Shown piece by piece: positions 1-64,000 of a DNA stretch of 64,000 bases (within the stretch, counting starts at the first letter, position 1; each line of letters begins with the position of its first letter). The notes under the pieces were generated by a model, which saw only the letters and a list, made by a program, of their open reading frames with translations, had not been told where the DNA came from and did no database searches. The stretch is taken from NCBI GenBank assembly GCA_035762345.1, contig DASTPE010000079.1, positions 408 through 64,407 of the forward strand, read 5' to 3'. The stretch comes from Burkholderiales bacterium. Lineage in GTDB: Bacteria; Pseudomonadota; Gammaproteobacteria; Burkholderiales; SG8-39. Made by a program: the position numbers and the translations under genes.

Positions 1-170
1 ACTCGCCGCTGCCGACGCTCGATTCGACGCGTCTCCTCGCGCGCGCGGCCCTGCGCAAGGCCGTCGGATAGCCGGCCGCTCGCATTCGCGTTTCGCATCC
101 AAGTGGTGCGGAAATACCGTTTGAGCGCGGCCAAGGACGCCGGCAAGCTACGCATGCAATGGAGGACGGC

Positions 171-314
171 ATGCGATCCCTTATCCGACTGTGGCGGTGG
201 TGGCTCAAGCGGCGCGCGCAGGCGCGCACGCGGCGCGAGCTGAACGAGCTAAGCGAGCATCTTCTCAAGGACATCGGCCTTCCCCGCGGCGTGATCGACT
301 CGCTGCACCGCTGA
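171..314 (+). CDS. DUF1127-type small basic protein (47 aa)
   Basis: Hand-translated ORF below the track size cut-off: MRSLIRLWRWWLKRRAQARTRRELNELSEHLLKDIGLPRGVIDSLHR. Arg/Trp-rich N-terminus, then the LKDIGL motif typical of DUF1127. Confidence 0.6.
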   Translation: MRSLIRLWRWWLKRRAQARTRRELNELSEHLLKDIGLPRGVIDSLHR

Positions 315-501
315 GCGGGATGCGCCGATGACGGGGGTCCCTCGAACCCGCAGCCTCGTCTAGCGCGCGAGCTTCTCCCGGAGCCGGCGATGCTGCTCGA
401 CGGCTTGGCTCTCACCGAAGTCGCTGAGCTCGAAGATCTGCCGGATCTCGACCTCCGCGCCGCCGTCGAACGGCGCCGGCCGGTTTCGACACCGGCCCGT
501 A

Positions 502-912
502 TCAGCCCGCGTTTCCGGGCGGATTGTCGGCGAACCACTGCGCGATGCCCGGCATGTCTTCCTCGAACCCGCCGGGAACCGAGAAATTGAGCACGCCGGC
601 TCGCGCGCTTCCCCGATTCTCGAAGTCGTGGGTCACGCCGCCCGGCACGAGGACGAACGAGCCCGCGGTCGCGTGCGTCCATTCGTTGCCGATGAGAAAG
701 CTCATCGTGCCTTCGATCACGAAGAAAACGTCGTCCTCCGGATGTGAGTGCGCGCCCGGTCCCTTGGTATGCGGCTCGAGCCACCATTCAGAGATCGAGT
801 AGCGGCTGGCGGTCTCGGCCCCGTCGGCCTTGAAGAGCGCCGAGATGCGGCCCATCGGGTAGCTGCGGCCTTTGCCGGTCCGCAGCAGGATCGGCTTGCG
901 TACTGCGGTCAC
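502..912 (-). CDS. cupin domain protein
   Basis: C-terminal 136 aa of track ORF 502..1194. Cupin motifs GPGAHSHPEDDVFFVIEG and GSFVLVPGGVTHDF. The GTG start overlaps the upstream stop (GTGA). The rest of the ORF is Arg-rich junk. Confidence 0.8.
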   Translation of the reverse strand: MTAVRKPILLRTGKGRSYPMGRISALFKADGAETASRYSISEWWLEPHTKGPGAHSHPEDDVFFVIEGTMSFLIGNEWTHATAGSFVLVPGGVTHDFENRGSARAGVLNFSVPGGFEEDMPGIAQWFADNPPGNAG

Positions 913-1235
913 TCGAGCGCCGCCTCGGCCGCTCGCGTAGCGAGTGCCTCGATACTTTCGAGGTACGCCATCCATTGCGCAGCGCATTCGGCGTGGGTGA
1001 AAACCAGCCGCGTCACGCAGCCTTGCGGGTGCAGCTCCCAGCGCAGCACGTCGGCGCCCCAGGCGCACTCGAGGACGCGCGGCGACTCGTAAACGGTGAT
1101 CTTCCCAGCGGCCTCGGAGAGCCCGCCGGGAAGGGCGAGGCGCAGCATTGCTCCTTGCTCGCCGAGCTCGGTGTTCTGGATGAGCGCCCGCCACAGATCC
1201 TCGGGCGGGCAGGGAACGAGTCGTTCGATGCGCAT
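909..1235 (-). CDS. SRPBCC/AHSA1-like ligand-binding family protein
   Basis: Track ORF 909..1325 trimmed to MRIERLVPCPPEDLWRALIQN..., an N-terminal signature of START/Bet v1-like SRPBCC proteins. The ATG lies 11 nt after the kinase stop. Confidence 0.65.
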   Translation of the reverse strand: MRIERLVPCPPEDLWRALIQNTELGEQGAMLRLALPGGLSEAAGKITVYESPRVLECAWGADVLRWELHPQGCVTRLVFTHAECAAQWMAYLESIEALATRAAEAALE

Positions 1236-1245
1236 ACGAGTTTTC

Positions 1246-4200
1246 CTACAAGTGCTTGGTGAGCGCGGCGAGCAGCGCGTCCTGGTCGATCGGCTTCTGC
1301 ACCACTTCGACCGGTGGGGCGCCAACCTCGGGTTCGGGGATGACGTCGGTGTAACCCGAGTACACGATGACCGGCAGCCCGGGGCGTACGGCGCGCAGCG
1401 CCTGAGCCAGATCGAGGCCGGTCATGCGCGGCATCGTATAGTCGGTGAGGAGCACGTCGAAGTCCTGCGGCGAGCGCATGAAGACATGCTTCGCCTCGGT
1501 GGCGGTCGTCACCGCGGTGACTTTCAGGCCCCAGCCCTGGAGCAGCTCGCGCATGAAGCGCGCGACCATCTGCTCGTCATCGACGAGGAGCACGCGCCCC
1601 TTGAGCGCCGACGTGGGAGCGGCGGCGCGCCGCCGCGCCGACACTTCGGTGGCCTGCTCCCCGGCCGCTGCGGGGAATAGAAGCCGGAAGCGCGCGCCCG
1701 CACTGCTCGATTCCACGAGGATATGGCCGCCGTGCTCGTGCACGATGCCGTGCACGATCGCGAGCCCCATGCCGGTGCCGCGCCCGGTCTCCTTGGTGCT
1801 GAAAAAAGGCTCGAACATGCGGTCCATCACTTCCGCGTTTATTCCGGGCCCCTCGTCGGCGACCGCGAGCTCCACGAAGCTGCCGCTCACTACGCCGCGG
1901 CAGCTCGCGCAGATCATGCCTTCGACGGCCTGATGCGCGACGGCGACCTGTACCGTGCCCCTGCCGCGCATCGCGTCGTGGGCGTTGATGCAGAGGTTCA
2001 TCAGCACCTGCTCTGCCTGCACGGGGTCGAGCAGCGCCGCGGGCAGGTCGGAGGCGAACTCGGGCACGATTTCGAGCGTGGCGGGAAGCGATGAGCGCAG
2101 CAGCCGGATCGCCTGGCGCACGACCGGCGCGAGCGCCAGCGCGCGCGCGGCGCCGCGCCGCCCGCGGCTGAAGACGAGCATCTGCTGGATCAGCTCGCGC
2201 GCGCGGTTGCACGCGAGCTCGAGGTGGTCGAGGTAGCTCGAGAGCTTGGCGTCGCCCGCGGCCGACGGACGCTCGGCGGCGAGCTGCGCGTACCCCTGGA
2301 TGCTAGTGAGGATGTTGTTGAAGTCGTGCGCGATGCCGCCGGCGAGGTGGCCGATCGCCTCCATCTTCTGCGCCTGCCGGAGCTGCGCCTCGAGCTGCGC
2401 GCGCTCGGCGTCGGCGCGCTTGCGCGCCGTGATGTCGCGCGCCATGCCGAGCGCGTGCGGTTTCCCACGGTAAGGCATGGGCACGGCGTTCATCTCGACG
2501 TCGATGCGCGCGCCGTCCTTGCGGTAGCCGTAGACGTCGAAGCGCACGGACTCACCGGCGATCACGCGCGCGTGCATCGCCTTCGCCAGCACCGCCATCT
2601 CCGGGCCGGCGAAGAACCAGCGCTTCTGGCTGATTACTTCGTCGCGCGTGAAGCCGCTCATCGCGAGGAACGCCGGATTGACGTCGACCACCTGTCCAGC
2701 GGCGTCGCGCAGCACTAAGGCATCGGTCGTGGCGTTGAAGACCGCGCGGTACTGCTCCTCGCTCGCACGCAGCGCCTCCACCGCGCGCTTACGCTCACTG
2801 ATGTCGCGACCGATCCACAGCACGTGCGGCCGGCCGCGATACTGCATGGGAAAGCCGCGCAGCTCGAAGTCCGCGGCCACGCCGTCCTTGCTCGCGCTGC
2901 GCGTCTCGATGAGCACGGGCTCCCCGGCGAGCGCTCGCCGGTGCAGCGCCTTGATCGGCTCGTTCATCTCGGGCGGGTTCGCCACCACGCGGTCCCGGCC
3001 GATCACCTCGTCGCGCGAATAGCCACTGGCACGCACGTACGCCGGGTTCACGTCGACGATGCGGAAGTCTGCGTCGCGCAGCACCATGGCGTCGGCCGAG
3101 GCATTGAAGATGGCGCGGTACTGCTCCTCGCTCGCGCGCAGCGCCTCCTCGACGCGCTTGCGCTCGCCGATGTCCCGGCCGATGTAGAGCACGTGCGGCT
3201 TGCCCTGGTGCCGCACGGGCACCGCGCGCAGCTCGCGCTGTTCACGCCGCCCGTCGCGGCGCACGCGCTCGGTATCGAGCACCATGGTCTCGCCAGCGAG
3301 CACCCTATGGTGCTGGGCCCTGAGGCGCTGTTCGAACTCGGCCGGATCGTTGCCGAGGACGTGGTCCTGGCCCACGGTCTCCTCGCGCGAGAACCCGCTG
3401 ACGGCGACGTAAGCGTCGTTGGCGTCGACCACGCGGAAATCGGCATCGCGTAGCACCATGGCGTCCTGGGACGCGTTGAAGATCGAGCGGTACTGCTCCT
3501 CGCTCACGCGCAGCGCTTCCTCGGCGCGCTTGCGCTCGCTGATGTCGCGGCCGATGTAGAGCACATGAGGCTTGCCTCGGTACTGCACCGGCACACCGCG
3601 CAGCTCGACATCGATCCGCCGGCCCTCCTTGCGCTCGCGATCGGTCTCCAAGACCATTGGCTCACCCGCGAGCACGCCGGCGTGGCGCGCCTTAAGAAGA
3701 CGGTCGAGCTCAACCGCGTCGTGGCCGAGCACGTGGTCGCGCCCGAGCACCTCCTCGCGCGTGCAGCCGAGCACCGCGAGGTAAGCTGCATTGATGTCGA
3801 CTAGGCGAAACTGGGCGTCGCGCAGCACCATCCAGTCCTGCGCGGCGTTGAAGATGGATCGGTACTGCTCCTCGCTCGCGCGCAGCGCTTCCTCGGCGCG
3901 CTTGCGTTCGCTGATGTCGCGCGCCACGTACAGCACGTGCGGCCGGCCCTGGTGCCGGATCGGGATGGCGCGCAACTCCACGTCGAGCTGGGTGCCATCT
4001 TTGCGCAGCCGCACTGTCTCGACGACAGCCGGCTCGCCTGCGAGCGCGCGCCGGTGGCGCGCCAGGATAGTCACGTCGGGTTCGACTGTGCCGCCGAGCA
4101 CGAAATCCTTGCCGAGCGCTTCCTCGCGCGAAAAGCCGGTCTGGGCCACGAACGCCGGGTTCACGTCGACGATGCGGAAATCTTCGTCGCGCAGCGCCAT

Positions 4201-4284
4201 GGCGTCCGCCGCGGCATTGAAGATGTCGCGGTAGCGCTCGCTTGCGCCGAGCACCTGCTGCAGGCCGTCTACCGGAAGCACCAC
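1246..4284 (-). CDS. cytoplasmic hybrid sensor histidine kinase (5x PAS - HisKA - HATPase - receiver)
   Basis: 1012-aa ORF. Five tandem PAS units, an H-box (IAHDFNNIL), ATPase boxes ([25 protein letters not shown]) and a C-terminal receiver (VLLVDDE...[12 protein letters not shown]). No hydrophobic TM segment. Confidence 0.93.
2409..4248 (-). repeat. intragenic tandem array of five PAS-encoding units (~370 bp period)
   Basis: The protein motif [22 protein letters not shown] recurs with a 123-125 aa period. The DNA string ggtactgctcctcgctc(g/a)c(g/a)cgcagcgc recurs at about 2748, 3118, 3489 and 3860. Confidence 0.8.
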
Positions 4285-4339
4285 GAAAGTCTACGCCGCG
4301 CGCCGCGTGCGGCCACCGTTTTTACCCGCCCGCTACGAT

Positions 4340-5104
4340 TTATACCTTCTGTTTACAAGGCACGAACATGTACCCGGCGCCCCGGATCGTCCGAATGGCG
4401 CTCGGCCGCTCGGCATCGTCCTCCAACTTGCGCCGCAGGCGGCCGATCAGGATGTCGATCGAGCGGTCGAAGGGCTCCCATTCGCGCTTGCGCGTAAGCG
4501 TGAGGAGCTCGTCGCGCGACAGCACTTGGTTCGGGCGCTCGACCAGCGCTTTCAGCAGATCGAACTCCATCGCAGTTAGCGCGACCTCGCGGCCATTCGA
4601 GTGCGCGAGCTGGTGCGAGCGCAGGTCGAGCATGCACTTGCCCACCGGAATGGAACCAGTTTCCGCTCGTGTCGTTTCAAACGCTTTGCTCTGCATGCGC
4701 CGCAGAACGCTCCGCAGCCGCGCGCGGACCTCGCGCAGGTCGAAGGGCTTCGTGATGTAGTCGTCGGCGCCGACCTCCAGGCCGACGACACGGTCGACCA
4801 CTTCGTCGGCGCCCGTGATCATGATGATTCCGACCTCGTAGCGCTCGCGCAGGTAGCGCGCGAGCGTAAGACCGTCCTCATCCGGCAGGCCGATGTCGAG
4901 CAGCACCACCGCGGGCGCGGCGCGCTCCATTTCGGCGCGCATCGCCTCGCCGCAGTCGGCGAGCGCCACCTCGTAGCCGTGCGTGGACAGGTACTCGGCC
5001 AGCAGGTTGCAGATCTCGGGGTCGTCGTCGACGACCAGGACGCGTACCGCGGTGTTCAGCGAGCCTACCTCTTCAGTCGCGGCGATTATACAAACGGTTT
5101 TCAT
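4340..5104 (-). CDS. OmpR/PhoB-family response regulator
   Basis: Receiver domain (VLVVDDDPEI, LLDIGLPDEDG, ITKPF) plus a winged-helix output domain (LTAMEFDLLKAL, IRTIRGAGYMF). It lies immediately upstream of the PAS kinase. Confidence 0.9.
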   Translation of the reverse strand: MKTVCIIAATEEVGSLNTAVRVLVVDDDPEICNLLAEYLSTHGYEVALADCGEAMRAEMERAAPAVVLLDIGLPDEDGLTLARYLRERYEVGIIMITGADEVVDRVVGLEVGADDYITKPFDLREVRARLRSVLRRMQSKAFETTRAETGSIPVGKCMLDLRSHQLAHSNGREVALTAMEFDLLKALVERPNQVLSRDELLTLTRKREWEPFDRSIDILIGRLRRKLEDDAERPSAIRTIRGAGYMFVPCKQKV

Positions 5105-5113
5105 ACGCGACCT

Positions 5114-5435
5114 AAACCATTAACCGCGAGCGGGACCATTGCGCACGCCTAGCTCAGCGTCAACGGCATGATCATGCTCGGCTCGGTACTCGAGCGCGAG
5201 ACGCAATTCGGCCGCCTGACGAAGCAGCCCGACGAGATCCGCGGCGCCGAGACCCAGTCGTCATACCGTCGTCGTCAACGATGCGGACGCTATCTACGCG
5301 CGGGCGAAGGCGGCCGGGGCGCGGATTGCGATCGACATCAAGGACGAGGACTACGGCGGCCGCGGCTTTTCCTGCTACGACGTCGAGGGTCATCTCTGGA
5401 GCTTTGGCACCTATGACCCATCGACCGCCGGCTGA
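5114..5435 (+). pseudogene. decayed VOC/glyoxalase-family gene (5' truncated, in-frame TAG, +1 frameshift)
   Basis: Reads ...TIAHA*LSVNGMIMLGSVLERETQFGRLTKQPDEIRGAETQSSY. The frame then shifts near 5257 into VVVNDADAIYARAKAAGARIAIDIKDEDYGGRGFSCYDVEGHLWSFGTYDP*. The TAG is at 5150-5152. The N-terminal third is missing under the regulator gene. Confidence 0.65.
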
Positions 5436-5504
5436 TACAAGCCGGCAACACGACGTTTTCAGAAGAGACGCACTGCATTAACCGCCGTTGCCTATGCTCG
5501 GCGC

Positions 5505-5870
5505 ATGACCGAACTAACGCTCCAGGCCGGCGAGACCCTGCGCATCAGGACCGGCCGTCGCTTGTTCCTCGTGATGCGCTCCGGATCGAGCTTCGAGGTC
5601 CGTGTCGTCGGGCGCGGCATTGGCGTGCGGCTCATGCGTGCCGCCTATGCCTGGTGGCTGAGTGTGCATCGGAGGGGCGCCCGGGTCGCGCGACGCTACA
5701 TGCAGGCCCGGCGTGAGGAAGCGCAGGCACGGCTGCTCGCGCAGCTCGATTCGCGCATCCTCAAGGACATCGGGATGGAGCCGCACCACGGCAGCTCGCT
5801 CGCCGAGCGCGTCCACGAGCACCGTCGCCACGAGGTCCTGCGCACGCTGGCCAGCCGGCTCGGGAGCTGA
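5505..5870 (+). CDS. hypothetical protein with DUF1127-like segment
   Basis: 121-aa ORF. An Arg-rich basic stretch is followed by LLAQLDSRILKDIGMEP, resembling the DUF1127 core. No other recognisable domain. Confidence 0.5.
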   Translation: MTELTLQAGETLRIRTGRRLFLVMRSGSSFEVRVVGRGIGVRLMRAAYAWWLSVHRRGARVARRYMQARREEAQARLLAQLDSRILKDIGMEPHHGSSLAERVHEHRRHEVLRTLASRLGS

Positions 5871-5893
5871 TGCCCGAGGTGCTGGCGCCGGGC

Positions 5894-6436
5894 CTACCGG
5901 AAGCTGTAGACGAAGCCGATGCTTAGCACGTCGACGTCCGTTTCGACCAGCTTGCCACCGCCCAGATTACTGTAGCGCTGCCATTCGCCGCGCACGCCCC
6001 AGTTGCGCGTGAAGTCGTAGCGCAGGCCGACGCCGTAGGTGAGGTCGGTATTGTCCTCATCGGCGAAGGGACCTTCGAGCTGGCCAAAGTAGCCGCCGAG
6101 CTTGGCGTAAAGGAAGAAGTTGCTGGTGAACGGAAAGGACGCGATCGCGACGAGCTCCCACGCCTTGCCCTCGGTGTCGCCAGCGCTCGTCGAGGCTTCA
6201 CCGAGCTCGTGGTAGCCGAACTCCGCCGCGAAGTGCTTGTTGAACTGGTAGCCGGCAAGGATCCGCAGGGCGGTGTCCTCGGCATCGCAGCTGCCGAAGC
6301 TTCCACAGGCGTCTTTGAAGTCCGAGCGTCCGGCCGAGGCGCCGATGTACAGGTTGCTCCAGACGGACTGCGCCGCCGCGGCGCCGGCGAAGGCCAGCGC
6401 CGCCGCCGCGCCGGCGGCGGCCAGCAGGCATTTCAT
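5894..6436 (-). CDS. small outer-membrane beta-barrel protein (OmpA-N/OmpW-like)
   Basis: Track ORF trimmed to the signal peptide MKCLLAAAGAAAALAFAGAAAAQS. Alternating beta-strand pattern with a C-terminal SIGFVYSFR. About 180 aa. Confidence 0.8.
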   Translation of the reverse strand: MKCLLAAAGAAAALAFAGAAAAQSVWSNLYIGASAGRSDFKDACGSFGSCDAEDTALRILAGYQFNKHFAAEFGYHELGEASTSAGDTEGKAWELVAIASFPFTSNFFLYAKLGGYFGQLEGPFADEDNTDLTYGVGLRYDFTRNWGVRGEWQRYSNLGGGKLVETDVDVLSIGFVYSFR

Positions 6437-6704
6437 AGAGTCTGCGCTCGGTCGAAATAAGAAACAAAGATCTTCGCCTTTTGCTGCGCGCCCATCAATC
6501 GGTGCACGCAAGCATCACGAACTTGCTGTGCCGCTCGAGTACCACGAGGGCTCTGCGCCATTCGGCCAGCTCTACCCGATGTCGTCTCCCCTGCTACGGA
6601 GGGAGTCTCCGTTTGACTACTGCCGAAGCATTACAACTGCAACATGACACTTGAAATCGGACGTTAGAATCGCGGGCTCGCGCTGGCTCAATCGGGGAAT
6701 CCGC

Positions 6705-7910
6705 ATGCGTTTCAAACAGCTTTTGCCGGTCCTCCTGAGCGCTGTGGTGGCGGCTTGCAGCCCTTCCAACGGCAGGGAAAAGGGCGGCAAAGACCACGGC
6801 GGTGGCCCCATGGGCGGCATGCAGGCCCCGGAAGTCTCGGTGGTCACGGCTGAGGTGCAGCCGCTGCCGGTCACATGGGAATACGTCGGCCAGACGGTCG
6901 GCTCGCGAGAGGTCGAAGTCCGCGCCCGCGTCACGGGCATCCTGCTTACCCGGAATTTCAAGGAAGGCGAGCGCGTCAAGAAGGGCCAATCTCTCTTCAC
7001 CATCGACCCGGAGCCGTTCAAGGCCGCAGCGGCGCGCGCGGAAGCCGATGTCGTGGCGGCGCAGGCGCGCTACGAGCAGGCAAAGCGCAACGCCGCGAGG
7101 CTCCGCCCGCTGTACGCGGAAAAGGCGGTGAGCCAGAAGGAGCACGACGACGCCGTGTCGGCCGAGGACATCGGGGCGGCGGACGTGAAGGCTGCGCAGG
7201 CCCGGCTCGTCGAAGCGAAGCTCAACCTCGAGTACACGAGGGTCGAGGCCCCGATTTCCGGGATTACCACACGCGCCATACCGTCCGAGGGCACGCTCGT
7301 CTCCGGCCCCAACGTGTTGCTCACGAGCGTGGTGCAGATCGACCCGATGTGGGTGAACTTCGGCATCGCCGACAACGAGCAGGCGCGCATCCAGAAGGAC
7401 GTGCAGGCCGGAAACCTCAAGCTGCCGCGCAACTTCGAAGTGGAGTTGCGGCTCGCCGACGGCAGCGTCTACCCGCAAAAAGGCAAGCTGGACTTCGCCG
7501 ACGTGCGTGTTTCCACGCAGACGGGTACCCGCGAGGCGCGCGCCGAGGTCCCCAATGCCGACGGTTACCTCCGCCCCGGGCAATTCGTACGCGTTGTCCT
7601 CAAGGGCGCGGTGATTCCCAATGCCGTGACTGTCCCTCAGAGAGCCGTGTTGGAGGGACCGCAGGGCAAGTTCGTCTACGTTGTGGATGAGAAAAGCACC
7701 GCGCAGCCTCGGCCCGTCGAGGCTGGGCAGTGGGCGGGAGAGCGCTGGGTGATCAGCTCGGGCTTGAAGGGCGGCGAGCGCGTGATCGTCGACGGGGTGA
7801 TGAAGATCGGGCCCGGCGCCCCGGTGAAGATCGCCGAGAAAAAGCCCGAAGCCCAGCCGGAGCAGAAGAAGATGGCCGAGAAGCCGGCCGAAAAGCAGGC
7901 GAAGAAATAA
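6705..7910 (+). CDS. RND efflux membrane-fusion (periplasmic adaptor) lipoprotein
   Basis: Lipobox LSAVVAAC. AcrA/MexA-like motifs (LFTIDPEPF, YTRVEAPISGI). Lys/Glu-rich tail. Stop overlaps the RND start (TAATG). Confidence 0.9.
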   Translation: MRFKQLLPVLLSAVVAACSPSNGREKGGKDHGGGPMGGMQAPEVSVVTAEVQPLPVTWEYVGQTVGSREVEVRARVTGILLTRNFKEGERVKKGQSLFTIDPEPFKAAAARAEADVVAAQARYEQAKRNAARLRPLYAEKAVSQKEHDDAVSAEDIGAADVKAAQARLVEAKLNLEYTRVEAPISGITTRAIPSEGTLVSGPNVLLTSVVQIDPMWVNFGIADNEQARIQKDVQAGNLKLPRNFEVELRLADGSVYPQKGKLDFADVRVSTQTGTREARAEVPNADGYLRPGQFVRVVLKGAVIPNAVTVPQRAVLEGPQGKFVYVVDEKSTAQPRPVEAGQWAGERWVISSGLKGGERVIVDGVMKIGPGAPVKIAEKKPEAQPEQKKMAEKPAEKQAKK

Positions 7911-10900
7911 TGTTGTCCCGTTTCTTCATCGACCGGCCGATTTTCGCGGCGGTCCTTTCCATCTTCGTCGTGCTGGCAGGGCTCGCGTCGATGCGCGTGC
8001 TGCCGATCGCGCAGTATCCGGAGATCGCGCCGCCGGTGGTGACGGTGACCGCGATCTATCCCGGGGCCTCGGCTGCGGTGCTCGAATCCACCGTCGCGGC
8101 GCCGATCGAAAACGCGATCAACGGCGTCGAGAACATGCTCTACATGAACTCGACCTCGTCGGCGAACGGCATGGTGCAGATCCAGGTCACCTTCGAGATC
8201 GGCACCGACATCGACCAGGCGACGCTCAACGTCAACAACCGCGCCAAGCAGGTCGAGCCGCGCCTGCCGCTCGAAGTACGCCGCCAGGGCCTCACCGTGG
8301 AGAAGGGTTCGTCGGCCTTCCTGCAGGTGATCGCGTTCTATTCGCCCGAGGGTCGCCACGACGACGTCTACATCTCGAACTACGTGACGCTGAATGTGCT
8401 CGACGAAATCAAGCGCGTTCGGGGGACGACGCTGGTCCAGATCTTCGGCGCCAAGGACTACGCGATGCGCATCTGGCTCAGGCCCGACCGGCTCGCGACG
8501 CTCAAGATGGCGCCGAGCGACGTGATCGACGCGCTGAACGAGCAGAACCAGCAGTACGCCGCGGGCAAGGTCGGCGAGACGCCCACCGCCGGGCAGCAGG
8601 AGCTCACCTACAGCGTGACCGCGAAGGGGCGGCTCTCCGAAGTTGGCGAGTTCGAGAACATCATCCTGCGTGCAAACGGCGACGGGTCGCTGCTCAGGCT
8701 CAAGGACGTCGCGCGCGTCGAGCTCGCTGCCAAGGACTATAGCTTCATCGGCAAGTACAACGGCCGGCCGGCAACGCTGATGGGCGTGTTCCTCCAGCCG
8801 GGCGCCAACCAGATCGAGGTCGGCAAGGCGGTGCGCACGAAGCTCACCGAGCTTTCGCAGCGATTCCCCGCGGGCTTCACCTACGCGATCCCCTTCGACA
8901 CCACCATGTTCGTCGAGGTGTCGATCCGCGAGGTAGTGATTACGCTGCTCGAGGCGATGCTGCTCGTGTTCGCCGTGGTGTATATCTTCCTGCAGGACTG
9001 GCGCGCGACCCTGATTCCATTCGCCGCGGTACCGGTATCGCTCATCGGCAGCTTCGCGGGGCTCTTCGCGCTCGGCTACTCGATCAATACCTCGACGCTC
9101 TTCGGCATGGTGCTCGCGATCGGCATCGTGGTCGACGACGCGATCGTCGTGCTCGAGAACGTCGAGCGCATCATGAAGGAAGAAGGGCTCGGGCCGCGCG
9201 ACGCGGCGGTGAAGGCGATGCAGGAGGTGACAAGCCCCATCATTGCCATCGTGCTCGTGCTGTGCGCGGTGTTCATCCCGATCGCGTTCCTCGGCGGCCT
9301 GACAGGCGAGCTCTACCGGCAGTTCGCGGTCACCATCTCGATCGCGGTGGTGATCTCCGGCTTCGTCGCGCTCACGCTCACCCCGAGCCTGTGCGCGGTC
9401 GTGCTCAAGAAGGAGCACAAACACGCCGACACCTGGTTCGGCTGGTTCAACCGCGGCTTCGCGCGCGTCACCGACCGCTACGAGAACGGCGTCGCCTGGA
9501 TGATCCGCCGCGGCGGCATCGCCCTCATCCTCTTTGCCGGCATGGTGGCGCTGACGGGCTTTCTCTGGCGCACCGTTCCGGGGTCGCTCGTGCCCGACGA
9601 GGACCAGGGCTGGTACTTCTCGCCGGTGATCCTGCCCGACGGGGCGTCGCTTGCGCGTACCGACAAGGTCGTCGAAGAGGTGAGCGCCGCGATCCGCTCC
9701 AATCCGTTCAACGAGCACGTGATGGCGTTTACCGGCTTCGACTTCGCCGGCGGGTTCGTGTTCCGCGAAAACGCGGCGACGATCTTCGTCACGCAGAAGC
9801 ACTGGGACGAACGCCCCATGCCGGTCGCGGCCCTCGTAGGCGAGTTCTACGGCAAGACCGCGCACATCAAGGAGGGCCTTGCCATCGCCTTCCCGCCGCC
9901 GGCGATCTTCGGCCTCGGCACCGCGGGCGGCTTCGAGTTCTATATCCAGAACCGCGGCGAAGGCGGCGCGAAGCGCCTCTGGGAGGTGACGCAGCAGTTC
10001 ATCGGCGCGGCCTCGAAGAGCCCGAAGATCGCGATGGCGAACACGTTCTGGCGCGCCAACGTGCCGCAGCTCTACGTCGACGTGGACCGCGAGAAGGCGA
10101 AATCGCTCGGCGTGCCGCTCGACGACATCTTCAACACCCTTGCCGCGACGCTTGGCAGCTACTACGTCAACGACTTCAACAAGTACGGCCGCACCTGGCA
10201 GGTGTTGCTGTCCGCGGAGCCGTCGCAGCGCGGTAGCCCCGAGGACGCGGGCGCCGTTTACGTGCGAAGCGAGAAGAAAGAGATGATCCCGCTGCGCTCG
10301 CTCGCGCGCATCGAGTATTCGAGCGGCCCCGGCACGCTCACGCGCTTCAACAACCTGCCGGCGGTGCAGGTCCTGGGGGCGGGCAGGCCGGGGGTGAGCT
10401 CGGGCGACGCAATCGCCGAAATCGAGCGCATCGCGAAAGAGGTGCTCCCGCCCGAGTTCAGCCTGGACTGGAGCGGCGCATCATTCCAGGAGAAGCGCTC
10501 GGGCGGAACCTCGGTCGTGGTGCTCGCTCTCGGCGCCCTGATGGCCTTCCTCATCCTTGCGGCGCAGTACGAGAAGTGGTCGCTGCCACTCTCGGTGATG
10601 CTCGCGCTGCCGTTCGGCACGTTCGGCGCGCTCGCCGCCGTGTGGCTGAGGGGACTGACGAATGATGTGTATTTCCAGATCGGCCTGGTAACCCTGCTCG
10701 GTCTCGCGGCGAAGAACGCGATCCTGATCGTCGAGTTCGCGGTGCTGAAGCACGAGGAAGGACTGTCGGCCTCGGCCGCGGCGGTCGAGGCCGCGCGGCT
10801 TCGCTTCCGGCCGATCCTGATGACCTCGCTCGCTTTCATCCTCGGCGTGCTGCCGCTGGCAACCTCGACCGGCGCGGGCGCGGGAGCCCGCGTGTCGGCC

Positions 10901-11107
10901 GGTACCGGCGTGATGGGTGGGATGCTTGCGGCCACGTTCCTCGCCATCTTCTTCGTGCCGACCTTCTTCAAGCTGCTCACCGACCGTCACCTCACCGAGA
11001 AGCGCTCGAGCCAGGAGATCAAGGAGGAAGCGGCGCATGCGCGCACCGTGACACATGCCCCGGTCCATCGTCCCCGCATCGCCCCGCACGGGGCGGGCGA
11101 CGAATGA
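7910..11107 (+). CDS. RND (HAE1) multidrug efflux permease, AcrB/MexB family
   Basis: Canonical N-terminus MLSRFFIDRPIFAAVLSIFVVLAG. 1065 aa with two large periplasmic loops and 12 TM-like segments. The first 60 codons of the track ORF are spurious. Confidence 0.95.
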   Translation: MLSRFFIDRPIFAAVLSIFVVLAGLASMRVLPIAQYPEIAPPVVTVTAIYPGASAAVLESTVAAPIENAINGVENMLYMNSTSSANGMVQIQVTFEIGTDIDQATLNVNNRAKQVEPRLPLEVRRQGLTVEKGSSAFLQVIAFYSPEGRHDDVYISNYVTLNVLDEIKRVRGTTLVQIFGAKDYAMRIWLRPDRLATLKMAPSDVIDALNEQNQQYAAGKVGETPTAGQQELTYSVTAKGRLSEVGEFENIILRANGDGSLLRLKDVARVELAAKDYSFIGKYNGRPATLMGVFLQPGANQIEVGKAVRTKLTELSQRFPAGFTYAIPFDTTMFVEVSIREVVITLLEAMLLVFAVVYIFLQDWRATLIPFAAVPVSLIGSFAGLFALGYSINTSTLFGMVLAIGIVVDDAIVVLENVERIMKEEGLGPRDAAVKAMQEVTSPIIAIVLVLCAVFIPIAFLGGLTGELYRQFAVTISIAVVISGFVALTLTPSLCAVVLKKEHKHADTWFGWFNRGFARVTDRYENGVAWMIRRGGIALILFAGMVALTGFLWRTVPGSLVPDEDQGWYFSPVILPDGASLARTDKVVEEVSAAIRSNPFNEHVMAFTGFDFAGGFVFRENAATIFVTQKHWDERPMPVAALVGEFYGKTAHIKEGLAIAFPPPAIFGLGTAGGFEFYIQNRGEGGAKRLWEVTQQFIGAASKSPKIAMANTFWRANVPQLYVDVDREKAKSLGVPLDDIFNTLAATLGSYYVNDFNKYGRTWQVLLSAEPSQRGSPEDAGAVYVRSEKKEMIPLRSLARIEYSSGPGTLTRFNNLPAVQVLGAGRPGVSSGDAIAEIERIAKEVLPPEFSLDWSGASFQEKRSGGTSVVVLALGALMAFLILAAQYEKWSLPLSVMLALPFGTFGALAAVWLRGLTNDVYFQIGLVTLLGLAAKNAILIVEFAVLKHEEGLSASAAAVEAARLRFRPILMTSLAFILGVLPLATSTGAGAGARVSAGTGVMGGMLAATFLAIFFVPTFFKLLTDRHLTEKRSSQEIKEEAAHARTVTHAPVHRPRIAPHGAGDE

Positions 11108-12486
11108 AAAGGCTTTCCGTCCTGCTGGCGTGCCTAGTTCTCGGTTGCATGGTGGGGCCGAAATACGAGAAGCCCGCGGTCGAGCTGCCCGAGGGCTGGA
11201 AGGAGACCGCGCCGCGCTTCGCTGAGGATGGGAGATGGTGGCGCGTTTATGGTGACCCTCAACTGGAAGCAACCATCGACGAAGCTTTGGCCGGCAACGC
11301 TGACTTACTGGTGGCGGCGGCGCGCGTGGACGAAGCGCGAGCGCTGCTCGATGAGGCGAACTCGTTCTTCTGGCCGTCGGTGAGCGCGCAGGCGAGCGCG
11401 AGCCGGCAGGAAGTGTCGACGCGCACCGCCACCTTCTTCTCAGGCATCCCGCGCGAGTACAACAGCCACCGCGCGACGCTGAACGTGTCCTACGAGCTCG
11501 ACCTCTTCGGCCGGCTGCGGTCGAATGCGGCGGCGGCGCGCGCCGAGCTCGAGGCGAACGAGGCTTCGCGCGAGGCCGTGCGTCTCGCGCTCGCGGCACA
11601 GGTGGCGAGGTCGTACTTCGCTTTGCGCGCTCTGGATGAGCAGGTCTTGCTCACAAGACGGAATGTTGCGCTGCGCGAAGAGGCGCTCGCGCTGCAGCGC
11701 CGCCGCTTGCAGGGCGGCGTGATCTCGGAGTTCGAACTGCGCCAGCTCGAGGCCGAGGCCGCAGTGGTGCGCGCGCAGCTCCCGCCGCTCGAGCGCGACC
11801 GCGAGCGCGAGGAAGTCGCGCTTTCGGTGCTACTTGGCCGCAGCCCCAAGCAGGTTTTTGAAGGGAATGTGAAAGTCAAAGAAGCGGCTGATGAAACACC
11901 CGGCCCGCCGGCGATTCCGTCCGGCCTGCCCTCCGAACTGCTGCTGCGCCGACCGGACTTGGTAGAGGCCGAGCGTCTGCTCGTTGCGGCGAACGCGCGC
12001 ATCGGCGTGGCGCGCGCTGAAATGTTTCCCTCGATCGCGCTGACTGGCTTCCTCGGCAGCGAAAGCGCAGCGCTTTCGAACCTCTTCTCCGGCAGCGCGG
12101 CTGCCACGTGGCAGATCGCGGCCTCGGTGACCCAGCCGATTTTCCAGGGCGGCCGCCTGCAGGCGCGCACCGAGCAGGCCGAGGCGCGCGAGCGTGCCGC
12201 GGTCACGCAATACCAGCAGGCGATCCGCGCCGCATTCGGCGAGGTGAGGAGCGCGCTCATCGCGCAGAGCCGCGCGCGCGAAAGCTACGAGGCGGAATCG
12301 GCGCGCGCCAACGCGCTCACCGAAAGCCTGCGCCTCGCACGGCTTCGCTATCAGAACGGCGTCGCGAGCCAGCTGGACGTGCTCGATGCCGAGCGCGGCC
12401 TGCTCGCGGCGCAGGTCGCGAGAGTGGATGCGTTGCGCGCGCATCGCGCCGCCGTAGCGGACCTGTTCCGCGCGCTCGGCGGCTAA
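11104..12486 (+). CDS. RND outer-membrane factor lipoprotein, NodT/OprM family
   Basis: Lipobox LVLGC. Two TolC-like repeats. ATGA overlap with the permease gene. Confidence 0.92.
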   Translation: MKRLSVLLACLVLGCMVGPKYEKPAVELPEGWKETAPRFAEDGRWWRVYGDPQLEATIDEALAGNADLLVAAARVDEARALLDEANSFFWPSVSAQASASRQEVSTRTATFFSGIPREYNSHRATLNVSYELDLFGRLRSNAAAARAELEANEASREAVRLALAAQVARSYFALRALDEQVLLTRRNVALREEALALQRRRLQGGVISEFELRQLEAEAAVVRAQLPPLERDREREEVALSVLLGRSPKQVFEGNVKVKEAADETPGPPAIPSGLPSELLLRRPDLVEAERLLVAANARIGVARAEMFPSIALTGFLGSESAALSNLFSGSAAATWQIAASVTQPIFQGGRLQARTEQAEARERAAVTQYQQAIRAAFGEVRSALIAQSRARESYEAESARANALTESLRLARLRYQNGVASQLDVLDAERGLLAAQVARVDALRAHRAAVADLFRALGG

Positions 12487-12737
12487 TGACCACCGCTTTT
12501 TGGTGCGTATTCGGCGCGGTCCTGCTTCCCTACATTTCGTTTGGCATTGCGCGGAACAGGGGCAGGGATGCGCAAGGCCGGCGGCTGCGCGACAACCGCA
12601 ACCCGCGAGACTTCTGGATCGATGCCCTGGCGTTCTACCTCGGTGAGAGGAGCACGCTGCGCTCGTCGCCGCAGTTTGCAAGCTCGGGTTGCGTGCTCGG
12701 GCTATTTATCGTCGCAGGCTTGGGGAGCAACGCATGA
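12486..12737 (+). CDS. MAPEG-like membrane protein, apparently internally deleted (83 aa)
   Basis: The N-terminus MTTAFWCVFGAVLLPY...DNRNPRD and the C-terminus STLRS...CVLGLFIVAG resemble the two ends of bacterial MAPEG proteins, but the middle is missing. TAATG and ATGA overlaps on both sides. Confidence 0.45.
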   Translation: MTTAFWCVFGAVLLPYISFGIARNRGRDAQGRRLRDNRNPRDFWIDALAFYLGERSTLRSSPQFASSGCVLGLFIVAGLGSNA

Positions 12738-13855
12738 AAACACTGTTGATGGTCGGTACGCGCAAAGGCGCGTGGCTGTTCCACGGGGACGCCTCGCGCA
12801 ATAGCTGGCGCCTCGACGGGCCGCATTTCCTCGGCCACATCTTCAATCACATCGTGCTCGATCCGCGCGACCGGCGCACGCTGCTCGCTGCGGCGAAAAC
12901 CGGGCATCTCGGGCCGACGATTTTCCGCTCGACCGACCGTGGCAAGATGTGGAAGGAAGCGGCGCAGCCGCCGGCATTCGCCAAGGCGGCGGACGGGAAG
13001 GGTCGCGCGGTCGACCACACGTTCTGGCTCACGCCCGGCCACGCTTCGCAGAGCGGCGTGTGGTTCGCCGGCACCTCGCCGCAGGGCCTTTTTCGCTCGG
13101 AAGACGGCGGCTCGAGCTGGTCGCCTTTCTCCGCCATCAACGACGACCCGCAGTACCGCGAGTGGATGGGAACCGTGCAGGACGGCACCCCGGACGGGCC
13201 GAAACTGCACTCGATCATCGTCGACCCGCGCGATCCGGCGCACATGTACTTCGCGATGTCGGGCGGCGGAGTGCATGAGTCGCTCGACGGCGGCCAAACT
13301 TTCAAGCCGCTGGTTAAGGGACTGGAGGTGGTGGAGGGCTTCGATCGCGCCAACGTGACTTTCCACGACCCGCATTGCATCCGCATCTGTCCGAGCAACC
13401 CCGACCGCCTCTACCAGCAGAACCATTGCGGCATCTATCGGCTCGATCGGCCTTCGAACGAATGGGTGCGCATCGGAAAGGCGATGCCCAAGCGCGTCGG
13501 CGACGTCGGCTTTCCCATGGTCGTGCACCCGCGTGACGCCGACACCGCTTGGGTCATGCCGATGGATGGCGGCACCGTATGGCCGCGCACCAGCCCCGAC
13601 GGGAAACCGGCCGTTTACCGGACAAAAGATGGAGGAAAGAGCTGGGAACGGCTCGATTCCGGAATGCCCGAAAAGCACGCGTGGTGGACAATCAAGCGCC
13701 AGGCGATGTGCGCGGACTCCGGCAAGCCGGTGGGGCTCTATTTCGGCACGACGAGCGGCGAGCTCTGGATGAGCGGCGACGAAGGGCGCAAATGGAAATG
13801 CATCGCGCGCCATTTGCCCGAAATCTACGCTGTGGAAGCCACGGAATTGGCGTGA
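12734..13855 (+). CDS. BNR/sialidase-like beta-propeller protein (cytoplasmic, function unknown)
   Basis: Track ORF trimmed to MKTLLMVGTRKGAWLFHGD. Repeated S-x-D-x-G-x-x-W motifs (STDRGKMW, SEDGGSSW, SLDGGQTF, TKDGGKSW, SGDEGRKW). No signal peptide. Confidence 0.8.
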   Translation: MKTLLMVGTRKGAWLFHGDASRNSWRLDGPHFLGHIFNHIVLDPRDRRTLLAAAKTGHLGPTIFRSTDRGKMWKEAAQPPAFAKAADGKGRAVDHTFWLTPGHASQSGVWFAGTSPQGLFRSEDGGSSWSPFSAINDDPQYREWMGTVQDGTPDGPKLHSIIVDPRDPAHMYFAMSGGGVHESLDGGQTFKPLVKGLEVVEGFDRANVTFHDPHCIRICPSNPDRLYQQNHCGIYRLDRPSNEWVRIGKAMPKRVGDVGFPMVVHPRDADTAWVMPMDGGTVWPRTSPDGKPAVYRTKDGGKSWERLDSGMPEKHAWWTIKRQAMCADSGKPVGLYFGTTSGELWMSGDEGRKWKCIARHLPEIYAVEATELA

Positions 13856-14109
13856 ACGTCCTGATTCCGAGCCCGCTCCATTCCTACACCGAGCGAGCGA
13901 AGGTGCAAGCCGATGGAACGACGCTCGCGGCGTTACTCGCCGATCTCGACCGTCGCTATCCCGGCATCCGCTTCCGTATGGTCGACGAGCAGGACCGCAT
14001 CCGCCGCCACATGCGCGTGTTCGTGAACGGCGACCAGGTGTTCGAGCTTTCGCGGACGCTCGATCCCGCCGATGAAGTCGTCATCGTCCAGGCGCTGACT
14101 GGCGGTTGA
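13852..14109 (+). CDS. MoaD/ThiS-family ubiquitin-like beta-grasp protein ending in GG
   Basis: 85 aa: VNVLIPSPLHSYTERAKV...VFVNGDQV...VVIVQALTGG*. The GTG start overlaps the propeller stop (GTGA). Confidence 0.75.
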   Translation: MNVLIPSPLHSYTERAKVQADGTTLAALLADLDRRYPGIRFRMVDEQDRIRRHMRVFVNGDQVFELSRTLDPADEVVIVQALTGG

Positions 14110-14152
14110 TCGGCTAGCGGAAAATCTTCTGCGCAGGTAAGGTTCCGCCGCG

Positions 14153-15148
14153 ATGGCGATCGGAAACGCGCGCGCGGCTCTCATCCTTCTCGTTCTCGGC
14201 GCTGCCGTGGGCATCCCCCGCGATCTCGAAGCGCAGGGACAGAAGACAGCGCGCGTCGGGCGCCTGTCTGCGACCTCGGCGGAGACCGACGCGGCGAGCA
14301 TGGCGGCGTTTCGCAGCCGCATGCGCGAGCTGGGCTGGGTCGAAGGCAAGAACTTCACCCTGGTGGCACGCTACGCGGAGGGCCGGGCCGCCCGTCTGCC
14401 CGAGCTCGCCGCCGAGCTGGTGCGCGAGCGCTTCGACGTGATCCTCGCGGGCTCGAGCCCGGGGGCCCTCGCGGCGAAGCGGGCGACCGGTGCCATACCG
14501 ATCGTCATGGTGACCACGGGGGACCCGGTTGTCGACGGCATCGTCAAAAGCCTCGCGCGGCCAGACGCCAACGTGACCGGCGTTACCGCGCTCGGTCAGG
14601 CGCTGAACACCAAGCGGCTCGAGCTGATCAAGGAAGCCGTGCCGGGCGCACGCCGGGTCGGCATGATCATCAATCCCGCGTCGCTTTACACCGCTCGTAT
14701 CTTCCAGGATCGGGAGCGCGCGGCGCGCGCTCTTGCGCTCGACGTCCGGCTGTTCGAGGTGCGCGAGCCGGACAATCTCGACGCGGCTTTCGCCGCAGCG
14801 CGCACCGAGCGAATGGACGCGCTCATGGTGCAGACCAATGCGCTGTTCATCACGCACCGCAAGCGGATCGTGGAGCTGGCGGCGCGCAACCGCGTTCCGG
14901 CGATCTATGGCGAGCGCGAGTTCGTGCACGCCGGCGGCCTCATGTTCTACGGCGCGAGCCTTGGAGACATGTACCGCGAGGCCGCGGTCTACGTCGATAA
15001 GATTCTTAGAGGCGCGAAGCCTGCCGACCTGCCGATCGAGCAGCCGGCGAAGCTAGAGCTCGTCATCAATCTGAAGGCAGCGAAGGCGCTCGGCATCACT
15101 ATTCCGCCCGCCATCCTGGCGCGGGCCGATCGCATCGTGGAAAACTAG
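14153..15148 (+). CDS. ABC-transporter substrate-binding protein (ABC_sub_bind-like), orphan
   Basis: Signal peptide, then RVGRLS...ELGWVEGKNFTLVARYAEGRAARLPELAAELV...IPIVMV...LKAAKALGITIPPAILARADRIVE, the typical pattern of this family. No permease or ATPase gene nearby. Confidence 0.8.
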   Translation: MAIGNARAALILLVLGAAVGIPRDLEAQGQKTARVGRLSATSAETDAASMAAFRSRMRELGWVEGKNFTLVARYAEGRAARLPELAAELVRERFDVILAGSSPGALAAKRATGAIPIVMVTTGDPVVDGIVKSLARPDANVTGVTALGQALNTKRLELIKEAVPGARRVGMIINPASLYTARIFQDRERAARALALDVRLFEVREPDNLDAAFAAARTERMDALMVQTNALFITHRKRIVELAARNRVPAIYGEREFVHAGGLMFYGASLGDMYREAAVYVDKILRGAKPADLPIEQPAKLELVINLKAAKALGITIPPAILARADRIVEN

Positions 15149-15150
15149 CG

Positions 15151-15915
15151 CTAGGTAAACACGTACGCGTCCATCGCGAGCACGCCGCTGTCGATCGCGT
15201 CGTACACGCGCTTGGGCCTGGCGTCCTCGGAGGCGGCGCCGAGCGCGAAGAAGAGCGGAAGGAAATGCTCGTCGGTCGGATGCGCGCGCGCACCGTGCGG
15301 CGAGCGCGAGCGGTATTCGACGAGGCTCTCGACGTCTTTTCGCTTGAGCTTCTCGAACACCCAGGCTTGGAATTCACGCGCGTACGGCTCCGGCTTCCCC
15401 TGCCCGCGCGCCCAGTCGCGCAGGTTGTGCGTCAGGTGGCCCGAGCCGATGATCAGCACGCCTTCTTCGGACAGCTTCCTTACTGCCTTTCCGAGGTTCA
15501 CGTGATGCCGCGGTCCGAGCGCGGGTTGCACCGAGATCTGCACCACCGGCACGTCGGCCCGCGGATACATATATAGAAGGGGCGACCACGCGCCGTGGTC
15601 GAGGCCGCGGCAGCCGTCGATGCCCGCGGTGAAACCCGCATCCTTGAGGAACATCTGCGCGCGCTTCGCGACTTCCGGCGCACCGGGGGCAAGGTAGCGC
15701 AGGCGGTAGAGCGGCTCAGGGAAGTTGTAGAAATCGTGGATCGTCTCGGGCTTTTCCGAGCCTGTAAGCATCGGCAGATTGGTTTCCCAGTGCGCCGACG
15801 CGATGAGGATCGCCTTCGGCTGCGGCAACCGCTCGGCGAGCGCCTTCCACGCCTCTCCAGCCGCTCCCGGCTGGAGGGCGTGCATCGGCGAACCGTGAGA
15901 AACGAAAACGCTCAT
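15151..15915 (-). CDS. class III extradiol dioxygenase, LigB/YgiD (4,5-DOPA dioxygenase-like) family
   Basis: MSVFVSHGSPMHAL...ILIASAHWE...HDFYNFP...VLIIGSGHLTHNL are conserved metal-ligand regions of YgiD-type enzymes. Confidence 0.85.
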   Translation of the reverse strand: MSVFVSHGSPMHALQPGAAGEAWKALAERLPQPKAILIASAHWETNLPMLTGSEKPETIHDFYNFPEPLYRLRYLAPGAPEVAKRAQMFLKDAGFTAGIDGCRGLDHGAWSPLLYMYPRADVPVVQISVQPALGPRHHVNLGKAVRKLSEEGVLIIGSGHLTHNLRDWARGQGKPEPYAREFQAWVFEKLKRKDVESLVEYRSRSPHGARAHPTDEHFLPLFFALGAASEDARPKRVYDAIDSGVLAMDAYVFT

Positions 15916-16529
15916 GCTGCTTTCTTCAGAAGTCCTTCGGCCTGAAGCGCTTCCTGCACTTTGGCCCGGGCGCCCACGCGCTTATGGTACGCGGCGATGT
16001 TCGGCCAGCGCACGAGGTCGATGCCCTGGGACTTCGACCAGCCGATGAGCACGAACGCGTAGGCATCCGCCACGCTGAATTGTTTGCCCATCAGGTACTC
16101 CTTGCCGGCGAGCTGCTTATCGAGCCAGTCGAAGCGCGTGGCGATGTTCTCTCTTGCGATCTTCTTGTACTCCTCGGGCGTGTTCGGCTTGAAGAGCGGC
16201 GAGAACTGTTTGTGGACTTCCGAGGTAAGGAAGTTCAGCCACTCCTGGAGCCGGTAGCGCTCGAATGTCCCCCACTTGGGCGCAAGACCGGCATCGGGCT
16301 TCTGGTCGGCGAGGTACTGCACGATCGCCGGGCCCTCGGTGAGGATCTCGCCGTTGTCGAGCTCGAGCGCGGGAACATAGCCGCGGCCGTTCACTTTCCA
16401 ATAGTCGCCGCCGCCCTCGATGGTCTTGTCCTTGGTGTTCACCTTCTTCAGCTCGACCCGGATGCCGAGCTCCCGCGCAACGATGTGGGGGGAAAGCGAG
16501 CACGCCCCGGGGGAATAATAAAGCTTCAT
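15912..16529 (-). CDS. gstA: glutathione S-transferase (GstA-like)
   Basis: MKLYYSPGACSLSPHIVARELGI...VPALELDNGEILTEGPAIVQYLAD... is collinear with E. coli GstA over the whole length. Confidence 0.85.
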   Translation of the reverse strand: MKLYYSPGACSLSPHIVARELGIRVELKKVNTKDKTIEGGGDYWKVNGRGYVPALELDNGEILTEGPAIVQYLADQKPDAGLAPKWGTFERYRLQEWLNFLTSEVHKQFSPLFKPNTPEEYKKIARENIATRFDWLDKQLAGKEYLMGKQFSVADAYAFVLIGWSKSQGIDLVRWPNIAAYHKRVGARAKVQEALQAEGLLKKAA

Positions 16530-16541
16530 ATAATCAGCCTC

Positions 16542-16961
16542 CTATTGTGTAAGTAAGCGCTTCGTAATCGGGGTTCCGAAAGCGAATCGGCCATCGCCGA
16601 GCAACGCAAGCACAAGCGATGCCGCGATCAGGAATGCCGGGTATTCCCAGCCGCCGTTCGCGGCGCTGAACACCCAGCCGTTGCCGGCATGAACCCAGGT
16701 GGCGCCGAGCAGGATTGGAATCAATGCCAGCGCGACGACGCGCGTGCCGATGCCCGCGACGAGCGCCACGCCGCCGATCAACTCGCCCCAGAACGTTACG
16801 TAGGCAAGCGCGCCCGGCAGGCCGAGCGACTCGAAGAACTGCGCCGTGCCCGGCAGCGTGAAGGTGAAGTACTTGAGCACGAGCGAGTGCGCGATGTACA
16901 TCAGGCCGAGCGAGACGCGCAGAACCAGCGCGGCATACGGGGCGGTGCGGTTATCAATCAT
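16542..16961 (-). CDS. DoxX-family membrane protein
   Basis: 139 aa with four hydrophobic helices and the DoxX pattern (LRVSLGLMYIAHS..., GLPGALAYVTFWGELIGG). Confidence 0.85.
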   Translation of the reverse strand: MIDNRTAPYAALVLRVSLGLMYIAHSLVLKYFTFTLPGTAQFFESLGLPGALAYVTFWGELIGGVALVAGIGTRVVALALIPILLGATWVHAGNGWVFSAANGGWEYPAFLIAASLVLALLGDGRFAFGTPITKRLLTQ

Positions 16962-17818
16962 GACGTCGTTTTCTCCGTGGTTGGGATGGTTCCAAGGCGC
17001 CCGGCGTGGTAGTCGACGAACGCCTGCTGGATTTCCTTCGGGGTGTTCATCACGAACGGACCGTAGCCTGCGACCGGCTCGTCGATCGGCGCGCCGTTCA
17101 TCACGAAGACGATCGCGTCGGTCTCCGCGGTGATTGTTGCCCGGTCGCCTTTGCGCTCGAAAACGGCGAGCTCGCCGGCCGTTACGGCTTCTCCGTTCAC
17201 TGCAATCTTTCCTTCGGGCACGTAGAGCCCCGCGCTGTAACCGTCACGAAGATCGAGCTCAACGGCATTGCCTGCCTTCAGCGTGACAAGCAGGAGGTTG
17301 ATCGGGGTGAAGGTTTGCGCCGGTCCTTTCACGCCGCGAAATTGCCCGGCGATGACGCGCACACCGTCGAGCACCGGGATGTCGCGCGCCGTCAGCGTCT
17401 GGTAGCGCGGCGGGGTCATCTTGAACTTCGCGGGCAGGTTGACCCAGAGCTGCAAGCCGTGGAAGCGGCCGCCACTGCGGGTCATCGCCTCGCTGTGGAA
17501 CTCCTTGTGCAGCAGCCCGGCGCCGGCGGTCATCCACTGGACGTCGCCAGGACCGATGCGGCCGCCGTTGCCCGCGGTGTCCTCGTGCTCGACTTCGCCT
17601 TCGAGGAGCACCGTCACGGTCTCGAAGCCGCGGTGGGGATGCCAGCCCACGCCGCGCGGCTTCTCCGCGGGCCCGAATTCGGCCGGGCCGAAATGATCGA
17701 GCAGCAGGAAAGGCGATAGCTCGGGCTGACGCTGGTAGTCGAGCACCGTGTGGACGGGGAAGCCGTCCCCGACCCAGTGCCCTTCGGGTTTGCGGTAGAT
17801 GCGGGAAATGTTTTTCAT
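16958..17818 (-). CDS. pirin-family protein
   Basis: Trimmed to MKNISRIYRKPEGHWVGDGFP. Pirin metal motif HPHRGFETVT plus the second cupin domain. The upstream 37 codons of the track ORF fall in an AT-rich promoter region. Confidence 0.9.
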   Translation of the reverse strand: MKNISRIYRKPEGHWVGDGFPVHTVLDYQRQPELSPFLLLDHFGPAEFGPAEKPRGVGWHPHRGFETVTVLLEGEVEHEDTAGNGGRIGPGDVQWMTAGAGLLHKEFHSEAMTRSGGRFHGLQLWVNLPAKFKMTPPRYQTLTARDIPVLDGVRVIAGQFRGVKGPAQTFTPINLLLVTLKAGNAVELDLRDGYSAGLYVPEGKIAVNGEAVTAGELAVFERKGDRATITAETDAIVFVMNGAPIDEPVAGYGPFVMNTPKEIQQAFVDYHAGRLGTIPTTEKTTS

Positions 17819-17873
17819 GCCTCGTAATATGAGGGTGCCTTGTATTGGGATAAAGTAGCGTAACAAGAACACA

Positions 17874-17885
17874 TAATCCCTATTA
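17874..17885. promoter_or_regulatory. candidate LysR-type dyad (TAAT-N4-ATTA) in the pirin/lysR divergent region
   Basis: TAATCCCTATTA lies 9 nt upstream of the LysR start, in the only AT-rich stretch between the divergent genes. Confidence 0.3.
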
Positions 17886-17893
17886 GTGGGACA

Positions 17894-18802
17894 ATGGACA
17901 AGCTCGTAGCGATTCGAGTTTTCGCGCAAGTCGTTGAATCAGGAAGTTTTGCCAAGGCGGCGGCCCGCCTCAGCCTGTCTACTTCCGCTACGTCCCGCCA
18001 CGTCGCCGAACTCGAGGCCCATTTGCAAAACCGGCTCCTCAACCGCACGACCCGGCGCGTAAGCCTCACCGAGAGCGGGCGCGCGTTTTACGAGCGCGCG
18101 GTGCAGCTCCTCGCCGATCTCGAGGAAGCCGAGCAGGAAGCCGCGCGCGCCGCAGTGGTGCCACGCGGCACGATCCGCCTCACCACCTCCGTCAATTTCG
18201 GCGTGCGACACCTCGCGCCGGCGATCGCAGAGTTTCTCGCCCGGCACGCGGAAGTGCGCTTCGACGTGTCGCTGTCGGATCGCGTGATCGATCTCATCGA
18301 GGAAGGCTTCGACCTCGCGGTGCGCATCGGCACCGCGGGCTCGGAAAACGTGGTGGCGCGCAAGCTCGGCGAAACGCGACTCGTGCCGTGCGCGTCGCCG
18401 CAGTACCTATCGGCCCATCCCACGCCGAAGACACCCGAGGATCTCGCCGCGCACAATTGCTTTACCTACGAGTACGTCACGCCGCGCAACGTGTGGCGTT
18501 TTCGCGATGCCCCCGGAGCCGAGCGCGCGGTGCGGATCGCCGGCACGCTGCATTCGAACAACGGCGACCTGCTGGCGGAGATCGCAGCGCGCGGCTGCGG
18601 CATCGTGTTCGAGCCGGCTTTCATCGTGGGGCCTGACGTGCGCGCAGGGCGCCTGGTTCCCCTGCTGCAGGAGTTCACGCCTCCACCGGTGCCGATTTAC
18701 GCCGTGTATCCGAGCCGCAAGCACCTCTCGGCCAAGGTGCGCACCTTCGTCGAGTTCCTGGTCGCGCGCTTCGAGCATTCGCAGGACTGGAGCTCGGCAT
18801 GA
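17894..18802 (+). CDS. LysR-family transcriptional regulator
   Basis: N-terminal HTH (FAKAAARLSLSTSATSRHVAELE) and a LysR substrate-binding domain. Divergent from the pirin operon. Confidence 0.92.
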   Translation: MDKLVAIRVFAQVVESGSFAKAAARLSLSTSATSRHVAELEAHLQNRLLNRTTRRVSLTESGRAFYERAVQLLADLEEAEQEAARAAVVPRGTIRLTTSVNFGVRHLAPAIAEFLARHAEVRFDVSLSDRVIDLIEEGFDLAVRIGTAGSENVVARKLGETRLVPCASPQYLSAHPTPKTPEDLAAHNCFTYEYVTPRNVWRFRDAPGAERAVRIAGTLHSNNGDLLAEIAARGCGIVFEPAFIVGPDVRAGRLVPLLQEFTPPPVPIYAVYPSRKHLSAKVRTFVEFLVARFEHSQDWSSA

Positions 18803-19884
18803 AGCGCGCGGGGCTTTTCGTTTTTCTGCTCGTTGTTCTGAGTAGCGTCCATGCCGCCGACTGGGTGATCGCCTCGCTCGCGCCGCGCGCCGACGCGGGC
18901 GGGCGCTTCGAGATCTTGGTCATTGCGCCGCCGGACGCGACGCCGCCCGACGAGTTGCGCGTGCGCATCCAGGCCGACGTCGCCGAGGTCGATCTGGAGT
19001 TCAAGCCGCTCGCGCCCGCCGACGGCGCGCGGCGCACCTACGTCGCGACCATGCCCGCGTTCGCCGCCGGGCCGGTCACGCTGCAGCTTGCCGATTTTCC
19101 GTCCAACACGCTCATGCTCGTCGCCGTGCGCCGCGACGCGCTGCAGACGCTGACCCAGCCGCTCGCCGGCAGCACCGAGCCGCCGCTTTCGGAGAACGAG
19201 CCGATGTACTTCATCGCCGGCTCGCGCGGCCCTACCACCGCGCGTTTTCAGATCTCCTTCAAGTACCGAATGTTCGACGCCACCTCGGGCTTCGGCCAGG
19301 GCCAACCGTGGCTCTCGGGCCTGTATCTGGGCTACACGCAAAACTCGCTGTGGGAGCTGTCGAGCGAGTCGGAGCCCTTCCGCGACACGAGCTACCGGCC
19401 GTCGCTCTTCTGGAAATGGGAGCGCACGAGCGGGACGGCGTTGTTCGACGGAGCGCGCGTGGGGCTCGAGCACGAGTCGAACGGCGACGAGGGCGAGCGC
19501 TCGCGCTCGCTGAATATCGCCTTCGTGCGCCCGGAATGGCAGTGGCGGCTGCGCGGCGGCGCGAGCTTCCAGTTCACGCCGAAGTTCTATGCCTATCTCG
19601 ACAAGGATGAGAACCCCGATATCGACGACTACCGCGGTTACGCCGACTGGCGGGTGCGCTACGACTCGGGCAACCTCTGGATCACCACCGCTGTGGTGCG
19701 CGTGGGCACCTCGGGCAAGGGCAGCTTGCAGCTCGACTTCGCGCGGCGCACGCGCGACTTCAGGTTCGGCGGCGTGAGCGGATACCTGTACGCACAGTAC
19801 TTCAACGGCTACGGCGAGGACATCCTCGATTACAACGTGCGCGGCAGGGCGCAGTTCAGAGTCGGCTTCGCGATCGTGCCCTAG
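18799..19884 (+). CDS. pldA: outer-membrane phospholipase A1
   Basis: Signal peptide. OMPLA catalytic block GLEHESNG and downstream RSLNI, plus the YRPSLFWKWE beta-barrel pattern. ATGA overlap with lysR. Confidence 0.8.
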   Translation: MKRAGLFVFLLVVLSSVHAADWVIASLAPRADAGGRFEILVIAPPDATPPDELRVRIQADVAEVDLEFKPLAPADGARRTYVATMPAFAAGPVTLQLADFPSNTLMLVAVRRDALQTLTQPLAGSTEPPLSENEPMYFIAGSRGPTTARFQISFKYRMFDATSGFGQGQPWLSGLYLGYTQNSLWELSSESEPFRDTSYRPSLFWKWERTSGTALFDGARVGLEHESNGDEGERSRSLNIAFVRPEWQWRLRGGASFQFTPKFYAYLDKDENPDIDDYRGYADWRVRYDSGNLWITTAVVRVGTSGKGSLQLDFARRTRDFRFGGVSGYLYAQYFNGYGEDILDYNVRGRAQFRVGFAIVP

Positions 19885-19887
19885 GAC

Positions 19888-19915
19888 AAAAAATCGGGTC
19901 TGATCCCGATTTTTT
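19888..19915. terminator. bidirectional hairpin terminator between convergent pldA and GNAT genes
   Basis: caAAAAAATCGGGtctgaTCCCGATTTTTTc is a perfect A/T-flanked stem-loop. Confidence 0.55.
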
Positions 19916-20475
19916 CAGGTGTCTTCGGTGCGCGGCGGGCGCCACGTGTACGGCACCGGGCCGGGGGCCCGAAGGACGCGCAGCATGCGCAGAGCGCCTT
20001 CCTTGCGGCCTTCGCCGCTGCGGTAGTAGCCGGGTACGAGTACCGTCTCGTAGAACCCCATCGCACGGTAAAAGCGTCTCGCCGCGTCGTTTCCTGTGCG
20101 CAACTCCAGATGGATGCTCGCCATGCCGGCGACGCGCGCAGAGTCGAGCAGCCAGTCGAGCATCCGCTGGCCGATTCCGAGGCGCCGATGCGACGGACGC
20201 ACCGCCAGCAACACGAGGTGTGCGCGCTCGTCGCCGAACTCCATGATGGCGAACCCAGCGATCGCGGTGCGCGCCGAAGATGCAGTGCCTTTAGCACCTT
20301 CGCACGCGACCACGGCGAGCGTTTCGCGGTCACGCATCGCGCGCAGCACGCGGCCCGCGTCGTACTTCCACCCGAGGCCCGACTCGATGAAGTCGCGGGA
20401 CATCGTCGCAATTGCTTGCGCGTCGCGCGACTCGGCGGGCCGGATGGTGATGGCGCGGGGCGTCATGACAGGCAT
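19915..20475 (-). CDS. GNAT-family N-acetyltransferase (RimI-like)
   Basis: Trimmed to MPVMTPRAITIRPAE. Acetyl-CoA motif VRPSHRRLGIGQRML. The upstream 60 codons are antisense to the sulfatase 5' region. Confidence 0.85.
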   Translation of the reverse strand: MPVMTPRAITIRPAESRDAQAIATMSRDFIESGLGWKYDAGRVLRAMRDRETLAVVACEGAKGTASSARTAIAGFAIMEFGDERAHLVLLAVRPSHRRLGIGQRMLDWLLDSARVAGMASIHLELRTGNDAARRFYRAMGFYETVLVPGYYRSGEGRKEGALRMLRVLRAPGPVPYTWRPPRTEDT

Positions 20476-20481
20476 TGTGCC

Positions 20482-21888
20482 ATGAGAAAATGGCCGCTGT
20501 CCTACGTGAAAACGCGAAAAAGGCCCAATCTCATCGTTGTCCTGGTGGACGACCTGCGGTTCGACGAGACGGGCGCGTCGGGTCATCCCTACATGAGCAC
20601 GCCGAACATCGACCGGCTGGCGCACGAGGGCGCGCGCTTCGCCAACGCATTCCATACCACGCCGCTGTGCTCACCCAACCGCGCCTCGATCGTCACCGGC
20701 CAATACGCCTCGCGCCACGGCATCATCGACAACGTCGGACGCGAGGCGATGAGCCACCGGCTCGCGAACTACCATCTCGAGTTGCAGCGCCTGGGCTACG
20801 AGACCGCGCACATCGGCAAATGGCACATGGGCAATGACGCGGCGCCGCGTCCCGGCTATGACACCTGGATAAGCTTCCGCGGCCAGGGAACGATCACGAA
20901 TCCGGTGTTCTGGGAAAACGGCGGCGAGAAGCAGCTCCGCGGCTACGTCACCGATCTCCTGAGCGAGCGCGCTGCCGAGTTCGTCGCGCGCCGGCGTGCG
21001 AAGCCGTTCGCGCTGTTCCTCGCGCACAAGGCGGTACATCCCGACGTGCAGCAAAAGCAGGACGGCACCATTGATCTCTCGACGATGCAGGGCTATGTGC
21101 TCCCCGCACGCCACGAAAATCTGTATCGCGGTGCAACGTATCCGCCGCGGCCCAACGTGAGACCCATAGCGCAGGTCCTCGAAGACAAGCCCGCCTGGCG
21201 CGAAGTATTCGAGCTTCGCGGCCGGCCCGAGAGCCGTGCGTTCCTCGACGGGCTGCAGAGCGGCACGCAGGAGGAGATCCGCCGGCGCGCAGCGATGTTG
21301 GCTTCGGTGGACGAGGGGATGGGCTTGCTTTTGCGCGAGCTCGACAAGACCGGGGTTCTCGACGACACGCTCATCCTCTTTCTCGGCGACAACGGCTTTT
21401 TCTTCGGCGAGCACGGCCTCGGCGCCGAGCGGCGCTTTGCCTACGAGGAGGGCATTCGCACCGCGTTCTTCGTGCGCTACCCGAAGCTCGCCAAGCCGGG
21501 CAGCGTGATCGAGTCGATGGTGCTCGCGCTCGACATCGCGCCGACCCTGATCGAGCTCGCCGGCGGGAAGCCAGGCCCGCAGATCCAGGGCCGGTCGATC
21601 GTGCCTTTGCTGAAAGGTCCCTCGCGTGACTGGCGCAAGTCCTTTCTGATCGAGTACTACAACGAATCGGCGTGGCCGTGGATCGTCGGCATGAGCTACA
21701 AGGCGGTCCGCACCGAGCGCGCCAAGCTCATTCACTGGGTGCACAAGCTGGGCGTCGACGAGCTCTACGACCTGAAGCGCGATCCGTATGAAATATGCAA
21801 TGTCATCCGCAAACCGGCCTACGGTAAAGTGCGCGCGCGTCTATACACCGAGCTAAAGAAGCTGGTGGGGGAGGCGGTCGGCTTGTAG
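20482..21888 (+). CDS. sulfatase (Cys-type formylglycine arylsulfatase family)
   Basis: Trimmed to MRKWPLSYVKTRKRPNLIVVLVDDLRFDE. FGly motif LCSPNRASIVTG and metal-site DD. No obvious signal peptide. Confidence 0.9.
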   Translation: MRKWPLSYVKTRKRPNLIVVLVDDLRFDETGASGHPYMSTPNIDRLAHEGARFANAFHTTPLCSPNRASIVTGQYASRHGIIDNVGREAMSHRLANYHLELQRLGYETAHIGKWHMGNDAAPRPGYDTWISFRGQGTITNPVFWENGGEKQLRGYVTDLLSERAAEFVARRRAKPFALFLAHKAVHPDVQQKQDGTIDLSTMQGYVLPARHENLYRGATYPPRPNVRPIAQVLEDKPAWREVFELRGRPESRAFLDGLQSGTQEEIRRRAAMLASVDEGMGLLLRELDKTGVLDDTLILFLGDNGFFFGEHGLGAERRFAYEEGIRTAFFVRYPKLAKPGSVIESMVLALDIAPTLIELAGGKPGPQIQGRSIVPLLKGPSRDWRKSFLIEYYNESAWPWIVGMSYKAVRTERAKLIHWVHKLGVDELYDLKRDPYEICNVIRKPAYGKVRARLYTELKKLVGEAVGL

Positions 21889-21911
21889 GCGCAGGAACCA
21901 AGGGGGCGGCA

Positions 21912-23138
21912 ATGAAAAAAGATAATGCGGCGGACCTTTCCAGCGACCTTGCGATAGATCTCTCGGACGAGCTCAAGTCGCACTCCCACGCGCGCGCGGC
22001 GAAAAAGCTCGCGAACCTCCACGGTTCGGTCATCGCCCGGGAGCTCATGCACCTGAGCCCCGGATTCGCGCAGGATGTGCTGGGCGCGCTGCCGACCGGC
22101 GCGCGCGAACGCGCAATCTCGGCGGCGCCCATCGACGTCGCTTCCCAATGGCAGCGCAACGCGATGTACGACCCGGGCACCGTCGGCCGCATGATGGAGC
22201 CGGTGATTGCCGCGTTCCCGCCCGAGAGCCAGGTCGGCGAGGTCATCGAAGAGCTGCGCGAGCTCGTGTCGCGAACGCTCATCACTTATGTCTACGCCGT
22301 GGACGAGGACGGGCATCTGCTTGGCATCGTCACAATGCGCGACCTGCTCTTCAGCACGCCCGACCGCACGCTCGAGGAGGTGATGCTGCGCGGCGCGTTT
22401 GCGCTGCACGCGGCGATGTCGATGGAGGACGCGATGCGGCTCGTGCTCGACCGGCATTATCCGGTCTATCCGGTCGTGGACGCCGAGCGGCGCCTGATCG
22501 GGCTGGTTCGCGGCCAAACCATGTTCGAGGCCCAGGCCTACGAGATCTCGCTGCAGGCTGGCACCATGGTCGGCCTGGAAAAGGAGGAGCGCCTGGCCAC
22601 GCCGTGGATGCGGAGCCTCAAGCTGCGTCACCCGTGGCTACAGCTGAATCTTCTCACCGCGTTCATCGCCGCCGCCGTGGTCGGGCTCTTCCAGGACACG
22701 ATCGACCGGCTCGTGATCTTGGCGCTGTTCCTGCCGGTGCTCGCCGGACAGTCGGGCAATACGGGTTGTCAGGCACTCGCGGTCACGCTGCGCAGCATGA
22801 CGCTCGGTGAGCTCAAGCCCGGGAGCGAGCGTCCGTTGATGGCGAAGGAAACCTGGGTCGGCTGCGTGAACGGGATCGGCGTCGGAATCGCAGCCGCGGT
22901 GGGCATGTACATCACCGCTTCGACCCAGAGCCAGGCCCAGCCGTGGATGCTGGCGCTCGTCGTCTTCCTTGCGATGGTGGCCGCGTGCATGGCGAGCGGC
23001 ATTTCCGGCGCGCTCATCCCGCTTACCTTGAAGCGCTTCGGCTTCGACCCGGCCACCGCCTCGAGCATCTTCCTCACGACCGCGACCGACGTGGTCAGCA
23101 TGGGGCTGCTGCTCGGGCTCGCGACCATACTGGTTTGA
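21912..23138 (+). CDS. mgtE: magnesium transporter MgtE
   Basis: MgtE N-domain, a CBS pair (LITYVYAVDEDGHLLGIVTMRDLL; YPVYPVVDAERRLIGLV) and the TM domain with GQSGNTGCQALAV and DVVSMGLLLGLA. Confidence 0.9.
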   Translation: MKKDNAADLSSDLAIDLSDELKSHSHARAAKKLANLHGSVIARELMHLSPGFAQDVLGALPTGARERAISAAPIDVASQWQRNAMYDPGTVGRMMEPVIAAFPPESQVGEVIEELRELVSRTLITYVYAVDEDGHLLGIVTMRDLLFSTPDRTLEEVMLRGAFALHAAMSMEDAMRLVLDRHYPVYPVVDAERRLIGLVRGQTMFEAQAYEISLQAGTMVGLEKEERLATPWMRSLKLRHPWLQLNLLTAFIAAAVVGLFQDTIDRLVILALFLPVLAGQSGNTGCQALAVTLRSMTLGELKPGSERPLMAKETWVGCVNGIGVGIAAAVGMYITASTQSQAQPWMLALVVFLAMVAACMASGISGALIPLTLKRFGFDPATASSIFLTTATDVVSMGLLLGLATILV

Positions 23139-23142
23139 GAAA

Positions 23143-23157
23143 CGGGGTCTGACCCCG
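23143..23157. terminator. GC hairpin CGGGGtctgaCCCCG after mgtE
   Basis: Perfect 5-bp stem with the same GGGTCTGAYCCC core as the hairpin at 19888-19915. There is no clean T-run, so terminator function is uncertain. Confidence 0.35.
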
Positions 23158-23173
23158 CTCTGACTCCGATTTC

Positions 23174-23326
23174 TTACTTGGGACCCGGGCAGGGCCGGAA
23201 CTCACAGTTCCTCGCCGGATCGCGTCCGACGTAACTGCCGTCGGGGCAGGCTTTCGCTTCCATCGTGCAGAAGACTTCGCTCGGCCTATCCGGCGTGCAT
23301 GCCGCCAGCAGGCAGAGCATGACCAT
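23174..23326 (-). CDS. small Cys-rich lipoprotein (50 aa), missing from the ORF track
   Basis: Hand translation: MVMLCLLAACTPDRPSEVFCTMEAKACPDGSYVGRDPARNCEFRPCPGPK*. Lipobox LLAAC. Contains the CPDGSxVxR...CEFxPCP pattern seen in small secreted proteins. Starts 8 nt after the SDR stop. Confidence 0.45.
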   Translation of the reverse strand: MVMLCLLAACTPDRPSEVFCTMEAKACPDGSYVGRDPARNCEFRPCPGPK

Positions 23327-23333
23327 GCAAAAT

Positions 23334-24032
23334 CTACACATAGATCATCTTGCGCGTCATTCCGCCGTCGACCACGAAGTTCTGCCCGGTGATGAAGCCC
23401 GCGGCCTCGGACAGCAGGAAAGCGACGAGCTCGGCGACATCGTCGTCGCGCCCGACCCGGCCGACCGGGTGCTGGGCGTGGTCCCTGGGGCGCACCGCCT
23501 GATGCGCGATCCAGCCGGGGCTTACGCAGTTCACGCGGACCTTGGGGCCGAAGCTGACCGCGAGCGCATGCGTGAGTCCGACAAGCCCGGCCTTCGCCGC
23601 GACGTAAGGCTCGGTATCGGGCTCCGACTGCAATGCTCGGGTGGATGCGATGTTGACGATCGCACCGCGTGCGCGGCGCAGGTGCGGGGCGGCGTGCTTC
23701 GTCATCAGGAATGCGCCGCTCAGGTTTACGCCGATGCGCCGGTTCCATTCGCGCAGGGGAAGCTTTTCCACCGGGCCCGTATGGGGATTCGCGAGCCCAG
23801 CGTTGTTCACCAGGCCGTCGAGCCGGCCGCAGCGCTTGACCACGGCGCGCACACACGCGCGTACCTGCGGCTCCCTGGAGACGTCGCATTTGACGAAAGG
23901 CAAGCCTTGCCAACGACGATCGGCCGCCTTCACGTCCGCGACCGCGACCTGCCAACCGCGCGCGACGAGAGCGAGCGCGATCGCGTGCCCGATGCCTTGC
24001 GCGCCGCCCGTCACCAAAGCGACTTTGTCCAC
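23334..24032 (-). CDS. short-chain dehydrogenase/reductase (SDR)
   Basis: GTG start preceded by AAGGGAGG. Rossmann motif VTGGAQGIG and catalytic YVAAK. The upstream part of the track ORF has no SDR homology. Confidence 0.88.
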
Positions 24033-24101
24033 GGGAGCCTCCCTTGGCGATTCTATTTGGACTAGACTTGCCCTCGGGGACCGGCTCGCAAGGAGGGCGC
24101 C

Positions 24102-24536
24102 ATGCAAGTGAAGGAGATCCTGCGCGTCAAGGGAAGCCGGCTGGTCGGCATCGACCCGGCAAGCCGGGCGGCGGACGCGGTGGCGACGATGGCAGGCGAA
24201 AACCTCGGCTCGCTCGTGGTCATGGAGCAGGGCCGCATGGTCGGCATGCTGACATTCCACGAGTTGCTGCGCGCTCTCGCCTCGCGCGGCGGCGCGCTCG
24301 GCGAGGTGAAGGTGGCCGAAATCATGCTGCGCAATCCCGTCACCGCAGCGCCCGACATGGAAGTGAACGACCTGCGCCGCACAATGATCGATACCGGCGC
24401 GCGCTACCTGCCGGTGATGCAGGACGGCAGGCTCCTTGGCGTGATCTCGTTCCGCGACGTGGCGAAGGCGGTGCTCGAAGAGCAGGACTTCGAGAACAAG
24501 ATGCTGAAGGGCTACATCAAGAATTGGCCCGCCTGA
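24102..24536 (+). CDS. CBS-domain pair protein
   Basis: 144 aa with two CBS motifs ([22 protein letters not shown]; [19 protein letters not shown]). Confidence 0.85.
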
Positions 24537-24553
24537 GCGCCGCCTGAGTCTAT

Positions 24554-25777
24554 TTGAACCGACGTAACGTCCTGCTCGGCGCGGGCGCCGCGCTCGCAGG
24601 TTCCGTTTCGCTCGCCGCGTGGCGCTACTGGCCCGAGCAGGGGTTCTGGAATCCCTGCCACGCGCGGCTGCCGCGCCGGCTGGCCGAGCACGAACTGGTC
24701 CGCGCCGCCTGGGGGGGCATCGACACCGCGCAGTGCTGGGACAGCCACTCGCATCTCATCGGAACCGGAGACTCGGCGAGCGGCATCTTCGTCAATCCGG
24801 CGACCGATAGCCTGCTCAATCCAGGCCAGTACGCGCGCAGGCTGTTTTTCCTGAACGCGGGCTGCGTGCACGACGCCCGACAGAGCATCGATCTCGCGTA
24901 CGTCGAGCGCATGCGCAATCTAATCGACGGCCTCGCGCCGGGGTGCAAGCTTGTCCTCTTTTCCTTCGATCGCGCTCACGACGCGGACGGCGTGCCCGAC
25001 ATCCCCCACACCATGTTCCACATCCCGGATGCGTATGCGCGCGACGTTGCACGCAAGTATCCGGATTATTTCGAGTGGGCGGCATCGATTCATCCCTATC
25101 GCAAGGACGCCATCGCAGCGCTCGAGCAGGCGAAGCGCGACGGCGCGCGCGCGGTGAAGTGGCTGCCCTCGGCGATGGGTATCGATCCCGCATCGCCGAA
25201 ATGCGACCGCTTTTATGAGGCTCTTTCCGGAAGCAACATGCCCTTGATTGCTCATGCGGGCCTCGAGCGAGCAGTGCTCGGGCGCGAAGACCACGACTTC
25301 GGCAACCCGCTGCGGCTGCGCCGCGCGCTCGAGGCCGGGGTGCGCGTGGTGATCGCGCATTGCGCGTCGATAGGCCAGGACCAGGACCTCGACCGCGGCC
25401 CGAACGGCCCTTATGTCGACAGCTTTTCGCTCTTCGTGCGGGTTTTCGAGCGATATCCCTCCTGTTACGGCGATATCTCCGCCATGACGCAGGTGAACCG
25501 CGCCGGCCCGGCGCTCGCGCGCGTGGTCGAGGAGCAGGACTGGCACGCCCGGCTGCTCAACGGCTCGGACTATCCGCTGCCGGGCATCATGCCGATCTTC
25601 TCCGTCGACTACCTGGTCTCGCTTGGAATGATCGACGCCTCGGCCGCGGATGTGCTGCGCGAGATCCGGTTGCACAACCCGCTGCTGTTCGATTTCGTGC
25701 TCAAGCGAAGCCTCAGATCGGGGGGCAAATCACTTGCGGCGCGCGTGTTCGAGACGCGCGGATTTTTCATGAGATGA
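24554..25777 (+). CDS. amidohydrolase-family (TIM-barrel metal hydrolase) protein with Tat-like signal
   Basis: TTG start. [17 protein letters not shown] is a twin-arginine-like leader. The HSH, HP, VIAHC and D..P segments are consistent with the amidohydrolase_2 fold. Confidence 0.75.
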
Positions 25778-25784
25778 TTTCCCG

Positions 25785-26885
25785 ATGTCGGGCAACAGCT
25801 TCGGCACGCTGTACTGCGTGAGCTCGTTCGGCGAGTCCCATGGACCCGCGTACGGGGGCGTGGTCGACGGCTGCCCGCCAGGTCTTCAATTAAGCAATCA
25901 AGACATCCAAAAAGAGCTCGACCGCCGCAAGCCCGGCTCGTCGCGCCACGTCACGCAGCGCCGCGAGTCCGACGCGGTCGAGATCGTTTCGGGCGTCTAC
26001 GAAGGCCGCACCACCGGCACCGCGATCGGATTCCTGATCCGCAACGAGGACCAGCGCTCGAAGGACTATGCCGCAATCGCCGAAAAGTTTCGCCCCGGCC
26101 ACGCCGATTACACCTACTGGCAGAAGTACGGCGTGCGCGATGCGCGCGGCGGAGGGCGCGCCTCGGCGCGCGAGACCGTGGTGCGCGTCGCGGCCGGCGC
26201 GATTGCGAGGAAATGGTTGCGCGAGCGCTACGGTGTGGTGATCCGCGGCTATCTCGCCCAGCTCGGTGCGATAAGAATTCCGTTCCAGGCCTGGGCGGCG
26301 GTCGACGGCAATCCTTTTTTCTCTCCCAACAACGACGTCCTGAAAACCTTGGAAGCGTTCATGGACGAGCTGCGCGCAAGCGGCGACTCGTGCGGGGCGC
26401 GTATCAACGTCGTCGCGCAGGGCGTGCCGGTAGGATGGGGCGAGCCGGTATACGGGCGGCTCGACGCCGACATCGCCTGGGCGATGATGTCAATCAACGC
26501 GGTCAAGGGGGTCGAGATCGGCGCGGGGTTTGCCGCGATCGAGCAAAAGGGCAGCGAGCATGGCGATGAGATGACCCCCGAAGGGTTCATCGGCAACAAC
26601 AACGGCGGCGTGCTCGGCGGCATCTCCACCGGGCAGGACGTCACCGTGTCGCTCGCACTCAAGCCCACGTCGAGCATCCGTCTGCCACGGCGCACCATCG
26701 ATGTGCGCGGCAATCCGACCACCATAGAAACCACGGGGCGGCACGATCCCTGCGTGGGCATTCGCGCGACCCCGATAGCCGAGGCAATGCTCGCCTGCGT
26801 TCTCATGGATCATGCGCTGCGTCATCGCGCCCAATGCGGCGATGTCACGCCGCCGACGGTAGTAAAGGGGCCTAAAATCAATTAG
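25785..26885 (+). CDS. aroC: chorismate synthase
   Basis: [33 protein letters not shown]..., [10 protein letters not shown] and RHDPCVG are hallmark blocks. Confidence 0.95.
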
Positions 26886-26928
26886 TATGCCCGCAAAGCT
26901 GGCCACAGAACCCCCAAGAGAGAAGAAC

Positions 26929-27165
26929 ATGGGCAACAAAGGGCAGTTGCTACAAGACCCGTTTCTCAACACGTTGCGCAAGGAGCACGTTCCCGTTTCG
27001 ATCTACCTGGTGAACGGGATCAAGCTGCAGGGGCAGATCGAGTCGTTCGATCAGTACGTCGTGCTGCTGCGCAACTCCGTCACTCAGATGGTGTACAAGC
27101 ACGCCATCTCGACCGTCGTGCCGTCTCGTCCCATCAACCTCGGCGCCGAAAAGGACTCCGAATAA
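26929..27165 (+). CDS. hfq: RNA chaperone Hfq
   Basis: [49 protein letters not shown]...[10 protein letters not shown] (Sm1/Sm2). Confidence 0.96.
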
Positions 27166-27183
27166 GCTTTTGCTAGACGCTTC

Positions 27184-28332
27184 TTGCTAGAACTGCCTGC
27201 CGCAGCCGCCGATCCGCAGGCGGCGATCATCGTTTGCCTGGACTTCGGCGAGCCGAACTATGAAGAGGCGGTGGAGGAGGTGGTGCGCCTGGTGCAGAGC
27301 GCCGGCGTGCTGCGCCACCGGGTGCTGAAGGGCAGGCGCAGCAAGCCCGACCCGCGCTTCTACGCCGGAGCCGGCAAGGTCGACGAGATCGCCGCTGCCG
27401 CGGCCGAGCTGAATGCGATGTACGTGGTGTTCGACCACGCGCTTTCGCCGGCGCAGGAAAGGAATATCGAGAAGGCGATCGCGCGGCGCGTGATGGACCG
27501 CACCGAGCTCATCCTCGAGATCTTTGCGCAGCGCGCGCGGACCGCGGAAGGCAAGCTCCAGGTCGAGCTTGCGCAACTCGAGCATCTCTCGACGCGCCTG
27601 GTGCGCGGCTGGACGCACCTGGAGCGCCAGCGCGGCGGGCTGGGCAAGACCGGCGGGCCGGGCGAGGCTCAGCTCGAGCTCGACCGGCGCTACATCGCGA
27701 ACCGGGTTCGGGTTCTGAGAAAAAAGCTGGAGGGGTTGAAAAGGCAAAGAACCGTCCAACGGCGCGCGCGTGCGCGCGGCGACGTGCTCTCGGCGTCGAT
27801 CGTCGGCTACACCAACGCCGGCAAGTCGACGCTCTTCAACGCGCTCACCGGCGCGGCCGCGTACGAAGCCGATCAGCTCTTCGCCACGCTCGACACCACC
27901 ACGCGCCGCGTGTGGCTGCCCGACGCCGGCAACGTGGTGATTTCCGACACGGTGGGCTTCATCCGCAATCTGCCGCACGGGCTGGTGGCGGCGTTCCGCG
28001 CGACGCTCGAGGAGACGGTGCACGCTGATCTGCTGCTCCATGTGGTCGATGCCTCGTCCAGCATGCGCGATGAGCAGGTCGAAGCCGTGGATAAAGTCCT
28101 TGCCGAGATCCCCGCGGGCGCGGCGCCGCGCCTGCTCGTCTGGAACAAGATCGACCTCGCAGGCCTGGAGCCGGCGGTCGAGCGCGACCAGTATGGTAGG
28201 ATTTCCCGCGTATTCGTGAGCGCGCGCACCGGCGTCGGGTTGGAGTGGCTGCGCGGCGCGCTCGCGGAATTCGCAAAAGCCCGGGCCGCGCAGCGACGCG
28301 CGACCGAACTGCGCCTTCAACTCACTAGATAA
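27184..28332 (+). CDS. hflX: GTPase HflX
   Basis: TTG start. G1 GYTNAGKST, G3 DTVGF and G4 NKID. Conserved position after hfq. Confidence 0.93.
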   Translation: MLELPAAAADPQAAIIVCLDFGEPNYEEAVEEVVRLVQSAGVLRHRVLKGRRSKPDPRFYAGAGKVDEIAAAAAELNAMYVVFDHALSPAQERNIEKAIARRVMDRTELILEIFAQRARTAEGKLQVELAQLEHLSTRLVRGWTHLERQRGGLGKTGGPGEAQLELDRRYIANRVRVLRKKLEGLKRQRTVQRRARARGDVLSASIVGYTNAGKSTLFNALTGAAAYEADQLFATLDTTTRRVWLPDAGNVVISDTVGFIRNLPHGLVAAFRATLEETVHADLLLHVVDASSSMRDEQVEAVDKVLAEIPAGAAPRLLVWNKIDLAGLEPAVERDQYGRISRVFVSARTGVGLEWLRGALAEFAKARAAQRRATELRLQLTR

Positions 28333-29523
28333 ATGTCCTTGAACGACCCCAACTGGGGGCGCGGCTCCCGCGGGCCGCAGGGTCCCGGCGGCGGTAACCA
28401 GGGTCCGCCGGACCTTGACGAGCTGTGGCGCAACTTCAACCGCAGGCTCTCCGAGCTTTTCGGCCGCCGGCGCGGCGGCGGCGACGAGCCGCCGCGGCCG
28501 CCGAGCGCGCGCGGCCTCGGCGGGGGCGCCGGCGTGCTGGTCGCCCTCGTGTTCGCGGTGTGGCTCGCGAGCGGGTTCTATATCGTGGTGGAAGGCCAGC
28601 GCGGGGTGGTGCTGACCTTCGGCCGCTACTCGCAGGAGACCATGCCGGGCCTGCGCTGGCGCCTGCCGTGGCCGATCCAGTCGAACGAGATCGTGAACCT
28701 CGCGCAGGTGCGCACGCTCGAAGTCGGCTACCGCAACAACGTGCGCACCAAGGTTCTCAAAGAGTCGCTCATGCTGACCGACGACGAGAACATCGTCGAT
28801 CTGCAGTTCGCCGTGCAGTATCTGGTGAAGGACGCGCGCGACTTCGTATTCAACGTGCGCCGGCCCGACGACTCGGCGATGCAGATCGCCGAGACCGCGA
28901 TGCGCGAGGTGATCGGCAAGAGCCGCATGGACGCGATCCTGTACGAGACCCAAATCGACGTCGCCAACCGCGCGCGCGACCTTATGCAGACGATCCACGA
29001 CCGCTACGGCACCGGCATCACCGTCAGCACGGTGACGATCCAGAACGCGCAGCCGCCCGAGCAGGTGCAGGCGGCATTCGACGATGCAGTCAAGGCGAAC
29101 CAGGACCGCGAGCGGCAGAAGAACGAGGGCCAGGCCTACGCCAACGACGTCATCCCACGCGCGCGCGGGGCGGCGGCGCGCCTCGGCGAGGAGGCGCAGG
29201 GCTACCGCCAGCGCGTGATCGCCAACGCCGAGGGCGAGGCCTCGCGCTTCAGGCAGGTGCTCGCGGAGTACGCCAAGGCGCCCGCGGTGACGCGCGAGCG
29301 CATCTACATCGAAACCATGCAGGCGATCCTTACCTCGACCAGCAAGATCATGATGGACTATCGCGGCTCGGGGAACCTGCTCTACCTGCCGCTCGAGAAG
29401 GTGATGCAGAGCGCCGGCGCGGCGGAAGGCGCGGCCCCGAGCGCCGCGCCCGCGGCGCCGCCGGCCGAGCCCGGGCCGCGCTCGCGCGAGACCCTCAGGA
29501 ATCGGGAAAGGGGCGATCGGTGA
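28333..29523 (+). CDS. hflK: protease modulator HflK
   Basis: Gly/Pro-rich N-terminus, a single TM segment and an SPFH/band-7 domain. Confidence 0.93.
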   Translation: MSLNDPNWGRGSRGPQGPGGGNQGPPDLDELWRNFNRRLSELFGRRRGGGDEPPRPPSARGLGGGAGVLVALVFAVWLASGFYIVVEGQRGVVLTFGRYSQETMPGLRWRLPWPIQSNEIVNLAQVRTLEVGYRNNVRTKVLKESLMLTDDENIVDLQFAVQYLVKDARDFVFNVRRPDDSAMQIAETAMREVIGKSRMDAILYETQIDVANRARDLMQTIHDRYGTGITVSTVTIQNAQPPEQVQAAFDDAVKANQDRERQKNEGQAYANDVIPRARGAAARLGEEAQGYRQRVIANAEGEASRFRQVLAEYAKAPAVTRERIYIETMQAILTSTSKIMMDYRGSGNLLYLPLEKVMQSAGAAEGAAPSAAPAAPPAEPGPRSRETLRNRERGDR

Positions 29524-30407
29524 TGCGCGCGCTGGGGCCCGTTGTCGCGATCGTCGCGGTGCTCGCGCTCATCGCCTCGAGCGCGATGTTCACCGTCGAT
29601 CAGCGGCAGAACGCGATCGTGTTCCAGCTCGGCGAGGTGAAGGAAGTGATCAATCGCTCGGGGCTGCACTTCAAGTGGCCGCTCCTTCAGAACGTGCGCC
29701 ACTTCGACATGCGCATCCTCACCTACGACGACGCCGATCCGCTGCGCTTCCTTACTCAGGGCAACCGCCCGGTGCTTGTGGATTCGTTCGTCAAGTGGCG
29801 CATCGCCGACGTACGCCAGTACTACGTCTCGGTGCAGGGCGACGAATTCCGCGCCGCCACCCGCATCCGCCAGACGGTATCGGGCACGCTGCGCGAGGAG
29901 TTCGGCACCCGCACCCTGCACGACGTCGTCTCGGGCGAGCGCGAGGTGATCATGAGCCAGGTGCGCGACAAGGTCGACCAGGACCTGAAGAGGATCGGAG
30001 TCGAGATCATCGACGTGCGGCTGAAGCGCGTCGACTTGCCGACCGAGGTGAGCGAGTCGGTGTACCGGCGCATGGAGGCGGAAAGGAAGCGCATCGCGAA
30101 CGAGCTGCGCTCGACCGGGGCGGCCGAAGCCGAGAAGGTGCGCGCCGACGCCGACCGGCAGCGCGAGGTGATCCTCGCGGAAGCCTACCGCGACGCGCAG
30201 AACGTGCGCGGCCAGGGCGACGCACGGGCGGCGGCGATCTACGCCGCGACGTTCAACCAGAACCCCGAGTTCTACTCGTTCTACCGCAGCATGGAGGCTT
30301 ACCGCTCAACCTTCCGCGGGCGCAACGACCTCATGCTGCTCGAGACCAACTCCGACTTCCTGCGCTACTTCAGGGACTCGCTAGGCAAGCCCGCGCAGCG
30401 CAAATAG
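29523..30407 (+). CDS. hflC: protease modulator HflC
   Basis: MRALGPVVAIVAVLALIASSAMFTVDQRQNAIVFQLGEV..., an SPFH domain. ATG overlaps the hflK stop. The first 366 codons of track ORF 28425..30407 are out-of-frame hflK. Confidence 0.93.
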   Translation: MRALGPVVAIVAVLALIASSAMFTVDQRQNAIVFQLGEVKEVINRSGLHFKWPLLQNVRHFDMRILTYDDADPLRFLTQGNRPVLVDSFVKWRIADVRQYYVSVQGDEFRAATRIRQTVSGTLREEFGTRTLHDVVSGEREVIMSQVRDKVDQDLKRIGVEIIDVRLKRVDLPTEVSESVYRRMEAERKRIANELRSTGAAEAEKVRADADRQREVILAEAYRDAQNVRGQGDARAAAIYAATFNQNPEFYSFYRSMEAYRSTFRGRNDLMLLETNSDFLRYFRDSLGKPAQRK

Positions 30408-30411
30408 CGCC

Positions 30412-30596
30412 ATGGGAACGACGTTCCTCATGGCGCTCGCCCTGATGCTGATCCTCGAGGGCGTGCTTCCCTTCCTCGCGCCGAATCTCTGGCGAGACAC
30501 CTTCCGCAAGATCACGCAGATGACCGACGGGCAGATCCGCTTCGTCGGCCTGTCGTCCATGATTGTCGGCCTGCTGCTCCTGCTGTGGGCGCGCAC

Positions 30597-30600
<4 letters not shown>
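30412..30600 (+). CDS. DUF2065-family small membrane protein
   Basis: 62 aa with two hydrophobic helices, in the conserved position after hflC. Confidence 0.7.
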
Positions 30601-32842
<2,242 letters not shown>

Positions 32843-32898
32843 CGACATCGAGGCGTTAGCTTCGAGCGGGCGCGGGATTCTTTTGTCATCTCGCAATG

Positions 32899-32929
32899 AC
32901 GCGTTGTCGCGCGCCGCGCACGCGTTTTT
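32899..32929 (+). terminator. rho-independent terminator after purA
   Basis: ACGCGTtgtcGCGCGcCGCGCACGCGT followed by TTTTT. Confidence 0.5.
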
Positions 32930-32980
32930 CCGAGCGTAGCTACAGCGCGGCGGCGCTCCGCGGCGCAGAATGGCCGCGCG

Positions 32981-33295
32981 ATGTATTCGGATATCGACAA
33001 GGCGCGTGCGCAGCACGCGGCGCTCAGGCATATCGTCGAGCGCCACGTCGGCGCGGCCGACTGGCGCGCGCTGCATCGGGTGCTGGACCTGTGCCGTCAC
33101 ACCGCGGTTGCGATCGAAGACTGCTACTGCCGCGACAAGCTGCGCCTGGTGGAAGACCTCTCTGCCGAGATGCTCTCTCGCGGCGAGACCCGCGCGCCGC
33201 TTCTCAAGCAGCGCATCCTCGATGCGCTCGATCTTTTCGCAAGCCGGCTCTACAGCCTGGAGACGCGGCGCCGCGCCGCCCTTACTGGCTGTTAG
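32981..33295 (+). CDS. hypothetical protein (104 aa)
   Basis: The only one of three overlapping plus-frame ORFs with a non-degenerate, helical-looking composition (MYSDIDKARAQHAALRHIVERHV...). No recognisable family. Confidence 0.4.
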   Translation: MYSDIDKARAQHAALRHIVERHVGAADWRALHRVLDLCRHTAVAIEDCYCRDKLRLVEDLSAEMLSRGETRAPLLKQRILDALDLFASRLYSLETRRRAALTGC

Positions 33296-33668
33296 CTTGA
33301 TCAGCGCCGGACAACCAAAGCGTCGCCGCGTCCACGGTTAAGAACAGCCGGACGTTCACGCCCCGGTTTCTTGCCGCGAGCTCAGCGAAATGCGGCATCG
33401 CCGGATCATCCGTGATGGGTTGCACATAAGCGATCCTGCTCAGCTTGCTGCCCTCGGGCGCCCGTTGGGAAATGACATCCAGTATGGCACCGGTGTTCAG
33501 GCTCGGACCCGAGAGCTGCATTTCGAGCAAGAGGGCAGAATAACCGCTCTGCACGCAAGCAGCATAAGCTTCCTCCAGGAACCTTCGCGCATTGGCGGGC
33601 GTGCGCTCTCCGACGACCTTTGCATGCAGATAGGTCGGCCGTTTCTCGAGGACTAATTCGTACGACAT
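33282..33668 (-). CDS. hypothetical protein (128 aa)
   Basis: Trimmed to MSYELVLEKRPTYLHAKVVGERTPANARRFLEE.... Lies in a region of visibly lower GC. No confident family. Confidence 0.5.
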   Translation of the reverse strand: MSYELVLEKRPTYLHAKVVGERTPANARRFLEEAYAACVQSGYSALLLEMQLSGPSLNTGAILDVISQRAPEGSKLSRIAYVQPITDDPAMPHFAELAARNRGVNVRLFLTVDAATLWLSGADQANSQ

Positions 33669-33731
33669 CAGGTCTAAAGCTCGGGCGAGGCTAAAGCAAG
33701 CGATAATCGGACCATGAGTAAGCAAAGCTGG

Positions 33732-33767
33732 AAAACTTGTTGCCGGGGGAAAACTTGCTGCCGGGGG
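33732..33767. repeat. perfectly abutting 18-bp tandem duplication (1 mismatch)
   Basis: AAAACTTGTTGCCGGGGG / AAAACTTGCTGCCGGGGG, ending 12 nt from the 3' end of tRNA-Leu. Confidence 0.85.
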
Positions 33768-33779
33768 CTAGCGCAACGT

Positions 33780-33867
<88 letters not shown>

Positions 33868-33885
33868 GGGGAGGCGCGATTTTAG

Positions 33886-36021
33886 TTGCAGGTATCTGAA
33901 GTGTCAAAGAAAAAAGCGAAAAGAACCGCGTTGCGGCGAAGGCAGCGATCGAACCGCGACGCTCCTGATCCACAACGCATCCTCGACGCGCTGAACGCCG
34001 CGCGCGCGCCTCTTATGCGCGAGGATCTCGCGGCGCGGCTGCGCATCCCGCGCCACGCGCGGCGCGAATTCGAGCGCTCGCTGGCCGAACTCGAGCGCGC
34101 GGGCGATGTGGTGCAGAACCGCGCCGGCAGCCTGCTTGTGGCGAGGCGCCTCGCGCTCGTCGCGGGTCGCGTCGAGGGCCATCCGGACGGGCACGGTTTC
34201 CTCGTGCCCGACGAAGGCGGCGCACCGATTTTCCTCACCCCGGCGGAGATGCGCAGCCTCATGCACGGCGACCGCGCGGCGGTGCGCGTCGCTGGCCGCG
34301 ACATGCGCGGCCGCGCAATCGGCGAAGTGGTCGAAGTGCTCGAGCGAGCGAATCGCCGCATCGTCGGCCGGCTGCACTCCGAGCACGGTGTGCTCTTCCT
34401 CGTGCCGGAGGATCGACGCATCGCGCACGACATCCTGGTGCCGCCCGCCGAGACGGGCAGAGCGAAGGCGGGGGAGGTGGTCACCGTCGACCTCGTCGCC
34501 CAGCCCGGACCCCACGCCCAGCCGGTCGGACGGGTCGCCGAGGTGCTCGGCCATCACGCCGACCCCGGTATGGAAATCGAGATCGCGGTGCGCAAGTTCG
34601 ACCTGCCGCACGAGTTTTCTCGGAAGGCTCTGGCCCAGGCGCGCTCGCTGCCTGATGAAGTCACCGAGCTTGAAAACCGCAAGGACCTGCGCGAGCTGCA
34701 CTTCGTGACGATCGACGGGGAGACCGCCAAGGACTTTGACGATGCGGTGTACGCGCGGCGCGAGGAGAAGGGCTGGCGTCTGTGGGTCGCGATCGCCGAC
34801 GTGAGCCATTACGTGCGCCCGGGCGACGCGCTCGACCGTGACGCGCGCGAGCGCGGCACCTCGGTGTACTTCCCGCGGCGGGTGATCCCGATGCTGCCGG
34901 AGAAGCTGTCGAACGGGCTATGCTCGCTCAATCCGAACGTCGAGCGCCTCGCGATGGTGTGTGAGATGGCGATTACGTCGGAAGGTGAGGTCGCGCGCTA
35001 CAAGCTCTACGTCGGCGTGATCCGTTCTCGCGCCCGGCTCACGTACACCGAAGTCTGGGACAGGCTCTCCTCGGGCAAAGCCCCCGAGAACCTGCGGATG
35101 CTCTACGAGCTTTTCCATGCGCTTTTTGCCGAGCGCAACCGCCGCGGGGCGATCGACTTCGAGACGGTCGAGACGCGCATGGTGTTCGACGCACGCGGCA
35201 AGATCGAGCGCATCGTGCCCGAACCGCGCAACGATGCGCACCGCATCATCGAGGAGTGCATGCTCGCGGCGAACGTGTGCGCCGGCAATTTCCTCGCTAG
35301 TCGCGGGCAACCGGCGCTCTACCGAGTGCACGATGTGCCGGCGGCGGACAAGGTCGCCGCGCTGCGCGATTTCCTGGCCGAGCTGGGTCTCCAGCTCCCC
35401 GGCGGCGACGTCCCGCGGCCGAAAGACTACGCGCGGCTGCTCGAACGCATCCGCAAGCGGCCGGATTTCGGCCTGCTGCAGACCATTCTCCTGCGCTCGC
35501 TCAAGCAGGCGGTGTACAGCCCGAGCAACGTCGGCCACTTCGGCCTCGCTTTCGATGCCTATGTGCATTTCACCTCACCGATCCGGCGCTATCCCGACCT
35601 CCTGGTCCACCGCGCGATCAAGGCCGCGCTCTCACACAAGAAATATGTCGAAGAGGACTGGGAGGCGCTCGGCCGCCATTGCTCGGAAACCGAGCGACGC
35701 GCCGACGAAGCGAGCCGCGACGTGGAGAACTGGCTCAAGTGCTACTACATGCGCGACCACGTCGGCGGTACGTTCTCCGGCAGCATCACCGGGGTAGTGC
35801 CGTTCGGCCTCTTCGTGACGCTGGACGACTACTTCGTCGACGGCCTGGTCCACATCTCCGAGCTCGGCCGCGACTACTTCCAGTTCGATGCCGCGCGTCA
35901 CATGCTTCTCGGCGAGCGTACCGGCCGGCGCTACCGCCTCGCGGACCGGATGACGGTCCGGCTGGTGCGCGTCGATCTGGACACGCGCAAGATCGATCTC
36001 GTTCCTCATGAGAGAACCTAG
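33886..36021 (+). CDS. rnr: ribonuclease R
   Basis: Lys-rich N-terminus, cold-shock-like domains, RNB catalytic domain (FVTIDGETAKDFDDAV, HFGLAFDAYVHFTSPIRRYPDL) and a C-terminal S1 domain. Start is TTG 33886 or GTG 33901. Confidence 0.93.
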   Translation: MQVSEVSKKKAKRTALRRRQRSNRDAPDPQRILDALNAARAPLMREDLAARLRIPRHARREFERSLAELERAGDVVQNRAGSLLVARRLALVAGRVEGHPDGHGFLVPDEGGAPIFLTPAEMRSLMHGDRAAVRVAGRDMRGRAIGEVVEVLERANRRIVGRLHSEHGVLFLVPEDRRIAHDILVPPAETGRAKAGEVVTVDLVAQPGPHAQPVGRVAEVLGHHADPGMEIEIAVRKFDLPHEFSRKALAQARSLPDEVTELENRKDLRELHFVTIDGETAKDFDDAVYARREEKGWRLWVAIADVSHYVRPGDALDRDARERGTSVYFPRRVIPMLPEKLSNGLCSLNPNVERLAMVCEMAITSEGEVARYKLYVGVIRSRARLTYTEVWDRLSSGKAPENLRMLYELFHALFAERNRRGAIDFETVETRMVFDARGKIERIVPEPRNDAHRIIEECMLAANVCAGNFLASRGQPALYRVHDVPAADKVAALRDFLAELGLQLPGGDVPRPKDYARLLERIRKRPDFGLLQTILLRSLKQAVYSPSNVGHFGLAFDAYVHFTSPIRRYPDLLVHRAIKAALSHKKYVEEDWEALGRHCSETERRADEASRDVENWLKCYYMRDHVGGTFSGSITGVVPFGLFVTLDDYFVDGLVHISELGRDYFQFDAARHMLLGERTGRRYRLADRMTVRLVRVDLDTRKIDLVPHERT

Positions 36022-36736
36022 AGTCGTCTTCGGCTTCCATGCCGTGCTCGCACGGCTGCGCGCCGACCCGAAGTCCGTGATCGAGATCTTCCTCGATGAG
36101 ACGCGCAACGACGCGCGCGGCAGGGATCTCGTCGCAATGGCCGAGCGCGCCGGCGTGCGCGTCATGCGGGTTCCCACCAAGCGGCTGGACGGCTTCTACG
36201 GCGGCGGTAGGCACCAGGGAGTCGTGGCGCGCGTGGAGGTGAAGAACGTTCTCGACAACCTCACCCAGATTCTCGAACAGGTCAACAATCCCCTGCTTCT
36301 CGTGCTCGACGGCGTAACGGACCCTCACAATCTCGGTGCCTGCCTCCGGGTGGCGAATGCTGCGGGTGCGCAAGCGGTAATCGCGCCGCGCGACCGTGCG
36401 GCGGGCATTACTCCGGTTGTCTCGAAGGTGGCCAGCGGCGCCGCCGAAGCCACGCCCTACCTGATGGTCACCAACCTCGCCCGCACGCTCGCCGAGCTGA
36501 AGGAGCGCAACATCTGGGTCGTGGGCGCCGATGAAGGCGCCGACGAAACGCTCTATGAGGCTGATCTTCCTCGATCAATTGCGTGGGTGCTCGGCGCCGA
36601 AGGCGAGGGCATGCGCCGCCTCACGCGCGAGAGCTGCGACCTTCTCGTGCGCATCCCGATGCGGGGCGAAGTGGAAAGCCTGAATGTCGCGGTGTCGGCC
36701 GGGATTTGTCTGTTCGAGTCCGTGCGGCGGCGGTAA
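36008..36736 (+). CDS. rlmB: 23S rRNA (guanosine-2'-O)-methyltransferase RlmB
   Basis: SpoU/TrmH fold (LLVLDGVTDPHNLGACLR, VLGAEGEGMR, SLNVAVSAGI), in the conserved position after rnr. Confidence 0.9.
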   Translation: MREPRVVFGFHAVLARLRADPKSVIEIFLDETRNDARGRDLVAMAERAGVRVMRVPTKRLDGFYGGGRHQGVVARVEVKNVLDNLTQILEQVNNPLLLVLDGVTDPHNLGACLRVANAAGAQAVIAPRDRAAGITPVVSKVASGAAEATPYLMVTNLARTLAELKERNIWVVGADEGADETLYEADLPRSIAWVLGAEGEGMRRLTRESCDLLVRIPMRGEVESLNVAVSAGICLFESVRRR

Positions 36737-36746
36737 CATTTCAGAC

Positions 36747-37382
36747 ATGCGCGCGCTGGTCATCGACGATCATCCGCTGATCCAGGAAATCGTGCCGGCC
36801 GTGCTCGCCAAGGCGCTTGGCGAAGTCGCGGTCGCCACTGAGTCGACTTTGGAAGCTGGAATCGCGCGCGCCGCGCGCGACGAGATTCCGGAGCTCGTCG
36901 TCCTCGACCTCGGCTTGCCCGGCTGCCAGGGACTCGAGGCGCTGGCGCGCTTCCGCTCCAAGTTTCCGGAGATACCGCTCGTCGTGCTGTCGTGCACCTG
37001 CGATCGCGATTCGATTCGTGCCGCATTCGAAGCCGGGGCGGCCGGATACATTCCCAAGACTTCGAAGCCAGACGTAATGATCGCCGCGATCAGGGTCGTG
37101 GCCGCAGGCGGAAGGTATGTGCCTCCCGAAGCGCTCGAGGACGCGGCGGGCAAAATGCGGCCGGCGCCGCGCGTCACGGCCGCATTCGAGCTGACGCAGC
37201 GCCAAGAGCAGGTGCTGCGGCTCATCCTCAAGGGCCATAACAACGAGCGCATCGCCGCCGAGCTCTCGATCGCCTGCAACACGGTGAAACAGCATGTGCA
37301 TGCGATCTTCACCGCTCTGGGGGTCTCCACGCGCGCCGAAGCGGTCATCGCTGCGACGCGTCGCGGCTTCTTGCCGGGCTGA
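36747..37382 (+). CDS. NarL/LuxR-family response regulator (orphan)
   Basis: Trimmed to [12 protein letters not shown]. Receiver ([13 protein letters not shown]) plus a LuxR HTH ([36 protein letters not shown]). Confidence 0.88.
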
Positions 37383-37570
37383 TCGCAAGAACCGTCCTTG
37401 GCCGCCATGGTCTCCCTGGAGAAGGTGAAGCAGGAGCTCGGCATCGGCGGCGTAGGGTAGGCACGAGTTTCCAGTTTTCCAGTACAATCCCGCCCCTTCC
37501 TGGTCGCACCGTACGCATGACGGTCGGCCTCATTACCAAAATGACCCATGGGAAAGGAGCAGAACCAAGC

Positions 37571-37975
37571 ATGCGGCATTACGAGATCGTTTTCATCGTC
37601 CATCCCGACCAGAGCGAGCAGGTGCCGCAGATGGTCGAGCGTTACAAGGGCCTCATCGCCCAGCGCAACGGCACCGTGCATCGCCTCGAGGACTGGGGCC
37701 GCCGGCAGCTCGCCTACCCGATCGCCAAGGTTCACAAGGCGCACTACGTGCTCATGAACATCGAGTGCGACAACGAAACGCTGAAGGAGCTCGAGCACTC
37801 GTTCAAGTTCAGCGACGCGGTGCTGCGGCACCTGATCGTCGCGATGCCCAAGGCGCATACCACGCCCTCGCCGATGATGCGCGAGGAGAAGTCGAAGTCG
37901 CTGATGGAGCGGGGCGCCGGCGCCTCCGGCGAGGTGGCGCCTGAACCGGGTCGAGCTGAGCGGCCAGCTGCTTGA
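37571..37975 (+). CDS. rpsF: 30S ribosomal protein S6
   Basis: [29 protein letters not shown]...[11 protein letters not shown]. Confidence 0.93.
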
Positions 37976-38264
37976 GCTGGGGGCGTTGCGTTACACGCCG
38001 GCCGGCGTTGCCGCGGTCGAGTTCAGGCTCGCGCACCGTTCCGAGCAGGACGAGGCGGGCGGGCGCAGGAGGGTCGAGGCCGAGGTGAGCGCGGTGGCTT
38101 TCGACACCCAGGCGAAGCTGCTCGCGGGCAGGCCGCTCGGCAGCGCCGTGAGAGTAGAGGGATTTCTGGGAGCAAAGAGCAAGCGTTCCAAGCGGCTCGT
38201 GCTCCATGTGACCAAGATCGAATTCATCGAAGGAGAGCAACATGCCACCGCCCCGCAGAGGTAA
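37941..38264 (+). CDS. priB: primosomal replication protein PriB (start codon uncertain, possibly CTG)
   Basis: (L/M)[42 protein letters not shown].... The conserved N-terminus extends 15 codons upstream of the first canonical start (TTG 37986). GAGG lies 6 nt before CTG 37941. Confidence 0.75.
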
Positions 38265-38535
38265 AGGCAAGGGTAAAGGGAAGTTCGCCAAGGACAAGAA
38301 AGACCGCGGCCAGCGGGCGCTCTTCCGCCGGCGCAAGTTCTGCCGCTTCACCGCCGAGAAAGCGGAGTGGATCGACTACAAGGACGTCGAGACGCTGAAG
38401 GATTTCATCAACGAGACGGGCAAGATCATCCCGGCGCGCATCACCGGGACCGCCTCGGGCTACCAGCGCCAGCTGTCGGAGGCGATCAAGCGGGCGCGCT
38501 TCCTGGCGCTGCTGCCCTATACGGACCTGCACTGA
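38242..38535 (+). CDS. rpsR: 30S ribosomal protein S18
   Basis: [43 protein letters not shown]... Confidence 0.93.
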
Positions 38536-38554
38536 GATCGAAGTCCATACCGCT

Positions 38555-39004
38555 ATGGAAGTGATACTTCTCGAGAAAATCGCGAACCTGGGCGAGCTCG
38601 GCCAGGTGGTGAAGGTGAAGGACGGCTACGCGCGCAACTATCTCATTCCGCACGGCAAGGCGAAGCGTGCGACCGAGGAGAACCGCAAGGCGTTCGAGGC
38701 GCGCCGCGTCGAGCTCGAGCAGGCGCAGGCCAGCGCGCTCGCCAAGGCGCAGGAGCGCGCCGGCAAGCTCGACGGCCTGACGCTGCAAATCATGCAAAAG
38801 GCGGGGCCCGACGGCCGATTGTTCGGCTCGGTCACCAACTACGACATCGTGGAAGCGCTCAAAAAGCAGGGTCATGAGGTGGAGCGCGCGCAGATCCGCA
38901 TGCCGCAGGGGCCGCTCAAGCAGGTGGGCGACTTTCCGATTCAGATCGCGCTGCACACCGACGTCGCCGTCACCATCACGGTCTCGGTGCTCGGCGAGCA
39001 ATAA
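38555..39004 (+). CDS. rplI: 50S ribosomal protein L9
   Basis: [36 protein letters not shown]... Confidence 0.95.
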
Positions 39005-39024
39005 GCGCTTAGTCCCGGCGAGAA

Positions 39025-39047
39025 GCGGCCGCTGCGGCCCTTTTTTT
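39025..39047 (+). terminator. weak hairpin + T7 run after rplI
   Basis: GCGGCCgctGCGGCCC followed by TTTTTTT. The stem is short and GC-rich. Confidence 0.4.
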
Positions 39048-39306
39048 GCGGTTGCATGGATGTTTATACAGTAATAGACTGACGTGACGTGTCAAGAAAT
39101 TTAATTTGGACTTGTACAGCGCCATCCACAAAGTACCGACAGCCTGCTCACAGGCTATCCACAGGCGCCAGGGCCTGCTAGCCCCGGATGATCAAATTTT
39201 TGGCAGCGCCGCGGCGCGAAAGCGTTCGTAAAGCCCGCGTTTCGACTTATCAAATCGAAAACCGGGTGTCGCTTCCTATGATGCGCGCCGGGGAGGTCAC
39301 CACAAG

Positions 39307-40731
39307 ATGCCCGTTGCACAAACGGTAGCGCGACACGACGTCGCGGACCCGCAGCTCGTCGCGCTCAGGCTGCCGCCGCATTCCGTCGAAGCGGAGCAGT
39401 CCCTGCTCGGCGCGCTGGTTCTCGACAATCAAGCATTCGACCGCGTCGCTGACCTCGTTTCCGCGGACGATTTTTACCGCGACGACCACCGCCGCATCTG
39501 GCGCCACATCGCGCGCCTGGTGGAGGCGAGCCGGCCCGCCGACGTAGTCACGGTGTCCGAGTCGATCGAAGCGAGCGAGGACAAGGACAAGACCGGCGGG
39601 GCGGCCTACCTCGCGGCGCTTGCGCAGAACACGCCGAGCGCGCTCAACATCCGGCGTTACGCCGAGCTCGTGCGCGAGCGCGCGGTGCAGCGGCGCCTCG
39701 CGCAGGTCGCCACCGAGATCGCCGAGACCGCGCTCGCCCCGACCGGCAAGGAGGTGGGGCAACTTCTCGACGAGGCGGAGTCGAGGATCTTCCAGATCGC
39801 GGAGTCGGGCGCGCGCAAGGACCAGGGCCTGATCGGCATCAGCCCGGTTCTTGCCAGGGTCTTCGAGCGCATCGACCACCTCCACAGCCAGGACAATCCC
39901 TCCGACGTCACCGGAGTTCCTTCCGGCTTCGTCGACCTCGACCGCAAGACCGCCGGATTGCAGCCGGGGGACCTGATCATCGTGGCCGGACGCCCGTCGA
40001 TGGGAAAAACCGCGCTTGCGCTCAATATTGCGGAGCACGTCGCCCTGCATCCCAGCGTCGGCCTGCCCGTGGCGATCTTCAGCATGGAAATGAGTGCGAC
40101 CCAGCTCGCCATGCGCATGCTTTCATCGATGGCCAGGGTCGATCAGACCAAGCTGCGCACGGGAAGGCTCGACAACGAGGAATGGGCCAACCTCACCGAC
40201 GCGATCGGCAAGCTGAACGAAGCGCGCATTCACGTGGACGAGACGGCGGCCCTCAACGCTTTGGAACTCCGCGCGCGGGCGCGGCGCATGAAGCGCGAAT
40301 ACGGCAAGCTCGGCCTGGTGGTCGTCGACTACCTGCAGCTCATGTCGGCCACCTCTCAGGGCGAGAACCGCGCGACCGAGATATCGGAGATCTCGCGCTC
40401 GCTCAAGGCACTCGCCAAGGAGCTCGATGTCCCGGTGATCGCGCTCTCGCAGCTCTCGCGCGCGGTCGAGCAGCGCAACGACCGCCGGCCGCTGATGTCC
40501 GACCTGCGTGAATCGGGCGCGATCGAGCAGGACGCCGACGTGATCCTTTTCATCTTTCGCGAAGAGGTCTATGCCCCGGAAAAAGAGGAAGCGAGGGGCA
40601 GAGCGGAAGTCATCATCGGAAAGCAGAGAAACGGGCCCATAGGTACTATTGCGCTTACGTTCATGGGGCAGTTCACTCGCTTCGCGAACGCCCTTGCCTT
40701 CGAGGGAGGCGGACAATGGCCGAACCGCTGA
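39307..40731 (+). CDS. dnaB: replicative DNA helicase DnaB
   Basis: PPHSVEAEQSLLGALVLDN, Walker A GRPSMGKT, and SLKALAKELDVPVIALSQLSR. Confidence 0.96.
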   Translation: MPVAQTVARHDVADPQLVALRLPPHSVEAEQSLLGALVLDNQAFDRVADLVSADDFYRDDHRRIWRHIARLVEASRPADVVTVSESIEASEDKDKTGGAAYLAALAQNTPSALNIRRYAELVRERAVQRRLAQVATEIAETALAPTGKEVGQLLDEAESRIFQIAESGARKDQGLIGISPVLARVFERIDHLHSQDNPSDVTGVPSGFVDLDRKTAGLQPGDLIIVAGRPSMGKTALALNIAEHVALHPSVGLPVAIFSMEMSATQLAMRMLSSMARVDQTKLRTGRLDNEEWANLTDAIGKLNEARIHVDETAALNALELRARARRMKREYGKLGLVVVDYLQLMSATSQGENRATEISEISRSLKALAKELDVPVIALSQLSRAVEQRNDRRPLMSDLRESGAIEQDADVILFIFREEVYAPEKEEARGRAEVIIGKQRNGPIGTIALTFMGQFTRFANALAFEGGGQWPNR

Positions 40732-40964
40732 TCGCGCAGAAATCCCCTTATGCCGTCGAGCTCGCCCCCGGAGACTACTGGTGGTGCCGCTGCGGGCAGT
40801 CGAAGCGCCAGCCGTTCTGCGACGGCTCGCACAAGACGACGGAGTTCACGCCGGTAAAGTTCACCATGTCCGAGGCGCAGAAGATCTGGCTGTGCGGCTG
40901 CAAGCGCAGCGGCAACAAGCCCTTCTGCGACGGGTCACACAAAAAGCTCGCTTCTACTTCTTAG
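40716..40964 (+). CDS. CDGSH iron-sulfur domain protein (two motifs)
   Basis: CRCGQSKRQPFCDGSH and CGCKRSGNKPFCDGSH. Confidence 0.85.
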   Translation: MAEPLIAQKSPYAVELAPGDYWWCRCGQSKRQPFCDGSHKTTEFTPVKFTMSEAQKIWLCGCKRSGNKPFCDGSHKKLASTS

Positions 40965-41787
40965 CTGCGGTCCACTTCCCCTCCGCGCCTTTCTCGTCGC
41001 GGAAGCTGCCCTCCATCTTGGCGCCGCTGACGCGGCCGGTGAAGTCGCGGCGCACGCGGTTCTGATCGACGTAGGCAAAGCTGATCGCCGTGCCGCGCAG
41101 CTTGACATCGCGCAGCCCGGCGTGGATCGGGCCGAAAGCGAGGGTGCCGCTCACCTTCTGGAAGGTCTGCTCGAGCGTCATCTCGTGTTGCTGGCCGCCT
41201 GCGTCCAGGTTCCAGTTTCCCATGACGTTGGCGGGCACGATCCAGAAGTAGGCGCGCCGTCCGTCGAGGGTGGAGATCTCGTCGGCTTCCCAGTCCTCCA
41301 TGCTGAACGAGTGCGACACGACGCGCGTGCCCGGCCGCATCGACAGGAGCTGCGGCCTGAGCTTCATGTTGAGGGCGGGCAGGAGGTACAGCGTGATCAC
41401 CGTGGCCTGGGTGAAGTCGGTGGCGAAGATGTCGCCGTGCCGGATCTGCGCCTTGCCCGCGCCGGTTCCCGCGACGCCCGCTTTCTGCGCGTTCTCGTTC
41501 GCATGCTTCACCATCTCGGGGTTGTACTCGATGCCCACGGCGCGGGCGCCGAACTTCTTCGCCGCCATGATCGCGATCTTGCCGTCGCCCGCGCCCAGGT
41601 CCCACACATAATCGTTGGGCGTGACCTGCGCCATCACCAGCATGCGCTCGACCACGTCGTCGGGCGTCGGCACCCAGATGACGTCCTTGCCGGACTGGCC
41701 GACCTGCGGCGTGTACTGCGCTGCGGCGAGCGCCGCAAACGTTGAGAGGAAGAGAGCGATCGGGAGGCGGGCAAGAGCGGTCATCAC
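40954..41787 (-). CDS. class I SAM-dependent methyltransferase with N-terminal signal/anchor and C-terminal beta-rich domain
   Basis: MMTALARLPIALFLSTFAALAAAQ leader, and motif I VWDLGAGDGKIAI. Confidence 0.78.
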   Translation of the reverse strand: MMTALARLPIALFLSTFAALAAAQYTPQVGQSGKDVIWVPTPDDVVERMLVMAQVTPNDYVWDLGAGDGKIAIMAAKKFGARAVGIEYNPEMVKHANENAQKAGVAGTGAGKAQIRHGDIFATDFTQATVITLYLLPALNMKLRPQLLSMRPGTRVVSHSFSMEDWEADEISTLDGRRAYFWIVPANVMGNWNLDAGGQQHEMTLEQTFQKVSGTLAFGPIHAGLRDVKLRGTAISFAYVDQNRVRRDFTGRVSGAKMEGSFRDEKGAEGKWTAAKK

Positions 41788-41872
41788 GGTTTCCGGAGGA
41801 AGAAAGGCTGCGAAATGTAGCAGAAAGGGGTCCCGCCTTGGCGAAACACCTTCCTGCTCGGATTATTCCTTG

Positions 41873-43339
41873 CTAGAGCACGTCGGCGGCGTGGTCGGCG
41901 AGTCGCGAGCGCTCGCCGCGGGCGAGCGTGACGTGCCCGGCGTGCCCCCAGTCCTTCATGCGGTCGACGACGTAGGTGAGGCCCGACGATCCTTCAGTAA
42001 GGTAAGGCGTGTCGATCTGCGCGATGTTGCCCAGGCACACCACCTTGGTGCCCGGGCCCGCGCGCGTGACCAGGGTCTTCATCTGCTTGGGCGTCAGGTT
42101 CTGCGCCTCGTCGATGATGAGCCACTTGTTGACGAAAGTGCGGCCGCGCATGAAGTTGAGTGACTTGATCCTGATGCGCGAGCGCACGAGGTCGCGCGTC
42201 GCGGCGCGGCCCCACTCGCCGCCCGACTCGTCCGAGGCGTTGAGCACGTCGAGATTGTCCTCGAGCGCGCCCATCCAGGGCTGCATCTTCTCCTCCTCGG
42301 TGCCCGGCAGGAAGCCGATGTCCTCGCCGAGCGGAACCGTCACCCGAGTCATGATGATCTCCGAGTAGCGCTTCTCGTCGAGCACCTGGGTGAGCCCGGC
42401 GGCGAGCGCGAGCAGCGTCTTGCCGGTCCCTGCCTGGCCGAGGATCGTGACGAAGTCGACCGCCGGATTCATGAGCAGATTGAGCGCGAAGTTCTGCTCG
42501 CGGTTGCGCGCGGTAACGCCCCACACCGAGTTCTTGGCGTGAGTGTAGTCGCGCAGCGTCTCGAGCACTGCGACGCGGCCGAAGGCTTCCTTCACCAGGG
42601 CGTGGAGCGGCCGCTCGCCCGACTCGTCGTACACGAATTCGTTCACGTGGAGCTTTGGCACCAGCGGCCCGCGCACGCGGTAGTAAGTATGACCTTCCTT
42701 CTTCCACGACTCCATGTCCTTGCCGTGCGTGTTCCAGAAGTCGCGCGGCAGCGCGCGCACGCCGGTGTAGAGCAGGTCGGCGTCCTCGAGCACCTTGTCG
42801 TTGGTGTAATCCTCGGCGGCGAGCCCGAGCGCGCGCGCCTTGATGCGCATGTTGATGTCCTTCGACACCAGCACCACCTCGCGCTCGGGGTGCTTTTGCT
42901 GCAACGCGCGCACTACGGCGAGGATCTGGTTGTCGGTGCGGCCCGAGGCGAGCGTTGCCGGCAGCTCGCCGTTGATGGCTTCGGTCTGCAGAAAAAGCCG
43001 CCCCTTCGACTGCTGAGCGTCCCTGATCTTGAGCGCGAGGCCTTTCTTGATCGAGTCGACATCCGCGCTCACGATCTCGTCGAGGAATCGGCTCGCTTGG
43101 CGAGCGTTACGCGAGACGTCCGAAAGCCCGCGCTTGTGCTGGTCGAGCTCTTCCAGGGTCGCGATCGGCAGGTAGAGGTCGTGCTCGTCGAAGCGGAAGA
43201 GACTCGTCGGATCGTGCATCAGCACGTTCGTATCGATGACGAAGAGCTTCTTCGGCTTGGCTTGCTTGCGGGACGACTTCACGGCGAGGACGGACTCACT
43301 CTCTACTGCGGGCGGCTCGACATCATAATGCTTTAACAA
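41873..43339 (-). CDS. PIN-PhoH (PhoH2/YlaK-like) ATPase
   Basis: N-terminal PIN (FVIDTNVLMHDP), Walker A GQAGTGKT, and the PhoH C-terminal block. Confidence 0.9.
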   Translation of the reverse strand: MLKHYDVEPPAVESESVLAVKSSRKQAKPKKLFVIDTNVLMHDPTSLFRFDEHDLYLPIATLEELDQHKRGLSDVSRNARQASRFLDEIVSADVDSIKKGLALKIRDAQQSKGRLFLQTEAINGELPATLASGRTDNQILAVVRALQQKHPEREVVLVSKDINMRIKARALGLAAEDYTNDKVLEDADLLYTGVRALPRDFWNTHGKDMESWKKEGHTYYRVRGPLVPKLHVNEFVYDESGERPLHALVKEAFGRVAVLETLRDYTHAKNSVWGVTARNREQNFALNLLMNPAVDFVTILGQAGTGKTLLALAAGLTQVLDEKRYSEIIMTRVTVPLGEDIGFLPGTEEEKMQPWMGALEDNLDVLNASDESGGEWGRAATRDLVRSRIRIKSLNFMRGRTFVNKWLIIDEAQNLTPKQMKTLVTRAGPGTKVVCLGNIAQIDTPYLTEGSSGLTYVVDRMKDWGHAGHVTLARGERSRLADHAADVL

Positions 43340-43778
43340 AGTTCAATACCTCCTGGACGTGGCCCGGCACTTTCACCCCGCGCCATTCGCGCACCACCCT
43401 TCGTTTTTCGTCAAGCAGGAAGGTGCTGCGCTCGATGCCGCGGACCTTTCTTCCGTACATGTTCTTCATCTTGATCACGCCGAACAGCTTGCACGCGGTC
43501 TCCTCCGCGTCCGAGAGCAGCTCGAACGGAAACTTCATCTTCGCCTTGAATCCCTCGTGCGACTTGAGCGAGTCGCGGGAGATACCGAACACTTCGGCGC
43601 CCGCGTTCGTGAATTGCCGGTGCAGATCCCTGAAGTCGGCGCCCTCGGTGGTGCAGCCCGGCGTATCGTCCTTCGGATAGAAATAGAGGAGCAGCTTGCT
43701 GCCACGAGCGCTCGAGAGCCTGAAGATGCCGCCGCCGGTGCTGGGAAGGCTGAAGTCCGGAACCGGCTTGCCGAGCAT
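43323..43778 (-). CDS. bcp: thiol peroxidase Bcp (peroxiredoxin)
   Basis: LLYFYPKDDTPGCTTE peroxidatic Cys motif. 151 aa. Confidence 0.92.
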   Translation of the reverse strand: MLGKPVPDFSLPSTGGGIFRLSSARGSKLLLYFYPKDDTPGCTTEGADFRDLHRQFTNAGAEVFGISRDSLKSHEGFKAKMKFPFELLSDAEETACKLFGVIKMKNMYGRKVRGIERSTFLLDEKRRVVREWRGVKVPGHVQEVLNFVKAL

Positions 43779-43889
43779 TTCCAGAGTTTCTTATGCCTCT
43801 TCCGAGCAATGCGCTGTAACGCATTCATTGAACACAACTAATGTTTCCAATGCAAGCGCGCGCTGCGGGGTCCTGATTGGTAAGGCTTT

Positions 43890-44756
43890 TTAGCCGCGCA
43901 GGAACCGGCGTAGCTCTGCAAGAAGCTCCTTCGGCTTCTCCTCGGGGATGAAATGCCCGCACTGCAACGCGCGGCCGCGCACATCGCGCGCCACTTCGCC
44001 CCAGTCGGCGAGGCAGTCGAAAAGCGCCTCGATCACACCCTGCCGGCCCCAGAGCGCGAGGACCGGGATCTTGAGCTTCCTGTGCAAGTCCTTCCTGTCG
44101 TGCACGAGGTCGATGGTGGCGGCCGCGCGGTAGTCCTCGCAAGTGGAATGTGCATCAAAGCAGCGTGCGTACTCGGCGAGCGCGCGCCGGTCGAACACCC
44201 TGAGCCCGGTCTTTCCCCTGCCGAGGCGCTTCAAGATGTAGGCCGGGCCCATGCCCTTCAGCATCTGCTCGGGCAGCGGCGCCTCCTGGATCAGGAAAAA
44301 CCAGTGATAGTAGGCCTTGGCGAACTGCAGGGTGGTGCTTTCGTACATCTTGAGCGTGGGCGAGATGTCGAGCACGGTGAGCGTCTGCACGCGCCGGCCG
44401 TGGTCGCGCGCCATGCGGTGTGCGACGCGGCCGCCGCGGTCGTGGCCGACGACGTGGAACTTGATGAAGCCGAGCGCTTCCATCGCCTCGACCATGTCGA
44501 GCGCCATCGCGCGCTTCGAGTAATTCGCGTGGCCCGGAACGTCGCGCGGCTTCGACGAGTCGCCGTAGCCGCGCAGGTCCGCGCACACCACGGTGTAGTC
44601 GTGCGCGAGCGCCGGCGCGACCTTGTGCCAGATGACGTGCGTTTGCGGGTAACCGTGGAGCAGCAGCACCGGCGGGCCCTCGCCGCCCGCGACGAGGTTG
44701 ATGGTCGCTCCGCTCGCTCGGATTCTTTTCCTAATGAAGCCCGGAAAAAGGCTCAT
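43890..44756 (-). CDS. alpha/beta hydrolase, haloacetate dehalogenase/epoxide hydrolase-like
   Basis: Trimmed to MSLFPGFIRKRIR. HGYPQT oxyanion region, Asp nucleophile elbow VVGHDRGG, and a C-terminal GHFIPEE. Confidence 0.85.
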   Translation of the reverse strand: MSLFPGFIRKRIRASGATINLVAGGEGPPVLLLHGYPQTHVIWHKVAPALAHDYTVVCADLRGYGDSSKPRDVPGHANYSKRAMALDMVEAMEALGFIKFHVVGHDRGGRVAHRMARDHGRRVQTLTVLDISPTLKMYESTTLQFAKAYYHWFFLIQEAPLPEQMLKGMGPAYILKRLGRGKTGLRVFDRRALAEYARCFDAHSTCEDYRAAATIDLVHDRKDLHRKLKIPVLALWGRQGVIEALFDCLADWGEVARDVRGRALQCGHFIPEEKPKELLAELRRFLRG

Positions 44757-45121
44757 TCGAATAAGAGCGCGGCTGCGACCCTGCGTTCCTCGGCGACGAG
44801 GATGTTGTAAGTGCGGCACGCAGCCTGCAGGTCCATCACCTCGAGTCCAATCCCCGCCTGCGCGAGCGGCGCGGTGAGCCGCGGATGCGGAAAGCGCTGG
44901 CGCGGGCCGGTGCCGAGCAGCACGATTTCGACGCCGAGCTCCTTCAGGAACCGGAAATCCTCCCCGGTGAGCGCCTCGAAGCGCTCGACGGACCAATCCT
45001 CGACACGATCGGCGAGTACCACCAGACTCGAGGCGCGCCGCTCGCCGTTCACCATCACGTAGCCTTCGCCGTATCCCGTAATGGTGTTGACGCCGCTCGG
45101 ACGGGACGCCTGGAGTTTCAC
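44753..45121 (-). CDS. Mth938-like (DUF498) domain protein
   Basis: 122 aa with ITGYGEGYVMVNGERR...VLLGTG...GIGLEVMDLQAACRTYNIL. Confidence 0.7.
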   Translation of the reverse strand: MKLQASRPSGVNTITGYGEGYVMVNGERRASSLVVLADRVEDWSVERFEALTGEDFRFLKELGVEIVLLGTGPRQRFPHPRLTAPLAQAGIGLEVMDLQAACRTYNILVAEERRVAAALLFE

Positions 45122-45135
45122 GCTAGAATTCTACA

Positions 45136-46332
45136 ATGCGTGAGTTTTCAAGGATTAAGCGGCTGCCGCCGTACGTCTTCAACATCACCAACGAGCTCAA
45201 GATGGCGGCGCGGCGGCGCGGCGACGACGTCATCGATCTGTCGATGGGGAACCCCGACGGCCCGACGCCGAAGCACATCGTCGAGAAGCTGGTCGAGGCG
45301 TCGCAACGAATCGATACGCACGGCTACTCGGTCTCGCGCGGCATCCCGAGGCTGAGAAAAGCCATCGCAGACTGGTATCGGCGCCGCTACGCGGTCGAGC
45401 TCGATCCCGACGCCGAGGCGATCGTCACCATCGGCTCGAAGGAAGGTCTCGCGCATCTCCTGCTCGCGTGCCTGGAGCGCGGCGATACCGTGCTCGTGCC
45501 GAACCCGTCGTACCCGATCCACATCTACGGGGCGATCATCGCCGGCGCCGACATCCGCTCGGTCCGCTTGACGCCCGGCGTGGATTTCTTCGCCGAGCTC
45601 GAGCGCGCGATCCGCGAGCTCACGCCGAAGCCCAAGATGCTGGTCATCGGCTTCCCGTCGAATCCGACCGCGCAATGTGTCGATCTGAATTTCTTCGAAA
45701 AGATCATCGCTCTTGCGAGGCAGCACGACATCCTCGTCGTGCACGACCTGGCGTATGCCGACATTGTGTTCGACGGATACAAAGCGCCTTCCATCATGCA
45801 AGTGCCGGGAGCGCGGGACGTGGCGGTCGAGTTCTTCACCATGTCGAAGAGCTACAACATGGCCGGCTGGCGCATCGGCTTCATGGTCGGCAACCGCGAC
45901 CTCGTGAGCGCGCTCGCGCGCATCAAGAGCTACCACGACTACGGCAGCTTTACGCCGATCCAGGTGGCGTCGATCGTCGCGCTCGAAGGGCCCCAGGAGT
46001 GCGTCGAGGAAATTAGAAGCGGCTATGAAAAGAGACGCAATGTCATGGTGAAGGGCCTGCACGACATCGGCTGGAGGGTCGAGGTGCCGAAGGCCTCGAT
46101 GTACCTCTGGGCCAAGATCCCCGAGCCCTACGCCGGCCTCGGCTCGATCGAGTTCACCAAGCGCCTGCTCGAAGGCGCGCGCATCGCAGTCGCGCCCGGC
46201 GTCGGCTTTGGCGACTACGGCGACGACCATGTGCGCATCGCGCTGATCGAAAACGAGCACCGCCTGCGCCAGGCGGTGCGCGGCATCCGCGATATGTTCA
46301 GAAAGGACGGACTGCTCAGAGGGGCGGCATGA
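45136..46332 (+). CDS. class I/II PLP-dependent aminotransferase (alanine transaminase-like)
   Basis: [18 protein letters not shown], and the [13 protein letters not shown]-lysine block. Conserved neighbour of hom-thrC. Confidence 0.9.
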
Positions 46333-46357
46333 TGCCGCCGCAAAAAGCAGGCGCGGC

Positions 46358-46957
46358 GTGATCTACCCCAAGCCCGCTACGCTCGAGGGCCACGGGGTTC
46401 GCCTCGAGCCGCTTACCCCCGAGCACGAGAAGGCCCTGATGGAGGCCGCGAAAGATGGCCGGCTGTGGGAGCTTTTCTTCACCAGCGTGCCTGAGACCGA
46501 GAATACGAAGCGCTACATTGAAGACGCGCTCAAGGGGCAGGAGCGCAGCGACATGCTGCCCTGGGCGGTGCGCGAGCTGACGAGCGGCGCAATCGTAGGC
46601 TCGACGCGCTACCACGACATCATCCCGGCGGCCGACCGGGTCGAAATCGGCTGGACCTGGTACGCGCAGCGCGTACAGCGCACGCACGTGAACACCGCAT
46701 GCAAGCTGCTCCTCTTCGGCTACGCGTTCGAGTCGCTAAAGTGCAAGGTGGTGGGACTTCGCACCGACAACTTCAACTTCCGCTCGCAGCGCGCGATCGA
46801 GGCGCTCGGCGCGAAGAAGGACGGCGTCATCCGGCACCACTGGCCGCGCCGCGATGGCACGGTTCGGGACAGCGTCATGTACAGCGTGCTCGTGCACGAG
46901 TGGCCGGAGGTGAAGCGGCATCTCGAATTGCGGCTGAAGAGAAATGAAACCCATTAA
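46358..46957 (+). CDS. GNAT-family N-acetyltransferase (RimJ/RimL-like)
   Basis: LEGHGVRLEPLTPEHEKAL...RVEIGWTWYAQRVQRTHVNTACKLLLFGYAFE...NFRSQRAIEALGA. Confidence 0.8.
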   Translation: MIYPKPATLEGHGVRLEPLTPEHEKALMEAAKDGRLWELFFTSVPETENTKRYIEDALKGQERSDMLPWAVRELTSGAIVGSTRYHDIIPAADRVEIGWTWYAQRVQRTHVNTACKLLLFGYAFESLKCKVVGLRTDNFNFRSQRAIEALGAKKDGVIRHHWPRRDGTVRDSVMYSVLVHEWPEVKRHLELRLKRNETH

Positions 46958-48254
46958 GGTAGGCCTGCTCGGCATCGGCACGGTCGGCGGTGGCACCTGG
47001 GACGTGCTGAATCGCAACGCCGACGAGATCCAGCGGCGCGCCGGGCGCGCGATCCGCATCGCGGTGGTCGCAGACAAAGATCTCGAACGGGCACAAAAGA
47101 TCGTTGGGCAAAAGGCCAAGATTGTCAGCGACGCCTTCGGCGTCGTGCGCGGCGACGAGGTCGAGATCGTGGTCGAACTGATCGGTGGCTATACCGTGGC
47201 ACGAGACCTCGTGCTCGAGGCGATCGCCCACGGCAAGCACGTGGTCACCGCGAACAAGGCGCTGCTCGCCACGCACGGCAACGATATTTTTGCCGCCGCG
47301 CAGAAGAAAGGCGTCATGGTGGCATTCGAGGCGGCAGTAGCGGGAGGAGTGCCGATCATCAAGGCGCTGCGCGAGGGACTGTCGGCGAACCGCATCGAGT
47401 GGATCGCCGGCATCATCAACGGCACGTCGAACTTCATCCTCTCGGAGATGCGCGACAAGGGGATCGCGTTCGCCGACGCGCTGAGGGACGCTCAGCGTCG
47501 CGGCTACGCCGAGGCCGACCCCACCTTCGACATCGAGGGCGTCGACGCCGCGCACAAGCTGACGATCCTCTCGGCGCTCGCTTTCGGCATCCCGATGCAG
47601 CTCGACAATTGCTTCCGCGAGGGCATCCAGAAGCTGACGAGGGCCGACATCGGCTATGCCGAAGAGCTCGGCTACCGCATCAAGCTGCTCGGCATCACGA
47701 AGCGAGCCGCCAAGGGAATCGAGCTTCGCGTGCATCCCACGCTGGTGCCGGCGCGGCGGCTGATCGCCAACGTCGAGGGCGTGATGAACGCGATCCTCGT
47801 CAAGGGCGACGCCGTCGGGCCGACCCTCTACTACGGCGCGGGCGCCGGCGCGCAGCCGACCGCGAGCGCGGTGGTCGCCGACCTGGTCGACGTGACGCGC
47901 CTCATTACCGCCGACCCCGAGCAGCGCGTACCTCACCTCGCGTTCCAGCCCGACCAGCTCTCGGACGAGAGAGTTCTGTCCATCGATGAAATTGAAACCT
48001 CGTACTACCTGCGCATGCGCGTGCAGGACAAGCCCGGCGTGCTCGCCGACATCACGCGCATCCTCGCCGACTCGAGCATCTCGATCGAGGCCATGGTGCA
48101 GAAGGAGCCGGGCGAGGGCGAGCGCCAGGTCGATATCGTGCTCCTCACCAACCGCGCGCTCGAGGCGGACGTGAACCGCGCGATCGGCGCGGTCGAGCGG
48201 CTACCGACCGTGCTGGGCCCTGTCACCCGAATCCGGCTGGAGCAGCTGCTATGA
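46944..48254 (+). CDS. hom: homoserine dehydrogenase
   Basis: GLLGIGTVGGG NAD site, catalytic domain and a C-terminal ACT domain. Confidence 0.95.
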   Translation: MKPIKVGLLGIGTVGGGTWDVLNRNADEIQRRAGRAIRIAVVADKDLERAQKIVGQKAKIVSDAFGVVRGDEVEIVVELIGGYTVARDLVLEAIAHGKHVVTANKALLATHGNDIFAAAQKKGVMVAFEAAVAGGVPIIKALREGLSANRIEWIAGIINGTSNFILSEMRDKGIAFADALRDAQRRGYAEADPTFDIEGVDAAHKLTILSALAFGIPMQLDNCFREGIQKLTRADIGYAEELGYRIKLLGITKRAAKGIELRVHPTLVPARRLIANVEGVMNAILVKGDAVGPTLYYGAGAGAQPTASAVVADLVDVTRLITADPEQRVPHLAFQPDQLSDERVLSIDEIETSYYLRMRVQDKPGVLADITRILADSSISIEAMVQKEPGEGERQVDIVLLTNRALEADVNRAIGAVERLPTVLGPVTRIRLEQLL

Positions 48255-48445
48255 GAGCGCTTTTCTGCGTGCTCGCGCTTGTCCTCAGCGTGCCGGCTTT
48301 CGCCCAGGAAGAAAAACCGCCCGCAAAAAAGCCGGTCGCCAAGAAGCAGCAGCCTGCCGCCCTCAAGCCGAAAGCGCACAGCAAGCCGACGCCTGAGCAG
48401 GTCCGCAGGTTTAGCGAGCTCGAGAAGCAGCACAAGACGCAATAG
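48251..48445 (+). CDS. small secreted Lys/Pro-rich protein (64 aa)
   Basis: Signal peptide MRALFCVLALVLSVPAFAQ, then a low-complexity KP-rich region. ATGA overlap with hom. Confidence 0.5.
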   Translation: MRALFCVLALVLSVPAFAQEEKPPAKKPVAKKQQPAALKPKAHSKPTPEQVRRFSELEKQHKTQ

Positions 48446-48450
48446 GCCGC

Positions 48451-49818
48451 TTGCGCTACATCAGCACCCGCGGCGCCGCGCCGCCGAAGCGCTTTACCGA
48501 GATCCTGCTCGAGGGGCTTGCGCCGGACGGCGGGCTCTACGTCCCCGAGACCTGGCCGAAAGCCGATCTCGCCGCCTGGAGGGGCCTTGGCTACGCCGAG
48601 CTCGCGTTCCAGGTGCTGTCGCGCTTCATCGACGACCTCCCGGAGCTCGAAGCCCTGGTGCGGCGCGCCTACAGTCCGCGCCGCTTTGGCGGCGAGGAGG
48701 TGACGCCGGTGAAGACGCTCGAGCCGGGGCTGCACCTGCTTGCCCTGTCGAACGGGCCGACGCTCGCGTTCAAGGACATCGCTTTGCAGCTCCTGGGCGA
48801 GCTTTTCGAATGGGTTCTGACGAAGCACAACCAATCGCTGAATATTCTGGGGGCTACGTCCGGCGATACCGGTTCGGCGGCGGAGTATGCGATGCGCGGC
48901 AAGCGCGGCATCCGCGTGTTCATGCTGTCGCCGCACAAGCGCATGACGCCGTTCCAGGCGGCGCAGATGTACTCGCTGCAGGACGCGAATATTCACAACC
49001 TCGCGGTCAAGGGCGCGTTCGACGACTGCCAGGACGTGGTGAAGAAGGTGAATGCCGACGCCGCGTTCAAGGCGCGGCATCGCATCGGAGCCGTGAACTC
49101 CATCAACTGGGCGCGCGTGGCGGCGCAGGTGGTTTACTACTTCAAGGCGTACTTTGCGCTGACCCGCAGCGACAGGGAGCAGGTGTCGTTTGCCGTTCCG
49201 TCGGGGAACTTCGGCAACATCTACGCCGGCTACGTCGCGCGGCAGATGGGGCTGCCGATCCGCAGGCTAGTGCTTGCGACCAACGAGAACGATGTCCTGG
49301 ACGAGTTCTTCCGCACCGGGAAGTACCGGGTGAAGCGAAAGGTGATTGCGACGACCAGCCCCTCCATGGACATCTCGAAAGCCTCGAATTTCGAGCGCTA
49401 CGTTTTCGACGTGGTTGGCCGCGACCCGACGCGCGTAAGGGAGCTGTGGCAGCGGCTCGACGCCGAAGGCGAGTTCGACTTGGCACGCGTGCCGCAATCG
49501 GTTTTCGTGTCCGGGAAGAGCACCCATGCGGATCGGCTCGCCACCATCAGAATGGTTTTCTCGAAATACGGGGTGATGATCGATCCCCATACCGCCGACG
49601 GCGTGAAGGTCGGCCTGGAGCACCGGGAGCCCACGGTGCCCCTTGTGTGCCTCGAGACGGCGGCGCCTGCCAAATTCGCGCGCGTTCTGCGCGAGGCGCT
49701 CGGCCGGGAGCCCGAGCGTCCAGCCGAGCTGCGCGACCTCGAACGCCTGCCGCAGCGCGTAACGGTGATAGAGCCCGCCGCCGCCGCGGTCAAGCGCTAT
49801 ATTGCCTCGCACACATGA
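48451..49818 (+). CDS. thrC: threonine synthase
   Basis: MRYISTRG...GLAPDGGLYVP..., and the PLP-lysine block GPTLAFKD. Confidence 0.95.
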   Translation: MRYISTRGAAPPKRFTEILLEGLAPDGGLYVPETWPKADLAAWRGLGYAELAFQVLSRFIDDLPELEALVRRAYSPRRFGGEEVTPVKTLEPGLHLLALSNGPTLAFKDIALQLLGELFEWVLTKHNQSLNILGATSGDTGSAAEYAMRGKRGIRVFMLSPHKRMTPFQAAQMYSLQDANIHNLAVKGAFDDCQDVVKKVNADAAFKARHRIGAVNSINWARVAAQVVYYFKAYFALTRSDREQVSFAVPSGNFGNIYAGYVARQMGLPIRRLVLATNENDVLDEFFRTGKYRVKRKVIATTSPSMDISKASNFERYVFDVVGRDPTRVRELWQRLDAEGEFDLARVPQSVFVSGKSTHADRLATIRMVFSKYGVMIDPHTADGVKVGLEHREPTVPLVCLETAAPAKFARVLREALGREPERPAELRDLERLPQRVTVIEPAAAAVKRYIASHT

Positions 49819-50183
49819 GCGAGAAGAACGTGCTCGGCGGCGATCTGCTCGCCTGCAGCTACGATCCGCTCACCGGCTATTTCCGCGACGGCTGCTGCGC
49901 GACCCACGGGCAGGAAGGCGTCGCGCATCTCGTCTGCGTGCAGGTGACGCGCGAGTTCCTGGAATTCAGCGTCGCGCGCGGTAATGACCTCGTCACGCCG
50001 CGGCCCGAGCTACGCTTCCGGGGCCTGCAGCACGGCAACCGCTGGTGCCTGCACGTGCTGCGGTGGATCGAGGCATGGGAGGCGGGGCGCGCGCCGCGCG
50101 TGATCCTCGAGGCGACGCACGAGGACGTGTTGAACTACGTGCCGCTGTCCGCGCTCAAGCGCTATGCGCTCGACTTGAACTAA
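49815..50183 (+). CDS. DUF2237-family protein
   Basis: MSEKNVLGGDLLACSYDPLTGYFRDGCCAT...GNDLVTPRPE...NRWCLHVLRW. ATGA overlap with thrC. Confidence 0.75.
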   Translation: MSEKNVLGGDLLACSYDPLTGYFRDGCCATHGQEGVAHLVCVQVTREFLEFSVARGNDLVTPRPELRFRGLQHGNRWCLHVLRWIEAWEAGRAPRVILEATHEDVLNYVPLSALKRYALDLN

Positions 50184-50904
50184 GCTTCGCCAGCGCCTCG
50201 CGGTCGAGGATCGAGATCTCGCGGCGCGAAACCTCGATCACGCCTCCGGCGGCGAACTGGCGCAGCAGGCGCGACAGGGTTTCCTTCTTCACTCCGAGCC
50301 GCGCCGCGACCAGCGTCTTGCTGACCGGCAGGCGCACGACCGTACCGCCGTTGCCGTCGCTGTTACCTTCGGGAGAGTTTGCAAGCGCGCCGAGGTACGA
50401 CGCCAGGCGCTGCGCGCCGCGCTGCATCGCAGACTCGACTTCGGCAAGCAACTCGAGCGCGTGCTCGGCGAGCAGCAGCGCCACTGCGCGTCCAAAGCGC
50501 GCATCGCGGTCCATGAGAGCGAAGATCGCCGCTACCGGGATCACGACGAGCTTCGAGTCGACGAGCGCGATCGCCCCGCTGTGGCTGGGGCGCCCGAGGA
50601 GCGAGGTCGCTTCGCCGAACGTTTGCCCCGCAGGGACGAGATGGAGCACGCGCTCCTCGCCGTCCTGGCCACGCAGGCTGAGCTTCACCGCGCCATAGGC
50701 AAGTCCGAACACTCCCGGCAGCCTCGCGCCGCGCTCCACGATGATCGTGCCCCGCGGGGCGCTTATCACCCAGCACTGCTTGATGAGCGAGCCGAGTTGG
50801 GCGGGGGCTACGTCACGGAAGATGCGCAGTCGCGGCACAAGCCCCTGCACGAGCCGCGCGTCCAGAACTGCACTAGCCACCGGGCGAACTACCATGTCGT
50901 TCAT
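50155..50904 (-). CDS. Crp/Fnr-family transcriptional regulator (no Fnr-type Cys cluster)
   Basis: Trimmed to MNDMVVRP (alternative ATG at 50895). cNMP-like beta-roll, and an HTH whose recognition helix KETLSRLL carries the E--SR motif of FNR/Dnr-class proteins. Only one Cys in the protein. Confidence 0.88.
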   Translation of the reverse strand: MNDMVVRPVASAVLDARLVQGLVPRLRIFRDVAPAQLGSLIKQCWVISAPRGTIIVERGARLPGVFGLAYGAVKLSLRGQDGEERVLHLVPAGQTFGEATSLLGRPSHSGAIALVDSKLVVIPVAAIFALMDRDARFGRAVALLLAEHALELLAEVESAMQRGAQRLASYLGALANSPEGNSDGNGGTVVRLPVSKTLVAARLGVKKETLSRLLRQFAAGGVIEVSRREISILDREALAKLSSSRAHSA

Positions 50905-50931
50905 ATATTGCACCGCAGCAGCGGCGCCATG

Positions 50932-50945
50932 TTGACTTAAATCAA
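50932..50945. promoter_or_regulatory. FNR/Dnr-type box TTGACTTAAATCAA
   Basis: Read directly. The box centre is about 43 nt upstream of the regulator's second ATG (50895) and 144 nt upstream of the decahaem gene. Confidence 0.6.
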
Positions 50946-50979
50946 CGATGTCAGTGTCGCCGCTATTTCGCCGAACACT

Positions 50980-50993
50980 TTGATTTAAGTCAA
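50980..50993. promoter_or_regulatory. FNR/Dnr-type box TTGATTTAAGTCAA (exact reverse complement of the box at 50932)
   Basis: Read directly. The centre lies 48 bp from the first box and about 96 nt upstream of the decahaem ATG. Confidence 0.6.
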
Positions 50994-51082
50994 CGGGCAC
51001 ATTCGATTTCGCAAGCCTGATGGGCACCGCATCGGCATCATCAGCGAAACGCCGTATCGGTTTGTGTTTGAGGGAGGACCGA

Positions 51083-52054
51083 ATGGTTATAAGAACCGCG
51101 GCCTGCATCGCCGCTGCCCTAGTCATCGCCAGCGTGCCGGCGCATGCGCAGGCACCGGCACCGCGGAAACCGGCTCCGGAAGCCGAGGTCTGCAAGAACT
51201 GCCACGCCGACTACGTCGAAAGCTACTTCAGGACGAAGCACGGCCAGGGCGGCAATGCCTTAGGTCCCGACTGCAAGACCTGCCACCTGAATTCAGAGGC
51301 GCACGCCGCCGCGGGCGGCGGCAAAGGTGCAGGCGGCATCCTCGGGTTCAATGACAGGGCCCAGCCTGCCGAGCGCAGGGCCGGCGTCTGCCTGAGCTGC
51401 CACCAAGGCAACCGCCACCTCGCGTTCTGGGACTCAGGCCAGCACCGCAAGCAGGACGTCGCGTGCAACGACTGCCATAGTCTGCACGGCACGCCCGGGC
51501 CGGGCTCAACTATCGCGCTGAAGGCGCCGAATCCCAAGGTCAGTCCCTACGTGACGACCGAGCGGCAGCTGCAGTACGAGACTTGCACGACTTGCCATCG
51601 GCAGATCCGCTCGCAGCTCCACAAGCCGTCGCATCACCCGATCATCGAAGGCAAGCTCAAATGCACCGACTGCCATAACCCGCACGGAGCGCTGTCCAAG
51701 GCCATGGTCAACGCCGAGTCGATCCCGCAGCTATGCACGACCTGCCATGCCGAGAAGCGCGGGCCGTACGTGTGGGGCCATCCGCCGGTCGAGGAGAACT
51801 GCCTGACCTGCCACAACCCGCACGGCTCGAACCATAACCGCCTCCTTGCGGAGAAGGCGCCGAACGTTTGCCAGGACTGCCATGACGCCTCGCGCCACCC
51901 CGGGACGATCTACGACGGAAGCGGCGGCTGGAACTTCTTCCCGCCGTCTACGGCACCGAACACCCGGCTCATCTCGCGCGGCTGCATCAACTGCCACTAC
52001 CACATCCACGGCAGCAATGCTCCCGCCATGCGGGGCAAGTTCTTCCTGCGATAG
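51083..52054 (+). CDS. periplasmic decahaem c-type cytochrome, MtrA/MtoA/PioA/DmsE family
   Basis: Signal peptide MVIRTAACIAAALVIASVPAHAQ. Ten CxxCH motifs (CKNCH CKTCH CLSCH CNDCH CTTCH CTDCH CTTCH CLTCH CQDCH CINCH). About 320 aa. GAGGGAGGA lies before the ATG. Confidence 0.9.
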   Translation: MVIRTAACIAAALVIASVPAHAQAPAPRKPAPEAEVCKNCHADYVESYFRTKHGQGGNALGPDCKTCHLNSEAHAAAGGGKGAGGILGFNDRAQPAERRAGVCLSCHQGNRHLAFWDSGQHRKQDVACNDCHSLHGTPGPGSTIALKAPNPKVSPYVTTERQLQYETCTTCHRQIRSQLHKPSHHPIIEGKLKCTDCHNPHGALSKAMVNAESIPQLCTTCHAEKRGPYVWGHPPVEENCLTCHNPHGSNHNRLLAEKAPNVCQDCHDASRHPGTIYDGSGGWNFFPPSTAPNTRLISRGCINCHYHIHGSNAPAMRGKFFLR

Positions 52055-52063
52055 GAGGCGGAC

Positions 52064-54184
52064 ATGAAACCTAGACTCCTCTCGGTCCTGGTCGCAAATC
52101 TCTTCGTCGCCGCCGCACCTGCGCTCGCCCAGGACGCGATGGAAGTGTCCGGGTCGGTGAGCGCAGGAATCCGCTATATCGATAACAACGCGGCCGATCC
52201 CTCGAAGTTCACCGAGTACCGCGACCTGGAAGACGGCACCTCGGGTATTTTCGGGTTCGAGTTTCGCGGCCGCAGCCAGAACAATTATTTCAATGCCTAC
52301 GGCGAGAATCTCGGGAACGACGACCAGTACCTTGACTTGAATGGCGGCCGCTACCAGACGTTCAAGTACCGCATCTACAGCGACCACCTGCGGCACAACC
52401 TCGGCTCGGGCCCGGGCGCGCTTTCCCCCTTCTCCGGAATCGGCGGTGCAACTATCACTGCGCCTTTCCCCCTGCCCGCGGTGGGAACGTGGAACAGCTT
52501 TGACCATGCCTACAAGCGCCGTGATACCGGCGGCATGTTCGAATGGCAGAAGGCTTCGCCGTGGTATTTCCGCGTCGACGCGAACGAGATCCGGCGAGAT
52601 GGCATCAACGTTTATGCCGGGGCGAACGGGACGAGCCCGGGCAACGGCTTCACCGACCTGCCGGTGCCGATCGACTGGCTGACGCGCAACTACGCGGCCG
52701 AGGTCGGCTACTCGACCAAGCGCGGACATATGGCGGTCAACCTCAGCTACAGCACGTTCGAGAACGAGAACCAAGTGCTGCGCTGGTCGAACCGCTTTTT
52801 CGCCAACGGCCTGGACACCACGGTGCTGCCGCCGGATAACGACCTCATCCGCGTCGCGGTCAACGGCAACCTGAGACAGCTGCCGATCGATTCGACCCTC
52901 GCGGGGCGGTTCACCTACAGCAAGCTGACCAATTCCGTCCCGATGCAGCTCAACATGCTTTCCACCGGCGGCGCGTTCCCGGCCACGAATCCGAGCCAGG
53001 GTAACTTCGAGGGCGACGTCGTCAAGTACACCCTCGGGCTGGCGTTCAACTCCCGACCGACCCAGGCGCTCGACACCAAGGTCTATTACAACTGGATCAA
53101 GGAAGAGAACGACTCGACGCACATGAACTTCGTGCCGGGGACCGGTCTCACCGGCGGGACGTGCACGACTGTCGATTGCTCGAACCATCTCTTCGGGTAC
53201 GAAAAGCACCAGATCGGAGCCGAAGCGGGCTACCGCCTGACGCGTGCGAACAAGTTCACCGGCGGGCTCGAATGGACCGATATCGATCGCGAGCGCGAGG
53301 ATTTCGACCACAACGAAGAGTGGCGCGCGTTCGTCGAGTGGAAGAACAGCTCGTTCGACTGGATGACGTCGCGGATCAAGTACCAGTACATGGAGCGCAC
53401 TGGGGATTTCAACCCGAACATCCCCGTGCTTACCCAGAATCCCATGGATCTCTTCGTGCGGCGTTTCGACGTCGCGAACGTAGAGCAGAACCTGGTCAAG
53501 CTCGCCCTCGACTTCGCCCCGGCGCCGCTGTTCGACATCGGCGTCGAGGCGATCTACAAGGAGAACAAGTACAAGGACACGATCCTCGGCCGCACCGAGG
53601 ATACGCGCCACGAGCTTTACGGCAGCGTAAGCTACGGCGATCCGAAGAGGTGGCGGGTGCATCTCTTCGGTGACATCGAATACGTCAAGTTCGACTCGTT
53701 CCACCGCGTCGGCACCGGAAATCCCGATCCGGGTTCAGGATCGAACGCCACCACTTTCAACTGGGCTTCGAAGAACGAAGACGACTCCTGGCAGGTCGGC
53801 ATCGGCGCCGACTGGGCGGCGCTGCCGCGCCTGATGATCAAGGCCTCGCTCATCTACGCCGAGACCGATGGGCACACGGACTTTACGGTCGCGCCCGGCG
53901 GCCCGACGACCCCGTTCGCGCCGATCGAAGCGAGCGACGACACGACGCGGGTCTCGTTCAATCTCAAGGGGATCTATCAGCTCGACCGGCAGTGGGAGCT
54001 TACGGCCGGCTATGCCTACGAGAAATATCGCTATAGCGACATCGCCTACGACAATACGCGGTACGTGGCTCCCTTGCCGCCCGCAGGCCTTACTAACACT
54101 GCCTCGAGCATCGTCACCGGGCAGTTCTCGTTCCAGAACTACGAAGCGCACATCGCCTACCTCGTCGCGAAGTATCGCTTCTAG
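52064..54184 (+). CDS. MtrB/MtoB/PioB-family outer-membrane porin for the decahaem cytochrome
   Basis: 706 aa. Signal peptide ...AAAPALAQD. Gly/Asn/Tyr-rich amphipathic strand pattern throughout, C-terminal ...YLVAKYRF, and position directly after the decahaem gene. Confidence 0.85.
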   Translation: MKPRLLSVLVANLFVAAAPALAQDAMEVSGSVSAGIRYIDNNAADPSKFTEYRDLEDGTSGIFGFEFRGRSQNNYFNAYGENLGNDDQYLDLNGGRYQTFKYRIYSDHLRHNLGSGPGALSPFSGIGGATITAPFPLPAVGTWNSFDHAYKRRDTGGMFEWQKASPWYFRVDANEIRRDGINVYAGANGTSPGNGFTDLPVPIDWLTRNYAAEVGYSTKRGHMAVNLSYSTFENENQVLRWSNRFFANGLDTTVLPPDNDLIRVAVNGNLRQLPIDSTLAGRFTYSKLTNSVPMQLNMLSTGGAFPATNPSQGNFEGDVVKYTLGLAFNSRPTQALDTKVYYNWIKEENDSTHMNFVPGTGLTGGTCTTVDCSNHLFGYEKHQIGAEAGYRLTRANKFTGGLEWTDIDREREDFDHNEEWRAFVEWKNSSFDWMTSRIKYQYMERTGDFNPNIPVLTQNPMDLFVRRFDVANVEQNLVKLALDFAPAPLFDIGVEAIYKENKYKDTILGRTEDTRHELYGSVSYGDPKRWRVHLFGDIEYVKFDSFHRVGTGNPDPGSGSNATTFNWASKNEDDSWQVGIGADWAALPRLMIKASLIYAETDGHTDFTVAPGGPTTPFAPIEASDDTTRVSFNLKGIYQLDRQWELTAGYAYEKYRYSDIAYDNTRYVAPLPPAGLTNTASSIVTGQFSFQNYEAHIAYLVAKYRF

Positions 54185-54196
54185 TCCCCGCGTCGC

Positions 54197-54222
54197 GGCC
54201 CGGGTGGTCAACCGCCCGGGCC
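54197..54222 (+). promoter_or_regulatory. intercistronic GC stem-loop (8-bp perfect stem)
   Basis: GGCCCGGGtggtcaaccgCCCGGGCC, 13 nt after the porin stop. No T-run follows. TTATACAAT follows at about 54232. Confidence 0.45.
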
Positions 54223-54272
54223 CACGATGCGTTATACAATCCAATCGGCTCTACACCCCGGAGGGAGACTTC

Positions 54273-54554
54273 ATGAAAGCAAGCGTGCTTGTGATTGCCG
54301 CTGCGGCGGCGCTGGCGGCGGGTGCGGCGTATGCCCAGTCGGGCGCGGACGTGCTCAAGTCGAAGGGCTGTCTGAACTGCCACGAGGCCGACAAGAAGAA
54401 GGTCGGGCCTGCGTTCAAGGACATCGCGGCCAAGCAGAAGGGCAAGCAGGCCGAGCTGGTCGCGAAGCTAAAGGAAGGCAAGGGCCACCCGAAGATCGCC
54501 GCGTCGGACGCCGAGCTGAACGCTGCCGTGCAGGCGGTCCTCGCGACAAAATAG
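54273..54554 (+). CDS. MtoD-like class I monohaem cytochrome c (no Met in mature protein)
   Basis: Signal peptide MKASVLVIAAAAALAAGAAYAQS, a single CLNCH and a GKGHPK segment. The mature sequence contains no methionine. Confidence 0.85.
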   Translation: MKASVLVIAAAAALAAGAAYAQSGADVLKSKGCLNCHEADKKKVGPAFKDIAAKQKGKQAELVAKLKEGKGHPKIAASDAELNAAVQAVLATK

Positions 54555-54572
54555 TCTGAGAAGCGCCGCCGC

Positions 54573-55199
54573 TTGGATTCCCGGGTCGCACTCATAGCGC
54601 TCGCCGCGTCGGCGGCGCTCGTCATGCCTCAGCAGAGTGCGGCACAGGCGCGCAGCGGCAAGGAAGTCGTCGAGTCCACCTGCATTACCTGTCACGGCAG
54701 CGGCGCGCAGGGCGCGCCGAAGATCGGCGACCGCAAGGCCTGGAGCCAGCGCGCCAACCAGGGCTTGTCGAGCCTTACGCTGAGCGCGATCAAGGGGATC
54801 CGCAACATGCCGCCGCACGGCGGCAACACGGGTCTCACCGATCTCGAGCTCGCCCGCGGCGTCGCCTACATGGTGAACGCCTCGGGCGGCAAGTGGACCG
54901 AGCCTGCGAGCGCTACCGAGCTCAAGGCCGAGCGCGGCGGCGCGCAGGTGGTGAAGGCTCAGTGCTCCAAATGCCACCAGGACGGCAAGGGCGGGGCGCC
55001 GAAAATCGGCGATCGCGAAGCGTGGAGCAAGCGCCTCAACCAGGGAATCGACCGGGCGGTGAGCTCGGCGATCCACGGCCACGGCGGCATGCCGCCGCGC
55101 GGCGACAAGGCCGACCTGACCGACGGCGAAGTACGCGCCGCGATCCTCTACATGTTCAATCCGAAGACGCCGCCCAAGGCCGAGGCGAAGAAGAAGTAA
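54573..55199 (+). CDS. dihaem cytochrome c5-type protein
   Basis: Signal peptide. Two repeats of C(I/S)(T/K)CH...GAPKIGD(R)(K/E)AWSxR...MPP(H/R)G. Confidence 0.85.
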   Translation: MDSRVALIALAASAALVMPQQSAAQARSGKEVVESTCITCHGSGAQGAPKIGDRKAWSQRANQGLSSLTLSAIKGIRNMPPHGGNTGLTDLELARGVAYMVNASGGKWTEPASATELKAERGGAQVVKAQCSKCHQDGKGGAPKIGDREAWSKRLNQGIDRAVSSAIHGHGGMPPRGDKADLTDGEVRAAILYMFNPKTPPKAEAKKK

Positions 55200-55204
55200 G
55201 GCGG

Positions 55205-56341
55205 TTACTTGGCCGGCTGCGCGGCGTAGGTCGCGGACAGGCTTTCGATGATGCTGTCGCTGTAGGGCAGGCTCATCTTGTGCATCATCGAACTCTCGCG
55301 CCTGTCGTCCCGATAGGCTCTCAGTGCCATGATCAGGTAGTCCCGGTCCTGCCCTTTGATCTTGGGTACGACCATGCCCGGGATCTCGGCCTCTGCGCCA
55401 TGGCAGCGCTCGCAGCGCTCGGTGAGGTCTTTGACCAGGGTCTGGCCTTTCTCCGCAGCTTTCGATTTCTGCACCGAATAGAACGCGGCGATGTTCTGGA
55501 TGTCCTTTTCGCTCAGCCCGGTGACGTAGAGGCGCATGTTCTCCCGCTTGCGGGTCGTGCGGTAGGCCTTGATGGCGTCGACGAGGTAGCGCGCGTCCTG
55601 CCCCGCGAGGCTTGGCGTGCTGGTGTCGGTGCTTACGCCGTTCGCGCCGTGACATCCACCGCATACAGCGCTTAAAGGCTCGCCCGCCACCGGGTCGCCG
55701 AAAGCCGACACGCCGCGAGGCGTCGGCGCTTGGGAGGCGAAATAAAGCGCGAGGCTCTCCATGTCGAGCCTGGACATGCCCGGCAACAGGGCGTGCATTG
55801 GCGCCGCCTTGCGCTCCTTCTTCAGGTATTCCTGGATTGCGATGACGAGGTACTGCGGTTGCTGGCCGGCCAGGCTCGGCGTTCCGGAAATCTTGCTGTT
55901 GCCGTCGTCGCCATGGCACTTGGCGCAGGCGCTCGCCAGGGCCTTGCCCCGGTCATACGGGGAAACCTGCGTCGCGTCCTTTGCGGCGCCGGAGTCGACG
56001 GGCGGCAGGCTCGCGTAGTAAGCGGCGAGGTTGACTGCGTCCGGGTCGCTCATGTGCGCCGCGATTTCCCTCAGCGCCGCGTGCGTGCGCTTGCCTTCCT
56101 TGTAGGCCTTCAGCGCCGCCACGAGGTAGCGCTCGCGCTGAGCCGCCAGGTGCGGAATGGCCGGCGCGGTGCCTTTGCCGTCCAAGCCGTGGCATGCCTT
56201 GCATTCGCGCTCGGCGAAGGCCTTGCCCGCGGCAAGATCCACCGGGACCGGCTTCCCGACTCCCGCTTTCGTTGGCGCGGAATCCTGGTCGGTGCAGCCG
56301 AGCAGCGCGATCAATAGCAACCCCAGCTTGAGACTTTTCAT
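55205..56341 (-). CDS. tetrahaem c4-type cytochrome lipoprotein (four class I domains)
   Basis: Start at MKSLKLGLLLIALLGC (lipobox; GAGGAA 4 nt upstream). Motifs CKACH, CAKCH, CGGCH and CERCH, each followed by P(S/H)LAGQ...YL...Y..G.R. Confidence 0.85.
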   Translation of the reverse strand: MKSLKLGLLLIALLGCTDQDSAPTKAGVGKPVPVDLAAGKAFAERECKACHGLDGKGTAPAIPHLAAQRERYLVAALKAYKEGKRTHAALREIAAHMSDPDAVNLAAYYASLPPVDSGAAKDATQVSPYDRGKALASACAKCHGDDGNSKISGTPSLAGQQPQYLVIAIQEYLKKERKAAPMHALLPGMSRLDMESLALYFASQAPTPRGVSAFGDPVAGEPLSAVCGGCHGANGVSTDTSTPSLAGQDARYLVDAIKAYRTTRKRENMRLYVTGLSEKDIQNIAAFYSVQKSKAAEKGQTLVKDLTERCERCHGAEAEIPGMVVPKIKGQDRDYLIMALRAYRDDRRESSMMHKMSLPYSDSIIESLSATYAAQPAK

Positions 56342-56362
56342 GGATTCCTCGAGCACGATTGG

Positions 56363-57166
56363 TCAGCCGACGTCGGTAGCCTCGCCTTCCTGCCTCTGCA
56401 GGACCACCGATGGCGGATGGGAGAACCACATCTGGTACATCGACACCACCCACATGAAGGCGAATGACAGGCCCATCAGGGCGCCGCCGGCGATCACCAC
56501 CCAGGCGAACGGGTGGTACACCTTGGTGAAGTACCACGACCCGATGTCCATCGTGAGAGCGACGAACGGGAACGCGACGACGGTGCACTTGAACCAGACC
56601 GGCCGCACATAGGCGTGGCTGAAAATTGTTCCGAGGATGAAAAAGACAAAAGTCAGGCCGAAGAAGTGGATGTGCGAGACGCGCACGAGCGTGAAGAGGG
56701 CCGTACCGGTATCGCGCTCGATGACTTTCTGTACGTTGTCGTAGCCGTTCAGGTTCGGCAGGTGCGGATTGCTACCGTCGTGGCACGCCAGGCAGCGCCG
56801 GTCGAACGTCGTGCGGATCTCCTTTTCGTAGCGCGCGCGCTCGCCGCCTTCCTGCGCCCAGGAGACGAGCGTTGTGAGCTCCTCGCGTGGCAGCATTCCC
56901 GCCATCGATCCGCGCAGCGCCGCTTCGAGGCGCGAGCCCTTGCCGCTGCCGCTGTACGCGATCACCACGTCCTCGTAGGACAGCGTACGCGGATTGCCGT
57001 CCTTGCCGGAGTAGGTGTGGAACAAGTAAATCATGGCGAAGAGGTACGCAGTCCCGAGGATCAGCAAGGTCGCCGTATACAGCACGCGCAGGCTGTACGG
57101 CAGCTCCGAGAAATGCCGATAAAGGCGGTGCAGCGGCACGTCATTCACATTCGCGTCCTTTTTCAC
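56363..57166 (-). CDS. integral membrane protein with one CxxCH in a soluble loop (uncharacterised)
   Basis: GTG start overlapping the upstream stop (GTGA). One TM segment, then a roughly 110-aa loop containing RRCLACHDGSNPHLPNL, then three or four further TM segments. 267 aa. Confidence 0.7.
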   Translation of the reverse strand: MKKDANVNDVPLHRLYRHFSELPYSLRVLYTATLLILGTAYLFAMIYLFHTYSGKDGNPRTLSYEDVVIAYSGSGKGSRLEAALRGSMAGMLPREELTTLVSWAQEGGERARYEKEIRTTFDRRCLACHDGSNPHLPNLNGYDNVQKVIERDTGTALFTLVRVSHIHFFGLTFVFFILGTIFSHAYVRPVWFKCTVVAFPFVALTMDIGSWYFTKVYHPFAWVVIAGGALMGLSFAFMWVVSMYQMWFSHPPSVVLQRQEGEATDVG

Positions 57167-58359
57167 TTGCCGGCTTTCTTGCCCGCGGGTGCCGGCACGA
57201 TCACGTAAGTCACGGCACGGGCGGTCTGGCGCGCATAGTGGGCCGAGATATCCTTCACATCGCTCTCGCTCATTAATGCGGACATGGCGGCCATGGCCGT
57301 ACTCTTGCGCGCCCCCTTGCGGTAGTCGTGCAGCACCTGCTCGAGCCAGTCGGCGCGCTGCGCGGCGAGGCGCGGCATGAGCGGGTCGGTGCTGTTGCCG
57401 TTGGGACCGTGGCAGCGGTCGCAGCGCTCCGACCACTCAGCAAGCGTCAGCGGGCGGCGTACGTTGAGCGGCTGTGGCTGCTGGGCCGCGTAGTAGGCCG
57501 CGATGTCGTGCATCGCCTTCTCGTTGAGATCCGCCGCCGCTCCCTTCATCGATTCGTCCTTGCGCGAGCCGTCCTTGTACGCCTGGGTGGCAGCCGCCAG
57601 GTACTGCGCGTCCTGGCCGGCGAGGCTCGGTGTCGCCGGATTTCCGCTGACTCCCTGATCGCCGTGACAGGCGCCGCAGGCCGCCGCAGCCTTCTTGCCC
57701 GCTGCTGCGTCGCCGACGGCAGGGGTCTGCGCCCGAGCGGGTTTTTGTAGTGCATAGAAGAGCGCCAAGTTGCCCAGGTCGGCGTCGCTCACGCCCGCGG
57801 CCAGTGCCTTCATCATGTCGTTAGGGCGCTGGCCGCTCTTGTAGGCTGCCATCGCCGCAATAAGATACTTCGGATCGAGAGCGACCAGGCTCGGCATGCC
57901 GGGCATCGCGCTGACGCCGGCCTCTCCGTGGCAGGCTCCACAGGCCGCAGCCGCCGCCTTGCCCGCCTGCAACGGATCGGATTTGGCCGCAGCCGCTTTG
58001 CCGGGTGCCGCCGCGGGACGCGGCGGATCGAGGCTCGCGTAGTAGGCCGCCACTTTGACGAGCGCATCGTCGCTCAAGTACCGCACGATTCCGGTCATGG
58101 CGCCCTGCACGCGAGCGCCATGGCGATAGGCCCGTAGCTGGAGGTCGAGATACGCCGCGCGCTGCGCGGCGAGGTGCGGCACGCCCTTGGTTGCGCTTAC
58201 TCCGTTCGCGCCGTGACAGCGTGCGCAGGAGGCTTCCGCGATGCGCTTGCCCTCCGCGATCTCGACCGTCGTGGCATACACGGCCCGAAGCTCGTCCTCT
58301 GCAGGACTTGCGGCGAGTGCCGCAGTGCTGACCAGCAAGCCCGCCCACAGGATCTTCAT
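57163..58359 (-). CDS. tetrahaem c4-type cytochrome (four class I domains)
   Basis: C-terminal 398 aa of track ORF 57163..59466. Signal peptide MKILWAGLLVSTAALAAS. Motifs CARCH, CGACH, CGACH and CDRCH. ATGA overlap with the NrfD-like gene. Confidence 0.85.
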   Translation of the reverse strand: MKILWAGLLVSTAALAASPAEDELRAVYATTVEIAEGKRIAEASCARCHGANGVSATKGVPHLAAQRAAYLDLQLRAYRHGARVQGAMTGIVRYLSDDALVKVAAYYASLDPPRPAAAPGKAAAAKSDPLQAGKAAAAACGACHGEAGVSAMPGMPSLVALDPKYLIAAMAAYKSGQRPNDMMKALAAGVSDADLGNLALFYALQKPARAQTPAVGDAAAGKKAAAACGACHGDQGVSGNPATPSLAGQDAQYLAAATQAYKDGSRKDESMKGAAADLNEKAMHDIAAYYAAQQPQPLNVRRPLTLAEWSERCDRCHGPNGNSTDPLMPRLAAQRADWLEQVLHDYRKGARKSTAMAAMSALMSESDVKDISAHYARQTARAVTYVIVPAPAGKKAGK

Positions 58360-59531
58360 GATGCGGTCTTGTGCTCCCAAGGGGGAAGGAGCCGGGTGAT
58401 TCCCAGCAATACAACCAATGGCGCAACGACCAGCGCGAGGGCACTGATCAAGCCTTCCTTGCCGAAGATCTGCATCGGGTACTCGAGCAGCCCCTTGCCC
58501 GTCTTCGAGATCTCTTGGCCGCCGATGACGACGTTCCAGCGCATCATGAACACTGAGAGCAGCACCAGGCAGGCGCTCAGCGTGACGCCCAAGACCAGCG
58601 CTCTGCCCGCGGTGCCGCGCCAGATCATATAGGACAGCCACGCAAGCGGCACGATCGCACCGATACCGAATTGCAGCACGAAGTACGGGATCAGGAGCGG
58701 CCCGGTCACATAGGCCATGATCATCTCGATGCCTTCCCGGGCCTTGTAGACGATGTTGGCGAATTCCAGCCCCTCGAGAACGAAGGCAACGATGATGAAT
58801 GCCCACACGGTATAGGCGAGGCCCTTCACGCACGCGAGATCGATCGGGACCCTGCGCAACTTGCACGACAGCACATAGAGCACGATGAGCAGCGCCACGC
58901 CGGAGATGATGGCCGAGAACAGGAACACGAGCGGCATCAGGTCCGAAGACCACCACTCGCGCGACTTGAGGGAGCCGAACACGAAACCGACGTAGCCGTG
59001 CAGGCCGTGCGCGCCGGGGATGCCGGCGATCGCCAGCCAGAAGATCCATTTCCGGTCGACGCGCAAGGCGCCCTCCGAAACGTCGTACGAGCCGAGCGTG
59101 AGCACGCGGTAGAACGCGCCCAAAGGTCCTTTTCTCTTCTGCGCCTGCGCCACGATATAGGGGCGAAACGCGAACCACGTCTCCACGATCAGCAGCACGA
59201 TGTAAAAAGTCGCGAAGTAGCCGAAGGCCGCCATGGCCGAGGTCCAATGCGGCGTGAGCAGGTTGTTGAAGGCGCGCTCGGGATGGCCAAGATGCAAAAG
59301 CAGCGGCAGCGGCACGAATAACATGAAGCACAGCGAGGTCAGGAGCGCGAGGTGGGCAACGGGCTTCAGGCGCTCGAAACCGAACACCTGGTAGAGGCTC
59401 GACACCGTAAACGCCCCGGCGACCAGGCCGGTGATGTACGGGTAGACGACGATGGCCACCGACCATTCGATCACGGTCTCGTTCGGGTACACCCAGCCGG
59501 CGTAGGGAGCATAGTGGATGAGAGGTTCCAC
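58356..59531 (-). CDS. NrfD/PsrC/ActC-family quinone-interacting membrane subunit
   Basis: 391 aa with about 10 TM segments. N-terminus MEPLIHYAPYAGWVYPNETVIEWSVAIVVYPYITGLVAG is typical of polysulfide-reductase NrfD-type proteins. Confidence 0.88.
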   Translation of the reverse strand: MEPLIHYAPYAGWVYPNETVIEWSVAIVVYPYITGLVAGAFTVSSLYQVFGFERLKPVAHLALLTSLCFMLFVPLPLLLHLGHPERAFNNLLTPHWTSAMAAFGYFATFYIVLLIVETWFAFRPYIVAQAQKRKGPLGAFYRVLTLGSYDVSEGALRVDRKWIFWLAIAGIPGAHGLHGYVGFVFGSLKSREWWSSDLMPLVFLFSAIISGVALLIVLYVLSCKLRRVPIDLACVKGLAYTVWAFIIVAFVLEGLEFANIVYKAREGIEMIMAYVTGPLLIPYFVLQFGIGAIVPLAWLSYMIWRGTAGRALVLGVTLSACLVLLSVFMMRWNVVIGGQEISKTGKGLLEYPMQIFGKEGLISALALVVAPLVVLLGITRLLPPWEHKTAS

Positions 59532-60361
59532 TAGCTCACCTCCTTGTCGATGCCGACATAGAACACGTTCGGCCCATTGCCGGTCTCCGGCTTGAGCACG
59601 TGTACGCGGTTGTTGCGGACGAACAGGCTAATCGCGCTTTGCTTGTCGTTGAGATCACCGAAGACGCGTGCGCCGACCGGACAAGCGTCGACGCAGGCGG
59701 GCTGCAGGCCGCTGGTGATGCGGTGATAGCACCACGTGCACTTGTCGGATACGCCCTTTTCTTCGTCGAAGAAGCGCGCGCCGTAGGGACAGGCCTGCAC
59801 GCAGTACCGGCAGCCGATGCAGTATTCATGGTCGATGAGCACCACCCCGTCTTTGGCCTTGTAGGTCGCGCCGACCGGGCACACCTGCACACAGGGCGGG
59901 TGCTCGCACTGGTTGCACAGCTTGGGGACGAAGAAGGCCTTCTCGACTTTCGCGTTCTGGTAGCGGTTGGCGAACCGGTACTCGCGCTGCGAGCCGGAGG
60001 CGGCGATGTTGACCGGGTCGGCGTGGCTGTCGATGCGCGGCCTCGCTTCTCCCTCCAGGTAGACGTAGCGCTCCACCCAGGTGCGGAAATGATGCGCGGT
60101 GAGCGGCACCTTGTTCTCGACCTTGCACGCCTCGACGCAACGCAGGCAGCCGATGCATTTCGTGGCGTCGACGCCGAAAGCCCAGCGGTGCTTCGTCCAG
60201 TCGTAGTCCGCCGTCGGAAAGGATTTCGGGGGCGTAACCGATTCGGTTTTCGCGCCGACTTTGGCGAGCGATGCCGCCGTGCCCGCAGCTACGGCAGCAG
60301 CGCCGAGCTTGCGCAGAAAGTGGCGCCTGGCAAGCAATCCGCTGATTGCCTCGCGCTTCAC
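59531..60361 (-). CDS. Tat-exported 4x[4Fe-4S] ferredoxin subunit (NrfC/PsrB/ActB2-like)
   Basis: GTG start overlapping the upstream stop. Twin-arginine leader LLARRHFLRKLGAAAVAAG. Four Cys clusters (CIGCLRCVEAC, CNQCEHPPCVQVCP, CIGCRYCVQACP, CTWC...CVDACP). No molybdopterin-like domain. Confidence 0.88.
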   Translation of the reverse strand: MKREAISGLLARRHFLRKLGAAAVAAGTAASLAKVGAKTESVTPPKSFPTADYDWTKHRWAFGVDATKCIGCLRCVEACKVENKVPLTAHHFRTWVERYVYLEGEARPRIDSHADPVNIAASGSQREYRFANRYQNAKVEKAFFVPKLCNQCEHPPCVQVCPVGATYKAKDGVVLIDHEYCIGCRYCVQACPYGARFFDEEKGVSDKCTWCYHRITSGLQPACVDACPVGARVFGDLNDKQSAISLFVRNNRVHVLKPETGNGPNVFYVGIDKEVS

Positions 60362-61386
60362 GGCTTCTTCCCGCAGCCCTGCGCGGCGTAGTACGCGGCG
60401 AGGTTCGCGATGTCGGCGTCGCTCAGGCCCCTGACGACGCCGGCCATCATCGGATCCTTGCGCAGGCCGGCCCTGAACGCCTTGAGGGTGTTCGCGAGGT
60501 ACACCGCCTTCTGGGCGGCGATGTTCGGCCACCCGGGATTTGCTCCGACGCCCGTCTCGCCGTGACAAGCGGAGCAGTTCTTCGCCAGAGCCTTGCCCGC
60601 CGCGGCGTCGCCCGTCGCGCTTGCGCTCGCCGCGGGCTTGCAGCTCAAGGCAGCGTAGTAGGCGGCGAGATCCTGGATCTCCGCATCGCTCAAGGTCTTC
60701 GCCACCGGCGACATCATGACGTCGGACTGGGCGCCGGACCTGTAGGCACCGAGGATGGCGACCAGGTAGGCGGCGTTCTGGCCTGCCAGGTTGGGCCAGC
60801 TGTCGTTCGGGCTGATTCCATCGGCGCCGTGGCAGCCGGCACAGCTCTCCGCGTGCTTCCTAGCGCCCGAGGCGGCGTCGCCGCCCGCCGGCGCCACGAC
60901 GCCGGCGAGCTTCGGCGCATGCGGGTTGTGGCAGACGGCGCATTGCTGGCCCGCGCCGTGCTGGGCGAGATCGATCTGCGGCTGCGTGCGCGGCCTCTCG
61001 GCCATGCGCTCATGGCACAGAGCGCAGAGCCGCCGGGTGTCGGAAGGAACCGGCAGCTTTCCCTCCTGCGGATGCTTCTGCGCCGCGCCATGACAGACTT
61101 CGCACGCCACCGTTTTGTGGTTCGCGGCAGACCACTGGGCGTGGCGCTCGCTGTGGCAGCCCTGGCAATAGGCCGAGGTCCGGAACACCGGCTCGTGGGC
61201 CGCGATCTCGGCCACTGAGCCGGCGCGGTAGTGGCCGAACTCATAGAAGGACTCGGCAGTGAAATACCACTTCGCGACCAGGGCGGCGGCAAACCCCGCA
61301 CCCAGCAGCACGAGCAGTCGGAAGACGTGCCTAGGCAGCGCCGGCCCCCAGCCATAAAGTGAACTCCCGTCCCCCGACCGTAGCAA
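60358..61386 (-). CDS. membrane-anchored hexahaem cytochrome c (4-haem NrfB/ActA-like module + two c4-type domains)
   Basis: TTG start and an N-terminal TM segment (FRLLVLLGAGFAAALVA). Motifs CQGCH, CEVCH, CALCH and CAVCH (paired-CxxCH type), then CAGCH and CSACH in class I domains. Confidence 0.85.
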   Translation of the reverse strand: MLRSGDGSSLYGWGPALPRHVFRLLVLLGAGFAAALVAKWYFTAESFYEFGHYRAGSVAEIAAHEPVFRTSAYCQGCHSERHAQWSAANHKTVACEVCHGAAQKHPQEGKLPVPSDTRRLCALCHERMAERPRTQPQIDLAQHGAGQQCAVCHNPHAPKLAGVVAPAGGDAASGARKHAESCAGCHGADGISPNDSWPNLAGQNAAYLVAILGAYRSGAQSDVMMSPVAKTLSDAEIQDLAAYYAALSCKPAASASATGDAAAGKALAKNCSACHGETGVGANPGWPNIAAQKAVYLANTLKAFRAGLRKDPMMAGVVRGLSDADIANLAAYYAAQGCGKKP

Positions 61387-61429
61387 GCCGCTCCCGACGC
61401 CGCTTGATCTACGTCAAAGGGGAAGGACT

Positions 61430-63589
61430 TCAGCCGGCGCGCACGAGGAAGCCCCGCAGTACGAGCAGGAGCAGAATCAGCCCGATCGTTATCAGGACAA
61501 AGCCGAGGAAGGCCGAGCCGATCGTCATCGGCCGCGATGGCGCGTTCACCAGGTGCTTCTCGAGCTCGCCGGACTTCTTCAGCCGTTCGTACTCGAGCGC
61601 GTGCTCACGCCTGAACTCGTCGAGCGACACCGAGCCCGTGAACATTACGATGTCGAGCGGGAACTTGTCCGGCCGGAAGTGGTTGTTGAAGAAGTGCACC
61701 GTGAACAGGAAGACCGCGGCGAGCACCGCCTCTTCTCCGTGCACGATGGTGGCGACGTTGAATATCCATCCCGGCAGGATCGACGCCGTGGCCTCGGGGA
61801 CTGCGAGCATGAAGCCGCTGCCGCCGATGATCGCCATGCCCCAGAACACCGCCCAGTAGTCGAACTTCTCCCAGTAGGTCCAGCGGTCGAATTGCGGGCG
61901 CGGCCGCATGCCGACGAACCACTGGAACATGGCGATGATGTCCTGCAGGTCCTGCCAGTTCGGCACCAGCGAGTTTGGCCCGAACCAATCGAACGTGCGC
62001 AAGCGCGGCAGGATGCGCGCGCCCACCACATAGACCAGGTGGATGAAGAAGATCCCAAGCATGAGGGTGGCGGCGACGCGGTGCACGACCGCGGCCTCTT
62101 TCGGGCTGCCGAACATGCGCACCACAAGCTGCGCCCAGGGCATCTCGGCGAAGAACACCGCCATCCCGGTGAGGACAAGCGTCATCACGCTAATCGCGAA
62201 GATGAGGTGCGCAAGCCGCCACATCGGCGCGAAGCGCTGGAACTGCTTGCCCTGCGGGTGCAGATGCAGGCCGACGACATGCGGGCTCGTCTTTCCTTCC
62301 TTGCGATCGCGCCATTCGCGGTAGAACCAGAGCGCGGTGTGCGTCCAGAAGAAAACGAACACGCCGATGAGCAGCGCGACCATGAACTTGGTTGCGACCC
62401 ACACCTGCGGATAACGCTCGAAGTCATACGGCGTGGCGTGCGGCTGAAAGCTCACGAAGCCCGGGGTCGCGTTCTTGTGGCACTGCTGGCAGGTCGCGAG
62501 GCGATTGTTGGGATGAACGCGTGAGGCGGGATCGGCTACGCGCTGCACGTTATGCCCGCTGTGGCAGTCGGAGCACTTGGCGGTATACGCGTAGCCCAGC
62601 CGGTGCACCTGGCCGTGATAGGTGTGGATGTAGGTGCGGTAGCTCTCGACGTGGCAGTTGCCGCAGTTCTGCGTGATCGCCACTTTCGTGGACGCTGCCG
62701 CCGGCGACTGGATGTCGTGCGTGGTGTGGCAGTCGGAGCAGATCGCCGCCACCGGGTTTCCTTTTTGCAGCACTTCGACGCCATGCACGGAGTTCTTGTA
62801 GACGCCGACCTGCTTCTCGTGGCACTTGCCGCAGACCAGCGGAATGCTCAGGCGCCAGTCGGCGCGCCCGGTGCTGCCGATCGGGTAAATGTAATGCGCA
62901 TCGTGGCAGTTGTAGCAGGTCGCGTTGGTGCGCGACTGGTCGTCGCGCCGCGGCCGCGCGTGCACCGACTTGAGATAGCGGTCGATCTGCTCGACCACCA
63001 CGCCGAGGCGCTCGTAGTCCTTCCTGCGGTCCTCTTCCAGGGTCCTCCACGTGTCCTGGTGGCACTGGATGCAGCCCACGCGGATCGGGCCGGTGCGCTT
63101 GTGCGGGATCTCGGTGATGTCGGTGTGGCACTCGACGCATCGGCGCTTCGCATGCACGCTGAGCTCGAACTTCTCCTTCACCACGTGGAGCGGGCGCGGC
63201 CTGCCATCGGGTCCGGGCATGGTAAAGCCCTCGTTGCCGTGGCAGCCGAAGCAGGTCGCGTTGTCGAGCGGCATCGCCGGTGCCGCGGCGGCTTCGGGTT
63301 TCGGCTTTCCAGCGGGCTTCTGCTGCAAGTACGCGACGATGGCCTGCAGCTCTCCTGCGCTGGCGTCGACCGGCATCGGATGGCCCTTGCCGGCGCGCAG
63401 CGCGCCGATCAGCTTGGATTCGGCGCCCCGGTACTTCGCCGCGGCCTCCCGCAGCGCCGGGCCCATCTTCTTCTCGTCCAACGCGTGGCAGCCGAGGCAA
63501 CCTTTCGACTGCAGAAGCGCCTCGCCGGATTGCGCACGCGCAAGCGGCGTGAATGCAATCAACGCCGCCGCCAGGACCCAGACCCGCAT
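61430..63589 (-). CDS. decahaem c-type cytochrome fused to a C-terminal 6-TM cytochrome b-like domain (CbcL-like)
   Basis: Trimmed to MRVWVLAAALIAFTPLARAQ (GGAGG upstream). One class I domain (CLGCH) plus nine further CxxCH motifs, then six hydrophobic helices with conserved His (RLAHL, VVHRV, FIHL, IVHGEE, TVHFFNNH). 719 aa. Confidence 0.85.
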   Translation of the reverse strand: MRVWVLAAALIAFTPLARAQSGEALLQSKGCLGCHALDEKKMGPALREAAAKYRGAESKLIGALRAGKGHPMPVDASAGELQAIVAYLQQKPAGKPKPEAAAAPAMPLDNATCFGCHGNEGFTMPGPDGRPRPLHVVKEKFELSVHAKRRCVECHTDITEIPHKRTGPIRVGCIQCHQDTWRTLEEDRRKDYERLGVVVEQIDRYLKSVHARPRRDDQSRTNATCYNCHDAHYIYPIGSTGRADWRLSIPLVCGKCHEKQVGVYKNSVHGVEVLQKGNPVAAICSDCHTTHDIQSPAAASTKVAITQNCGNCHVESYRTYIHTYHGQVHRLGYAYTAKCSDCHSGHNVQRVADPASRVHPNNRLATCQQCHKNATPGFVSFQPHATPYDFERYPQVWVATKFMVALLIGVFVFFWTHTALWFYREWRDRKEGKTSPHVVGLHLHPQGKQFQRFAPMWRLAHLIFAISVMTLVLTGMAVFFAEMPWAQLVVRMFGSPKEAAVVHRVAATLMLGIFFIHLVYVVGARILPRLRTFDWFGPNSLVPNWQDLQDIIAMFQWFVGMRPRPQFDRWTYWEKFDYWAVFWGMAIIGGSGFMLAVPEATASILPGWIFNVATIVHGEEAVLAAVFLFTVHFFNNHFRPDKFPLDIVMFTGSVSLDEFRREHALEYERLKKSGELEKHLVNAPSRPMTIGSAFLGFVLITIGLILLLLVLRGFLVRAG

Positions 63590-63613
63590 ACCCCCGCCTC
63601 CCCGGTGGATTAT

Positions 63614-63627
63614 TTGACGCCCATCAA
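63614..63627. promoter_or_regulatory. FNR/Dnr-type box TTGACGCCCATCAA
   Basis: Read directly, in the divergent region between the CbcL-like operon and the hemerythrin gene. Confidence 0.6.
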
Positions 63628-63670
63628 TAATGGACCCGGGCGCCGACCGCCAGCAAGTTCCCCACCGCCT

Positions 63671-63684
63671 TTGACCAGGATCAA
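63671..63684. promoter_or_regulatory. FNR/Dnr-type box TTGACCAGGATCAA
   Basis: Read directly. The centre lies 57 bp from the previous box and 41.5 nt upstream of the hemerythrin ATG. Confidence 0.6.
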
Positions 63685-63718
63685 TCCTCCGCCAGCGCAC
63701 GCTGGTAGCGTCCAAGCC

Positions 63719-64000
63719 ATGGCAGCGCTCAATCCAATCGCCGTGTGGCACGAGGAGCACGTCTACTTTAACCAGCTGCTGCACCTCCTGCAGCGCGAGG
63801 TCGACGTGTTTCACACCGGAAACCGGCCGAACTACGAGCTGATGTTCGACATCGTCTCGTACCTGCGCGAATACTCCGACCGGTTCCATCACCCGCGCGA
63901 GGACGAGGCGTTCGCGCGCTTGGCGAAGCGCTGCCCGCACATGGAGCTGCCGCTTGCGCGTCTCGCGCAGGAGCACCGCGTGATCGCGCAGTCGGGCGAG
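63719..64000 (+). CDS. hemerythrin (HHE cation-binding) domain protein, 3' end outside window
   Basis: Hand-translated open frame running to the window edge: MAALNPIAVWHEEHVYFNQLLHLLQREVDVFHTGNRPNYELMFDIVSYLREYSDRFHHPREDEAFARL...QEHRVI. H/E ligand spacing is typical of hemerythrin-like proteins. Absent from the track because it is unterminated. Confidence 0.7.
   Translation, partial: MAALNPIAVWHEEHVYFNQLLHLLQREVDVFHTGNRPNYELMFDIVSYLREYSDRFHHPREDEAFARLAKRCPHMELPLARLAQEHRVIAQSGE

What the first reader, a model, noticed from the sequence alone, without database searches (positions are those of the whole stretch)
61430..63589. CbcL-like decahaem/cytochrome b fusion carrying a tethered copy of the soluble shuttle cytochrome
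What the sequence shows:
- The 719-aa protein begins with a signal peptide.
- Next comes a class I monohaem domain (SGEALLQSKGCLGCHALDEKKMGPALREAAAKYRG...GKGHPMP...ELQAIVAYL).
- Nine further CxxCH motifs follow, then six hydrophobic helices with His pairs positioned to hold b-haems.
- The N-terminal domain aligns by eye at roughly half its positions with the free monohaem cytochrome at 54273-54554 (SGADVLKSKGCLNCHEADKKKVGPAFKDIAAKQKG...GKGHPK...ELNAAVQAVL).

What is established: Geobacter CbcL combines a nine-haem c domain with a HydC/FdnI-type dihaem b domain and acts as an inner-membrane quinol oxidoreductase for extracellular respiration.

Inference:
- This is the same design principle, in a betaproteobacterial-type genome next to an Mto-type conduit.
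- The additional fused shuttle-like domain could serve as a built-in docking or entry site.
- I am not aware of this three-part fusion being described.
Basis: partly seen in the sequence, partly recalled or inferred. Interest (0 to 1): 0.78.

Follow-up and report, generated by a model that had tools for sequence, protein, structure and literature searches.

The report
MtoC quinone cytochrome with tethered shuttle
This gene encodes an inner-membrane cytochrome of an already named family (CbcL/MtrH/MtoC) that links the quinone pool to an outer-membrane iron electron conduit. What sets it apart is an extra small cytochrome domain on a flexible tether, a copy of the free periplasmic shuttle encoded nearby; this variant is common in uncultured soil and groundwater bacteria, and I found no description of it.

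Summary
On the minus strand (63589 to 61430) lies a 719-aa protein made of:
- a signal peptide;
- a c551/c552-type monohaem domain;
- an Ala/Pro/Lys-rich linker;
- nine further CxxCH motifs;
- six transmembrane helices, whose four-helix core matches E. coli FdnI, with four invariant His in the FdnI haem-ligand positions.

The N-domain is 49-52% identical to the free cytochrome at 54273-54554. That is well above its similarity to any other class I domain in the window.

The [quoted passage not shown] is not new. It is the named CbcL/MtrH/MtoC family, and the haem spacing matches Gallionella MtoC exactly, shifted by about 67 residues.

The tethered domain does look new:
- none of 138 family members in the 2018 survey has it;
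- 103 of the 120 closest public homologues do (87 with one copy, 13 with two, 3 other variants), so it is not an assembly artefact;
- fused domains form one clade, sister to the short free cytochromes of the same loci.

Most likely it is a mobile electron port between the periplasmic carriers and the nonahaem wire. This is inferred, not shown.

Verdict: new variant of a known kind, moderate interest.

The parts
61430..63589 (-). Whole gene: MtoC/CbcL-family inner-membrane cytochrome with an extra N-terminal class I domain (719 aa; 10 c-type haem motifs plus 2 predicted b haems)
63533..63589 (-). Signal peptide, residues 1-19 (MRVWVLAAALIAFTPLARA / QS)
   Evidence: read from the translation; homologues start the same way
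63311..63532 (-). Tethered c551/c552-type monohaem domain, residues 20-93. CLGCH at 31-35. His70 (in GKGHP) is conserved in 104/105 homologues; Met72 in only 41/105.
63266..63310 (-). Ala/Pro/Lys-rich linker, residues about 94-108. pLDDT is below 50. In 87 homologues its length ranges 14-54 residues (median 22), with 45% Ala, 16% Pro and 10% Lys.
62420..63265 (-). Periplasmic nonahaem c domain, residues about 109-390. The nine CxxCH motifs have the same spacing as Gallionella MtoC Galf_2006.
61433..62419 (-). Membrane domain, residues about 391-719: anchor helix TM0, a four-helix FdnI-type dihaem b core (candidate ligands His461, His503, His617, His632) and a C-terminal helix TM5
54273..54554 (+). 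Free short MtoD-like monohaem cytochrome (93 aa), paralogue of the tethered domain; lies just downstream of mtoB
51020..52054 (+). MtoA/PioA-like periplasmic decahaem cytochrome
52064..54184 (+). MtrB/PioB-type outer-membrane porin (MtoB)
   Evidence: PF11854, E 3e-77
54573..55199 (+). Dihaem c4-type cytochrome that follows the free MtoD-like gene; conserved in that position in L031, L037, L083
55205..61386 (-). Six genes co-directional with and immediately downstream of the fusion gene: a 4-haem plus 2 class I cytochrome with a TM anchor, a Tat-exported NrfC-like 4Fe-4S protein, an NrfD-like membrane protein, a 4-domain class I cytochrome, an Aq_1264_TM membrane protein with one CxxCH, and another 4-domain class I cytochrome

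Best explanation
The gene encodes an inner-membrane quinone/quinol:cytochrome c oxidoreductase of the CbcL/MtrH/MtoC family.

How the core works:
- A periplasmic chain of nine c haems is anchored by one helix.
- It feeds an FdnI-type four-helix bundle that holds two b haems across the membrane.
- By analogy with FdnI, the quinone site lies near the cytoplasmic-side haem.

What is added here:
- At the N-terminus there is a c551/c552-fold monohaem domain on a disordered Ala/Pro/Lys linker of about 15-20 residues.
- This domain arose by duplication of the short MtoD-like periplasmic cytochrome encoded in the same island, followed by fusion to MtoC.
- I propose it works as a mobile electron port. 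It swings between periplasmic partners (the free paralogue, MtoA in the MtoB porin, or the co-encoded c4-type cytochromes) and the first haem of the nonahaem wire. That replaces part of a diffusion step with a tethered one.

Shown versus inferred:
- Shown here: domain composition, conservation, paralogy, fold assignment and genomic linkage.
- Inferred: haem b binding, the quinone site, the port function, and the direction of electron flow (Fe(II) or electron uptake versus quinol oxidation and electron export).
For: Family membership:
- The haem spacing is identical to the MtoC entries of Table S2 in PMC6295460.
- It is 81% identical to P0036, which by source name, length and haem positions is OFW44602.1 of that table.
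- It is 50-54% identical to MtoC genes of Gallionella, Rhodoferax and Ramlibacter lithotrophicus genomes that carry mtoA, mtoB and mtoD nearby.

The b domain:
- The top Foldseek hit is 1kqf_C (FdnI): probability 1.00, target TM-score 0.72, 242 aligned columns.
- TIGR01583 aligns residues 450-671 to positions 2-202 of its 204, and PF01292 gives E 4.8e-5. Both are below their curated cut-offs.
- Four His are invariant in an FdnI-like pattern.

The tether:
- The linker has pLDDT below 50.
- Its length varies from 14 to 54 residues and it is low in complexity.

Paralogy:
- 49-52% identity to the free cytochrome.
- In a neighbour-joining tree all fused domains form one clade, sister to the short free cytochromes of the same loci.

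Genomic linkage:
- A free short cytochrome gene accompanies the fusion in the window, L001/L003, L002, L031, L037, L083, L084, L085 and L086.
- mtoA and mtoB are present in the window, L031, L037, L083 and L085, and mtoB in L084.

Modularity:
- Variants exist with 0, 1 or 2 tethered domains and with 5, 7 or 9 wire haems.
- This fits a modular reach-adjusting add-on.
Against: - No functional data exist for any member that carries the N-domain.
- The AlphaFold2 model is only moderate (mean pLDDT 71.9, no haems), so the geometry between the N-domain and haem 1 is unknown.
- Sequence evidence for the b domain is below the curated cut-offs. Profile search of PDB sequences did not retrieve FdnI.
- The free paralogue is retained wherever the fusion occurs, so the tether does not simply replace the shuttle.
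- L001 and L002 have no mtoAB within 10 kb, so the port may serve other partners.
- An FdnI-type cytoplasmic-side quinone site would make quinone reduction by a donor near +150 mV energetically unfavourable. That argues against the textbook role of MtoC as a quinone reductase in Fe(II) oxidation (my inference from FdnI knowledge and the MtoD potential given in PMC4412085).
Confidence: 0.6

Rival explanations
1. The tethered domain is not an interface to the Mto conduit. Instead it is the dedicated link to the co-encoded inner-membrane or periplasmic machinery: the class I multi-domain cytochromes g5 and g7, the Aq_1264_TM protein and the NrfCD-type module. Together these would form one inner-membrane supercomplex.
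For: - The g5-g6-g7 trio and/or the g2-g4 NrfCD module lie next to MtoC genes in many loci, with or without mtoAB.
- In P0086 the fusion protein is further fused at its C-terminus to a g5 homologue (67% identity). This is a Rosetta-stone hint of physical association.
- L001 and L002 carry the fusion plus these modules but have no mtoAB within 10 kb.
Against: - The N-domain's closest relatives are the free cytochromes that sit beside mtoB. They are not the c4-type domains of g2, g5 or g7 (26 bits or less).
- Nine-haem MtoC genes without the N-domain also sit next to g5-g7 (for example L005, L020, L022), so that association does not need the domain.
- The P0086 fusion is seen on a single contig.
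Confidence: 0.22
2. The extra domain is a functionally neutral or merely additive haem (extra electron storage). It would be a by-product of fusing two neighbouring genes, with no special docking or mobility role.
For: - The domain has been lost repeatedly. Genuine 9-haem forms with signal peptides sit among fused forms in the core tree.
- P0112 shows an in-frame deletion that removes it.
- Haem number in this family is known to be very plastic, from 3 to 23 (PMC6295460).
Against: - The domain is kept at 40-95% identity across more than 100 homologues.
- The CxxCH motif is invariant and His70 is conserved in 104/105.
- It has been duplicated in tandem at least three times.
- A conserved low-complexity linker is always kept. 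This is the pattern expected under selection.
Confidence: 0.12
3. The ORF is an artefact: an assembly or frameshift fusion of a monohaem cytochrome gene with an mtoC gene. Alternatively, the membrane part is a plain anchor without b haems.
For: - mtoD-like genes do lie directly beside mtoC in many genomes, for example L047, L066, L071, L073 and L080. An accidental join is therefore conceivable in principle.
Against: - 103 of the 120 best homologues, from four independent data sources, have the same continuous architecture.
- The fused domains are a clade distinct from all free cytochromes.
- The signal peptide is at the very N-terminus only, and the linker is in frame.
- The membrane part has four invariant His in FdnI positions and an FdnI-like predicted fold.
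Confidence: 0.02

Closest known systems
MtoC / MtrH (Gallionella capsiferriformans ES-2 Galf_2006, Dechloromonas aromatica Daro_1404, Rhodoferax ferrireducens Rfer_4073), the betaproteobacterial branch of the CbcL family
   Same: - Nine CxxCH motifs with identical spacing.
- Six TM helices and conserved His in the membrane part.
- Encoded with mtoA, mtoB and an mtoD-type gene.
- 50-54% identity to the genus-level relatives found here.
   Different: - The window protein has about 90 extra N-terminal residues that form a class I monohaem domain plus linker.
- None of the 138 family members listed in PMC6295460 has this arrangement.
- The partner free cytochrome is the short subtype, not canonical MtoD.
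CbcL (Geobacter sulfurreducens GSU0274)
   Same: - Same overall design: periplasmic nonahaem c domain plus six-TM HydC/FdnI-type dihaem b domain.
- Placed in one family with MtoC and MtrH, at about 35% identity, by PMC6295460.
   Different: - Different spacing of the first haems: 34, 57, 82, 105, 129... in CbcL against 113, 151, 173, 225... here.
- No class I domain.
- Works with Pcc-type conduits in a quinol-oxidising direction.
- Direct alignment with GSU0274 was not run here.
MtoD (Sideroxydans lithotrophicus ES-1, PDB 4XXL)
   Same: - Class I c551/c552-like fold: Foldseek target TM-score 0.60, rmsd 2.5 angstroms, 28% identity; profile E 1.3e-9.
- A conserved His sits where MtoD has its distal His, and there is no conserved Met.
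- Encoded next to mtoB.
   Different: - 35 rather than 48 residues between the two His, because the MtoD beta-loop insertion is missing.
- Here the domain is covalently tethered, not soluble.
- The window copy also has Met72, which aligns with the c551 axial Met, so His/Met ligation cannot be excluded.
E. coli formate dehydrogenase-N gamma subunit FdnI (PDB 1KQF chain C)
   Same: - Best structural match of the membrane core.
- One His in TM1, one in TM2 and two in TM4, spaced 14-15 residues apart.
   Different: - Only 15% identity.
- Two additional helices, TM0 and TM5.
- The electron partner is a fused multihaem c domain rather than an Fe-S subunit.
Respiratory complexes with tethered or fused class I cytochrome domains (membrane-anchored cytochrome cy, caa3 oxidase subunit II, CcoP of cbb3 oxidase)
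   Same: The same design principle: a class I cytochrome held near its redox partner by a flexible tether. This is my own knowledge; the CcoP-cy fusion entry 6xkx appeared among the weak PDB hits.
   Different: - Different host enzyme: a quinone-linked multihaem wire.
- The tethered domain coexists with a free paralogue in the same gene island.

Membership tests
CbcL/MtrH/MtoC family | N-terminal periplasmic multihaem c domain (nine CxxCH in CbcL, MtoC and MtrH) | tested here: met
   Nine CxxCH at residues 113-367, invariant in 115-117 of 117 homologues.
CbcL/MtrH/MtoC family | Six transmembrane helices in the C-terminal half | tested here: met
   The AlphaFold2 model has six long helices between residues 394 and 718. 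K/R-rich loops fit a periplasm-out N-terminus. No dedicated TM predictor was available.
CbcL/MtrH/MtoC family | HydC/FdnI-type dihaem cytochrome b core with conserved His ligands | tested here: met
   Foldseek hit 1kqf_C with probability 1.00 and target TM-score 0.72. TIGR01583 and PF01292 give sub-threshold hits.
CbcL/MtrH/MtoC family | Sequence homology to named members | tested here: met
   81% identity to P0036, which by source name, length and haem positions is OFW44602.1 of Table S2 in PMC6295460. Haem spacing equals Galf_2006, Daro_1404 and Rfer_4073. 50-54% identity to Gallionella, Rhodoferax and Ramlibacter loci. Direct alignment with GSU0274 was not run.
CbcL/MtrH/MtoC family | Quinol oxidase or quinone reductase activity | not testable with these tools
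   Needs biochemistry. It is also still only proposed for the named members (PMC6295460).
MtoC subgroup | Encoded in a cluster with mtoA, mtoB and a monohaem mtoD-type gene | tested here: met
   MtoA 51020-52054, MtoB 52064-54184 (PF11854, E 3e-77) and the monohaem cytochrome 54273-54554 lie convergent with the operon headed by the fusion gene. The same holds in L031, L037, L083, L084 and L085.
MtoD family (for the N-terminal domain and the free cytochrome) | Class I c551/c552-like fold with one CxxCH | tested here: met
MtoD family (for the N-terminal domain and the free cytochrome) | Bis-His axial ligation (His47/His95 in 4XXL) | tested here: inconclusive
   His70 is conserved in 104/105 and no Met is conserved, which favours His/His. 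However, the window copy has Met72 aligned to the c551 Met61. Ligation needs spectroscopy.
MtoD family (for the N-terminal domain and the free cytochrome) | MtoD-specific beta-loop (48 residues between the two His) | tested here: not met
   The spacing is 35 residues. Canonical long MtoD genes (48 residues) occur next to 9-haem MtoC in L047, L066 and others, and fall outside the clade holding the fused domains and the short free cytochromes of their loci.
MtoD family (for the N-terminal domain) | Soluble periplasmic protein | tested here: not met
   The domain is part of a 719-aa membrane protein. The free paralogue at 54273-54554 does meet this feature.
Alternative complex III (considered for the downstream genes) | ActB with a molybdopterin-like domain, two NrfD-like subunits (ActC and ActF), and a pentahaem ActA | tested here: not met
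   The Fe-S protein is only about 276 aa and has 4Fe-4S domains only. There is a single NrfD gene. It is better described as an NrfCD-type module with cytochromes.

The most novel reading that the evidence does not exclude
The tethered MtoD-like domain, or two of them in the 11-haem forms, turns MtoC into a self-contained arm that reaches across the periplasm. It would exchange electrons directly with MtoA and, homotypically, with its free paralogue. Lineages would tune this reach by changing the number of tethered domains (0, 1 or 2), the linker length (14-54 residues) and the wire length (5, 7 or 9 haems). Together with the co-inherited c4-type cytochromes, the Aq_1264_TM protein and the NrfCD module, this would define a previously unrecognised, widespread electron-exchange island in uncultured soil and groundwater Burkholderiales.
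Probability: 0.3. Interest if true: 0.55.

Novelty: new variant of a known kind. Interest (0 to 1): 0.38.

Why it matters
How electrons cross the periplasm between outer-membrane porin-cytochrome conduits and the quinone pool is the least understood step of extracellular electron transfer in iron-oxidising and iron-reducing Betaproteobacteria. Neither MtoC nor its interaction with MtoD has been characterised biochemically.

- A natural MtoD-like/MtoC fusion is genetic evidence that this type of monohaem cytochrome and MtoC work together.
- It offers a convenient construct, with 1:1 stoichiometry and fixed proximity, for measuring that electron-transfer step and for structural work.
- Variants with 0, 1 or 2 tethered domains are a ready-made comparative series.
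- The conserved 13-kb island is common in soil and groundwater metagenomes, so it may mark a widespread but uncultured guild that exchanges electrons with minerals or humics.

The core enzyme type itself is already known, which limits the surprise.

Tried and rejected
1. The plasmid collection gave no tblastn match.
2. Sequence searches of the PDB, with the single protein and with a 62-sequence profile, found only the class I domain and weak multihaem hits, never FdnI. The b-domain assignment therefore rests on structure prediction plus Foldseek, sub-threshold HMM hits and the His pattern.
3. The look-up of encoding contigs found no record for the window's own protein P0001, so context beyond position 64000 could not be read. 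L083 (83% identical orthologue) served as a proxy.
4. The "query residues matched" column of the search for related loci suggested fusions in Ramlibacter lithotrophicus, Gallionella, Sulfuritalea and Sulfuricella. ORF-level checking showed these are 9-haem MtoC genes with a separate long MtoD gene beside them, not fusions.
5. Alternative complex III was considered for the downstream genes and rejected: no molybdopterin-like ActB and only one NrfD.
6. Several apparent 9-haem close relatives (P0036, P0044, P0100, P0103, P0113, P0081, P0029, P0097) begin inside the linker or the N-domain and lack a signal peptide. I treated them as truncated gene calls, not as evidence of loss.
7. The core-domain neighbour-joining tree was read only as leaf order, without support values. 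It is not a rigorous test of how many gains and losses occurred.
8. The search of 1.84 billion representatives with the N-domain mostly returned fragments and free cytochromes of about 95 aa at 45-57% identity. It added little beyond confirming that free relatives are numerous.
Full report
**1. What is at the coordinates**

The feature is a gene on the minus strand. Its ATG is at 63589, preceded by GGGGAGG, and its stop is at 61430-61432, giving 719 aa. The translation starts with a typical signal peptide (MRVWVLAAALIAFTPLARA/QS).

There are ten CxxCH motifs, at residues 31, 113, 151, 173, 225, 253, 284, 309, 339 and 367. Residues 18-90 match the class I cytochrome models PF00034 and PF13442. 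In the PDB they match the c551/c552/c555 group and MtoD (4XXL).

Residues about 94-108 (QQKPAGKPKPEAAAAPAMP) form an Ala/Pro/Lys-rich stretch. After the ninth motif of the multihaem part come six hydrophobic helices.

**2. Is the N-domain really a copy of the free cytochrome?**

Yes. BLASTP of the N-terminal 111 residues against the product of 54273-54551 gives 49% identity over 83 residues, E 3e-22. With the domain alone the figures are 51.5% over 66 residues and 69 bits.

As controls, the same domain scores:
- 49 bits against P. aeruginosa c551, the archetype of this subfamily;
- 26 bits or less against each of the roughly twelve other class I domains encoded in the window (g2, g5, g7 and the c4 dihaem protein).

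Both the fused domain and the free protein lack the c551 "GVWGPIPMPP" Met loop and instead carry a "GKGHP" motif. In 105 homologues His70 is conserved 104 times, while Met72 is Met in only 41. The conserved sixth ligand is therefore most likely His, as in MtoD, which is bis-His via His47 and His95 (PMC4412085). One caveat: the window copy reads HPMP, and its Met72 aligns with the axial Met61 of c551. His/Met ligation in this particular protein cannot be excluded.

**3. What family is the rest?**

The literature search led to Zhong and Shi 2018 (PMC6295460). They define a CbcL/MtrH/MtoC family:
- CbcL of Geobacter has nine CxxCH and six TM helices with a HydC/FdnI-like dihaem b domain.
- MtoC occurs in Gallionella ES-2 and Dechloromonas RCB, and MtrH in Rhodoferax ferrireducens.
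- MtoC and MtrH are about 35% identical to CbcL and sit in mtoAB/mtrAB clusters together with mtoD.

Their Table S2 lists haem positions. Galf_2006 has 46, 83, 106, 159, 190, 221, 246, 276 and 304. The window protein has 113, 151, 173, 225, 253, 284, 309, 339 and 367. The successive spacings match to within a residue or two (37/23/53/31/31/25/30/28 against 38/22/52/28/31/25/30/28), with an offset of about 67 residues.

One of my close hits, P0036 (81% identity), matches OFW44602.1 of that table by source name, length and haem positions. So the nonahaem-plus-b part is an MtoC. The [quoted passage not shown] is already known and named (see also PMC5566968, and PMC8805035).

**4. The membrane domain**

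Sequence models give only sub-threshold hits:
- PF01292 Ni_hydr_CYTB, E 4.8e-5, 23.6 bits against a cut-off of 30.1;
- TIGR01583 formate dehydrogenase gamma, E 1.5e-4, but covering residues 450-671 against model positions 2-202 of 204.

A 62-sequence profile did not retrieve FdnI from PDB sequences.

I therefore predicted the structure from alignment A1 (mean pLDDT 71.9) and searched the PDB with Foldseek. The best hit overall is 1kqf_C, the FdnI subunit of E. coli formate dehydrogenase-N (E 8e-4, probability 1.00, target TM-score 0.72, 242 columns). The hydrogenase-1 cytochrome b (4gd3_A) scores lower.

In 117 homologues, His417, 461, 503, 617, 632, 637 and 663 are invariant. A family HMM aligned to FdnI puts His461, His503 and His617 on FdnI His18, His57 and His155. 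His632 lies 15 residues after His617, compared with 14 residues between His155 and His169 in FdnI.

With the c domain in the periplasm, the K/R-rich loops put TM0 running out to in, and the FdnI-like core in the FdnI orientation. His503 and His617 then sit near the periplasmic side, and His461 and His632 near the cytoplasmic side. The refutation test "b-haem His ligands not conserved" fails to refute.

**5. Is the three-part fusion real, and how common is it?**

Of the 120 best hits among 5.8 billion clustered proteins:

| Architecture | Number |
|---|---|
| One N-domain plus nine haems | 87 |
| Two tandem N-domains plus nine haems (about 800-837 aa) | 13 |
| One N-domain plus seven haems | 2 |
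| One N-domain, nine haems and a C-terminal four-haem extension | 1 |
| No N-domain | 17 |

Of the 17 without the domain, about eight are obviously truncated gene calls that start inside the linker or the domain. One (P0112) is an in-frame deletion that joins the CLGCH of the N-domain to the first wire haem.

The sequences come from JGI, ENA, NCBI and Logan assemblies, labelled Burkholderiales, Betaproteobacteria or Gammaproteobacteria MAGs. An assembly artefact is excluded.

None of the 138 family members in Table S2 of the 2018 survey has this arrangement. Four further literature searches found no description of it. JGI's automatic product names ([quoted passage not shown]) already reflect the domain combination.

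Among the 80 best GTDB species representatives, only L003 has the full 1+9 form, and L031 and L037 have the 1+7 form. The others are 9-haem MtoC genes. The apparent full-length matches in Ramlibacter lithotrophicus RBP-1, Gallionella, Sulfuritalea and Sulfuricella turned out to be 9-haem MtoC genes with a separate mtoD gene alongside.

**6. Origin of the domain**

Two kinds of free monohaem cytochrome lie next to MtoC genes:
- The canonical long MtoD type has 48 residues between the two His and carries the "PKVKLxDGSEEDHK" loop. It occurs with 9-haem MtoC in Gallionella, Sideroxydans, Rhodoferax, Ramlibacter and others.
- A short type has 35 residues between the two His ("GKGHP"). It occurs in the window and in L001, L002, L031 and L037.

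In a neighbour-joining tree of 134 domains, all fused domains form one clade. Its sister is the clade of short free cytochromes from the very loci that carry fusions. The long MtoDs lie further out (no support values, short alignment).

The window N-domain is 71% identical to the L001 N-domain but only 49% to the L001 free protein. The window free protein is 70% identical to the L001 free protein. Duplication and fusion therefore predate these lineages, and both copies have been kept since. Tandem second copies arose at least three times (P0030, P0061 and the P0064 group). The core tree suggests several secondary losses, but this was not tested rigorously.

**7. Surroundings**

The gene heads a co-directional run of seven genes. 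After it come:
- g2, with four CxxCH plus two class I domains and a TM anchor;
- a Tat-dependent NrfC-like 4Fe-4S protein;
- an NrfD-like membrane protein;
- g5, a four-domain class I cytochrome;
- g6, an Aq_1264_TM protein with one CxxCH;
- g7, a second four-domain class I cytochrome.

Convergent with this run, on the plus strand, are MtoA (51020-52054), MtoB (52064-54184, PF11854 E 3e-77), the free cytochrome, and a dihaem c4.

The island is flanked by a Crp-family regulator (50218-50724) and a hemerythrin gene (from 63734), exactly as in L083. L083 has the same genes but no NrfCD module. Related loci shuffle the same modules:
- L001 and L002: fusion, free cytochrome, g2-g7, with the ccm operon adjacent and no mtoAB within 10 kb.
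- L084: mtoB, free cytochrome, g2-g7, an EB_dh gene, then the fusion.
- L085: mtoAB and the free cytochrome, Crp, the fusion, g5-g7, g2-g4, with frdABCD and ubiE nearby.
- L086: the fusion protein is joined at its C-terminus to a g5 homologue (67% identity), with TM5 taking the place of the g5 signal peptide. This is seen on one contig only.

**8. Mechanism**

- Shown: domain composition, conservation, paralogy, fold similarity and gene linkage.
- Follows from established knowledge of FdnI and of CbcL/MtoC proposals: two b haems span the membrane and connect a quinone site to the periplasmic haem wire.
- Inferred: the N-domain, on a disordered linker (pLDDT below 50; 14-54 residues, about 70% Ala, Pro and Lys), acts as a mobile port that shuttles electrons between periplasmic carriers and the first wire haem.

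The existence of forms with 0, 1 or 2 domains and with 5, 7 or 9 wire haems fits a reach-tuning module.

Direction cannot be read from sequence. If the quinone site is on the cytoplasmic side, as in FdnI, inward electron flow from a carrier near +155 mV (the MtoD value, PMC4412085) to quinone would work against the membrane potential. Outward quinol oxidation would be assisted by it. The Crp and hemerythrin regulators, and fumarate reductase nearby in relatives, hint at anaerobic use. All of this is inference.

The main rival is that the port serves the co-encoded c4-type cytochromes and the NrfCD module rather than MtoA.

**9. Verdict**

The enzyme type and its association with Mto clusters are already known (MtoC/MtrH/CbcL). 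The tethered short MtoD-like domain is a real, conserved and widespread variant that appears undescribed.

It is a useful natural construct for studying the MtoD-MtoC step. But fusing a class I cytochrome to its redox partner is a familiar theme (cytochrome cy, caa3, CcoP), so specialist surprise would be moderate. I rate it a new variant of a known kind, interest about 0.38.

Noticed in passing
window 55205-61386 (-): Six genes follow the fusion gene. They comprise an NrfC/NrfD-type module with a 4+2-haem anchored cytochrome (g2-g4), and a trio of a four-domain class I cytochrome, an Aq_1264_TM protein with one CxxCH, and another four-domain class I cytochrome (g5-g7). Both modules recur beside MtoC genes in many loci, in shuffled order. 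I know of no name for this assembly. It is not alternative complex III.
   Followed up: partly
L086 10001-13291 (protein P0086, 1096 aa): The MtoC fusion is additionally joined at its C-terminus to a homologue of window g5 (67% identity). The last TM helix takes the place of the g5 signal peptide. This hints that MtoC and g5 interact physically, but it is seen on a single contig and could be a lost stop codon or a sequencing error.
   Followed up: partly
proteins P0112, P0136, P0107/P0115; loci L031 10010-11860 and L037 6062-7909: Architecture variants exist. P0112 has an in-frame deletion that joins the CxxCH of the N-domain to the first wire haem. Other forms have the N-domain plus only seven wire haems (L031, L037, P0107, P0115) or five (P0136). 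Thirteen 11-haem forms carry two tandem N-domains.
   Followed up: partly
window 49815-50724 and 63734-64000; L083: The roughly 13-kb cytochrome island is bracketed by DUF2237 and a Crp-family regulator on one side and a divergent hemerythrin gene on the other. The bracketing is the same in the window and in L083. This suggests regulation responsive to oxygen or redox state.
   Followed up: partly
L085 270-4141; L086 17499-21438: frdABCD (fumarate reductase with FrdC and FrdD anchors) and a ubiE-type methyltransferase lie next to the island in two relatives. The ccm cytochrome-maturation operon, an EB_dh (PF09459) protein and a Flavodoxin_5 (HemG-like) gene flank it in L001, L002 and L084.
   Followed up: no
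window gene residues 417, 637, 663 (about 62339-62341, 61679-61681, 61601-61603): Three further His are invariant in 117 homologues: His417 in the anchor helix TM0, and His637 and His663 on the cytoplasmic side. The four-His FdnI pattern does not explain them. They could line the quinone site or bind something else.
   Followed up: no
L047 12001-12228, L066 12140-12262, L071, L073, L080 and others: Canonical long MtoD genes (48 residues between the two His) lie immediately next to 9-haem mtoC genes in Gallionella, Ramlibacter lithotrophicus RBP-1, Rhodoferax and Paucibacter genomes. The tethered form uses the short subtype (35 residues). Two MtoD subtypes therefore track two MtoC architectures.
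   Followed up: partly
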